This document shows, piece by piece, positions 1-64,000 of a stretch of DNA of 64,000 nt. Under the pieces are notes generated by a model that had not been told where the DNA came from, did not search any database, and saw nothing but the letters and a program-made list of their open reading frames with translations. The translations under genes and the position numbers were made by a program. Numbering within the stretch: the stretch's first letter is position 1; each line of letters begins with the position of its first letter. The DNA lies in assembly GCA_024679065.1 (NCBI GenBank), contig JAGIQG010000011.1, positions 4,216,001-4,280,000 of the forward strand. The letters are read 5' to 3'. The DNA comes from Sphyrna mokarran (lineage: Eukaryota).

Positions 1-2264
1 TTACGATTTTTCTTACAGGCTGTTGGATAAATAGTTAAGAGACTCAAAAATAGAATGCAGTTATAAACTGAAAAAGACTATTTGACAATAGAGTTGATAG
101 TTGAAATATGACTGCTTAAACTCAGAGTGAAATATCAACAACTGTCAGTGTCCTATTAGGCCTGGTTTTGAATCAAACTATTAGAATAAGTATTACTAAT
201 TCAATCCTCACTGATAGCTTAATAATTTGCCAGAAATACAAAATCACAAAATGCATCTGGTTCTATAAATAAAAGAATAAAATATGTAGTTATTCCCTTT
301 GATTATTAGAACGTTATTACAATGTATAAAATAACACTATCGTATGAGAATGAAATAAAATACTTTCAAAAATACTAGCAACCAGGAATATGATTTATAG
401 TTCTATTTGTTTTAGAGGCAAACTTAAAAATTCTAATTCCATTAACTATATTTCAAGCATGGCAAACAATATCAGTAATATCCAAACTGCATCTGTGAAT
501 GGTTTCATTTCAGTTAGTTCAAAACAATGACTCCAATTGTAAATATTAGATCCAGGTTTAAGACTCAAAAAACCTGTTGTGGTCAAACAAGGAGGCAAAA
601 AGAGGGAAGCCATTTAACCCCTCAGCTGTCATCCTCAGGCAATCCTAAAAGATTGTCATACTATAGAAACGTAGTTAAGTAAGAAACACAGGATACATTT
701 TATGTAGCTTGTCACATGCTGACAATACTGACCAACAATAACAGTGAATCAGAACAAGTAAGGGAACCTAATTATGATTGATAACTCAAACTTGAAATAG
801 TTAATGCTGTTGATGTAGATGTTCCCAAAAGAAGAAACTAGAATTATACCTAACAAACCTTATGGGAACTATGTTTAAAGACTATTTTGTGTCCAAAAAA
901 AACCATAAATTAAAATTTATTAATGTCAACTTCCAGTGCAGTAGGAATATTGCTATTGTGCCAAAATCCTGTGATTTGAACATGGTTGAGTGAGCAATCT
1001 GCAATTTTCATTCCTGAATATCTGTAGAAAAGCTGTTTATAATCCAAACAATTGATTGAATCATTTAAGTCAGCCCTGAACTTAATTGGCAAATAATTTA
1101 TTCATAAAAACTGAAATATACACAAAAACAAATACTTTATAAGTATTTATTTAAAAATAGCAAAAATCTAATCTATCCACAACTATCAGCGCTGTTAGAA
1201 ACAATTCATTGGGGTATTATGCCAAAATAGCAATTATTCATATGAACCTCACCAAAGAATGTAATCAATTTGACCAAGATGGAGTTCACAACTGAGTTTT
1301 TTATAGTTTGGTACCAATACCTGCACACTTACAGTAATGAGAATCAGGTAACCTTGGCCTAGGTCTTCTCCCTAACTCAAGGAATGTAAGCCAATTGTAA
1401 TGCATCATCTACTTTTATATTTTTTATCTAACGGTATAAATATGAGAATGTAATAGTAACTTTTCTGTCTCAGCTATATGCTAGATGAATCATCATTAGG
1501 CTGGATTCATAAAAGTTGGAAAACATTTATAAAGAATGACTGACAGTTGCAAATACAGAATGCAAATAGTAAGTCTAGGGACAGGTGAAAGATTGTGTGG
1601 ATGAGTCTGATTCAATAGAATAACTTACTGTTAAGAGTAAACAAAGTGGGACAACTTTGTGAAATTAAATTGATCTTTTCTGACTTTCCAATTACAAAGA
1701 AACATAAAATGCAGCAATTATAGAAGTCTTTTTGAATCTGTGAAAACACTAGAAACAATTATTCATTCACTAGCAACAAAATAATAAAACAGCTGTCATG
1801 ATCACACATCACAACAAGAGGACAATATTTGTGCACCCAGGGCAGATAACGTGAGAGCATTATACGAGTCTCTTTAATGTGCAAAATCGCAGATTTATAA
1901 CCGGAATCAGTGAGACAGCTGCCAAATTTAAATGCACGCTAGTGCTTATTGGTGTGCATTTAAGTGTTTATTTTCAGGGTTGTTACCATCAAGTAGGAGA
2001 ACTTACAAGGAGTGTTTAGGCAATCCCTGGTCCCCCTCCAGTAAATTACAAACGTGATGGGCTATTTGACTACTAGGGGCATTATGGCACAGACTGCGCT
2101 GTGGCCCCCCTCCCCCTCCATCCAAAATGGTGGTGATGGAGGGGGGCACCAGGGACTAAACAACAAGACCGCTCCCCCATCCCCGGCAGGACCCAAGGCT
2201 ATCAAACAACAAGTGAAGTGACATCGCCACACCATAACCCGAGCCTCCGTATGCCTCTTCCTAC

Positions 2265-2330
2265 CTGCTCTGCCGCCCTTCCGCCGGCTGGTTTCGCCGC
2301 CACACTCCGGGAGCCACACCGTCCAACCGC
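2265..2330 (-). other. Probable non-coding first exon of a divergent (head-to-head) transcript; gene not identified
   Basis: CpG-rich segment ending in a minus-strand donor CAG|GTAGGA (intron starts at 2264), directly beside an NRF1 motif array; no ATG in the segment. The 5' boundary is a guess. Confidence 0.5.
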
Positions 2331-2427
2331 CAGTTCGGCGTCACGGCGCATGCGCTCAATCGCCAGCTTGGCACCGAAGCGCATGCGTCCAAATGCGAGC
2401 TCGGCACCACCGCGCGTGCGTCCCCCG
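2329..2427. repeat. 3 x 33-bp degenerate tandem repeat, each unit with an NRF1-type motif
   Basis: GCGCATGCGC at 2346, GCGCATGCGT at 2379, GCGCGTGCGT at 2412; units begin GCCAGTTCGGC / GCCAGCTTGGC / GCGAGCTCGGC. Confidence 0.8.
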
Positions 2428-2842
2428 TTCAGGTAAACTCAGTGTCACCACGCTGCAACATTCAACACTTTCACAGGAAAGAGACAGGACGGACACAGGG
2501 GAAAAAAAAAGCAACTGAACAGAAAAAAAAAACTCCACGTAAATCACTTTGCAGAACTTTTTAATATTAGGTCTAGAAAATAGAACTGTTAAAAAATCTC
2601 AAAGCAATAACTTACAATTTATCCGAATCTGTGGTTGATGGATAAGGTAAATATAAATTCAAAGCCTCACTTTCGATTAATTTGATTTTTTTTAAAAAAA
2701 CAAGAAATAAATAAACAGCCGCTCTTAAAGTGGCTGGTAACGCTGTAAAGTCGTTGATATGAAGGTTCGCGTGTTTCTGTTGTACGACTGTGAGAAGTGC
2801 GACGTTGCGGCTGCGCACTGCAGCATTGCCGGGTCCGGACAG

Positions 2843-3420
2843 GGTGGGGCTGAGGGGGAGGGGTCCCGGGCTGGGGCGGAGGGGGAGGGGCCCCGGGCGG
2901 AGGGGGAGGGGCCCCGGGCGGAGGGGGCGGGGCTCCAGGCTGGTGTGGGGCGGGGCCCTCGGCTAGGGGAGGGTCTCCGGCTGGTGTGGGGCGGGGCTCT
3001 AGGCTGGTGTGGTAGGGAGGGCCCGAGTCGTTCATTGTGGGGGGGAAGCTCCGGGCTGCTCTGCTGGGGGGAGGGGGGAGGGGGAGGGGCTGCGGGCTTG
3101 TGTGGAGAGGGACGCCGGGCTGGGTATGGAGGGCGGGGCTCCGTGCAGGAGCACGGGCTGGGTTGGGGGAGGAGCTCCGGCTGGGGGGCGGGCTCTGGGC
3201 TGGCTGTTTGTGGGGGGCTGGGCTTGTATGCTGGGGGAGGGGGGGAAGGGTTCCCGGGCTGGTTTTTATGGGGGGGCTGGGCTTGTACGCTGGGGGAGGG
3301 GCTCCGGGCTGGTGTGTGTGTGTGGGAGGGGGAAGGGCTTTGGGCTGGGGGAGGAGCTCCGGGCTCGGGTGCGGGGGGCGGGGCTCCGGGCTGGAGTGGG
3401 GGAGGGGCTCTAGGGGCGGA
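2843..3420 (+). repeat. G-rich minisatellite (GGGGAGGGGCTCCGGGCTGG-like units) with GC boxes and G-quadruplex potential
   Basis: Many degenerate copies of G-run + CTCCGGGCTG; several GGGGCGGGGC Sp/KLF sites; extreme G-skew on the + strand. Confidence 0.85.
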
Positions 3421-3433
3421 TTAGCTGCCGCTG

Positions 3434-3442
3434 AAGATGGCG
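3434..3442 (+). promoter_or_regulatory. YY1-type motif overlapping the ARMC8 start codon
   Basis: AAGATGGCG matches the YY1 core consensus, a common arrangement at housekeeping-gene start codons. Confidence 0.55.
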
Positions 3443-3481
3443 TGTCTGTTGGAGGCCCCGATGCGGATGAGCGTGCTCTCG
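3437..3481 (+). CDS. ARMC8: Armadillo repeat-containing protein 8 (GID5), coding exon 1
   Basis: MACLLEAPMRMSVLS, matching the recalled vertebrate ARMC8 N-terminus (MACLLETPIRMSVLS); donor GTGAGT at 3482; 45 nt. Confidence 0.95.
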
Positions 3482-3953
3482 GTGAGTATGTAAACCCCCT
3501 CCACTCCGCATTGAGTCAGTCTCCTCAGGCGTAGCTGTCAGCTTAAAGCCAAGGGCTGCCATGTCTGCTGTGAGCAGGGTGTTCCCCTGCCTTGGCTTCA
3601 GCTCACCGCCTTTACTGTTCGAGTCTCCGGGAATATGGGCATGCTGCAGCTCCCGGCTTGGGCCTGATATTTACTGTAAACCTTCCTCTTTCTAAAGTAC
3701 AAACCACCGACCCTGCCGACATTTCACTCATTGTTTACTATTAGATATGCAATATTTTTGTGAAAGGTTGTATGTAATTAAGCGCTTTTGATTTTTATTT
3801 TTATGTATATTTTTTAATTGGAAAGGAAACCTATTTTCTCGTATTTACACACTTGCTATTCTACAGCGCTCATTCTCAAAGAATTGCAGTTCCTTTAATT
3901 CAGAAAGGAGTAACTGATAAGAGTAGAAACAGAAAGTGCTGAAAAAAAAACTC

Positions 3954-4055
3954 CGGTTGGATTTAAATCGATTTTGAATCAGTTGGATTTTAAACTGGTG
4001 TTGTGAGACTTCTTACTGTGTTTACCCCAGTCCAACGCCGGCATCTCTACATCAG
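3954..4055 (+). mobile_element. Short Penelope-like 3' terminus insertion with a 13-bp TSD
   Basis: Shares ...GTTTACCCCAGTCCAACGCCGGCATCTCTACATCA with the copies at 5461, 24449 and 47426; TSD GAAAAAAAAACTC (3941-3953) / GAAAACAAAACTC (4056-4068). Confidence 0.75.
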
Positions 4056-4584
4056 GAAAACAAAACTCAGCAGGTTTTGTAGTATCAGTGGGGAGAGAAA
4101 CAGATAAGAGTCCAATGATTCTTCGCAACTTGTTTAGACATTTATAGTTCAGAAGTAGCCCATTCTGCCTATCAAATCCATGCCAAATAATTCAGTGTGT
4201 ACCTACTCCCTGGCATTATTTCACTAGACTTGCAAATTTATTTCCCTAAAATACCCATCCAATCTCCTGAAATTATTTATTGCCCCTGCTTTCAGCATTC
4301 TCGCGGGCAACGAGTCCCCTTAACGCTCGCTGTGTTTTTAAAAAAAAGTCCTTCCTCACATTTCTTAAAAAATCATAGTTTTATTTCACAAAACCATTTT
4401 CTCTATGTATGTATTTACTAAATAATTGAAAAACAAAGTGGTGTTCAGCTTTTTGCAACTTAAGTTCAAATTTCTTTGAAAAAAGTTCAGCTGATCTATT
4501 GAAACTTAAACCATAGGCTGAGTGAAGTTTGAAATTAAACCTATATAAGAACAAAGATGTTGTCTTTCTGAAGGCAATTTTGGT

Positions 4585-4735
4585 CCGATCTCTAAAGTGG
4601 AAGTAAAAGACTTCTTGGCACTGTTGGAAATTAGCTGGATAGTTCTCCCCGTTGTCCAGGCTAATAGTTATCCCTGAGCCAACATCTAAAACAGATTATC
4701 AAAGGCAAATTATCCTTCCTTGTTAACTTGCCTGC
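4585..4735 (+). mobile_element. Deu-domain SINE fragment
   Basis: Similar to the middle of the SINE at 19341-19735 (gttctccccgttgtccaggctaatagttatccc...aaaacagattatc). Confidence 0.55.
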
Positions 4736-4904
4736 AATATATCCCACCATCCTCTTGCAATGCCTCTTTGTGCCGAACTCTAATTCATTCTTATCTATTT
4801 ATTTGTAGTCAGAGAATTGCAATCAGTGGCTTTTCTTCCTATTCCTTTGCAGTCCCCCAACAACTTATACTTGACCCATCCACTCTATCCCATATGTTAG
4901 AAAC

Positions 4905-6180
4905 AAGAAGGTAGCTAGAAAAAGAGTTGGTCCACTTAAGGGCAAAGGAGGGAAATTATGCATAGAACCAAAAGAAGTGGGTGAGATCCTTAATGAATAC
5001 TTTGCATTGATATTCACAAAGGAAAGGGACATATCAATTTATGGTGCCTTGGATGGATATGTAAATCCTTTAGATCAAGTCATGTAAAGCTGGAGTACCA
5101 GATAGTGATAAAAAAATCATCAGAGAATTCAGCAGGATATAGATAAACTGGAAAATTGGGCTGAAAAATGGCACATGGAATTTATTCCAGACAAAGGTGA
5201 TGCATTTTGATGGATCCAATTCAGTGGAAAGCTATAAAATAAATGGCAGAACCATCAAGCACATAGACATATTGATAGATCTGGGAGTACAGGTTCATAG
5301 CTTCTTAAAAGTAGTAGCACAGGTGGAAAAGGTGGTGAAGAAAGCACATGGTACGCTTGCCTTCATTGGCCAGGACATCGAGTATAAAAATTGGCACGTA
5401 TGTTAGCCATATAAAACTTTGGTTAAGCCACATTTGGAATACTGTGTTCAATTTTGGTCATGATGTGGAGATGCCAGCGTTGGACTCGGGTAAACACAGT
5501 AAGTAGTCTCACGACACCAGGTTAAAGTCCATCAGGTTTATTTGGTAGTAAACGTCATTAGCTTTTGGGGTTTGCCCCTTCGTAGGGTGCATTGTTAGAA
5601 TCACCCTTTGTGAGGTGAGTGGGGAGTTCTGACCACAGAGCATATAAAGGCACACACTCAGATTACAGAATACTGATTGGCATGCGAGTCTTTATAGTTA
5701 ATCAAATCTTAAAGGCACAGATATTGTGAGTAGAGATAGCATTAAACACAGGTTAAAGAGATGTGTATTGTCTCCAGACAGGACAGTAAGTGAGATGTTG
5801 CAAGCCAAGTAAGTCATGGGCATTGCAGACAATGTGACATGAACCCAAGATTCCGGTTGAGACTGTCTTCGTATGTGTGGAACTTGGCTATCAGTCTCTG
5901 CTCAGCAACTCTGCGCTGTCATATGTCGTGAAGACTGCCTTGGAGAATGTTTACCTGAAGATCAGAGGCCGAATGCCCATGACTGTTCCCTTCTGTCAGG
6001 GCCTGGAATGCAATGGGAGGTGGTTTAGATAGACATGTTAGTGACATTTAAGTCTTATTAGGATAGATACATGAACAGGTGGAGAATAGATGGATACAGG
6101 CGGTGGGACTGAATGGAAAACATAATTGGTGCAGGCTTGGTGGTTGAAGGGCCTGTTCCTGAGCTGTTGTTCCTTGTTCT
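4905..6180 (+). mobile_element. Decayed CR1-type LINE (ORF2 fragments and 3' end), interrupted by a Penelope element
   Basis: Translated remnants QQDIDKLENWAEKWHMEF, DLGVQVHSFLK, LVKPHLEYCVQFW; CR1-type 3' tail gaagggcctgttcctgagctgttg. Confidence 0.85.
5461..5985 (-). mobile_element. Penelope-like element 3' portion (end of GIY-YIG endonuclease plus terminal repeat)
   Basis: Minus strand reads GHSASDLQVNILQG..QRRVAEQRLIAKFHT..LNRNLGFMSH, the typical end of a Penelope-type GIY-YIG domain; followed by the shared terminal repeat. Confidence 0.8.
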
Positions 6181-6189
6181 CACCGACTT

Positions 6190-6965
6190 GCTACCTCCTA
6201 GGTGCCAGCTTCCAAAAACATGTCTGTTTCTACATGTAAGGTGACAATGCCCAGCTCTACCTCATCAACAGCTCTCTTGACCCCTTTACTGCTCCCAAAT
6301 TATTAGACTGTTTATTCAACACCTAGTACTGGATGAGCATAAATTCCTTCAATTAAATATTTGAAATATTGAAACCATCCATTGCCTTTGGGCTCACCAT
6401 AAACTCTGTTCCCAGTGCCCTCCCTAACAGTTGTTTGAGGCTGAACCAGAGTGTTTACAACAAGTAATGTTTGACCCCAAGATGATCTTCCTTTACTAAA
6501 GCTGCCTATTCCATAACATTATCACTTGGCTCATCTGCTGCAGATGTCCTCATCTGTGTATTTGTCATCTCTCAGAATCCTTCAGAAATGGCTTGATTCT
6601 GAAATTCTCATTTTATATTCCTCAATGGTTTGGTTCTCCCTGTTCTCCAACATATGTGTTAATTTCAGCCTCTTGAGCATCTCCAATTTTATTTGTTCCA
6701 CCTTTGGTGGCCGTGCCCACAGCTCTGGAATTCACTCCATAGGGCTGGCCCAAACATGATGAGGTTCTGTGCTTGTGACCATTTTATGGTTCTAAATCTC
6801 ACTTTCTCTACATCTTGTTTTCCTTCTTTAATACACTCCTTAATTTACATCTTTGACCAAGCTTTTGATCATTTGCCCTGATATCTCTATGTATTTTAAT
6901 GTTGTGTTTTTGCTTTATAATGCCTCTGTAAAGAGTCTTAGACATCTGTGTTAAAGGCGCTATGC
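6190..6965 (+). mobile_element. Old L2-like LINE 3' fragment
   Basis: ccacctttggtggccgtgcc...ctctggaattcactcc and ...aaaggcgctat tail; related copy at about 16520-16885. Confidence 0.55.
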
Positions 6966-7429
6966 TGTCCTTGACCAGCTAGATTGGGAACCTTGCTATA
7001 TACAAATTGGCTGTCATGTTTCTATATTGCAACAGTATGGTTCAAAAGTACAATAATAACTGTGAAGAGCTGAGTCCTGAGGTTGTGAATGGTGCTATGT
7101 AAAAGTCTTTTTTGTAGTTAAATATATTTATGTTCCTGCAAGTTTTGAGGAGTGTTAGTTATTACTAATAAGCTGATTTATCAGCCTATATTAAGGTGGC
7201 ATTTTGTAATAATATTGGGCTCCATTTAAATAATTTCATGTTTTCAGTGGAGAAAATAAACAATTAGATTTTTTAGCTTTTTGCAAACATTTCAGTTTGG
7301 CATTACTGTGTTAGCAAAATAAATAAATATAACATAAACATCTAGTGTTTTGAGATTCCCCCTATCAACTGTTTGCTGGTGGCAAAAAACACTGTTTACA
7401 GGCTATATAGTGGAGATGAGGATTGCTTG

Positions 7430-7708
7430 ATTTAATTATTAATGTACAATTGGCTTACATTAACACTGCAATGAAGTAACTTTGAAAATTCCCTAGCCGC
7501 CACACTCCAGTGTCTGTTCAGGTACATTGAGGGAGAATTTGGCACGGCCAGTGCACCTAACCAGAACATCTTTTGGACTGTGGGAAGAAACTCGTACAGT
7601 CACAGGGTGAACTGAGTGTGTGAGTGCAGACTTCACACACTCAGTAATCCAAGCTGGGAATTGAATCCTGGTACTGTGAGGCAGCTGTGCTAACCACTGT
7701 GCCACTGG
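7430..7708 (-). mobile_element. V-SINE (HE1-like head and body, alternative tail)
   Basis: Minus-strand tRNA-like head gtggcacagtggttagcacagctgcctcacag...ggattcaattccc; tail shared with the copies at 24071 and 27133. Confidence 0.8.
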
Positions 7709-9948
7709 TTGCAGCTGTGCTGCTTCAGGATTTTGTAGGCCCACATTTCCCAGCTCAGGATTTCTGAAATTTTGACTATGACCTAGCTTTTTTTCTGATG
7801 CCAGGCCTTGACCAGTTAGATTGGGAACAGATTCAGCTTGACTGTTATAAATTATCTAAATTATGGAGCAAAGGGATTTGAAGATTGGAGCAGCTTTAAT
7901 TGACTTTAATTAGCCTCAGTCCTTCAAGTTAGAGAAAGGAAAGTTGACTGCAATTTTAACCTGTGATTGGCTTTGCAGTTGAATGGGCAGTTAGTCATTT
8001 GGAGAGCAGATGCAGACACAGTGGGCTGAATGACCTCTTGCGCTCTCAGTCATCAAAGTACTGTCTTAGATAATAGCATTTTGGGAAGGTGGTTGTGGAA
8101 CATGTATGCCTGCAAATAAATTTCTTAGTAAAGAAAGAGAGCAGGTTTCAGAAAAGCAAGTTATATCTTGTAAATGTTGATCCCTAGCTCTTTAATCTGA
8201 ACCAACTGTAATATTCAAACTCAATGCATAGTATTATAATGCCACATTTCTGCCATATGGAACACTAAACACACTGATAAGAGAGGATTAATTTATTTAT
8301 ACATTAAGTTGTACAGCTTTTGAAATGTTTCTACTACTTACTTTTGATGCAAGCTTACTTTATGCCATGATATATTCACAGTAAAGAAAAGGTATGAGCT
8401 GTTTCCTTTCTATCATTCATTGTCAATGGGTCAATATAAGATAAAACACTGGTTAATGCATTTTTATTATTGAACTTCCTTAGTAACACATTGTGATTTC
8501 TAATAGAATATTGATTAAAATTATATAAATGTGATTTTGACTATTGAGAGACATTTGGTATTTTTACAACATTGTTGAAGTTCACACATGTTCTTTCTGA
8601 AATAGAGATTATGCAATGCAGTTCTGATGCACAAGGATATTTATTATTTTATGTAGAAAAGAAAATAGCAATATTTGTAAAATAATCTTCCAGTAAACCA
8701 TTGTTTAGTTGAAGTTCAGCATAAAGTTGCTGATTACAGTTCAGGAACCTGATTACAATTGCTCAGCTCTCTCCAGTTGTGGAATGTATCATTCGCTTTC
8801 AAAAGGATACACAATCTAACAAGCCACCCAAATACTGACTATTAATGGGCCTGCTTTGAATTCTAAGTCGGAATGATTGAGTTTTCTTTGCAGAGTAAAT
8901 ATTGCTGATTGAGCAAGCTTTCAGCATTTTCAGTTATCTTGATAACGCAAAAGGAATGAAGTTTAATGTTGTAATTCTTCATTAGAAAGTATCTTAAAAA
9001 CCTGTTATTTGCACTGTAGAAACTCATTTTAGCTCTGTTTAAGTGATTGCAATTTACTTGCTTAATTCTTGAGGCACTGTTTCTAAAAATAAGGAGCAAG
9101 CTGCTTTCCAGTGCAGATTTTAAGGATCTCTCTTTTGGTGGTCATTGTCACTTAATTCTGCAGTTTCTTGATTTTCTCACTACAGAACAGCAATACAGTG
9201 GAACTCTGAGTATAATAATGAAGGTAAGAAAAAGGTGCAATAAAACAATTAATAAAATTACCATAAATTGTTGTATTATATATTGGTAGGAACATACCAG
9301 TTTGTTTTTGGGTCATATCAGAGAGCATGAGAGATGCCCTAGGTGTGATAAATATGAGAATTTGCTAAAATTAATTACAAGCCAATCATTTTTTACTTAA
9401 TATGGTCTAAGGGGTAAATTGGCTATTTCGCAGAGTTGCTCCAACTTTTTGTGGTTGGACCCAGCTGTAATACAATAAGGAGTTAGAATACTGCCGAGAT
9501 ATAAAATATAATCAGGATGAACGAATAATTACTAGAAGAGTTCAGACATCATTTTACTGTTCCGCCACATTGGCATAGTGATTGGAAGTGTCAGGATGAT
9601 TCATTTCTTTCTAATTGGCATTGGTCATACCTGTGTACAATATACCTGGCACTATGATGTCTTCAAATCGATAAATGACATTGCAGTTACTCCTGGGATA
9701 ATTTGATTGTTAAATGACCAGTGTGTTATATGGAACATAAATGGGTACGTGGGAAGTGTGGCACGATATTTATATGGCTGCTGTGTTTGTAATAAAGTGC
9801 AAAGCAAGACAACAAAGCAAGATTTGTTGTATGTTGTATTGTGTAATGTGGTCTTTGTTGTGGTATAATGTAAAATATTTTCTGCTACATCTCCAGTACA
9901 GTAACATGAAAGAGGAAATGTGTTACAAACTCCCACCAAAATCTAATT

Positions 9949-10345
9949 ATAGAATCATAGAATTGTTATAGCAGTGGAGGCCAAACGATATGACGTGTCC
10001 ATGCTGAAAGAACTAGTCCTATTCTGCCATCTTTTCCCAGGCCCAGCAGATTTTCTCATGTGCATTTCCATTCCCCTTTAGAAAGTTACAATTGCATCTA
10101 CTTCCACCATACTCAGGCTGTGCATTCCAGAATCTAACAACCTCATTGTATAAAAATGTTTTTCGTCGTGTCACCATTGAATCTTATTGCAGTTGCCTTA
10201 AATTGGTGTGTTCTGGTTTTCAACCCTTTCACAAATTGAACAATTACACTCTGTTTACTCTTTCGAGACCCTCTCACAAGTTTGGACACTTTTATCAAAT
10301 CTCTCAATCTTTTCTTCTCCATTATGTTCACAGTCCAATATAAGT
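9949..10345 (-). mobile_element. Decayed CR1 LINE 3' end
   Basis: Begins with the (ATAGAATC)n tail; pyrimidine-rich antisense CR1 3' region. Confidence 0.65.
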
Positions 10346-10423
10346 TAACTATTTTCACAAGAATTAATGAATGGGCTTGAGCTGTGAAGATTAAGTGCAA
10401 GTGTAAATGACTGAAGGCTAGGG

Positions 10424-10821
10424 CAGGGCTACTCAAACTGGGTGTGAGACAAGATTTTGAGGTTGTGAGCTCTGAAGTAGTAATGGATGCTGTGGCACTA
10501 AAACTGACATTGTGAGGCTCCTCTAAATCCTTGCTTTTTTATTATTGGTGGGCACAGCATAATTGACTGCCCTCTTGAGGCCCCAATTGCTGATTCAAAA
10601 AAAAAGCCTGTAAATAGGTACAAGTATTGATTTTTCTTTTGCGTAGAGAAAAACTTACTACCCATTATGAGGAAGGTGGAAGATGGGGTAGGAGAAAGTT
10701 AATGAGAGAGGCATGATCAATGCCTTAACCCCCCAACTTCAAATTTTTATCCTGGGGTGGCCACACGAAATCTGAGATATTTCAAATTGGTCACACTGGA
10801 GAAAAAGTTTGGGAAGCACTA
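10424..10821. mobile_element. Non-autonomous hAT (Charlie-like) DNA transposon
   Basis: Degenerate TIRs CAGGGCTACTCAAACT / AGTTTGGGAAGCACTA; 8-bp TSD GGCTAGGG (10416-10423) / GGCTAGGA (10822-10829). Confidence 0.7.
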
Positions 10822-11645
10822 GGCTAGGAACCTGTTTGATACTAGGATGGTGAAGACGTCAAGCTGAAGAAGTCAAGTTAGTGTTTTTATTGCATCCCTT
10901 TTTGAGAAAAGAGGATTTTTCAATCATTTGTTATGTTGGATAGTTGGGAATGGAGCTGGTTTGTGAAAGAAATGTGTTTGACTAGCTGGATTGTCTTATT
11001 TCATGCTCTTTATTTAGCTCAGCAGAGAATTTTAATTTCTCTGAAAATATAAGGCAACGTTGTTCCTGAAGAAACTATTGACATTAATTTGAGTCGTCAG
11101 GTGTTTGTAAAGTTAAGCATTGCTTTTACAGTTTGTAAATCAGATTGAATAATTACAACTCCACTGCATTTAATGTTACTTTTTGTAAACTGGGTTCTTA
11201 GCACTGGTAAAAACACTTGTCAACATAAAAACAACAAATTAAATGAACTAATGTCTGCTATTTAATGCACAAGGGAAGAAATACTCAAAAAGCAGAATTG
11301 AAATTTTGATAATTTTTATTGATTTGAAATATAACTACAGCTTGTGCCTTATTACTATTTATGTGTTTATATTAAAACATATACTGAAATATTGCCTGGC
11401 TCTTGATTACTGTTTTCTAGTAGGACATGGCATATTTTAATAGCTTTAAAACATAGATTGGAGCATGAGCCAGGAGGTAATGAAGTGTTCATTGTATGAA
11501 GGTGTTAAGTTGGGTTAAAATTTCTTTATGTTTCAACATTGGCTTAAAAGATGCTGATGTTTTTTAAAAAAAAAATTTTCAGGTTAGATTAAACATAGTG
11601 AGGTTATATCATTTAGTGAGTACCTTCATAGATTGACTGCGTAAT

Positions 11646-11855
11646 TCCAAAGATATGCAGATTAGGTGAACTGGCCATGCTAAATTTCCTTTAGTATTCT
11701 GAGATGAGCAAGTTAGGAGAATTAATGGGGTAAATGCACGGGGTTACAGGAATAGGGGGGGGGGTGGGTCGAGGCAAAGATGCTCTGTTGGAGAGTAGTG
11801 CAGACTCGATGGACAGAATGGCCTCCTTCTACAGTGTAGGGATTCTGTGATTCTA
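11646..11855 (+). mobile_element. HE1-like SINE, 3' half
   Basis: tccaaagatatgcagattagg...ggccatgctaaatt...gaatggcctccttctacagtgtagggattctgtgattctat. Confidence 0.8.
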
Positions 11856-12759
11856 TAAAGTGTACAATTTGTTGATGTACACTCAAGATTTGTTGAGGTA
11901 AAGGCATGAGAATTGGAGTGAAAGCTCTTTCAAAGAGCTGGCACAGCTAGAATGGACTAAATGGCTGTCAATCTGTTCTGTGTCATTCTATGTCTGATGA
12001 ACATCAAGAGACAAACAAGAATTCTCAGCCTGTCTGCAGTATTCCATATCCAAAAGCCACTGCTTGGTGAAAGTAAAATTTCTGGTATCCCAAAAAGTGA
12101 ATACCCAGAGGTTTAATATAATATTTATTTGTCAGATACTCAAGTTTCTCATTGTAGGTTGACATCTAAACCTGTTGATGAGATTAAATCAATGGCTTAT
12201 AGTCCAAAATGTCTGCTTTTTTTTTATTGAAGCAATCCAAGGTTACTTGTATCACTCTGTTCTTTCCCCATAACTTATTCTGTATCAAGCCTTTATACAT
12301 TACATTAAAATATATGCTGTCCTCTGCCTCAACTGTTTCCCCGAGACAAAGTATTACATGCTCCATGTGAAAACATTTCTGTTAGCCTAATGCTATGTAT
12401 TATGTTAGCCGCAGTTACATTGCTGCTGATTTAAAGTACATTTACCTTTATTGTGTAAGTATGTTGTTTTCTATCAGCATTTGCTCACATAGAAACATAG
12501 GAACAACAGTAGAGTCATTTAGAGACTCGAACCTTTTCAGTGAGGGTCTGGCTGATCTGCAACTGAGTGTCACATTTTCATTTGCCTCCTATCTCTAAGA
12601 GCTTTGTTAGCAGCATTGTCAATTCAAAAGCAAAACACCACAGCTTCCAGAAATCTGAAATAAAAACAGAAAATGCTGGAAATACTCAGCAGGTATAGGA
12701 GAGAGAATCAGAGCTAATGGATGGATTATTCCAAAATAAATGCTGGCTTTGCCAAATAG

Positions 12760-13519
12760 ATAATGATAAATTTATACAAAAAAGATTCAGTCCCAGTTAG
12801 GATTGCTGTTATTGAGTACCCAGTTTCCAAAGAACATCAAGGTAGTGTGCAAATCCCCACTGTATAGCTGGCTTTTCTTCCCAGATATTCTGGCAATTAG
12901 TTTTTTAAAAAAATCTGATGTCATCACGTTGTTTGGACAGAGTCTCATAGATAATGCCTCAGAGACAGAGAACCTCCTATACACACAGGGGTAATCCGCC
13001 CCTCCTCGATAAGGGGGCCCTCCACATACATACAGACCTGGATAAACCCCCTCCCCCACAGCTAAGGGGTAACCTCACCTCACAAGCATCAATGTCATGC
13101 TGGTGAGGTATAAATATTCAGTGAGGGGAGCAGCATATGGTGGGGAAGCTCTTTAATTAGATATACATTTATTGAAATGCAGCTCCTATCCTTTCTGAAT
13201 GTACATTTGGACCTGGAAATCTCTTTGAATTGGTACCGCTCTAGCTTTCCACCATTCAGGAAGCACTGTGTTCAATCGTTTATAGATCCAAAGTTGTTCA
13301 ATTCATTTATCACGCCAGCAATTTATATTAGACATCTCACCTTAGTAATTCTCTAATTTTCGAGTCTTCAGTAAAAAATGTGTTCAATTATAGTTTCCCA
13401 TTCTTGGTTTCATCCTGATGAAATATGCTGCACTGACCTAGATGTTCTTTGGAAACTGGGTACTCAATAACAGCAATCCTAACTGGGACTGAATCTTTTT
13501 TGTATAAATTTATCATTAT
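12760..13519. repeat. Perfect 79-bp inverted repeat (12760-12838 / 13441-13519) with a 602-nt spacer
   Basis: ATAATGATAAATTTATAC...CCAAAGAACATC is the exact reverse complement of GATGTTCTTTGG...GTATAAATTTATCATTAT. Confidence 0.93.
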
Positions 13520-13663
13520 TTATTTATTCTTGGCCCCTATTTTTAAAATCCAAACTCTGTCAATCTTTTTTTCTTGCTTTATCTCCTGATAAAACACTTC
13601 CAAGGAATTGGTATTTTGAGCTCTTGAGCTTTGTCCATCAGCATTTGGAAGTGCCCATTTGAT

Positions 13664-13715
13664 CAATGGTTCCCAAACGATGTACCATGACACATAAAAG
13701 GTGGGGAAATCACTG
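13664..13715. mobile_element. 52-bp minimal hAT-like element
   Basis: Termini CAATGGTTCCC / GGGAAATCACTG; flanks CATTTGAT / CTTTAGAT (6/8 TSD match). Confidence 0.45.
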
Positions 13716-14079
13716 CTTTAGATTGTTATTTGTTCAAATGCTCTTAACCAACATCGCTAAAATAGTTTGGCTGTTTTCGTTGCTAATTGTGGAATCTTGC
13801 TGTATGCAAATTCATATGTTACACTTCTCTATTTTACAATAGGGTCTGCAGTTCAAAAGTACTTAATTGGTTGTGCAGTACTTTGTAATGTTCTCAGATT
13901 GTGAAAGGTTGAATGCAAAAGTTTTTTTATCGTGTTTTTGTTTGTTTACTGAAGTTAATCTTTTAATTGTGATGCTCAGTTGAGCTGCAGTTGGACTCCT
14001 ATTGACTTGCCATTTTGGATAATGTTTTTAGTTTTGCAATAAATTATAGAATCTGAATGTGTCTGCTCCTTGTCTGCTG

Positions 14080-14400
14080 CAAACTGAAGATGCTGGGAAT
14101 TATCAACAGGTGTGATATCTATAGAGAAGAAACTGAGTTAATGTTTAGGTTGTTGTCCTTTCATCAGAATTGGAAGTTGTTATTAGGCTTAAGTTTAGAA
14201 GCAAAGGAAATGGTTGTGGGAGAAGATGTGTGATGGAGTGGAGGACAGGAGTGATTAAATGGCAGCAGGAATGATAGTGCAAAGAAGCAATAAAGAATCA
14301 GGTGATGAATTTGGAATTATAAATGAATACATTGAAACATTACTGGTACCACCACTGAAAAGTGAACATATTGATTGCAGGAAATGGGTGAGAACTTTGG
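14080..14400 (-). mobile_element. Old Penelope-associated repeat (second family) with a decayed hammerhead motif
   Basis: gatgctgggaattatcaacagg...gagttaatgtttaggttgttgtcctttcatcagaa; related heads at about 3925, 12650, 14690 and 48910. Confidence 0.55.
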
Positions 14401-15749
14401 CTTGAGGAGCATGAATGATAGAAATATGTTAGTGTGTATGGGTTTGAAGCACAAAAGCAGAACTTAATTTGGAATTCATATGTAGTGCCTCAGATAATAT
14501 GCCGAGGAAAGAGGTGTGTCTGTGAAAGTGAGTTTTACTGGTTACCTGATCAACCACAAGAAGGAAAATAGAAATAACCAAGGTGAACCATGTAAGAAAT
14601 GGAAACTCAGTTGAGTGATCAGAACTACTTCAAGATGGACATTCCTGGAAGTGGAACAGAATAAATTAAGTACTCAATCTAAAGCAAAATCCTGGAAATC
14701 TGATATTTAAAACAGAACATGAGAAACACCCAACACCTTCGGCTGCATCTATGGTTGTGAACATCTTTAAAATTTTAGCTCTCTCTCCCTCCTTCCTAGG
14801 AAGTACTTCTGCTTAAAGGATAACTAATGGTATCCTTGCATGCCTTTCTAATTATTCTACTTTGAAGTGAAGGCTTTGTGTCTATAGTTAATTCTTTCCC
14901 GTAATAAAACTTTAAATGTTTGTAGAATGCAGTGACTACTTTCCAAATGTTTAAGTGAAACAAGGTATGTTTAAAATTGCCCAAGAATTTTGCAGAGCTT
15001 TCAAGGTATTTTAAATCTCTCTCAGTTTATGTTGTTTCACACCAAGCAGTTTGAGACTTCATCCTCCTGTCCATCTCATCCTCCTTCTGTGGTGTGCAGG
15101 TTCGATCTGGGATAAAGATTTACATTACAACTTTTACGTTGCACAAATAATTTTGTAACCATGCTAAAATTGTAGGATAAACATTGTCAAAATGAACTCA
15201 TTTAAAGATTTCCACCATGGCCATAGGGATGGGCTCTGGAATTCTTTAACAATTTTCTCTAGTGGTTTGTACTCTCTGCCTAGAATGTGATATTTTTCCA
15301 ACTTCTTATTCAGTCCTCATTTAATATTTTCCATATCAAGTATGGCAGTGGTCAGATGAGGGCAAAGCTTTCCGTGCATGTTTCTTTTTCACTACATTAT
15401 CTAGACATTTAAATTTATTGAGTTAGTTCTGAACTAGTCACATCAGCTGAAAGCTTTAACGTCTTCTGAATAGATTGTTAGCTTGGTGATAGTTTTGCAG
15501 CATTATGGACATTTCTGTGTTGTGAATTTTCCTCTCTGTTAATGGTGGTCCTTCTGCCTTAGAGATTTTTGTCAGTTGCTCCAGATGGAATTGATCTGAA
15601 GTGGAGTAATGCTTTCTTAGTTCAACTGAGCTAGTTTGCACAACAAAGCTTGTTGTAAACTTTTTTATTAAGTCATGCCTTTATGATCCACCATTATAGC
15701 ATTGGCTTATTAATGTATTATTCTTGTCAAATTAGTACAGAGAGCGTAG

Positions 15750-16035
15750 AGTCTAAAGAGTCCATACAGTGCTCAAGATGGCCAATTGGCCCACCGAGCC
15801 TGCACTGATGACAATCCCCTATCCGCGTAACCTCACATGCTTACCCTACAATCCCCCAACACTAAGTATGGCCAATCCATCTAATCTGCACACCTTGGAA
15901 TGTGGGAGGAAATTGGTGGACCTGGAGGAAATGAGGGGACTGTACAAACTCCAAAGAGATGGGCACCCAAGGCTGAAATTGAACCCGGGTCCTTGGCACC
16001 GTGAGGCAGCAGTGCTAATCACTCTGCCACTGTGT
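15750..16035 (-). mobile_element. HE1-like SINE
   Basis: ...gaacccgggtccttggcaccgtgaggcagcagtgctaatcactctgccac (antisense tRNA-like head) plus V-domain. Confidence 0.8.
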
Positions 16036-18062
16036 TACTCGTGGTAACTGGGGATATAGCCATCTAGTTTTGATTGAAAATGTCATTTTGGCAGTGCACT
16101 GAACAATGTGTTTGTCTTTGACTGAAATCACCAAAATATGAATGTTAGAGAAACCTAAGAAGTTAGGCCAGGAGAAATTCATGAAGTGTAAAGGTAATTC
16201 TGGATATGTGGTTTAGATTGCCTTGATGGATTTATGTGACTATACGTAATGTAAATGATTGGTGGACCCGGCTGCATCTCATGACCAACTAGCTCAATTT
16301 ATCACTAAATACTGCCTTTCATCATATTTGTGATACCTTTCTTTTGTTTCCAAATTCACTGGAGTGTTATTAGAAAATTTCAGATGTTTTATATTGCTTA
16401 CAAAGACTAGTCTCTGCAACATTGATATAAAACAATATTTAAAAAAAATTCTGCTGGAACCTATGCTATTGAAATGAAGCAAATCATTTATAATGTTGCA
16501 TGTACATTACTTGTTTTTAATCAGTGGCCTTGTGCACCCTATCTCTGCCATCTCCTACAGCTGTACAACCTGCTCCAGTGTCTCAACGCTGAGATATCTG
16601 CTCTCATCTAATTCTGGCCTTACGAATCCTCAATTTTAATCATTCTACCATTAGTTTCTGTGCCTTCAGCTGCTGAGACCCTAAGATCTGGAATTCCCTC
16701 CCTACACCATTCTGTCTTTCTACCTTGCTTTCCTATAAGACAGTCCTAAAAACTTGACAAACCCTTTTTCTTTTACCTAACTTTAATATCTCCTTATGTG
16801 GTTTGGTGTCAAATTTTGTTCTATAATGCCCCTGTGAAGTTCCTTGGAGCACTTTAATATGTTGAAGTTGCCATATGAACACTTTTTTATAAACAAGCCT
16901 ATGGGATATTATTGTGCACCTCTTATGCTGTTATATATCTACTGATGCAGTTTTTGTAAGAAACCAATTTTAATGTTTGTTGCATTTATTCATGCAATAC
17001 CATGCTTATTCAAGATGCTTGCTTCTTGAGCCCCAGTGTCAGACAGTGCAGCATTATCTAAAAAAACGATACTGTATTGCAGTGGCAAGTATCACTAAAA
17101 TTTGAAGTTGAATATATTTAATATTGCATGTCTGAGATCTTGTTTTGAAGTACTAATGTTTTTGTCTACTTCAGATTTAAAGTCTAATAATGTTGTCCAC
17201 TACATTAGCCACCACCTTATAAATTGGGAATCCAGATGCAGCTAGTTGTCATTTTGTTAAATAATAAATGAAAATAGTTGTTGGGCACATGATCTCAGTA
17301 TTTGCATTCAATTGGATGCATATGCTCTTTAATCATTTGTGCATTTCTCAGCAAAGTTGTTATATATTTTGATCAGTTTGCCTATTTGCTGTCTGCTAAA
17401 ATATTGTTTTAGCAGGGTGAACAGTCATTGTGGAAACATCAGTGATAGTTTTCCTCTGTACAGTCAGCTTGATTGGTTGAAATAATCTCTGCGTGCCAGA
17501 AGAAGAATTAAGTCCGACCAGCAGTACAACAAGGCACATCATGTGGCAAAAGAAAAGCCACATGTTCTTGAAAGCTTACTGTAGAATTGATAGTATGCAA
17601 GTCAACTTCCACAGGAATGACTTTGATGAAGTTAGATTACCTCCAACACTACTGGACAGAGCCTTAGATGTTGCAGTTAATGCACATTTGTGCTGTGTGT
17701 GATAAATTCATGCCAGAGTTCCAAACTTTGAAGGAGAAACACTGCAGAGTTGTTAAGTAAGCATGCACGAGAAGAACACTTACCTATACCCGTATAAGGT
17801 GTTTTTCATTTAAGATTAGTGCATATTACCATAGCCATTGGTCTACAATAGAGTGGAAATTTTATTTGTAAAATGATGCACATCATCTTGATAGCTTTTC
17901 TTGTTTAGTATGGTGCATTTATTTTGTGAAAAAAAATCATGCAATTTGATAATAAATTATTGTTGACCATGAGATTAACCTCGATAATTGTCTACTTGCT
18001 AACAGCAGGAATCTTGTCCAGGAAAAGTGCAACAATTAACCTAAGCACTTTGTTCTCTTTAG

Positions 18063-18139
18063 GAAGTTACAGCCAGCAGTCGTCATTATGTTGACCGGCT
18101 CTTTGATCCCGACCCCCAGAAGGTGTTGCAAGGTGTTAT
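18063..18139 (+). CDS. ARMC8: ARMC8 coding exon 2
   Basis: ttctctttag|EVTASSRHYVDRLFDPDPQKVLQGV(I)|gtaagt; 77 nt. Confidence 0.97.
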
Positions 18140-19022
18140 GTAAGTACTGTATGAGGATGTGTAATCCATCTCTTCTAGATCCTTGGGTAAACTTCATTAC
18201 AATTTGTAAACCATGTCTCACTTGTGATAAACCAATCAGTCACATAGACTGCAGTTAATTAATTTAATGACTATCTATGATGCTGACCATAAATTTAAGT
18301 TTTGGGAATGAATGAATAAATGGCCTCAGTTGTGGCAGTTAAAGATACTTTGATGTTCTTTAGATGCAAGTGATTTTATGGAAATAGCTACATACAAAAT
18401 ATTCAGAACCTTGGTTAAAAACCATAATTATGTGTTTTTTCAACATGCATGACACTTTGATTTAAAGCACTGAAGAAAACCACATTTAAATGATCTCCAG
18501 ATTATAATAAGTAACAATGGAAGTATTATCTTAATCAGTCTTGTAAACAATGGCTGCAGATCTCATTTTAAAAGAAGAGGCTTAGTACATGGTTCCAGTG
18601 ATTTTTGACTGAAATATGATTGTGTTTGGTTTGCATTGTTAACCTTGAGGGAAATACATTATTTTCCTGAAATGTAAGATGAGCTTGGATCTTAAAATAT
18701 CAGCGCAACAAATAATACTTGAGTATCCCTTTAAAGCAAAGAATAACTTCACAAAGTACAAAAAAGGGCATCCTAGAAACATATGCCACCTGAAACAGGT
18801 TTAAAAATACACAAGTGGAAGACTGATGGTGGCCATATGTGGCCCACAGCCAGACTGTTGGTTCAAAATGGACTCCACTGAAATTGTGGGAATAGTCCCC
18901 AGGAGCGCAAATTTTGGAAACAAAATATTTTACTATGAAATTAAATATTGAAAGATCAAATCACTTTGCTTTTGGTGTTTTTTTTTAAATTGTTTTGTGT
19001 GTTTGCTTAATTTTTTCTGCAG

Positions 19023-19094
19023 TGACATGAAGAATGCTGTAATTGGAAATAACAAACAGAAAGCGAACCTTATTGTCCTGGGAGCAGTACCAAG
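19023..19094 (+). CDS. ARMC8: ARMC8 coding exon 3
   Basis: ttctgcag|[23 protein letters not shown](R)|gtattg; 72 nt. Confidence 0.97.
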
Positions 19095-19340
19095 GTATTG
19101 TGATAGTTTTATCATTCTCTATATTCAGATCATGGGACCTGGAGTAGGTCCTTTAGCTCCTTGTGTGTGTTCTCACCATTCAGTGGCTGACCTGGGATCT
19201 AACTCCATGTTCCCACCTTTGCATCATTATTCTTTAATACCTTTGATTTAACAGAAATCTATTATTTTAGATTTTAAATTGGTCATTGACCCAGCGTAAC
19301 AACCATCTGTGGGAGAGTTACAAACTTCTACTGACCTGTG

Positions 19341-19735
19341 TCAGTCATGGCTCAGCTGGTAGGGTTCTTGCCTCTGGGAGTCAGAAGGTTGCAATTTGCT
19401 AGTGCTTCTCCAGGACTTGAGAATGATAAGTACTGAGGATGTGTGGCACCTTTTGAAGGTTATGTCTTTCAGAGGAGATGTTAAACAAAATCCCTGTCTG
19501 CCATCTTAGATAGACAATCCCATGTCACAATTTTGAAGAAGAGCAGGAGACTTATTCCTGGAGGCTGGACAATTATTTATCCAACAATCATTGTCAAAAC
19601 AAACAGATTGTTTGGCTTTTAACACATTTCTATTAATGGCAGTCCGCTTTGTACAAATTAACCACCACCTTTCCTGTATTATAATAGTGACTTGGCTTCA
19701 AAAGTACTTCATTGGTTGTAAAGCATTTTAGGACA
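19341..19735 (+). mobile_element. Near full-length Deu-domain SINE (SacSINE1/AmnSINE-like), inserted into a CR1 3' end (about 19120-19925, minus)
   Basis: Head tggctcagctggtag...gagtcagaaggttg; core gaagaagagcaggag; tail cttcaaaagtacttcattggttgtaaagcatt. Confidence 0.75.
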
Positions 19736-19959
19736 CAAAAATTTTAAATAACTAAATAAAGGGTGTCTCCTGACTTCACTTTTGAAAGGTTGACCTCTTC
19801 TTTTTAGGCTATGTGCTCTTCTCTTGGATTCCCCAATCAGCAGGACTAGTTCTCTTGTTCTGTGCTATCAGTTCCCCCTCAGTATTTTAAATTTCAAATT
19901 AATTGCCCCAAAACCTTACAAATGCACCAGCACTAATAAACAAATATTTAACTTTGTTT

Positions 19960-21675
19960 ATTCTTTTACAAGATGTGGGTATTACTGACTAGGCAAGCAT
20001 TTATGCCCATTCCTTATTGCCTTGAGAAGGTGGTGGTGAACCCACAGGTACATCCAGAGTGCTGTTAGGAAGAGAGTTCAGGATTTTGACCCTGTAGTGA
20101 AGGAACAGCGATATGGTTCCATGTCAAGGTTGTACGTAGCTTGTAGGGGATCTTCCCGTGTATCTGCTGCCCCTGTCCTTCCAGGTGATGGAGGTCACTG
20201 GTTTGGAAGGCGCTGTGGAAGGAACCTTGGTGAATTGCTGTAGTGCATCTTGTAGATGGTACACACTGCTGCCATTGAGCCTTGGCGGTGGAGGGAATGA
20301 ATATTGAAGGTGGTGAATGAGGTACCAATCAAATTTTGCATTATTGGAGCTGGAGTCTTCCAGGTAAACAAAGTGCATTCCATTAAATTCCTGATTTATT
20401 CCTTGTATGTTGTAAACAGCTTTGGGGAGTTGAAATTCACCACAGAATTCCTAGCCTTTGACCTGCTTTTGTAGTCACAGCATTTATATGGCTGATCAGT
20501 TCAGCTTCTTGTCAACAGTAGCCCTCAGGATGTTGATAATGGAGGATTCAGCGAAAGTCGTGCAATTGAATGTCATGGGGGAATGGTGAACTCCTCTTGT
20601 TGGAAATGGTCATTGCCTGCCACTTATTTGCCCAAGCCTGGATGTTGTCTAGATCTTGCTGCATGTGGGTATGGACTGTCTCAGCACCTGAAGTTACAAA
20701 TTGTACCGGACATTGTACAATCAACAGTGAACATCCCTATTCCTGAGTTTATAATAGAGGGAAAGTCCTTGATGAAGCAGCTGATTTGGTTGGGCTCGGG
20801 CACTATTCTAATGCTGAATTAATTGAGCTGCAACAGTCACACCTGTGCTGTGTTATGCTATTTATGACTGAGCAGTGGAGAGTCCACTCCCGCCTCCAAC
20901 TCCCATTGACTTCAGTTTTGCTAGGGCTCCTTAATGTCTCACCGACTCAAATGCTGTTTTGATGTCAAGTCACTCACCTCTTGAGATCAGCTCTTTTGTC
21001 CTTGTTTGGACCAAGGCTGTAATGAGATCAGGACTTCGGTGCTCTGACAGAGCTCAAACTGAGTGTCAGTGAGGTGCTGCTTGATGGCACTGTTGGTAAC
21101 TTGTATAACTTTGATGATCGAGAGTAGACTGGTGGGGAAGTCATTGACTTAGTTGGCCTTGTCCTGCTTTTTGTGGACAGGATATACCTGCCAAGTGGAT
21201 GGCAGTGTTGTAACTTCACTAGGGACGTGGCTAGTTCTGGAGCATAAGTCTTTACTAATTTTGGAATGTTATCAGCGTCCTTAGCCATTTTAGTTTCCAA
21301 TGCCTTCAACTGTTTCTTGATTGCACATGGAGTGAGTTGAGTTAACTGAAAACTGGTATCTGTGACACTAGGGACCTTGGGAGGAAGCTGAGATGGATGA
21401 CTGAATCAGCACTTCTGGCTGAAGATAGCTGTCAGTTGTTTATCCTTGTTTTTTGCACTGATGCGCTGGACTCCTCCATGATTATAGATGGGGATATTTG
21501 TGAAGCTACCTCTTCCAATTAATTGTTTAATTATACAGAACAGTTTGTGGTTAGATGTGGCAGAACTGCAGAGCTTGGATCTGACCAGTTGGTTGCAACA
21601 TCAGTTAGCTCTGTCTGTTGCATGCTGCTTCTGCATGCTGATAGTCCTGAGTTGCAGCTTCTCCAGATTGACACA
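19960..21675 (-). mobile_element. Decayed CR1/L2-group LINE ORF2 and 3' end
   Basis: Minus ORF 21028..21309 KAL..K..D.DNIPKLVKTYAPELATSLVKL resembles the pre-RT motif of non-LTR elements; same 3' end recurs at about 40935 and 63720. Confidence 0.8.
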
Positions 21676-22226
21676 TGAGCTTGATAACCTGCTTAGACAA
21701 GGAAGAAATCATTGTATGGATAAGTGTTCTTTCTTGCTCCAAAGCATAAATTGCTCTTGTTTTGGGGTAAATAGGTAATTTTACTTTGCAACAACAAATT
21801 TGAAGGATGGAGTGTGTACAAATTTATCTTGTAATCCAAGTGTTTTCGGAGAGACTGAGGAATTGATGTAGAATAGAGATTTTGTTTTACTGTAACTATA
21901 TGTATGTATTGCTGTTGGGGTGCAATGTAGTTTCCTTTCCTAGCATTACCATCAACTAACTTGTGTAGGGGAAAATCTTGTCTAAAATATAAAAATGGGA
22001 GAGCATCCTGTTTATTCAATTGTGTTTGTATTAAAAGTATTTTTCCAATAAATTAAGTGGTAATTTTAGTAAATTTTGAACTATCAAATTTAAACTAAAA
22101 GCCCTATACAGTTGATGCAATCTGCTTGTGTAATTTCTCAGTATATTTAGGAAATATAAAATGATTGTGTATTTCTTTTTCATTCCAACTTGAGTTTAAA
22201 TTTAATTGCTTTTTTTTGTTTCACAG

Positions 22227-22369
22227 ATTACTTTATCTACTACAGCAAGAGACATCGACAGTGGAACTTAAAACTGAATGTGCAGTAGTATTAGGAAGTC
22301 TTGCAATGGGCACAGAAAATAATGTCAAATCTTTGTTAGATTGTCACATAATTCCAGCATTATTACAAG
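22227..22369 (+). CDS. ARMC8: ARMC8 coding exon 4
   Basis: tttcacag|[47 protein letters not shown](G)|gtaatg; 143 nt. Confidence 0.97.
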
Positions 22370-24000
22370 GTAATGTTATTTTGAATGCATGTGCATTAAC
22401 GATTAAATGATCATCATTCTGGTTTGTTTGTGATGTATTCCAAGCTGAACAATATGACAAATGGCCATTTACTTAGTTTAATGAAAAGCTGCTTCTGTGC
22501 ATATTCCTGACATAACTAGATTATAGGAGGTACTGAATATCAGATAGTTTTTTAAAGTTTATTTTTGGGATGTGAATGTTATTTGCGAGACCAGGTTTTT
22601 TTGCCCATTGTGCCTGCTGTCTGGAAGAGCGACTCATCTGATCCCACACTTTCACATTTTCCTCAGCCTTGCAACTCTTCTTACTTCAGATAATTATACA
22701 ATTGTCTTTTGAAGGCCTCAATTCAATCTGTCTCTGCACTTCTCAGAAAAGCATTCTAGATCCTATTCGTGTGCCATATAGAAAGGATTTTCCTCACGTC
22801 TCTGTTGTCAGTTGCTTTTGGTTCTTGACATTTGTCAATGGCAATGGTTTCTCTCTATTTACTCAGTCCAGACTTCTCACAATAGAGCTAAGCCTCATTA
22901 TGCCTCTTGGCTGATTTACTTGGTTTCATTACTTTGTTGAGACAGCTTGCCTTAAGGAAAACATTACTTGTTTGACAGTTCTTTCTCTCTGATGTATTCT
23001 GCCAATTGCATATTTTTTATTCACTCTAAGATAAAAGTTGAAAAAGTATGGATGATTTATACTTTTATAGGTCTATAGTAAAAACTATTTTTATGAGTGA
23101 AAATTTTAAAGGTTTTTAACATGCTGTTGTTACTAATATGGTTAGTTGGTTCTATGTGGGTGAATGGCATGGAAATGATTGTCATGGATTATATGAGGAG
23201 TCATAAGAGGTAGATGGGGGTGCATGAGGTGGCATGAGCTCACATGGAGGGGTGTGAGGGCAAGAGGGTTGTTTTTGTTTTGTTTCAGTGATTTTTTTTT
23301 TTATAAATATGGGAAGAAATCTCAGAGCACTGAGGCAGGCTTTTTGAACATCCATCTCAGTGCCTGATTGCTCAGGTTGGCTGCTTCTGAATTCTTTCTG
23401 GTGATGGCAGGTCTGACTCCTGTTATCGCTGTACCCAAACCACAGGATGGAAATCTTGCCTTTGCAGAACCTTTCCCCCAAAGTGGGTGTGCTGAGCCGG
23501 GAAATTGATTCCTGTCAACTACCTTGAAAGTGAAAATCCAGCCCTTAATCTTCCTCTGAAATTATGAAAAATGACTGTTCACTATTTTGTTTCCTATTGC
23601 TCAGCCAAATTTGCATCCATGCTGCCACTGTCCATTTTATTCCATGGGCTTCAAATTTGCTGACTTTGTGTAGGCCTTTGTCAAATGTCTTTTGGAAGTC
23701 CATGTTCATGACATCAATCTCATTACCTTCATTAACCCCCTCCATTACCTCATCAAAAGCTCATTCAAGTTAGTTGGACATGATTTCTCCTTAAATATGG
23801 GCTGGCTTTCCTTAGTTAATCCTTATTTATCCAAGTGACTTTTAATTTTGTCCTGAATTATTGTTTCTGAAAGTTTTCTCACCACTGGTCATAAGCTTTG
23901 TGGATTGCAGTTGCTGGACTTATTCTTGCACCCTATTTTTGAACAAAGGTGTAACATTTGTAGTTTTCCAATTATTTGGTTCCTGCATCACAGAGAGAAT

Positions 24001-24440
24001 GGGTGATACAGTGGTTGGCATTGCTGCCTCACAATGCCAGGGACCTAGGTTCAATTCAAGCCTCGGGCTTTAAAAAAGTTTATTTGTTAGTGTCACAAGT
24101 AGGCTTATTAATACTGCAGTGAAGTTACTGTGAAAATCTTCTAGTTGTCACATTCTGGCGCCTATTTGCATATAAAAGGGAAAATTTAGCACAGCCAATC
24201 CACCTAACCTGCACGTCTTTTACTGGGTGAAGTTTGCATGTTCTTTCCCTGCCTAGATTTCCTCCAGGTGCTCCAGTTTCTTACCACAGTCCAAATGTGT
24301 GGGTTAGGTTGATTTGCTGTGCAAAATTGCCCCTTAGTGATGGGGGATTAGCAAGGTGTTTATGGGGATAGGGCCTGGCTGGGTTTGTTATTTCAGACTC
24401 GATGGTCAGCTGGCCTCCTTCTGCACTGTAGGGGTTTCTG
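24001..24440 (+). mobile_element. HE1-like SINE containing an antisense V-SINE tail fragment (about 24071-24220)
   Basis: Head 24001-24070, inserted antisense block aagtttatttgttagtgtcacaagtagg..., body resumes at about 24221. Confidence 0.8.
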
Positions 24441-24448
24441 TTATAATG

Positions 24449-24544
24449 TAAACACAGTAAGAATTCTGACAACACCAGGTTTAAGTCCAACCGATTTATT
24501 TGATAGTGTTTACCCCAGTCCAATGCTGGCATCTCTACATCATG
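24449..24544 (+). mobile_element. Short Penelope-terminus insertion with a 5' inversion and a perfect 13-bp TSD
   Basis: TSD TTCTGTTATAATG at 24436-24448 and 24545-24557; first ~58 nt antisense, remainder sense relative to the family. Confidence 0.8.
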
Positions 24545-25776
24545 TTCTGTTATAATGGCCAGAGTCTGCACAATTTCTACACGCACTTCCCTTGGTATAC
24601 TTTGATTCTGCATGTCCGATTCTGATTACTTACCAACTGTAATTACAGTCAGCCCGTTGAATACTGCAATTTGTAAGCCATCCAGTGTTTCAGTTACCTC
24701 TTATTTTACTATAACTTGGGCATCATCTTTGTTAATGACAGATGCAAAGCACTGAGTTTGCGTCTCAGCCATGCTTTCTGTCCTGATTCATAACTCCTCT
24801 TTCAAGTCCCCAGTTAGCTATACTTTCCTTTTACTATTTATATAAAAATAGACTTTCATATTACACTTTTATATAAGTAGTCTCTGCACATAACCTCTCT
24901 TTCTTTCTCTCATTTCTTTTTTCCCTCTTTTTATAATTGGCATGATTCTCAGTTGTAATATTCTGATGTCAATCATATGTACACTTTTTCTGCTTTGGAT
25001 TTATTTGCCTTACATTTCTCTTTTGATGTATACAAGCTATCTCCTCTTCTTGAAGACAGCCAATTGTTCTGTTACAATTTTGTCAGCTAATTTTTTGATT
25101 GCAATTAATCTGGGCTGGATGTTCTCTCCCCATTGAAGTTAGTCCTTCCCCAATTAATCTTTTCTAACTCTGGATTGCTCCTTGTTCTTTTCCATTGCTG
25201 ACCTAAACCTTATGATACACTGCTAATCACTGTCCTCATTCCTCGTTGGGCCAGAAACACAATTCTGAAAATACTCAACATCATTAACTCTCTTCCTTTT
25301 CTACTCTTTGCACCAGTTGCAAATTTGTTCCCTATATCTTTCCCTTTAGATGATGGCTACGATATACCTAACACTGTAATTTCACTTCCACTGTTTCTCA
25401 ACTCTAACCAAATAAATTCTGTCCTTGACCCTTCTGGGACATCATCTTCCTAAGATGTCTGTGATATTCTCATTAATTAGTATTGCTACTCCTTCCATTT
25501 CCTTTTATTCCCTAAATTTTCAGAGGACTTAATATCCTAGAATATTAATGCTCAGTCCTACCCTTTTTTTTTCAGTCAGAACTGTTATCATGACATATTT
25601 TCACTGAACCTGCAGTTCACTTAGTTATTCACTGCACATGGTGTAATTGCATGTGTGCACATGAACTTAATTTAGATCTTAAAGATTTAGATTTTGTAAC
25701 AAATATTTAACTGGAGAGTTGTTGGATTGAGATAAATAATTGAGTGTAATAATTTCTCCTTTTATCCTTGAAATAG

Positions 25777-25874
25777 GTCTCCTCCTTCCGGACCTGAAAT
25801 TTATTGAGGCTTGTCTTCGATGTCTTCGCACAATATTGACAAGCCCTGTGACACCAGTGGAGGTACTTTATACA
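25777..25874 (+). CDS. ARMC8: ARMC8 coding exon 5
   Basis: aaatag|[32 protein letters not shown]|gtaagt; 98 nt. Confidence 0.96.
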
Positions 25875-25954
25875 GTAAGTACAACATTTCAAATGCCTGA
25901 GTAGATTTTGTAGTTGTTGCATCTCTGTTTACAAGAGTATTTCAATTCTTTGAT

Positions 25955-26155
25955 CATAGAATCTACAGTGCAGAAGGAGGCCATTTGGCCTATCAAGCCT
26001 GCACCAACAACAATTCCATCCTATCCCCCTAACCTCACAAATCTGCCCTCTGACATAAGGCACAATATATCATGGCCAATCAATGTAATTTGCACATCTT
26101 TGGACTGTGGGAGGAAACCCACTCAGACACAGGGAGAACGTGCAGTCACCCAAGG
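25955..26155 (-). mobile_element. HE1-like SINE, partial
   Basis: catagaatctacagtgcagaaggaggccatt...gcacatctttggactgtgggaggaaacc. Confidence 0.75.
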
Positions 26156-26533
26156 CCAGATATCTTATTTAAAGACATTATTTTGTGATGAGACACAAAT
26201 TTTATTTTCCCCGCTCTGTTCTTATTTTTAACTAGTTTTTCATTTGCTCCGTTCATTTAAACAGGAGTTCTTACCCAAAGGGCATAAGGCCAACACATAT
26301 TTCTGGAAGGCTTCTCTTGCATTGCCTCTTGCTGGCTGACATAGTAGCAAAATTGTTGCCTGCTTTTAGCTATAAATAATGTAGTGCTTCTTACAATCAA
26401 CTAGCAAGGATAAGAAACTGAGGTGGAGGGAGTGAGGGAACGTGCACATTGGTGTGTTGGAAGTTTCAGGAAACCCGGTTATTTCCTAAAGATGTACAGT
26501 ATTTTAATTTTTTTTGTTTTGATACTTCCCTAG

Positions 26534-26626
26534 GATGTTACTGTGGTTCCACATCTCATGTCCTTGCTTAGTAGATCTCGATATACACAGGAGTACATCT
26601 GTCAAATTTTCTCCCATTGTTGTAAG
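26534..26626 (+). CDS. ARMC8: ARMC8 coding exon 6
   Basis: ccctag|[31 protein letters not shown]|gtaaga; 93 nt. Confidence 0.96.
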
Positions 26627-27132
26627 GTAAGAAACTTTACAAACAAAATTCACGATTTCTATTAAAGGCACACAAACTGAAAAATCTTCAATTATCATTG
26701 CTGACATTTTAACTGTAATCTCAAAATCTGTCATAAATCATTTTAATTATTGTGTTAAACCATATATAATGAATCTGTAACACATTTGACAAAACTAGTG
26801 TGAACAGTTGTTCTTGGAAAAGCATGTGCAAGCACTTGTAACTTGAATTTATTCCACAGGAATCTGTGATCTTTTCTCTTTGTGTTTGTGCTTTATTTCA
26901 CTGAAATGGTGAAGGAATCCAAGGATTTTAGATAAGTTTATTTCAGCTCAGGGACCAATCAGCAGTGATGGGATGAAACTTAATTTGACCAATTTTAACT
27001 GATGACAGAATAGCAGCACAAATTTGTCTAATTTGACAAAATGGGTGTCTTTTAGTTTAGGTGGGGAGAAATGTTAGTGGAAGAAAACTATCTAAGGCAA
27101 ATGGGAAGAAGTAACTTTATCCTTCATGTTTT

Positions 27133-27415
27133 GAGTTTATTTATTAATGTCACAAGTAGGCTTATATTAACACAGCAACGTGAAAATCCCCTAGTCGTTA
27201 CATTTTGGTGCCTGTTCAGGTATGTTGGAGAATTTAGCATGGCCAATCCATCTGACCCGCACGTCTTTGGACTGTAGGAGGAAACTGGAACACTCAGAGG
27301 AAACCCATTCAAACACAGGAAGAATGTGTAGCTTCCTCACAGTCACCCAAGCTGGGAGTTGAACCTGGGTCCCTGGCGCTGAGAGGCAACAGGTTAACCA
27401 TTGTCCCACCATACC
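27133..27415 (-). mobile_element. V-SINE (alternative tail), near full length
   Basis: agtttatttattaatgtcacaagtaggctta...gaacctgggtccctggcgctgagaggcaacaggttaaccattgtcccacc. Confidence 0.82.
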
Positions 27416-28546
27416 AGCCCGTGGCCTGTTTTGTACTCAATTTGCAGTGTTTATGTTGCAAAAGAAGGGCAATATTTCATTTTTCACCTAGATATAAGGT
27501 ATTTAGTTTTGGGTGGAATAGATGCATCCCATTTGATCACACTTTTGGATTTTGACGCCAAATATTCTCAGCTTTAATTTCACTGTTCACTCTAGAAACT
27601 GACCTTTTTATTCTCACCGGAAGATGCTGTAGATTGACGAATAGCAAGGTAAATGTAGCTTGACCCACCAGCTAGCCAAAGAACTGTACTCTGACTGATT
27701 AGAATGTGCCACATGCCTGATCATCTTTACTTTAGAAGGCAGAAGAATGTGTATCAGATTTGGGAATGGATAGAAACCCAAATTGATGATAAATAAAACA
27801 TATTTAACTTTAAAGTCAATGCCTGGAATTGGGACAAACCTTTATTTATCTCCTATATTTTTGCTAGCTTCCCATGGAGATGAAGTCAGCCATATTTATT
27901 ATCCAGAATAGTAAAATTAATATTATTTAACAGTGTTCAGTGTTTTGTCAGTTACAACATTCAAAAGTTTAGCTTAAATAAATATAGATGCTACTTCATA
28001 AACATCTTTACTTGGATATTTCTTTCAGCTTGGAAAATTAAAAGTCTGACTTTAATCCTGAGGTTTGTGACTGATGAAAAGGAATCCAGTTTAAAAAAAA
28101 TCCATTATAACAAAAATGTGTCAATTTGTCATCACCCTACACGGGTGGGGGGAAGAATTGTCCTTCTTTCTTCAGCAACTCTATACAGTTTTGACATTTG
28201 AAGAATTCAAGGAGGCATCATGTGGTGCTCAAGCATTTGCTGCAGATGCACCTTCTGATTAGTTGCTTGTACAGGAATTTCTGACTGTGTGGGATTATCA
28301 TTGCCACAATTTACAGTTTCAAGCAGATTGTTGATGTATTTTGGGCAGTGGTACAAATTTAGGTTCTCAGTAACCTTCAGGTTCTCAGTAGTCTTGAGGT
28401 TTGTGGAGGTCTCTGAAGTGAAGTTCATGAAGTATGTTGACCTGAATCTGAGAAACCCTTGGACAAAGTAGGTTTTCCTTTCTGTCTCAAACCTTCACTA
28501 CCCAGTGGAAAGCCATTTGTATTTGCTTTCAAGTTGATTTTAATGA

Positions 28547-28856
28547 GGGTGGCACAGTGGATAGCACTGCCGCCTCTCAGTGCCATGGATCCAGGTTCAG
28601 TTTCTGCCTTGGATCATTGTCTGTGTGGCATTTGCACATTCTCCCTGCGTCTGAATGGGTTTCCTCTGGATGGTCCGGTTTCCTTCCATAGTCAAAGATG
28701 TGCGGGTTAGGTTAACTAGCCATGCTAAATTGCCCTTAGTGTCAGGAGAACTCAGGGTCAGGGTCAAATATTGGAGTTATGAGGATAGGGTGGGGTTGTT
28801 GTTGGTGCAGGCATGATGGGCTGAATGGCCTCCTTGTGCACTATAGTGATTCTATG
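28547..28856 (+). mobile_element. Full-length HE1-like SINE
   Basis: gggtggcacagtgg A-box, ggttcag B-box remnant, V-domain, CR1-derived tail gggctgaatggcctcct...gattctatg. Confidence 0.85.
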
Positions 28857-28899
28857 TTCGATGTGCTTACTTAAGTGACTTAATAAATGTCTTCAGGCA

Positions 28900-29420
28900 T
28901 TTCAGAAGTGCAGAAGTGAGGGAGTGATTGAAGACACCATTGAAAATGTAGAATTTGAGGAAGCTTTTCTAAGTTTAGGGAGCAATGTAAGGAGAAGGTT
29001 TGAGCTGAGGGTGCAAATGTTTGAAAATATTTAAATAACGCAAGGTAAGATAACACAAAGCAAAAGTCAGAAACCTTGACACAGAGGACTCTGGTTCTGT
29101 AGTTTGGATAGGACAGGCCATGGAAGGATTTATGCATGATAGGATGTAACCAGCATTTGAGGGAGCTGAGATGTATGGCAGGATGGAGCATGGCAGATTA
29201 GAGAATAGAGAAGAAACTGAACTTGTGTGTGATGAAGGTGGAGGTGGGGCAGAGGTTGAAATAAGCAGAAGTATATTGGATAGAATTTGGTGCTTTGAAG
29301 TTCAACCAAGTGTTAAATGTATGAATGTAGTTGCTTGCAGTTGTATTGAGTCATAGAAGAAGTGGATAGAATTGAGATTTTGGATGCAAAGTTATTTCTG
29401 GGAGTTGAATATATGTTAGG
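28900..29420 (-). mobile_element. Old L2-like LINE fragment
   Basis: Purine-rich antisense L2-type sequence (ggaaggatttatg...gagaatagagaag...aggttgaaataag). Confidence 0.45.
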
Positions 29421-31841
29421 CATGGATAGCTGCAGTACCATATTGAGAACTTGATTTTCTGTTTATCTGTTTTTACTCCATTTGGGCAATATCTGTTTTT
29501 GGCACTTGCCTTTTGTGTATTGAGGGCCCCATAAATCTCAACCATCTCTGCTGCATGTTCCATGTTACAATTTTGACTTCCAATAATTTTAACGTCTGTT
29601 CACAGAACAAAGAAGATTTTTTTCAAACCTTTGATGTTGTGAACTGAATAGCATATCACAGAGTAGGCACTGCCATTTTACTGTGAAGTTACACAGCAGA
29701 GCAGCCTATTTGTGCAGCTCAAAAGGCAATAATTATTCTTGTTGAATCAAGGCTTAAAATAATACTAGATTCATTTGCAAGCAACATAATTGCACAAAAA
29801 TAGATGCAGCAATGCACCAGTAATATAATATCTGATAAGATGTAGTCAAACATCTTGGATGAAATAAATGTGATCCAGTGACTTGGCTCATATAAAGTTG
29901 TATTCTCATCTTTGAAATCCGGATATATGTAGTGGTAGGTTGGATGGGTTTTCCAGCATGGAAGGCATCGGATTATTAATCATTGTTACCATTTTGGTAT
30001 ACAGAGGTTTCTTAATAAATTAGATTTTAAGACATTGAGTGTGAATATTCCCCAAATTTAAGTTAATGGTTAACCAGTTGCGTTAACAGTTTTCCAAATG
30101 CTCTAGTCGGTGGGGTGTTTTGGTGCAGGTGACCTGGGAGATGATGGGTGATGGGGATGGTCGCACTGAAAGCGAAATCGTACTGACACCAGTGGGACCA
30201 GAAGATCCCATTGCCAGCTGATAGTGGGCCGCTTCTACTGCCTCAAAATGCACCGCTGCGGGGAATGTGGAAAATCCAACCAAACATCTCAAAAGGAGTT
30301 GAGCTAGCTATTGTATAATCCTGCAACAAAACTAATTTGCCAATATCAGAAATATTACAAACAAAGGAAGCTAGTTGAACCACGTTATTCTCAACAACAA
30401 ATCTATCTTGACAATTTTATCTACTGGATGTTCATGAAGCAGTGAAGCTGCATGTTCAGAAATAACAGCAAATATTTTTTCCTCCACATTTATTTGTCAG
30501 TCTAAGGTCTTGCAAAATGATACAATCTAGAAGTTCTCCCTATTTGTGGCAAATCAAAGTTCTGCTTCTATTGTACATTGGTTCGGTTCTGTATTCAGAA
30601 GGGGGAAGTTAATTATGTTGTCTGGTACTTGAACTAAGCACTGTTTGTTAGGACTGTTGACTAATGCAATGGCATCACCCCATTGCTGCCTCTACTTGCA
30701 CTGTATCACAGATCTGATTCAGAACTGCCAAATAAGGATGATTACATCCCAACTCCTTTTGTATTGTCCTCCTCACTTCCACAATACAACATAATGCTTC
30801 TGAATACTTTTAAGCTTCAAGTTGGAAAGATAAATTGTGGAGAACTAACCTAATAACAGTGCTTGTTAAAAGGAAATTCCTAGGCATAGTAAGAGGAATT
30901 AAGATTGGGCCAAGTTAGCGTGGTGGATTGTGTGATGCTGTGGGAGAGGAAATTGTGATTTATAAGCAATGGCAGTGAGTTGATGTCTTCTGGTTGATTA
31001 ACATGGATTCTAGTGTAAAACAAAAGCTCAATATTATACTTTCCAATTACTAATCAGTAACTGAATTTATTTTACATTATACATTTCCAATTTGTACTTG
31101 GTTGTGTTTAATTGTATTTGTTTTCTACCAGATTGGCTCAGTTAATGGCAATTCTGAGTCTGAGTTCCTCACTAGAGGATGTTGAATGCCCAATTTTATA
31201 ATTTAACAATGAGTACTGGCTGTTTCTGAGTACTCCTTTTTATTTGCATGCTATTACTGATTATATTTAATTACAGTATTAGATTGTTGCACCTCATGAC
31301 CTAGTAGTAATTCTCATGGTAAAGCGATGATTTTTTACTGTCTTTCAATCATCAGGTATTTAAAATTCAAGTTTAATGCTTCTTGTTCCCCATCTCCTAA
31401 TTTACTTTGTCTTCTCTTTTGCTCATCTGTCTGTATTTCTGACTAAACCAATTCAATAAGAAGAACTTGAAGTTATTAATATGGGTTACTTTTAATCTTT
31501 GTTATTGACTGGCCTTTTGCTGCAGCTTCATTTTTAAAATAACGGTTCAGCTATTTTTAAGTTTATTGTTGACATAATGTAAGGAGTATTGTTTTAACGA
31601 CATTTGAAGAAAACTCAACCTTTTTTTTGAAAATATACAATTTTTAAGTCAATTCCTTTCTGCATGGATAGATTTTATCCTTTGAATCCAAACTAAAAAT
31701 GGGCTATGTGTGCCCTTCAAGTCTTAACCTTATAGTGGTGTTTAATACATGGATGATTTTTTTCCTGTTTTCCCTCTTTAAACTTTGCTTTGGCAAGTGA
31801 AGTGGAACAGAAATATTAAATTGTCTCTTTGTCTCTGTTAG

Positions 31842-31922
31842 ACTCCGGAGCACCAGGCTGTGTTGTTCACCCATGGTGCAGTTCAGAACATTGCCCATCT
31901 ACTGACTTCATCTTCATACAAA
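31842..31922 (+). CDS. ARMC8: ARMC8 coding exon 7
   Basis: ctgttag|[27 protein letters not shown]|gtaagc; 81 nt. Confidence 0.96.
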
Positions 31923-32863
31923 GTAAGCGCTTGAAAATTATGTAGAGAAGAAATATTTGGTAAAGATATTTTAAGTTTGACCAAGACCCCTAGAGTAAGA
32001 ATTTGTGTACTGCACTCTGTAACAGAAATGTCCAATTTTTTGAAGAACAGTTTTATTTTTGAAAGCAGACATTCTTTTGAATTATCTCATAATGGTCTAA
32101 GCCTTTTTTGATGTATCTTTGTCTATTATCTGTGCTGTTCAACAGCATTCTAGGAAAATGTCAAACTGTTTCAAATGATAGGGAACCAGCTAGGGGATGC
32201 AGTCAGGATTTTATACGTTTCACTGAGACTCCCTCTCGTTCGAATGAATACAAATCTAGTTAACCTAATCTCTGCTCGTATGACAATCCTGCCATTCGAG
32301 GAATCATTTGAGGTGAATCTTTGTTGCACTCCCTGTATGGCAAGTATATTCTTTCTTAAGTAAGGAGACCAAAACTACACAGCATACTCCAAATGTTGGT
32401 TCACCAGGACCTTGTACAGCAAGACACCTTCGTGCCTGTACTCAAATCCTCTTGTAATGAAGGCCAGCATATCATGTACCTTCATGATCAATGAGCAGAA
32501 GTAACAGTGGGGGTGGAAAAAGTCAATTCTTATGATGCAGGGAGTATTGGGTCTGACATTTAGTGCAAGGTTAATTGAATAGGATGTTGAGGTTGCAAAT
32601 AGTCTACCTTAACCTACAGTGGCTAATGAGAGGGATTAAGTTGGCAATGACAGCTTCCCAATGTTAAGCTTGATGAAAGTGTCCTTTCTAAGACTGGACG
32701 TTTGGAAAGAGAGATATTGTGGAAGGGTTGAAGTAGCAGGAGAGGCAGAGCTGGGTCCTACCAGCATAAATGTGAAAAGTGACCATCAAAACTTAATCTT
32801 AAACTGTCTAAAATGTAAAAATATTGACAACTGAAGTATTTATTCAATTTTGTTTCTCAATAG

Positions 32864-32939
32864 GTTCAGATGCAAGCATTAAAATGCTTTTCAGTCTTGG
32901 CTTATGAAAATCCACAAGTTTCTTTGACTCTTGTAAATG
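32864..32939 (+). CDS. ARMC8: ARMC8 coding exon 8
   Basis: caatag|VQMQALKCFSVLAYENPQVSLTLVN(V)|gtgagt; 76 nt. Confidence 0.96.
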
Positions 32940-33540
32940 GTGAGTAGTGTATTTTGTTGAGTTCCTCTGTCTACTTATTTTCTCTGTTCTATATCTTTTC
33001 TAGAAGCATGACTTGTTACATTTTACATAACTAGAATGTATATGGAATCCAGTGTGTAAGTTGAACTTTATTAGTATTTTTATTGAGATATAACCAGCAT
33101 TTTAGTAGAATATTTTTCATGGGGCTGTTCAATCAGATACAGATCTGATGTCTTAAGTAGTTTTGTTCTTATAAATTTCGATAAACCAATTTTATAAAAG
33201 GAACTTAAAATCAATTCAATATGCTTTCCCTCTACATGAACATTGTTTCTCTGAAGTAATGTTTATTTGTGATCAGAGGCACCCTCTGGTGTTCTAGGCG
33301 TGTGATTGCATTAATGTTGCTCTTCTATCCTTTGTAGGATTCAAAGCCACAGGTGATTTTCACATTAATATTTGATTGTGTTTTATTAGCTGATATTTGC
33401 TTATTTTTGTTTAAGTATGATTAATCCAATGTTTGCTGTTTCTGTCAGTGAAGTGAAAGCTGCTACAAAACCAGTGCAAGCATCCTCTGTCAAAGACTTT
33501 GCTTGCAACTTCTCCAGTAACTCATATTTTTCTGTTTTAG

Positions 33541-33631
33541 TGTTGGTGGATGGTGAGTTATTACCCCAAGTATTTGTGAAGATGATGCAGAGGGATAAAC
33601 CTATTGAAATGCAGCTGACATCTGCAAAATG
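33541..33631 (+). CDS. ARMC8: ARMC8 coding exon 9
   Basis: gttttag|[29 protein letters not shown](C)|gtacct; 91 nt. Confidence 0.95.
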
Positions 33632-33885
33632 GTACCTATTCATTTTTTTTATTACTGACATTTTGTTAAAGGTGCATATCTTGCCATTTAAATTAAATAG
33701 ACAGGTAAATTGTTTCCACAACTGTTCCAAACATTATGGTTTATCCTATAATATTTGAAGATATTTGCTTTGTTCTTAATGTGTCAGCAGAGTTTATTAT
33801 CTACTTGATATAATTAACAAACACAATGAATACTGAACATTCCAGTTATTTCTGTAAGTTATATTACAATTTTATTATTTTACAG

Positions 33886-33946
33886 TTTGACTTACATGTG
33901 CAGGGCTGGTGCAATCCGGACAGATGATAACAGTATAGTTTTAAAG
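33886..33946 (+). CDS. ARMC8: ARMC8 coding exon 10
   Basis: tttacag|LTYMCRAGAIRTDDNSIVLK|gttggt; 61 nt. Confidence 0.96.
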
Positions 33947-34493
33947 GTTGGTATGAGGTTTCAACAGTATAATCAACCTATTTGCACGCTCTCTCTCTCT
34001 TCCTCTCTCCCCCCCCACCCCCACCCTCCCTTCAATATCTCAACTATAGTCAGAATCACAGCTGAGATATTGTACAAGAAAAATATTCTTCTTCAATGTG
34101 ACGAAAAATCTGAGTATCCGCGTTGGGAAAAGAAGTGATGAATAGAAATCACTTGATTCCGATTGAGAAAATTCTGTTAAAGTAAGGCTGCTTCAAGATG
34201 TTCCATCTTGTTTCAAAATCCAGGATGATGACGTTCCATGTTTTCTTGCTGTTTCTCTTCTTCACAGTAACAATAGGCAAGTTAAGTTGTATAATTGAAT
34301 CAGTTATTCTTTGTCTTGCTTAAGAACAATTTGGGTCTGAAGCAAACACCAGGGATTTCATTTGGAGAGGGTTTGAGCAGAATGTACCCATGGGTGCAAA
34401 TAAATGCACTGTTATTTCATAAGCGACTATCATTCATTAAACAGTTTTTCCTTTTTATCTTTCTGTTTTAGCAAATAAACTCTTCAAGTTCAC

Positions 34494-35098
34494 TGGGCAA
34501 TTCTTCCAATCGCTCTTTCCACCCTCTGCCAGGAGTGATTCACTCCACTGCGGTTTACAGTAGCTCCCCGCTAATAGGGAACTAGTGGCTGAGATCAGGG
34601 GAAAGAAGCAGTGCCCCCTGGGCTTTGCCAGTCTGGCTCACTGGGAATTTCCAAGAGACACCTTTGCACTGCTCACAGGGCATCAGGGCAGTGCCAAGGA
34701 GGTGGGGCCTATGGGACAAGACCTGTTGGGAGCAATCGATGCCACTCTGCAATTAAGATCAGTAGCAGAGGAAGTGAGGACAATTGGCCCAGACACATGG
34801 AAGGCCAGTGATTAGGAGGTGGGGGGGATCAGGGATGCAGCGATTGGGAGGTTGGCAGTACGGGGCTACTGCGCATGCTCCAATTTCTGTCCTGACAGAT
34901 TGGTGCATGCGCAGAGACCCGTTCAGTGCAATGCTGTCAGCTTCCCCCTCGGGAATAGTCTCCCCAACCCCGGATTTTTATCGTGATTCACGCTGATGCA
35001 CTCTGCAGTACTCAGTGTCAGAGATTCATTTTGCAAGTGAGTAACTGTGGTTTTTATACAAATTCAGTACTTTGTTTTTCTGGGAGAATCCTGGTCCC
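34494..35098. mobile_element. GC-rich MITE-like repeat with a central hairpin
   Basis: Degenerate inverted ends gggcaattcttcc / gggagaatcctggtccc; internal palindrome at 34869-34914; similar GC-rich fragments at about 12880-13110, 23120-23545 and 30090-30290. Confidence 0.5.
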
Positions 35099-36879
35099 CA
35101 TGTATATGCCATGTAAATGAATATACCCAGTGGAGTTACTATTACTCGTTTTTATTTACTAATCAGAAATACAATTGACCATTTCTGGATTTCCAATTAG
35201 CTGCAGTATGGCTTGGAGCCTAATGTACCTAATAAAGATAAATTAGGTACCTCCTGTACCTAATAAAGAAAAAATACAGTGCCTCAGCATGCAGTTCCTG
35301 TTGTGTTTTTGCTTTTCTTTTATAAATTTCAGTCTCTGCATTTTTACTGGAATCCATATTCCAACTATGACGTGAATGCCAAACCTTTGACAGGAGTGAA
35401 GGTGGCGACCATAATGGAATGATCAGTATCTATTTTTTAATGGTACATCTTCATTCTGTCACTGGAGACCCTTTGGCTTACATGGTTTGCCCAGAGATTT
35501 TGCTTGGAGGATCAAGTGTTTGTGAATTCTGTTTTGTTCAGCAACAAGTGTGGTATCTTATCCGTGGCTCACATGTATTTGCTTTGGTCACTTCCCCAGG
35601 CAATGAGGACCTTTTGCGTATGTCTTGTGTCAATTGCTTAAGGAAGTTGTATTTAGCCACTTGCTTCATACTCTATTTACAAGATTATTGCTTCTTTACA
35701 ACCTCTAGAACCACATACACAGCCTGGAAAGACTTCTGCATTTGTCTGTTATAGAATGATAATACAGTTTAAATACTGCTGAGGAATATGGACACTAGGC
35801 TATTCCATTGTAACTTTTCTTACGAGTCAAAGAATGGCTACTAAAAATATATAAGTACAGGATAGAATGGTCTACCTGTATCTTCCTACTGGAGTTGAGA
35901 ACTCTGGTTGGTGACCACTTTGTAAAGTTTGGTCATGTGATATTGTAACCACAGTGATGCCTGAGCAGGTGACACCCACATGTGTCACTGTTTTTCTGTC
36001 CTTGCTTCTATACATTCCGGTTTGGCCTCAACTTCTTTGTAAAGGTGTACGCTCGGATTTGGGGACCTCAGTCATAGCTGATCAGTACCTGAATGTCACA
36101 TGCCTAAACTATCAGGTTGGAACAAACAAATTGAGAGATTACTCCAAATTATTTCCCCAATCATTTGGACACTTCTCAAAAGCAAATCATCCCAAACTCT
36201 GCTCTGCACCAATATCTTTTTGAAGCACTTTTGAGATTTTTCATACAATGATGGAAATTATATTTCATAGGGCCACTTGGCATCTTTTGCCAGTGTTTGT
36301 TTTTGCTCCTGTAATCCATTCCCTTCAGATTTTTTTACATTTCTTTCCAAATATTTGTTCCACTTCAAATGGTGATCTAATCTCTATCTCGATGATCACT
36401 CAAGTGCATTTGTGGTTCAAGTTGTTCTCAGTTCGAGAATCCTCCTCCCATTCCTTGTTTCCTCCAATTTTCCCCACTTTTTCGAACCTATTTTCTCCTC
36501 AGCCCTCAGTTCACACCTTCCTCCTCCACTGTCTTTTACCTCCTTCCAGTGGACATTTGGAAAGGTTGGAAACGCTCCAAGTCACCAGTCTCCGTTTTTA
36601 GTATCTAGTGAAATGATTTAAGAAAAAATACAGATCATGTATATTCCCCACACATACATGTTTGAAAAAGAAAATTGCCTTTCGGTCTTACCAGATAATA
36701 GATTAGACCTTGCTGGAAAACTACTGGTGTACAGTAAATGATGTACATCACTACTAAAGTACGAATTAAGCAGTGTGTTCTGGGATCTTGCTGATCATTT
36801 TATGCTAATTCACTGTTTGCTTTGCACAAGCATCTCCCTTTTTTTGATAAACCTGTAGTTTTCACATTTGCTCACTTTT

Positions 36880-37215
36880 TTCTTCTGTGGGATGCAGGCA
36901 TAGCTGGCAAGGCCAGCATTTGTTGCCTATTCCTAATTGCCTTTCAAATAGGGTGGCTTGTTGGCTGTTGCAGAGGGGAATTAAGGGCCAGTCGCATTAC
37001 TGAGGGACTGAAGTCACATAGACAGGACCAGACGAGATGGCAGATTGCCTTCCTTGAAGGACATTAGTGAATCAGGTTTTTTTTAATTTGACAGTGAATG
37101 ATAGTTTTGTGATCATCATTACTGAGGCTGGTTTTATATTCTATATTAACTGAATCGAAATGCCATCAGCTGCCTTAGTGGGATTACTAGTCCATGGCAT
37201 TATCACTCCATCTCG
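36880..37215 (-). mobile_element. SINE sharing its 3' end with the 19960-type LINE
   Basis: gggatgcaggcatagctggcaaggccagcatttgttgcctattcctaattgcc...ggattactagtcca; related copies at about 55600-55872 (-) and 50580-50860 (+). Confidence 0.7.
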
Positions 37216-38151
37216 CCTTGTTAAATTTGTGCAGAAAATTTTAGAGTGCAAAACCTCTTTTACGAGAATGTAGTAATTGTTAATACAATTCCAATCAATC
37301 TGTCTGAGACAGAATTGAAATACTTTAAATTGTTCAGTTTCTTTTTTGCATTTCGTTGAATGTTAAAGATTTTGAAAATTATTTCAGTTGTTTGGGATTT
37401 CTTTTTCATTTCCTTCAATTTTTTTTTAGTCTTTTGTGACCTTAATTTATTTTTCTCTATCTGGTTTTGATTCTTAATTCATCCTCCTTTATTGTACCTT
37501 TTTCTTTCCCAATCGTTAAGTTAACAAGATGGACAGTTGGCCCCACTGTTAACTGTAGTCCTGAATATACCTTTGCAAACACCACACCGTTAAAAGCTCA
37601 CATTTCCAGCAAACTGCGTTGCAAAAGATTTTCTAACTGAAGTTTGTAGAAGGGTTTAGTTAATTGGGCACAGTGTGAGATGTCGTGCTTCAGCAAGATC
37701 TGGTCAATTCTACGGTCAAACTGTTTCCCTTGGCAAATTGTCCATAGAAATCAACTAACGTACTATGTGACATTTTTGTTGTGTCAATTTACTCCCCTCT
37801 GAAATATATCTATGATCAGCTGGTCATGTTATATAACTTTGTGGGTCCAACTAATGGAAAGTAAAATACAGTTTGAAGGAGGACTTTTTTTAGTGTGCTG
37901 CTTTGCCGTCATGTAAATGAAGATCAGGTAGACAGTGGATCACAACTGCAGTTCACAAGTCACTTGTGAAATGCAGTTGTGATTCACTATCTATTTGGTC
38001 TTCATTCACATGATGACAGAGCAGCACACTAAAAAATCTAACCCTGAAAAAATCCCATATAAATGTTCAATTGGGTTTCCCAAGAATTTTCACTGATAGT
38101 TATGTATTGCAAATATCCTGGTTAACCTCAGCGAAACTTTTGTCTGTTTAG

Positions 38152-38352
38152 ACACTCCCATGCCTCGTTAGGATGTGCAGTAAAGAGAGGCTGCTGGAGG
38201 AACGGGTGGAAGGTGCTGAAACCTTGGCATATCTGATAGAACCTGATGTCGAGTTGCAGAGGATTGCCAGCATCACAGATCATCTTATTGCGATGCTCGC
38301 TGACTACTTTAAGTATCCAAGTTCTGTCAGTGCAATCACAGACATCAAAAGG
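38152..38352 (+). CDS. ARMC8: ARMC8 coding exon 11
   Basis: gtttag|[67 protein letters not shown]|gtaagt; 201 nt. Confidence 0.97.
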
Positions 38353-39163
38353 GTAAGTTTCTTAACTTGACTAGGGGATTTTCACAGTAACTTTAATAAA
38401 CTTTTATAAATTTATTAACGTTTTCGGTAATGTTCAGTATAATGAAGTAGGTAAATAGTTGCAGTATTAATCTTGATTAGATCCATTATAAAGCCAGCCA
38501 TGCTCATGATTTTAATCTAAATAATTGCACAGTAGTAAATTTAATGTCCCCTAGCATTTCATATTTCTATTGCTTTTGTATTACTCTTACTAACAAAGAT
38601 CAGCCATAGAGCAGAGACCTGCAATTTAGTTGTTCCGCTGCTGCCTTCAAGTTAACATCACATCAGTGGGATATAAACATTGGGTTTTTCCCACTATCTC
38701 CAGGAGATGGAGCCCTCACTTCAAAAAAACATTTACCACTTCATTATTACTGATAACCTTCAATAAATCTTCAGCAAAAACAGCTGTTTGAATTACTTGT
38801 GCTTTGCAGAGATGGAACATAATATTTTAGTGTTACACTACAAAGCTGGCATTTATTTACTGCAATTAATGCACTATTGTTATGTGCAATGTTAGCAAAA
38901 GATCTGATTTAGTCTTACTGTAGCTGTGATTTCGAAGTTTAAATTGGAAATGTTTTATTTATGATGGTCCTCTTAAGGCAGTCATTAAAAATGGATAATC
39001 ACTAAAGAATTGGTTGATATTTTAAAAATAATTTTAATGCATGGATGCAGTAATATTGTTTGAATGTTAATTCAATTTTGTGTACTGCTATCTGTCTTAT
39101 TGATGATTAATTGCAACTGCTACAAAAGTACTTCAATTTTTTGTCTTTCCTAATATCCTTCAG

Positions 39164-39259
39164 CTTGACCACGACCTCAAACATGCTCATGAACTTCGCC
39201 AAGCTGCATTCAAGTTGTATGCCTCCCTTGGAGCAAATGATGAAGACATCCGGAAGAAG
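39164..39259 (+). CDS. ARMC8: ARMC8 coding exon 12
   Basis: ccttcag|[32 protein letters not shown]|gtgagt; 96 nt. Confidence 0.97.
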
Positions 39260-39325
39260 GTGAGTCTGGGAGAGGGGCGTCCCCCGGTCCTGGCAACCAA
39301 CAGGCAGGGAGTGACGTCAACCTGA
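39260..39325 (+). CDS. ARMC8: ARMC8-beta-specific C-terminal extension (read-through of the exon-12 donor)
   Basis: In-frame [21 protein letters not shown] then TGA at 39323-39325; closely resembles the recalled human short-isoform tail [21 protein letters not shown]. Confidence 0.85.
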
Positions 39326-39715
39326 GAACAAGGTGAAGAGAATTAACAGTGACTTTACGAAAGAGCATAATCAGATCTGAAGAATGAATGGGATTGAGAC
39401 TCATTTGTCTAGAGAAATGAGTTGTGACGTGTTCATGTTGGAATGACAAGTACTGGTGTTTCCTGTGTTGAACCTTCACCGGATCCTTAAATTACATTCT
39501 TTGCATGAGTTCGTAACAGTAGTAACAAAATAAGCACTGTGAAGTGTAGTGTATAGTACTGACTCACATAATGCAGTGGTACTGTAATGCCAGTTATATA
39601 AATGCTTGCCTACCTATCTGCTGCAAACCGGAAGTACTCAGCTTCTGTTTCTGTATCACTTTTAATTTGTGGCCTGCTGATGTGTTCATTTGTGTTGCTG
39701 ATGTGCAAGTTTAAT

Positions 39716-39762
39716 TGTAAATAAAGCTTTGTGCAATGACATTGCTGGTAGCTTGTTTTCTG
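39716..39762 (+). terminator. Candidate intronic polyadenylation site for ARMC8-beta
   Basis: TGTA immediately followed by AATAAA (39720-39725), CA at 39740-39741, downstream GT/T-rich tract (gcttgttttctg). Confidence 0.65.
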
Positions 39763-40934
39763 AATCTACAGTAAAGCAAAACACTGTTTCCAGATAACTT
39801 GAATGATGGCATTTAAAATGTAGTTGAATTTTTAATCCGTTCACAGTGAGTGATAAGCCCAGAATGGCATCTCACTGTATCTCAAATAAGAGAGAACTGT
39901 GTTGTGATGCACATGTACCCATCAAAACTGAGAGTCCTAATGCTGGAAAATATGCATGCTTCCATATTGTCTGGAAATGTGATTGAAATGCCAACTTAAG
40001 AGTGTCCTTTTCCTGCAACAATGTGGTGTAATCAGTCTCATTTATTTCCTGTATTCTTTGTGAGCAAGATTGTCAAATTTAACAAAGTAATGCTATGGAC
40101 TTTGAAAAGAATCTGCTCACATTAATTTTCCCCTCCAGCAGTTGTCATCTCTGATTTAGAGTGAGGTCCTAGTATCTCACTGATTTGTTAAAATAATTTC
40201 AGTTTTTTTAGATTTCCGGTTCAAAAATGGCATTTTGACCTTTTTTTGTTCATAAATTGCAACTTTGCGATCATCTGTTTCTAACAAAAATGAGTTGACT
40301 ACGGGAATAATAAATTAGGATGAGCAAATCGTAGATATCTCATAATCGGATCTTGGAGGTGAACAGACCTAATGCTAAATGTTTAGACCCCAGTGTGTTA
40401 TTCTGTGAATCTCCATTGTGCTTTTTCTGTGCTGGTTATGTTTGGTACAGAGAAAGTAATGTTCAAGTATTGGTCAGGGCACCTGAAATGCCTTATTTAT
40501 ATAAAATGACTTTCATTGTGAGCAGTTACTGAAAGTGTGTTTTTCAGCACCTCTGGGCAGAATTTGAGGATGCTAAAGTTAATGAGAGGTACATGGGAGA
40601 AAGTGAAGAACATCCTTTTAAACAATTTTGAGATTAGAAAGCACCTATTGCATTAGAGGCTTTTGCACAGTTGTAGTGAAATCATTGTTATACCATGGTT
40701 CTTTTTGAATATTGATGTAAAAGTATTTTAAGTTAACTTAATTAACTCAAATTATAGACTCAACGCTCAGGAAGAGACTCTCTGCCCCACTTTACTTGCG
40801 CTGGCTCTAGTTCTCCAGGTTTTGCTGTTCCTACACCCACTTTCAAATTTTTCTATGAAGTAATATTGTCACCTCATTCGTCCTGCTAAAGTGAATCATT
40901 TCACACTTCTGTGTAATTTTTAAAAATACTTGTT

Positions 40935-42880
40935 CATGGAATGTGAGCATTGCCAGTATTTGTTGCCCATTGTTAATTGCTCTCAAGAAGGTGATGGTGA
41001 GCCACTTTCTTGAACATTGCAATCCTTATGGTGTGAATGCACTTAGTGGGGAGTTCAAAAGTTTTTGACCCAGTTACAGTGAAGGAATATGCTGATGTGG
41101 TTCTGTCAAGATGATGTATGGATAGGAGGAAAACTTGTAAGTAGTGGTGATTGTATGCATTTGCTCCACTTGTGGTATGTGATAGAAGTTGCGAGTTTGA
41201 AAGGTGTTGTCAGAGGAGCTTTGGTGAGTCATTGCAGTGTAAATCTTGTCTATGGCACACACTCCTGCAACTGTGTGCCAATGTTGCTGGGGAGTGAATG
41301 TTTTAAGGTGGTGGCTGGATCAAGTGGGTTACTTTGTCCTGGGTAGTGTCAAGTTCCTTGAGTGTTGTTGGAGCTGTGCTTCTCTACTCCATCACACTCT
41401 TAATGTCTTGTAGATGGTGAACAGGTGAGATGTTGAGGTGAGTTATATTTGCTCAGTTCACTAGCCTGTGTTCTCCAGACAATTGCCCTCATCTGCTTTT
41501 TTGCCATTTGCAAGCTTTGAAGTTACATCTTGTACGGATCCCAATGTCAGGGTATTAAAACATATCTAAAGGAGCAGAGACCCCAACACAACCCCTGGGA
41601 GACACAACTGCATACTTCCTTCCACTCTGATAAAACAACTGTTGACCACTATTCTTGGTTTTCTATCCTTGAGCTAATTTTGTATCATCACTGTGTCTTC
41701 AATCACACAAATGTTTGCTCACAAGTCTATTACTTGTCTATTGCAAGATCCTCATCAAAAAACTCAATTGTGTTAGTCAAACACATTCTGCAATTAACAC
41801 CTGTGCTGGCTATCATTGATTAACCCATATTTTTCCAAATGACAATTAATTTTATCCTGGATTAATGTGTTGTAAAGTTGTGTCATCACTGATGTTCAGC
41901 TAACTGGCTTGGTAATGGTCGAATTTCTCCCTCCTTGTTCCGTCCTTGTTGAAACATTTCAAGAACTCTGACACCCCTTCCATATCCATTAGAGGATTGG
42001 GAGATTGTGGCCAGAATCACTACCCACATTTCCCTCGGCAATCTAGGATGCATCTCCTCGGGACCAGGTGATTTTTGAACTTTGAAAAGTAATCTTTTTA
42101 TCCTTATCTATGCAATTTCTTTACTACCTTTTGCTGGGCATTGACAGCAGCTGCTCTAGTGGAGAAACTGCAACCTGATTATAATGTCAATCATGCCTCT
42201 GCCTCCACCAGAAGATCTCCATTTTGATCCCCACATATGGCTATCCTCTAAGTATCTGCTTAAGCAAGACATTTGGCTTTCTTTTTATGTTATCTGCTAA
42301 TCTATTCTCATGCATATTTTGCTCTCTTATTTCCTTTCATAGTTCTTCCTGCCCTCCACACAGTTTGTGTTCAACTTGCCTATCTACTGAATTATTAATG
42401 TGCCATTTATCATAACCCTCAATCCAACTTTATATCTAGAGTTATCCGGCAGCTTCATCTTTTGAAGTATCTTTTTTTCTCCCTTGTGGGTATGTGTCTA
42501 GTCTGCACCTGCGCCTGAACCATGAGTTCTTTGAAGGTCTCGTGTTGTAATTTAGTTGCTGGTCTTTGATTCGATCCACCAAAGTTAAATTTGTTTTTAG
42601 CTGAATGAAATGACTTGTCCTTCAGTTTGGCATTTTGATTACTGCCCTCCCCCCCCCCCAAAAAATTAAATGTAATACTGTTTCCTCATATCTATCAAAG
42701 AAACTTTGACTGCCTCTATTAAATCTCTTTCTCCTTAACCATTTCTGCTTGGAGGAAAACAATCCTACCTTCTCTCCTCTTTCCACATAAATGAATTCTC
42801 TTGTTCCTGGTGTCATTCTAATAAATATCAGACCCTACTCAAAGTCATTTGACATCCTTCCAAAAGCATGGGTGCCCATC
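40935..42880 (-). mobile_element. Composite of decayed LINEs (19960-type 3' end at about 40935-41450; CR1 ORF2 fragments at about 41480-42880)
   Basis: acccctgggagacac (antisense of the GVSQG RT motif), catctcctcgggaccaggtg (antisense of the PGP..MHPR motif). Confidence 0.7.
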
Positions 42881-45800
42881 TTTGACTTGCCCTGAATATT
42901 CATCAATTTATTGATGAAGTTCTGGGAAACAATTTTCACTGGCCCAGTTTTTACCATGTCAGTGTTAGCATGTTATTACAGGAAAATCTTGTTGCCATGA
43001 TGGATTTTATATCAGCTGACAAAAAAAAGTTGATGAATATTCTACATTTTGTGATGTGAATTTAATCAACTTCTTAATATGTAAGTACATTTCAGAATAA
43101 TTGCACAGAAATATTGTTCAAACGCTGCACTTCGTAGCGCTTAAGGCAGTTTTAAAGAAATATGTATGAATGAGAGATTTACAAATAAAGACCATATTCC
43201 TATATGATTTGAGGATATTGAAATGGGGCTTAAATATACCCACTTCCGCAGCATGTAAATATATTTTAGACACATTTTTTCACGTGTTCCTTGTGCCTGT
43301 ATTGTTAATTAACAACAATGTTATTGACCTCCATTGTTCACACTAATGTCCTTTTTGCTATAGTGGGACAGTGAATAAAATTATCTTTTGCACGTTGTAT
43401 TAATGTAACAAGACAAATTATATTTGTATATGGGCACTGACTTATATCTGCATAAATGGGAACCAAATCAATTCAAGGTTCACTTATTATCCTGCACCGT
43501 CTTAATCCATTCATTATTCATTTATAAATGATAGACAGGTGCTCTGCTGCTTATGCTATTGACTGGGAAGCTGAGTTGTCTAATGGTTACTGCTTGTTTA
43601 ATTCCACATCCCTCACAAGACAATTTCATTAAAATTTAAAATATACCTATTCTGCCTTCACGTACTTGCATTTTGCTGCCCAATTAGAAAACACTAGCAT
43701 TACTGATCATCAATAGCTTTGGCTCACAGTCTTGCTGCCCATACATTGAGCTTTATTTGTAAGGCCACTGAAAGAATATCAATTTTAAAAAAAGGTATGC
43801 CTGAAATTTTGCAACAAAAAGACAGTAGGAATTCATATTGCATTCTGCATATTATGCAGGTCTGTCACTTAACAATATACAAAATATTTACTAACCAGAA
43901 CAAAAGATCTTGGGCATAATCCTTGAAAAGTACATGCGTACAAAAGTACAAAACACATGCAAAACCTTGAAAGCAAGAGTTTTCACACTCTTGTGCATAT
44001 TTGTATGCTTGAGAATCTCTGCTGTCTCCTACCCATGGCTTGTGCAGTTACACGATATTAAAATGAGGTCTGTCCTTTGGCTCAGATATATTTATGCCTG
44101 AATCATCAACGTGGGACTTCTCACATGTCTGTTAATTCACGCGTAACTATCGATTGCATTATTTGACATACAGAATCAATCCACAGCAGGTTGAGGTTAT
44201 AATTCTGGAATATTAAAAGAATTAACTGGCACACAGTGCCTAGAATTTTTGGCTATTGAAATAAGGCTTGTTGTTAAGGTCAACATAAATTCATTCTGTT
44301 CAAAACGATTTGTTTCCACATCTTATTAATTTTAACTAAGAGTTGCCACAGGATCCTTTATCTTGAGCCTGTTCAGAGTTGTTGCCAACCTATCAGTTTG
44401 TTTTTGATTTATCTTTGCAGTTAGAAAATGAATAGATGTCGTTTTCCGGGGCATCGGTCAGATACTTTCTGCATGAAGTCACCTTTTACATCATGAGCTC
44501 TTTTGAATTCTTCCCCATTCTTGCTTAGTGAGTGTTTTTGTTGAGTCCTAGGCCAAATATCAGACGTGATGTAATGCTGGATTTTAATCAATTGCAGTAT
44601 GAGTAAATGAGAATATTTTTAGCTTGGTAGCGAAATCCTGCGGTGATCTGACATTTTTCCCATTCCAGAGTTGCTTTCTGGTTCTGAAATCATGTTTTGG
44701 TGTTTTTCTTTTTTGCTCAGTGTGTTCTTTTGTACTATTGTTCTTTTATTCCTTCAAAGTAGATAGTTAACCTTCATTTTTGCAGTGCTGTAAATTCAAA
44801 GGAATTCCTGGTTTGGATCTCTTTTTGTATTTGCAAGCTAAGCTGACAGAGTCTTTTAGCAGCTTCAGGTTGGACTGTTATGTGATACGTTACATTCATA
44901 ATAATAGCAATCAAAAAACTTTGCAGCTCCTTTGTTTTGCTGGAAAAAGGTCTCATATTTGGAAGAATTGTCCTCTTTTGGCAATTTTATGATTTCTTGA
45001 AGACTTGTAACCCATCTCATTTCTTAGCAGTGATAGTCAGAATAATTGTTCTTCATCGATGTACTTTATTTGATGCTTCAGCAAAAAGCAATTTCAACAA
45101 CAATTTTAAAATGCTTCACCTGTTTGAGATCTCAGTAGCACAGTGAGTTATCAAACTTATGTGTGTAAAAATTATTTCATGATGCAATAGTCTTTCTGAG
45201 ATTGTGGTTAAAGCGCATTGTTGGAGCACAGTAGTTGAAAGCCATGCACTGTACCTTCCTATGCTGTACATGGCTGAGTACTTCATGCTAAATACTGTTA
45301 AAAGCAAAAGTATTGTATTCTCCAGCCAGCACCAACATCCTTCACCTTTGATACAAAAAGGTTCCCCACAAAAATGGAATACTCACAATCTCAAAAACAG
45401 ATTGAGAATTCAGAAGAACATGTTTAATTTTAATGTTGATATCCTTGTATAGAAAACTTAACTCGGGAGTTAAAGAATTAGTTGAAAGTAGGTTGTTGAT
45501 GCTCAGTTAGTAACTACCATGTCAACTGTTTTCAGCTTAGTTTACAAAAACACGTTCTCCTGTGGCTTCCTATGTTCAGTACAAGTCAAAGCAACAGAAG
45601 AATACAAATGCCCTTACAAAAATTGATGCCTTAACTATGAAAGTTAACGGTATTGCCACAAACATTCTGATTTTAACCATTGTTTAATCAGTGATTTGAT
45701 AAAGTGGGAGATGCAGAATGATTGAACTGATGACCAGTATTGAAAAATTGCTGCTGGTTACTGCTGTCATTTTAAAGGTTTAAAATGCAAATCTATTTTT

Positions 45801-47425
45801 CTCTCATGGAATTCTGTGGTCAATTTATATTCAAATTTAAAAGATAAGTACCTTTAGCACATTCTAGATTTGGTGCATTATAATAGATGTTGTGCTATTG
45901 ACAACGAATGAATGAATATTTGTTCATTTTTTTTATGACAGCTGTAGATTTAGTGATTTTGTTTTATTTCTAATAACCTGATAGTTTTGCGATGAAGGTG
46001 TGAATCATAAATTCTCTACTGTAGCAACATATTTCAAGATTTTCTTTTATAGTAAGTACTTTTGTTTGCAAAAGGCAAATGACCCATGATTATCCTCAGC
46101 AACCCAATTATTAGATAACTTTCAAGCTGCTATGCATTTTGAACTGTCAGCTTGAATAAATTGACGAATTATCAAATGGCATTTCATCCCATTTAGGGGC
46201 TGCCATCATTACATTGATTAAACTGCAAATTATAGAAAAATTATTTCCATCATGTCAACTAACAGACTTGATTTTGTAATGAGACTTTTAAGATCAGTAC
46301 TGTAGTAAGATAATATCATAAGAGCAAAGTCAATACAGTCCATGACTTGTTGAGCATTTAGATTTTTAACAAATTATAAACTGATTATAGAACACCATGT
46401 CTTCAGGAGTATAGAAAAATTGATTATCGTAATTCATAACTTAAGATGTTCATTATTTCCAGGAATGTAAAAACATTCATGAACAATAAATTTTATCATG
46501 TGTTTTATACATATAAAATGCAGGTTGGAATGCCTTTACCTCTGTACAGAATTAACATTGCTTGAAAATGCATCTGTCAAATTGCAGGAAAGCTATGACT
46601 TTCTTGTTGGTATGGCAGTCCAAATTTTGCAGCCTGCTATGTCTTATAACCACCAAAATTGAGACAATTGCCCTCATCTGTCAGCTCTAGCTAAATCCTA
46701 CAAGTGCTTCTTAAAAGTTATGTAGGGGTTTTTGCATTTAACTATGTATCTGTTTTCCTTTTAGTATCTTTGAAACTAAACCCTGAGGAAAATTAGTTGC
46801 TGTAAGCTGTAAGTTGTATGAAGGCGAAGTTAACTGCTGCATTGATAATTCATCTCCATACCATTGTTAGTATCTGGTCAAAAGCCTTGATTTCATCAGT
46901 AGATTGTGTTTTTTAAAAAATATATAAAATATTCCAATGAGATACTTTTTAACCATGTGCTATTTTACTCGAGCGCTGCTGATAGTGTTAAAAATCAAAC
47001 TTCAGTAAACCTATATCAAAATAATATATATAAAAAAGAATACTGTGATATATACTTGTTCAATCATCATAATGTGGTCCACATTGAACTAGCCATTCCA
47101 ATTATCCTTCACCAGCTCCTTAAATAACGATAATAGAATGGCTAATTCATAATGGCCTATTCTTAAGTAGTATCACCGTTGCTGATTGATTAGTGGGAAT
47201 ACGGTAGTAATTGCTTGTTAATTTGATGGTTACAACTTTGTCAGATTTGTTACTTGGTAGCAGTTTCACCTATGGCTCAGAAGACTCAGTGTTCCAGTCT
47301 TATTCTGGCATTTGAGTCTATAATCTAAAATGACACCCAAATCAAGTCTAGTGCTGGATGGTGGTGACTTGGGTGAGGCATTAGACCAAGATGCCTATTT
47401 CTGTCGATTGTTAAAGATTGACTTT

Positions 47426-47649
47426 GTAAGAGGTCTGACAACAGCAATTTTAAATCCAACCGATTTATTTGATAGTAAACTTGCTAGCTTTCGGCCTTTG
47501 TGCAGACCAGAACACCTCATTCGCCTGACGAAGGCTACAAAGGCCAAAAGCTAGCAAGTTTACTATCAAATAAATCAGTTGGATTTAAAATTGCTGTTGT
47601 CAGACCTCTTACTGAGTTTACCCTAGTCCAACGCCAGCATCTCTACACC
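47426..47649 (+). mobile_element. Penelope-terminus insertion with a 76-bp inverted duplication, hammerhead core and 12-bp TSD
   Basis: Arms 47426-47501 and 47537-47612 (74/76 complementary); CTGACGA at 47525; TSD AAGATTGACTTT (47414-47425) / AAGATTGGCTTT (47650-47661). Confidence 0.85.
47521..47558 (+). ncRNA. Minimal type I hammerhead ribozyme motif, probably inactive (GAAA changed to AAAA)
   Basis: cgc-CUGACGA-aGGC uacaaag GCC-[G>A]AA-AGCU-A-gca; palindromic stem III (AGCU); the inverted arm keeps the ancestral GGCCGAAAGC. Confidence 0.65.
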
Positions 47650-50600
47650 AAGATTGGCTTTATCAGAGATCCTGGAGTATGAACAGCGCTAGACACCATG
47701 CATAATCCAATATGAGGCCTCTAATGGCTTCCAAAATATGAAACTTCAATCTGAGCATTTTAATTTCTACAACTTTCATTACTCAAAAAGTCCATGCCTA
47801 CCTTGGCTGTCGTTTATTGTAGTTTGGTATGTGCAGAATGGCTTTTATGTTTGCCAATGTAGCACTAACTATATTTCAAGGGAATTCAACAGTAAATACA
47901 CTTCAAGGGCATTCATTCTGGAATATGATCAAGTGTAATATAAAAGCAAGTATTTTTATTGAGAGATTAAGGATTTTATTAAAAGTATACTGCGGTATTA
48001 ACTCTCAGGATACCTCTGTCCTGGTTCTGCAAATGGCAGTTATTTGGATCGAAGGAACTCTATTCCCATTTTATTTTTATTAAATGCGGTTTCTTGCAAG
48101 AATGGCATCCTTATGAGCCCATTTCATTTTTCACCAATGCTGAAGTTATAGAACAAATCCTGATTTAGGAGCAAGTCAGAGTGAAATGTCTTGAAGGAAA
48201 CTTAGCACTGAGTTTTGTCTGGCCTCACTATTGGTATATTATAATGGTTGCTAACAGTCTGTATAGTATAAATGCAGCCTAAGGAAAGCAAGATTTTCAG
48301 ATAATCCAACATTCTTATAGCTCTCTTGCAATATACCAGCTATTGCGCAGAAGAGGCAAATCTTACTTACACCGACGTGCCAGCCATAAGCTGTGGGAAC
48401 TGTGTGTTTTCCTACTGCAAAATGTTTTGGGAAGATTTTAAATAACGTGCACAAGTTGCAGTTTCAGTTAAAGAAATGTAATTTTGTCCATGTCTGTAGT
48501 AAATTAAGATGCATCAACCTAAGTTGCTCATATTTAGATTTTTTTGCTTCTGGACACAGGAGTATTTAGATTCAAGTTACCACTGTCTTTCTCTTTTGCT
48601 GATCTTTGCCACTCCCTGCACCCCAATCTTCCAGTTTCAGTTCTTAACCTAGATGTTTCTTCGTAGAGCGAGCCTGATCTTTAGGGATTGACTTGAAGAA
48701 ATAGAGATTTCTTGCCAGTTTGCTTGGCTAGAAAATTGAGAAGGAAGTTTCAACAGTATTCTTGTGTTGTTATCATTGGTCTTCAACATGGGTTCAGCTC
48801 TATTAGCCTCTGTTATCATTGTTTTCATTTTTTTGAACTCCATGTAATGATTAAAAGTTGATTGTTGAAGGGTGCAATTTAATGTTGAGATTAAAAATAG
48901 AAATTTGTACCTGCTGGAGATCTGAAATTAAAACCAAGAAGAAATATAAATTCACAGCAGGTCTGAGGCATTTGAAAGGAAGTGTATTTGGTGAGCAGAT
49001 TTTCCTTAAGTCTGTTCTCGAAGAACTTTGGTGAAAGTAAAGAGTGCTATGAGCAATGTGCATCATTCCTTGTCTCAGTATTATTGTTGAATGCATTCAG
49101 GAAAGTATTTTTAAGTATCAGATGCAGGACAAACTGATTCTTGAACTTATGTCTTTCACTATAAGAACTTAACAGGAGTTTGATATATGAATGAGGAATT
49201 GCACTTGGTTCAGTTTGTCTGACTAATTTTAATGCATTGGACTAATTTTAATACGTATTTAATCAAAGTTGTGGTTTGGCGATTTTCTTCCTTTTATTGT
49301 TATCCGTTTATGTAATATCTTTAACAAAAGAGCAATGTACCTGAAATGAATTTCTGTATGAGTTTCCTTTATAGATAATAAAGTGAAATTGAATTTGAAT
49401 TGAAAAGATGGTTTAACTTTTCAATATAGATTAGAACCATTGGCATATCTTTCCCCTTTATGGTCGCTGACAGACCTACTATGCATTTACCATATTTCTG
49501 TTTATGATATTCAGACAAAGTTCACAGCAATCTAAAGGTTTTATATTTGGGATTATCTAATATGAATAGCTGTTCATGCCCACTACAGTTCAGGCCTATG
49601 TGAGGCAATAGTAGCTGAGGAAGGAACTGTGTCAAGATAACAGCATTGATATGTGGTGCTGGTTCTAAGACTCCCTAATGTCACAGCAAATTACCTAATT
49701 GTATAGTCGTCAATTTTAAGTAACTTTTAGCTAAGAAACCCTTCAGGTGGAAAAGTTGACTAAGAATTAAAAATACAAATTGAAATGGGATTTGTTTTAT
49801 CTTCTAATGTAAATTTGAATTTCTGAATTAATGCAGGTGTACATTTCCAGAGACACCCTTAGGGATATGAGTGTTGAAAGCTGTATGCATATGTTCACGG
49901 ATGTTTTATTTAAAGAAAATCTGTTTTCAGTATAAAATACTAGTTGATTTAAGACTGATTATTTCATCATGATTTACTATAAGTTTGTTTATTATTTTAA
50001 AGGGTTTTTCAGGACCAACTAATTTCTTGAAGAAAAGTATAATTTCTTCTTCTCTAGCAGAATTGTAATATATTGAAAAGTGGAATTTGCATTATTATTG
50101 CTGTACAAAATTTAATTTAATATCACAGTTTATGACTTTGGGTTTGACTACAGTGACAAAAAATTGACACTAGGGAGATTTGTGAGAACAGATGCTATAT
50201 TGCTTTACTAAAATGCTGTTTTCCTTCAGGACGAAAAACATTGTGTTGATTGAATAATAGAAGTGTAGTAATGTATTTTCAGTGATTATGCCACGGTTAT
50301 TGCATCTCTTCTGTGTGTACCAATTAATAATATTTTCATAAAATGTCCACTATAAAGATCAGGTTTAAATTTCAATCTGTTCCATCTAAGAACAGGCTTT
50401 ATAGTTTTTCCATGTACTGCTCGAGATTCAAAATTATACACTGTGCTTGACCTAAGATTAAAACTATGGAATGAATACATCAGAATGCAATGTAGTACAT
50501 GGTGTGCAAATTTAAGGAAAACAAAAAGTCAGGATGAAAGGGGACTTTGCTTCCTTTGGGAATCCTTAAGAGGATACAGAGTAGCCTTATGGTTATGTGG

Positions 50601-52021
50601 TTACTAGCCTTGTGGCTAATAACCCGAATATTATGAGGTTAAATGACATAATGATAGATTGAATTTATTGGCTTGCTGGGCTAGCATCAGGAAAAAAATG
50701 ACAGTAAAGCTGTCAAGTTGTTGTAAAAGCCCAGAGGCTCACTCATGTCCTTCAGGGGTAGAGGCTTCTTACCTCTACCTGATCCATTCTGAAAATGACT
50801 CCAGTCCTGCACTGTCATTTAGAGTCATTTACAGCCCTCAAGGGGCAATAAATACTGTCGTGTTACTGTTGATTTCATTCCAATAACTAATAATAAAAAA
50901 AAATCGACATCTGATGCATGTTTTGGTTTGGGGTCGGGGAATGGTAAGGGACAGGATGGAGCAAAAGAGATGTTGTGGAAAAATTGCTTTTGAAAGCTGA
51001 TTTCCATAAGAACTGTGTTGTGAGGCTGGATGCAAGTATCTCAGACTCTTGGGTGATGGCCTACCTTGGAAATGGCATCCCTGATTGGGTGGCTGCACGT
51101 TGCCAGGTAAAATCTATAAAATATAATTTTCTCTTGAGCAGTGCATTTAAGAAGAATTGCATGAGGGAAAGGGCTGATTTTAACAACTGGGATGAGATTG
51201 AAGTTTGCCTTTCCAACTGCTACCAATATTTAGAAATCGCCTTTAATGAAGTAAAATGCTTTCTAAGAGCATTCTCAAACAAAACTTGACATTGACTCAC
51301 AGATATAAGACAGATGAGGTAGGTTAAAATAATTGTTTTGTTTTCACCCTCTGAATAAAAATGGTGGTGCAAGGAAATCAGACTAACCAAATCTAAGAAT
51401 TATCTATTTCTAACTGGTCACTTAGTGACCAAATTTTGACATCATTTTAAACATTATGAAAACTTAATTCTTTACTGTGTTTGGAAGAGTTTAGATTTAG
51501 ACAGTGTCAATCAAGGTGATACGTTTGATCTCCATTTCTTAGATTGGCTGAGTTACCAAATCCAGGAGATGAACAATTGCCATGGGAACTTCCTACAAGC
51601 ACAGTTCATTTCAGGAACAATTGCTGCATGGATGGTCTTTTGTTTGCTTGCAAACTTTATTAGTCTGTTAAGATCCTTCTTGTGGAGGATAAAACTTAGA
51701 TTGTTGATGCCAGATAATAAGAAAATCTACACAATTGACCCCCAATTTGCGATTAATGGATTAGTACTGATTGCTTATCAATTGTTTCAAACCCATATAT
51801 GAGTGTCTACTATTAAACTATTCTATCTTAATATTGTAATAAATTTGTTAAGATTGCAAAGTTTGTGAAAACTATTTGAATAATTTTCTCTGCTTCTTAC
51901 TGAACCCCAGCTAAAATAATATCTTATAAATTGCGAAGCTAGATTTAATTATGCCTCAAGTGAATTTGTGACATTACAAACCCTGTTAGTTACTTATGCT
52001 GCTGTTAACTTTTTGTTATAG

Positions 52022-52104
52022 ATTATTGAGACTGAAAATATGATGGATCGAATTGTGACTGGCTTAGCTGAGTCTAGTATCAAGGTGCGGTTAGCTGCTG
52101 TCAG
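52022..52104 (+). CDS. ARMC8: ARMC8 coding exon 13 (long/alpha isoform)
   Basis: gttatag|[27 protein letters not shown](R)|gtatgg; 83 nt. Confidence 0.96.
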
Positions 52105-53249
52105 GTATGGATGGACTCCTGAACTTTCCTGTCTGAAATACAATTTGATAGTTCTAAAGCCAATACAGTAATTAGTGTTGTGTTGACTCAGCAGACACTG
52201 AATCTTTAATCAGTTTAGCAAATACTCCTGTAACATTTGCATGGGTAATAAAATAGAGAATGAAAGAGGACCCAGATTTGCTACATAATTAGTTGGCTAT
52301 GGTATTATTAACCATTAACTTAAAGTTTAAGCACTTCCATTAAATAACTTGGAAGTATTCTTTGAGGCACTTAACCACCTGTTTGATGGTAATCTATTGC
52401 ACTCTAACATAAATACACTATCAATTTTAAATTATTAGTTGCATAGCTGATAAAAAGTAAATTCTAATTCTAAGAAAGAATGACTGAATCAAATAATTAA
52501 TTCAACTAAATGTTGGTTTGATAGTTTTGTGATTACATTTTCAAATTCTCATGTGCCTGAGGGGAAGCTTTTGGCTTTCATGACTTTTTTCTAGTGATTA
52601 AATCCAACAATCTTGTTGATCTGTGAATATATGATTTAGTAAATTATTCTAAGGTGCATTTAATGAGTGTAACTAGTTAGGCAAATTTCAGTTTAATATT
52701 GTTTTTGTGTAAGGTGCAACTACGTACATTATATAGGTGGAGTGTATCTTGGTTGTTTTGAGTTGTAGTCTTGCATTAAGTGGATGAATGTTAGCTTGAC
52801 TGGAGTAACCCTGAGTTAAGAGCCTAATCTAAGATATTGAAGGCTGATCACAGGCATAGAGGACTTGAGACAAAATAAAAATTCAGATGTTGAATCTTAA
52901 GAAACAATTTGGGGAAGATCTCATAAGGTTTATGCCAAAATTTTTAATTGTGTAGAAATAGTAATTTCTCATGTTAAATTTTCATAGAGGAACAAAGAAG
53001 AAAAGTGTCAAATTAGTCTGACAGGTTTTATACTGATGTCAGGAAGTTGTTCTTGCACAATTGATCAATTGGATCAAGTTTATTCAAGAAACTATTGGAC
53101 ACTGCAAAAGTGGTTTTTAGGTAGGATAAATGGAACAGCACCTTCATATTTCTTGTTATCTTCTGATCTGTCATTACTAATACACAATCAGACAGCTTGA
53201 ATTTTGACATAGTCATTTGGGCAGTTGAACTTTTAATGGCCAATCCTAT

Positions 53250-54770
53250 TTTTGAATGTAGGAACAAATGAGGCACACATGCAGGCAATTCAGCCTATTA
53301 TTTCTGCCATTTCTATTAGCTTTCATAACTCTCTTCAATCCCTGTCCTTCCTCCATTTCCCTTCTTGTGGACTTCTCAAGTGTTTCTTTTTTTAAGCATG
53401 TCAGTTGACTTTGTCTTTATGATTATCTGAGGAGAAGTCATTCCTGAATGATTTTCCTGAACTGGAATTCTAGGAATATATTCTCTTGTTCTAGATTCCT
53501 CCTCAATTGTCGTCATCATTTGATTTACCTTAGTGGGATTATCATTTAAACTCCTCAGCTATTCGATATATATGCAAAGGCTATATCCAAAATTTCTCAC
53601 CATAACAACCTCCTAAGTAATTTCCTAGTAAATAATTGTTAGATTTTCTTTAAGTAAACAAATCACTTCTAAGGCCAAACTGTCCGATTGATATATTATA
53701 GGCATGGTCTATAATTTAAATAATACTTTTATATTCTCTATCTCTTGTGATAAAGCCTGTGTCATATTAATCTTTTGATTGCTATTTGCACTTGCATCAT
53801 AACTTTTAGTGGTTTATATACTTGGACCCTTAAATGTTGTCTGCCCCATCCAGTATTTTCCATTTAAGCAATACTATCTGCTATTCTTCATCCAAAATGT
53901 ACCATTCAATCTTTCTTGAATTACATCTGCATATTCTCAATCCATTTATGTCTGTACATAATTTCCTACTGTCCTCTTTATTGTATTTATGATCTTAGGA
54001 TCATCTGTAACAAAGGATTTATTTCTATCAGTTCTCAAATCCAGATAATATGTAATGAAAAGCTGAGAGCCAACATAAATTCTTGGAGTGGGGTGTAATA
54101 GCAGTTATTATTGCTATCCTTTTTATCCTCATTATCTACCTTCTACTTTTCGACCTGTTTCTCATCTAATTCCATGTATCTTAATTTTGGCTCACGGTGT
54201 ATAGAATTTTAAGTCTATGAAAATACAGCCTAATCCTTTTCTCTGCATCACCTCAGTATCTGTGACAAAGGGTCTAATAGATTGATTGACGTGATCCACC
54301 TTCTGCAAAAGCATATTTTGAAGAGATCTTTTACTATTTTTCTTAGAATCTTTCTACTACAAACATGAATCTTGCTGATTGTTAGGTATTTGGTTTCTCA
54401 CATTCCTTTTGGAATAAAGACATTTCATATTTTCCAGTCCTACTGTACTTTCTATACACTACCTCTACTTTTTAAAAAAAAATCTGAGATCTATTGTCTT
54501 TTTATTGATCCTAAGTACTTTCTCTAAATTCAGTGACCTTTAATGAATGCATTTCCAGTTTATTTGACTTCCCCTTTTAATATACATACATATCAACGTC
54601 TAGCAATTTGTGATTTCATAATTTTATCCCATTATAAATTCTTCTGTTTTGAATTAATTTCTCTGTGCCAATCTTTAGTTTTCCTAAGCTCTGTTCCATT
54701 ATATCTTCCTTCTGTAATGCAAAGATTGAAAATAGCATTATGGTTCTTCTGCTAAATATTCATCTTCTGT
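53250..54770 (-). mobile_element. Highly decayed CR1 LINE
   Basis: Pyrimidine-rich antisense CR1-like blocks collinear with the copy at about 55990-56885. Confidence 0.5.
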
Positions 54771-55012
54771 TATTGTTTTGAGTATATCGTCAGGTTTATT
54801 TGATGCAGATCATAGACTAATATTACCTTGATTTGTTATTTCAGATGTTGATGGGGATTGGGTTTATTTAATCTGATCAGTCACTGGTCTTGTATGTTTG
54901 ATCATTATTTATTCTTGCATTGTTAAGGGATGATCAAGCACACCATCCATATTTGTTTAATTCTATTTTTTTTTTTGAGAGATATGTATCTTTCTCTGAT
55001 TTCCATTCATAG

Positions 55013-55094
55013 ATGTTTGCACAGTCTATCCAGATCAGTACAGCAACTCCGGACAAGTTTTCAGGATCATACTGTGTGGAAACCACTAATGAAG
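55013..55094 (+). CDS. ARMC8: ARMC8 coding exon 14
   Basis: ttcatag|[27 protein letters not shown]|gtaggt; 82 nt. Confidence 0.97.
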
Positions 55095-55989
55095 GTAGGT
55101 AGTAGCATGCATTTTAAGAAGCATTAATTATATTGAACTTTCAGAATTAACTTTAAATGTTTTGTGTCTCAGTAGAGCTCAAGCTATTAGGAAATTAATT
55201 TGTTTGTTGCCACTAACTTGAGAAATGTAATGTAGACGTGAAAATTAAATAAGTTATTTATCTGCCAATAAAGGTCACTGGTGCATTGAGGAAATCACCT
55301 GCAAAATTCAGTCAAGGATCTGTCAAGTGTACAACTGGTTTGTGCTTGAGTGAATACTGGCATATAAATGATGGGTCTGATTTTAAAAAAAAACGCTGGA
55401 ATTAACTTACAATCCAGCAGTGAATACTTATCTAAAGATATAATGATCATACTCAATCAATTGTTCTATATTAACAAGACCTGTTAAGAACAAAAAGGCA
55501 GCAAATTTGGGTGTAACAAGTTAGAACTTCTAAAATCGCATACTCAGAATGCAAAATTTGTGATCAACAAATTGTAGATAAAATGAGTATTTTACTGTCT
55601 TTTTCATGAGATGTGGGCATCATTGACAAGGCCACTATTTGTTCCCTATTCCTAATTGCCAGACTGGGAAAGGATGGCAGATTTCTTTCCATAAAGGGCA
55701 TTACTGAACCAGATTTTTGTTACAATCAATGATAGTTGTCATGTCACCATTACTGAGAAGAGTTTCATATTCCAGATTTATCAATCAAATTCAAGTTCCA
55801 CCAGCTGCCCCAGAACATTAGCCTGGACTTGTGGATTACTAACTCAGTGATGTTACCACTGTGTTACCATCTCTGACAGTACTGAGCACACTTAAGCTAT
55901 AGTCTGAATGGTGGAAAAGACTAAGGGCTGATGGCATATTCCTGTTGCTATGTAACTATCACTGAATTTCCTACTTACCACAGAAAATA

Positions 55990-56885
55990 CAGAGGTAATA
56001 TTGCATTAATGGAAGCCATTCAGCTCATCAATCCTGCATCTGCTCTCTTGAAGGGTGACCCACTTAATCTTACTTCCCTGCTCCTTCCCCCAATGATTAC
56101 AATATTTTTTGCTTCAGTATTTATCCAGTCTCTCTTGGCCAAACTGTTCATTCCAAACTCTAATATCTATTTGTGTTGAAAAAAAGTTTTTCTATATGCT
56201 ACCTCCAATTTAAAAAAAAAATTCCCTGAAGTCTGTACTGTCTTAATCGATCCTAAGCTGTTGGAAACAATTTGTCTTGATTTCAAAAATTGCAACAGAT
56301 TATCAAATCTGTCCTTAACCTTCACTGCTTTAAGGGGAACAACCCCAGCTTCTCTACTTATGTAACCGTAATGCCATAACCATAAACCTCTTCTGTACTG
56401 TCCTCATGCTCTTCCTAATGTCGGTGTCCAGAATTGGGGCCCTACTTCATCTGGCTCCAAACTAGTGTTTTATGTTTGTTTAGCATAACTTTTTGGCTTT
56501 TATAACTTACACCTCAACTGTTTTGCGAATCTGCCCTACTAGCTTCAAAGATTTGTGCACAGATATCCAAAGGGGTCTCTCCCCTTGCATCTCTTCAAAA
56601 TTGTACTATTTAGCTTATATTATCTCTTTATTTCTCCTTCAAAAATATATCACCACACACCAAACTGTGTTAAGTTTCATTTTCCGTGTGTCACCCATTC
56701 CACCAGCTAATTTGCATCCTCGTGAGATCTATTAGATACTGAATGCTCATTAACCTAATTTGGTATATTACCAATCACCTATTTAAACTTTATATTCATA
56801 ATATCAACTGCGCAGCACTTATGCACCCTTGTTTATCTCATAAAATCCTCAATCAAATTAGTCAAACTAGGTTTCCCCTTATTAA
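55990..56885 (-). mobile_element. Decayed CR1 LINE 3' region (continues at about 58590-58950)
   Basis: gccattcagctcatc tail; gtgtccagaattg...actagtgttttat (antisense of the KTLV...QFW region). Confidence 0.65.
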
Positions 56886-56889
56886 GTCG

Positions 56890-57093
56890 TATAGAATCTC
56901 TACACTGCAGAAGGAGATTATTTGGCCCATTGAACCTGCACCGCCTTTCCAACAGAGCATTTTACCCAGTACCCCTCCCCGCCCTATTCCCATAACCCCA
57001 TACATTTACCCCACTAATCCCCCTAACATATACATCTTTAGACACTTAAGGGGCAATTTAGCATGACCAGTCCACCTAACCTGCACATCTTTG
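56890..57093 (-). mobile_element. HE1-like SINE, 3' half
   Basis: tatagaatctctacactgcagaaggag...aggggcaatttagcatgaccagtccacctaacctgcacatctttg. Confidence 0.8.
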
Positions 57094-57944
57094 GGAAAAT
57101 CCATAATACTTCACCATTATTATTCATGCTTGTCCAAAGGACTATCATTTTCACCTAGATTATTGTTTCTTTTAAGAATATTTTCATTATGTGGTTGACT
57201 CCCAACCGTTGCCCAAGGGCAACTAGGGATGAGCAATAAATGCTGACTATGTCCATGTCCAATGAATAAATAAAAAAATTAGGAGTTTTCCACTTTACAT
57301 TTACCACAAAACACAACAAATCCTCAAAATCACAGTGTAGAGTAACCATTATTCCACATAAAGCTGCAAAAAGGACCAACAGAAATGATTCCAATTATCT
57401 GTCATTGTAGTCGACGTCTCCTCTCGTACAGATAAAAGGATACAAAGAAGAGTGGGGGGGTGGTTTCAGGATAACATCATATAATCATGAATACATGGTC
57501 CCAAGGCGCACAACCTCTTCCACAATATACCTAGGACCTCCAAACAATGAGAGGATAACCCAGAAAAAAGGAAACTTCAGAATGCTGCCATCAGTACGAA
57601 ATGTAGCTTGCCAACCTGTGCTCTCATGTACAGGAACAGTAAACTAAGGATTTGTACACCTCATCTAGGCTTGCAAATCCCTCTCCTCTCCAACTGTATC
57701 AGAGGCACCGATTAGGCTCCCCATCACCAGAAAACTTAAAACCATTTTCTCACTAACAAAGAGAAGGGGAATCGTTAAGACACCCATATCTCAAGAATAG
57801 ATACAACTATCCTCCCGACAAGGTTAGGGAAACTCTCCAGGATTAACTATAAAAATCAGCCTTTATCAACATCTCATCCCACCCAAATGAAGAAAGGAAA
57901 TCCCAGAAAGAGAGGAGCATCAGATATCCAATAGATGCCAGACG

Positions 57945-58148
57945 TTGTTTTTCCACATTTAAGTCACCATTGTCCCAGATGACCAGAGGCTCGTGGTGAT
58001 TTAATCTGAGGTCAGCACGTCTCGGGCAAAGGTTGAGAAGGTGGGCCTTCGTGAATAACCTTAGCCGGTGCGGGAATTGAACCCACGCTGTTACCTGTAC
58101 TTTGCATCGCAAACCAGCCAGACAGTCCACTGAGCTAAACCAATCCCC
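57945..58148 (-). mobile_element. tRNA-derived SINE (distinct family)
   Basis: Minus strand ggggattggtttagctcagtgg (A box) ... gggttcaattcccgcaccgg (B box), followed by a non-tRNA body. Confidence 0.75.
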
Positions 58149-61100
58149 AATCGATTTGTCAAAATTGAGACTTCTACACACCACATGAGTTTTGTCACAC
58201 ATACTATCACAGGAAGGACACCAGGAGCATAACAGTACAATTTTGCAAGGAACAGGGCACTGTCCTACATTCCCCTTCACCCTACAGGAGCCTAAGCCTT
58301 GAAGAAGACTGGACGCCTCCATATAAGACTTGGAGAAGGCATCTACTCTGCCAGCCAAAGAGAGACTCCATCAATGCTGAACTGAAGCACCCAGTCTCGC
58401 GCACATTGTGTAACCAGCAGGACATTGCTTTCCCTGGGGAACCAAGCCTCGGGAGAGAGAGCAGTCCAGAAGCCCCCAGAAGGGAATGCCTTAGGGAGGG
58501 CAACCTTCTCCCCTATCCAACATACTCTTCACCTGACCCGGATTAACAAAGCCACAACTGCCCTAACCTGCTGAATGACAGCCTGCCTTTTTAAAATTCT
58601 AATTTAGTTTACCATCAATGTCCTTGTTTACCAGAACTTTGGGAATCCTCTTCTCCAAATGAGCAAAATTTCATTTCGTACCTCAAGCATGCCTAATGCC
58701 TTCACCAATAGATCTCCATTTTGGTCCCAAAGCAGCTTTTCTGCTCTTCTGTCAACCCGTTTATTGTTAACATGACTATAGAAGATTTTTTAGATTTCCT
58801 TTTGATATTAGCCACCGAACTATTCTTAGACTGTTTCTTTGCTTATCTTATTTCCTTTTTCACTTTCTTGCACTTTTCACATTCTATTACATTTGTTATC
58901 TGCTTCATCCTACTCTCTCTTTAGGCTTTTGTTTGCCCTGCCTATCCTATGAGCTCATTTGTCATTTGTAAGAATAGGGGGAGATGGCGCATTGTGATAA
59001 TGCAGCAGTAATCCCAGGTTATCACTATTTTGTTCATTAGAAGACATGAAGTACGTGCATTTTCAATGGGAGTGATGGTGTAACTGCAGTAATGAAAGAC
59101 AGCAAGCTGTAATTTTGAGTGGGTGCTATCAAGATCTGGGTATATTATATTCATTGTCACTGACAATCCGTCCATTATTGCACACACCATCTCTTTGTCA
59201 GTCTTAATTATGCAGGAAGAAAAAGCTAAAACTCAAATTTTTAACGTTGACTGGGGCAGCTCTGAACAACAATCACTCCAAATTTACCTGAATGGGAAAA
59301 TGTACCTGAATTGGTTGTAATCTCAATGTTGGTCCACTTGTTCAGTGGTGCAGTTTCTCTCCCTGAAGAGCGCCTCAATTCAGTGACTTTGATATGGATT
59401 TAGTTTGGTGCCTCTGTATAGACTACTGCAAGGGAAAGATCATGTCGAAGGCTAAAGAGCACCTGTCATTTAGGTAATCGCATTGACTAGAACTGATGGC
59501 TCAGAATAAGTCACGTTGCCCAATGTTATTGTGCATGATTGTTCAAAATTATAATGCATATAGAGAGTTGTTCAGATTCAGAACTAAATAACCGCGCTGA
59601 TTTTTAAACAGATGTTTATAGCACAGAATTTCGACTGTATTTCTGAAAGATCACTGCAACAAAATACTGCAATTTAACAATAAACTGGTGACTAACAGAA
59701 TGCCTGTTCCAGAGACTGGATTCGTTTATATATGTGACTTTTCTCACACCAACAGAATACAATCAATTTTCAATTTAAGTTATAAAAAAGCAACATTAAC
59801 CAGATCTGAGCAATACTATCTGAATTGTATTGGAAAACTGGTAATATACCCCAGGATTGGCGACTTTGCCAACGGCAACGCAAACTGAAATAAGCCAATA
59901 CACGCTCTGCTCAAATGCAATTTAGATGATGAGAGTCGGGTTGAAAGTGCCATTCGCAACTTTCAAAACAATTTGGAGAATACACACAGGCACACGTGTG
60001 CACAGACACATGCACACAGACATGTGGTGCCCATGGCGCATGCACAAAAGGGTTTTTAACCATATTCCCAACAAGATAGAACCCCAAATGCCATTTAATC
60101 TCCTACATGTTGCAGTAATGTCATTGCTGCGTAACCTTACTTGTGATGTTAATAAATAAACTTCAAAAAACTTCTAAGATACGGAATGAAGTCAATGCCT
60201 CTATCCTTATTTTAAGCTCTCTAACCAACACTCCATGCTCTCTACCTTTTCCAACCCCAGTTAGCAGACTCTTTACCCACAGTACACTGAGAGCTTGCAG
60301 GGGGCCACGTGGGACATGCAGCGCTCACTCTTCCATTGCAACTTCTCTATCCTCAGACTTTAAGGGGTGGAAATTCATAATTTTCTTTTTTTTACTTAAA
60401 GCCGAGTTTAAACGATTGCTTTAGATTTCAGTATGAACAACACAACTTTTATTTAAAATAGTCATAGAAAAAGACTTGCCCGGAATAAAGTCACCTCAGC
60501 GACTTCATATCAGTGTTTTCCTGCTCTAAGGGGACTTAAAATTCAGAACCTGATGTTGCTGTGCGTTGTCGACTGATTACAGAGCTATTAGGGTCTGATT
60601 GGAGCCTCCATAGATGTAGGCAGCATAGACCGCCTGCTCCTCCCCATTGTGGGGCCCAGTCCTAGGCAGGGTGTGTTTCATTGTAAGTCTGTCTCTGTGC
60701 CTGCATGCTTGTTTGCTGCATGCTAAGACATTTATTTCACTTATTGTTGGATTGAAACTACTATGGAGAAAGGGGAGATTCTCCCACATGGGTCACTAAA
60801 TCTTTTTTGAAGTTAGTGGTGAACTTCATTACTGAATGCAAAATCTGGGTCCACAGGGACATACTGAATAACACCCACTGTCTTCCTGTCATGTAAATTT
60901 GATACTCGTGTCATTGAAATTCCTGTTCAATACATTGGATATACTGGCCATTTTAACAAATGGATATCCTGGCAGATGTATGTTTTTGCCTCTCGATTGT
61001 TGGTTAAAAAATGAAGCTATTCAGATGGATCTTTGCTGAACTTTATGAACATTGGGCTACCAAGACTTTACCGGAGCATTTGGGAGAGAGGGCCACTTGT

Positions 61101-61449
61101 TACCTAATATGGAAAGTTTTGTGCATCTTTTTGTTTCTCATACTAAGGGTTCTGCAGAGGCTTGAATAGAAAAGAATGGTTACATTTATATAATGTGGCT
61201 GTACGTTCAGTTGTTAATCTTGTGGTCCACATGGCTTGTGGTGATGTGTAACCATTATTATTGCTGTATAGTGATCATTAAACAAGTGGTCTAATCCCCA
61301 GAGGTGTTCTGTTTCAGTTCTACTATTGGATGAGCCATTCTGTGTTCTAATTCACAATTTAATACTTTATGCCTTGGTATATAAAATCTTATAATTTGTA
61401 CAATTTAAATCATTTGACCAAAAAAAAATGCCTATTAATAATAAAAACT

Positions 61450-62375
61450 TTCACAATTGCAGGCATGTAAATGACAAAAGGATAATAAGAGGAGTGTGGA
61501 GAAATTAGGGACAAAAGGGGGATCTATACAAGGTGGCAAAAGACTTGATAAGGCAACAGTCAAATATTTTATATCTTTAGTGAAAAAGGAAATGTACTCA
61601 GGTCATAGTGAAAGAGGATGTAGTTGAGATACTGGATGGGCTAGAATTTGAAAGATGGTATTAGAAAGATTGTGATTGTCCTTAAAGTTGACAATTCACC
61701 AGGACCAGATTGAATGCATCCAAGGAATTTTGAAGGAACCAGAGGTGAAATTGCTCAGGTACCACTCATAATCTTCCAGCCTTCTTTAGATACAGGGTTG
61801 GTGCCAAGAATTTGAAAAGTCACTTTAAACTTGATGGTGGGAAAGCTTTTAGAAATAGTGATTCTCAATAAAATTAACATTCACTTGGGCAGGTGAAAAT
61901 TAAATAAGGAAATTCAGAATGGATTTGTTTAAGACAAGCTGTGCTTAACTAACTTGGCTGAAAGTTTTGGTGAGGGAATGAAGAGCTTGGTAAAGGTAAT
62001 GTAACTGACGTCTACATAGTCTTCCAAGAGGCATTTGATAAATGTGGCATTCAGACCTTTCAGAAAAGCTGAATTGAGCGGGCAATGTCAACTAGATATC
62101 AAGTTGGCTGAGCAGCAGGAAACAGTAGTGGTAAGTGGATGTTTTTCAGACAAGAGGATGTTTTACATGTGGGTTCCCCAGGAGTCAGTACTAGGATTAC
62201 AGCTTTTCTTGATGTACATTAGTGACCTAGATTTGAATGTACACGCACTGCTTTAAAATTTGCAGATAACACAGAACTTGGAAATGTTATCAGTTGTGAG
62301 GAGGATAGTTATAGAATTCAGGAGGGCCAGGTTAGTGAATAAGTGACAGATGAAATTTAATGTAGGAAAGTGATT
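61450..62375 (+). mobile_element. Decayed CR1 LINE ORF2 (RT region)
   Basis: Remnants SPGPD.MHPR, DVYIVFQEAFDK, VPQESVLGLQLFLMYISDLD, KFADNT. Confidence 0.88.
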
Positions 62376-62511
62376 CACAGTTAATGAAGTGGTTTTGTAG
62401 TGTAATGTAGAAAACGTCCGCTGTCATTTTTCTCTGGAGTGTTTTGCTTGCTAAAGTATGTTGGAGAATACTAACAAACGTACCTTGTTTCTTGTTTTTT
62501 TTATTTTTCAG

Positions 62512-62598
62512 TTATTACAAAATGCTCCTGATGAGGTCCTTGTAGTGGCGTCATCAACATTATGCAATCTTCTCCTTGAATTCTCTCCAAGCAAAGAG
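62512..62598 (+). CDS. ARMC8: ARMC8 coding exon 15
   Basis: tttttcag|[29 protein letters not shown]|gttcgc; 87 nt; TACTAAC branch point at 62469-62475. Confidence 0.96.
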
Positions 62599-62978
62599 GT
62601 TCGCCTTTATCAAATGAATGGGCATATAACTGCCACTGTTGTTGATATTAAATACACCAAATATTTTCTGGTGACTGCTGAAATATGTTGTCATTAATTT
62701 GTTTGATATATTAATTAGTTGACTGTAAGACTTTAAATAATATTCTCATACTATTTATTTTTTAAAAATGCCACTAAATTGCAGCACATATTTACTTGAA
62801 AGATGATTGGGAAACCAAAGTTGGTAGTGGTGTGGCTGTTAAAATGATGTGTCAAAATGATGCATAATTTTGGTTAGCTTTTTATATCAATTATCAGATT
62901 CCAAACTTTCGGAAAAAGATGATGATCCTTTTTTTCTAATAAATCAAATTTAAAAAGTCATAATCTTGTATGTTCCAG

Positions 62979-63071
62979 CCTATCTTGGAGTCAGGAGCTG
63001 TAGAGCTATTGTGCAACTTGACTCAGAGTGAAAATCCAGCCCTCAGAGTTAATGGGATATGGGCTTTAATG
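62979..63071 (+). CDS. ARMC8: ARMC8 coding exon 16 (gene continues beyond the window)
   Basis: gttccag|[31 protein letters not shown]|gtaaga; 93 nt. Confidence 0.97.
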
Positions 63072-63719
63072 GTAAGAACTTTTCATAACAAGGCCAATCA
63101 TATTGTGTTATTTGAATTATTTATTTGCTACAAACAATCTCAGACTGTTTTAGAAAATGGTTCAAGAGATTTTTAATTGTTTTTAATTTCCACATACGTC
63201 AATTGAAGATCTATCTGGATGTACACAGGTCTTGCTTTTTCCAATTTGTTGCAAAGTTTATTTCCTGTACCAACGGATGCAGACACAGCTTCTGCATAAG
63301 TAGAATTATTTGACCATTTAAATTGCTCCTAGTAGTCAGTTCGAAGTTTTTTCTGTCTGTGATAAATTTTTGTTAGGTAATATTCAAAATTATTGAGATC
63401 TGATAGAAAACATGCTCAACATTTAAGTGTAGGAATGTTACCAAAAATAAGTTGTGATAATTAAATTAAAATGCTTAATGGACTTCTTTACCAATCAGTC
63501 CATTAAATTTATTGTTTTTTTTCTATATTCGTCCCTATTCCTTTTCTAAATATGGGAGGGGGAAACTGAATTAACAGCATATTACATTTACATAACATCT
63601 TTAATGTCGAAAAGTCTAAGGATGTTTGATGGATACATGAAATCAAGAGACCAAACGAAAGGGATTAGTCAAGGGCGAACAAACACTTGGTCAAAGATTT
63701 GTACTGAATTGTGTTTTTA

Positions 63720-64000
63720 TGCATTCATGGTTTGAGGCATCAGTAAGATGCCAGCATTTATATTCCATCCCTAATTTCTCCTGAGAGCTTTCTGCTTGAA
63801 TCACTGCAGTCCACGTGCTGTAAGTAGACCCATAGTGTTATTAGGTAGGGGGGTCTCAGGATTTTGACCCAGCAACAATAACGGAACACTGATTTATTTC
63901 CATGTCAGGATGGCATGTGACTCAGTATGGAGCTTGCATGTGGTGGCATCCCCATGCATCAGTTTCTCTGCTTCTAGGCATTAGAGCTCGCACCTTCAGA
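63720..64000 (-). mobile_element. 3' end of a 19960-type LINE (runs off the window)
   Basis: gccagcatttatattccatccctaatt...caggattttgacccagcaac... Confidence 0.7.

What the first reader, a model, noticed from the sequence alone, without database searches (positions are those of the whole stretch)
39260..39762. ARMC8-beta: an intron-encoded tail and intronic poly(A) switch apparently conserved from shark to human
Seen: skipping the exon-12 donor gives 21 extra codons, [21 protein letters not shown], for a 399-aa protein, then a ~400-nt repeat-free UTR and TGTA-AATAAA with a downstream GU/U tract. The competing acceptor is 12.8 kb away. Known (recalled): human ARMC8-beta ends [21 protein letters not shown] and joins the CTLH ligase but cannot recruit the substrate receptor GID4. 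Inference: about 18/21 identity in nominally intronic sequence across jawed vertebrates means the alpha/beta choice is an ancient, selected splice-versus-polyadenylation switch controlling CTLH substrate-receptor loading, and the tail may have its own function.
Basis: partly seen in the sequence, partly recalled or inferred. Interest (0 to 1): 0.8.

Follow-up and report, generated by a model that had tools for sequence, protein, structure and literature searches.

The report
Ancient short ARMC8-beta isoform switch
This shark-like fish gene carries the same 21-residue short ending as human ARMC8-beta, with a poly(A) signal at the same distance from the splice site as the mapped human end, so the known mammalian switch that keeps the adaptor GID4 off the CTLH protein-disposal machine is likely as old as jawed vertebrates.

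Summary
Twelve exons give 378 codons; reading through the exon-12 donor adds 21 codons (399 aa), as in mouse Armc8-beta. The tail matches human at 18/21 and is also present in skate (20), frog (17), tuatara (14) and turtle (15, stop lost). It is absent from gene-model read-throughs of ray-finned fishes, including bichir, and of a crow, so it is ancient but not universal. New support: the AATAAA predicts cleavage 476-496 nt after the donor, inside the human 3'-seq peak at +453 to +498. Use of that human site shifts from 0.19 in naive B cells to 0.64 in plasma cells (supplement of Singh 2018). Conservation continues about 125 nt past the stop, with frameshifts, so part of the signal is non-coding, though the tail is more conserved than that UTR (p=0.007). 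The donor is strong and no RNA structure stands out. Not shown: any transcript in this animal, dN/dS, or a function of the peptide (flexible in the crystal). Verdict: orthologue of a known isoform; its age, conserved poly(A) position and lineage losses were not found in print.

The parts
3437..38352 (+). ARMC8 coding exons 1-11 (346 codons), shared by alpha and beta
   Evidence: tblastn and AG/GT-refined model; lengths of exons 2-11 equal the human ones
39164..39259 (+). ARMC8 exon 12, 96 nt, last shared exon
   Evidence: 32/32 aa identical in all 10 tail-bearing proteins compared; human exon is also 96 nt
39257..39265 (+). Exon-12 splice donor AAG|GTGAGT, used for alpha and read through for beta; a strong site
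   Evidence: U1 duplex -10.7 kcal/mol, 4th strongest of 16 donors
39260..39325 (+). Beta-specific tail: 21 codons plus TGA, 67% GC with 3 CpG
   Evidence: 18/21 to human, 20/21 to skate, 17/21 to frog
39326..39450 (+). Conserved non-coding start of the beta 3' UTR
   Evidence: frameshift-aware alignment of the stop-less unnamed relative P0004 scores 64 over 39371-39450 against a maximum of 43 in 424 control tiles; continuous from the tail
39545..39719 (+). Five TGTA (CFIm-type) motifs upstream of the signal, at 39545, 39550, 39583, 39652 and 39716
   Evidence: the intron background is 6.3 per kb, so the excess is weak
39720..39725 (+). AATAAA, first canonical poly(A) signal after the donor (+461 to +466)
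39735..39762 (+). Predicted cleavage zone (+476 to +496) and downstream GU/U-rich element
   Evidence: inferred from the usual 10-30 nt spacing; overlaps the human 3'-seq peak at +453 to +498
52022..52104 (+). Exon 13, competing acceptor for alpha, 12,762 nt from the donor
55013..63071 (+). Alpha-only exons 14-16 (approximate ends); further alpha exons lie up to about 20 kb beyond the window

Best explanation
This is the cartilaginous-fish orthologue of the mammalian ARMC8-beta terminal exon: reading through the exon-12 donor gives a 399-residue frame with a human-like 21-residue tail, and cleavage at the intronic poly(A) signal about 480 bases on likely competes with splicing to exon 13, giving a short ARMC8 that would join CTLH without recruiting GID4. 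Shown here: the frame, the tail, the signal and its position, conservation of the tail and of the first 125 UTR bases. Shown in mammals by others: the isoform, its 3' ends, cell-type shifts in their use, and loss of GID4 binding. Inferred: because the donor is strong and the acceptor is 12.8 kb away, U1 probably binds the donor but the long wait for exon 13 lets the cleavage machinery win in a share of transcripts. The conserved GC-rich tail DNA and proximal UTR most likely carry protein-binding elements that set that share. Selection acts mainly on making the truncation at a tuned ratio; the tail codons are under extra constraint, but whether as peptide or as donor-proximal RNA element is unresolved.
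For: Same 378+21 architecture as mouse Armc8-beta (passages). All 11 exon lengths from exon 2 to 12 equal human. Tail in 30 of 94 proteins with V after exon 12, covering skate, frog, tuatara, turtle and mammals. Predicted cut +476 to +496 versus human peak +453 to +498. Human use of that site is 0.19 in tissue naive B, 0.30 blood B, 0.45 blood T and 0.64 plasma cells. In P0004 the UTR is conserved (64 vs at most 43 in 424 tiles) while its upstream intron is not (score 21). Nine coded organisms hold 45-69% of sampled 31-mers of 39100-39900 (20 of 23 listed runs). Alpha's C-terminal exons and an intron-containing GID4-family locus are in the same genome.
Against: No transcript evidence in this animal or its relatives was obtained. 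AATAAA occurs once per kb in this intron, so the positional match is only p about 0.07-0.25. The donor is strong, unlike the weak donors usually recalled for such exons. In the one DNA run laid, the listed UTR contig (23 differences in 289 nt) was no better conserved than the downstream intron (22 in 642; 35 in 503), although it has half depth and may be a second allele or copy. The element is absent from ray-finned fish and crow models, so it is dispensable in large clades. P0004 is unnamed, so its distance from this animal is known only from its diverged upstream intron and tetrapod-like tail.
Confidence: 0.72

Rival explanations
1. The 21-residue peptide has its own function, as a binding motif, modification site or stability signal, and coding selection is the main reason it is conserved.
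For: Tail 18/21 versus adjacent UTR 23/47 in the same pair, Fisher p=0.007. At UTR-level divergence (25-30% substitution) 18/21 with an open frame arises in 1% of simulations or fewer. No frameshift in any tail-bearing lineage; the turtle deletion is one whole codon. Length is exactly 21 in this animal, skate, frog, tuatara and mammals. TWA1 knockout lowers beta but not alpha (PMC6614414, passages).
Against: Only 9 of 21 tail columns are invariant among 8 aligned proteins, while exon 12 is 32/32. The stop is replaced by Trp in turtle and P0004. Only 5-9 tail residues are resolved in crystal 8A1I. About 8% DNA substitution reproduces 18/21 without coding selection, and the lack of indels is not significant (P0 0.07-0.26). 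Protein searches favour in-frame tails.
Confidence: 0.35
2. The region is a DNA-level conserved element, such as an enhancer for ARMC8 or a neighbouring gene, and the tail and UTR conservation are by-products; beta need not be made in this animal.
For: Conservation crosses the stop and tolerates frameshifts after it. The tail DNA is a GC/CpG-rich patch in an AT-rich intron and holds a TGACGTCA palindrome (CRE-like, motif recalled) at 39312-39319.
Against: Conservation starts at the donor, is absent in the upstream intron, and is highest in the coding frame. The poly(A) position matches human. The residues over the palindrome vary (Met in skate, Ala in P0004, Glu in turtle). No paper linking ARMC8 to such an element was found.
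Confidence: 0.12
3. Beta is leakage: ordinary failure to splice a long intron with a chance poly(A) signal, with no selected role.
For: Most donors in this gene have an AATAAA within 2 kb; the element is lost in ray-finned fishes and a bird.
Against: Neutral sequence over this time would keep about 4-7 of 21 residues, as the 57 unrelated read-throughs do. Beta is expressed at levels comparable to alpha in HEK-293T and the two intronic sites take up to 0.79 of 3' ends in plasma cells.
Confidence: 0.04

Closest known systems
Mammalian ARMC8-beta (human 385 aa, Q8IUR7-6; mouse 399 aa, PDB 8A1I)
   Same: Same truncation point (378 shared residues in mouse), 21-residue tail 18/21 identical, same exon lengths, poly(A) position matching the proximal human site.
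   Different: Here in a cartilaginous fish; expression and GID4 exclusion untested; no canonical or listed variant signal at the position of the second human site (+1503 to +1698).
Composite terminal exons made by intronic polyadenylation (Singh et al. 2018, PMC5928244)
   Same: Donor read-through, in-frame stop, intronic AATAAA in a long intron, loss of a C-terminal interaction domain.
   Different: The donor is strong and the read-through codons are conserved across jawed vertebrates.
Secreted versus membrane IgM heavy chain switch
   Same: Intronic poly(A) site favoured in plasma cells; removes the C-terminal part; human ARMC8 shifts the same way.
   Different: No sequence relation; ARMC8 loses an adaptor-binding domain, not a membrane anchor; shared regulators are untested.
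Skate RefSeq model XP_032879440.1 (113 aa, 'ARMC8-like', Amblyraja radiata)
   Same: Ends in the same tail, 20/21, so a database already holds the tail in a cartilaginous fish.
   Different: A partial predicted model, not labelled as the beta isoform.

Membership tests
ARMC8-beta isoform | Orthologous ARMC8 gene sharing the first 378 residues with alpha | tested here: met
   315/336 identical to human P0133 over the shared part; exon lengths equal; single locus
ARMC8-beta isoform | Unique 21-residue C-terminal extension from donor read-through | tested here: met
ARMC8-beta isoform | Expressed as mRNA and protein | tested here: inconclusive
   no RNA holder on record and no contig laid from three guessed-RNA runs
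ARMC8-beta isoform | Joins CTLH but does not bind GID4 | not testable with these tools
   shown for human in PMC8567238; inferred here from the same truncation point
Composite terminal exon by intronic polyadenylation | Unused donor followed by sequence up to an intronic poly(A) signal, with a downstream exon as the alternative | tested here: met
   definition
Composite terminal exon by intronic polyadenylation | Mapped polyadenylated 3' ends at the site | tested here: inconclusive
   mapped in human at +453 to +498; none obtained for this animal
Composite terminal exon by intronic polyadenylation | Weak donor (typical tendency, recalled; not a defining feature) | tested here: not met
   AAG|GTGAGT is 4th strongest of 16 donors by U1 duplex energy
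Structured RNA element or known RNA family | Folding stability above shuffles or an Rfam match | tested here: not met
   z from -0.66 to +0.59 in 6 windows; one chance-level Rfam hit, E 0.64, in 39330-41000
Conserved non-coding enhancer | Enhancer activity or transcription-factor occupancy | not testable with these tools
   only the non-coding conservation was shown
C-terminal motif (C-degron or PDZ ligand) | Invariant free C-terminus matching a known motif | tested here: not met
   end varies (TST, MST, TPT) and the stop is lost twice; does not match the glycine or -PER/-PDR degrons named; other motifs compared from recall only

The most novel reading that the evidence does not exclude
An IgM-like intronic poly(A) switch, as old as jawed vertebrates, sets how many GID4 receptors (0-4) each CTLH ring carries, rises as B cells become plasma cells, and adds a 21-residue tail with its own binding or stability role; ray-finned fishes and birds lost it independently and are natural knockouts.
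Probability: 0.22. Interest if true: 0.72.

Novelty: new member of a known kind. Interest (0 to 1): 0.42.

Why it matters
A 2025 review calls the functional difference between alpha and beta CTLH complexes an open question (PMC12687426), and a 2022 review describes the two isoforms as a feature of the human complex (PMC9180843). Conservation back to cartilaginous fish argues that beta is selected, not noise. The work gives handles: a single poly(A) signal to delete, a 190-nt element to mutate silently versus non-silently, a cell pair with a threefold shift (naive B versus plasma cells), and lineages that lack it. GID4 is also pursued for targeted protein degradation (listing), so the alpha/beta ratio could set its reach by cell type (inference).

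Tried and rejected
No RNA holder listed in the run search; 14 small runs guessed to be RNA hold 45-67% of the words, but their kind is not on record, so I do not count them as expression. Three of these 14 were laid on 39330-40830 and gave no contig, which the tool says can be false. No read or contig evidence over the exon-tail junction and no tetrapod DNA was obtained, so expression and dN/dS stay open. An RNA hairpin hiding the donor: z about 0, donor mean unpaired 0.58, rejected. A weak donor as the cause: rejected. Rfam: nothing above chance. Frameshifted remnants of the element in 24 non-matching read-throughs: none beat its control maximum; two were matched or beaten by only 2 of 86 tiles; the three positive controls were reached only by the tile that overlaps the site. 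The turtle post-stop piece is too short to score (20; 106 of 424 tiles as high). P0177, a 787-aa repeat protein hit, looks like a chance match. No beta-type member appeared among gar, bowfin, sturgeon, koala, lizard or sea-turtle cluster members; these lists hold alpha models, so this is no evidence of absence. No fold or complex was predicted, since the tail is flexible in a solved structure and no partner is named. Earlier scan notes: none. Literature searches that found no report of beta outside mammals or of its poly(A) mechanism: (40 of 53 listed); Kobayashi 2007 was not read.

Full report
1. Observation. The window holds ARMC8 on the + strand. tblastn with full-length relatives and refinement to AG/GT ends gave twelve exons from 3437 to 39259 that encode 378 residues without a stop. 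The exon-12 donor is AAG|GTGAGT. Reading on gives [21 protein letters not shown] and TGA at 39323-39325, 399 residues in all. The competing acceptor is at 52022, 12,762 nt away. The first AATAAA after the donor is at 39720, directly after TGTA; the 10-mer TGTAAATAAA occurs once in the gene. The region is single-copy as far as the genome search sees. The animal is inferred to be a cartilaginous fish: exons 11-12 are 92/92 identical to a skate protein.

2. The known isoform. Human beta is 364 shared plus 21 unique residues (PMC6680376; parts 1-4 of 5 of the text read). Mouse beta is 399 residues sharing 378 with alpha, and its extension is flexible, with 5-9 residues resolved in PDB 8A1I (PMC9932110, passages). 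Beta joins the complex but cannot recruit GID4, and both forms are expressed at similar levels in HEK-293T (PMC8567238, passages). The human tail was checked in P0133: 18/21 identical.

3. Distribution. Of 209 proteins gathered, 94 have Val after exon 12. Thirty carry the tail; seven are spliced forms that happen to start with Val; the other 57 score at most 6/21. Named carriers are skate (20/21), poison frog (17), tuatara (14), painted turtle (15, one codon deleted, stop replaced by Trp) and mammals (17-18). Named non-carriers are gene models of seven teleost species, a bichir model that stops one residue after the donor, a crow, and a partial little-skate model that ends after four residues. 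Twenty-four non-matching read-throughs showed no trace of the element in any frame. Presence in both cartilaginous fish and tetrapods puts the origin at or before the jawed-vertebrate ancestor, with inferred losses in ray-finned fishes and at least one bird lineage. These are database gene models, and 90% clustering hides many members, so coelacanth, lungfish, gar, lizards, marsupials and lamprey are untested.

4. Poly(A) site. The supplement of Singh et al. 2018 (PMC5928244; supplement file 4, all 7 ARMC8 rows, and text passages) lists two intronic sites at chr3:137,964,478-523 and 137,965,528-723, with retained coding length 1,203 nt, which fits beta. The hg19 annotation in the IPAFinder code (PMC8559711, supplement file 2) ends the 96-nt exon at 137,964,025, so the proximal peak lies +453 to +498 from the donor. 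The AATAAA here lies at +461 to +466 and predicts a cut at +476 to +496. By chance this has p about 0.07, or 0.25 if either human site counts: modest support. No signal sits at the distal human position. Use of the proximal human site is 0.19 in tissue naive B cells, 0.30 in blood B, 0.45 in blood T, 0.64 in plasma cells and 0.29 in one myeloma group. ARMC8 does not occur in that paper's main text. So the choice is regulated in human cells, but the record sits in a table.

5. What is conserved. An unnamed protein, P0004, has lost the stop and so reports 48 codons of its UTR. These align to 39326-39450 with frameshifts; the core scores 64 against a mean of 23 and a maximum of 43 in 424 control tiles, while its upstream intron scores 21. 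The element is thus at least 190 nt long and partly non-coding. Within that pair the tail is better kept than the UTR (18/21 versus 23/47 in the best frames, p=0.007), and simulation gives 1% or less for such a tail at UTR-level divergence. The same simulation shows that about 92% DNA identity yields 18/21 with no coding selection, so a tighter donor-proximal RNA element fits too. For a peptide role: fixed length in five lineages and an in-frame turtle deletion. Against: 9 of 21 invariant columns among 8 proteins, two lost stops, and flexibility in the crystal. Tetrapod DNA would decide this and was not obtained.

6. Mechanism. The donor is strong (4th of 16) and not folded away; six windows gave z between -0.66 and +0.59. 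A weak donor or a hairpin therefore does not explain read-through. The likeliest model is kinetic competition: a 12.8-kb wait for the acceptor, a well-formed poly(A) signal 460 nt from the donor, and conserved elements in between that tune the outcome (inferred). The product keeps the part that binds TWA1 and RANBP9 and lacks the GID4-binding half (shown for mammals), so the ratio would set GID4 occupancy from 0 to 4 per ring (PMC9180843, passages). The genome has alpha's remaining exons and an intron-containing GID4-family locus.

7. Read data. Twenty of 23 listed runs, from nine coded organisms, hold 45-69% of sampled words of 39100-39900; none is on record as RNA. One DNA run laid on 39330-40830 showed 3-8% divergence, and its listed UTR contig was not better conserved than the intron, though at half depth. 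This result does not support extra UTR conservation among close relatives. Expression in this animal is not shown.

8. Novelty and limits. The isoform and its GID4 defect are known. Nine literature searches found no report of beta outside mammals, of its poly(A) mechanism, or of lineage losses; the library lacks most subscription papers, and Kobayashi 2007 was not read. Other papers seen as passages: PMC12687426, PMC6614414, PMC11364545, bioRxiv 10.64898/2026.01.14.698769 (its supplements were not examined). Supplements searched for ARMC8 only: PMC10960005 (file 1 unreadable), PMC13187750, PMC8559711 (file 1 not searched, file 2 cut). Unseen tables may already list the event as conserved. Verdict: real, a new member of a known kind, interest 0.42.

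Noticed in passing
PDB 8a1i_A: The deposited 401-residue chain has two extra Ile between the shared part and the beta tail, while the paper gives 399 residues; possibly alpha's first two residues carried into the record.
   Followed up: no
L002 (G000:C1:178313600-178315800), about 880-1530: GID4-like copy with joined exons, a frame change and an interruption, next to a retroelement-like reverse-transcriptase fragment; looks like a processed pseudogene. The intron-containing locus is on C749.
   Followed up: partly
window 39330-39722, run X16: Two half-depth contigs about 8% diverged join a full-depth contig near the poly(A) signal, while the run's word share (0.67) implies a closer copy that is not listed: a divergent allele or partial duplicate in that organism. 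Skate databases also hold three partial 'ARMC8-like' models that start in exon 11.
   Followed up: no
window 39312-39319: TGACGTCA palindrome (CRE-like, recalled) inside the tail codons; residues over it vary among relatives.
   Followed up: partly
human ARMC8, other introns: Two further intronic poly(A) events are tabulated: a skipped terminal exon at chr3:138215238-138215631 rising from 0.19 to 0.72 with LPS, and a poison exon with a poly(A) site near chr3:138272526. Their counterparts here were not sought.
   Followed up: no
window 38394 and 52246: AATAAA also lies 42 nt after the exon-11 donor and 142 nt after the exon-13 donor, showing how common the hexamer is in this gene.
   Followed up: no
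window 2780-3420: GC-rich, repetitive stretch just upstream of the ARMC8 start codon; likely promoter or 5' UTR region with short tandem motifs.
   Followed up: no
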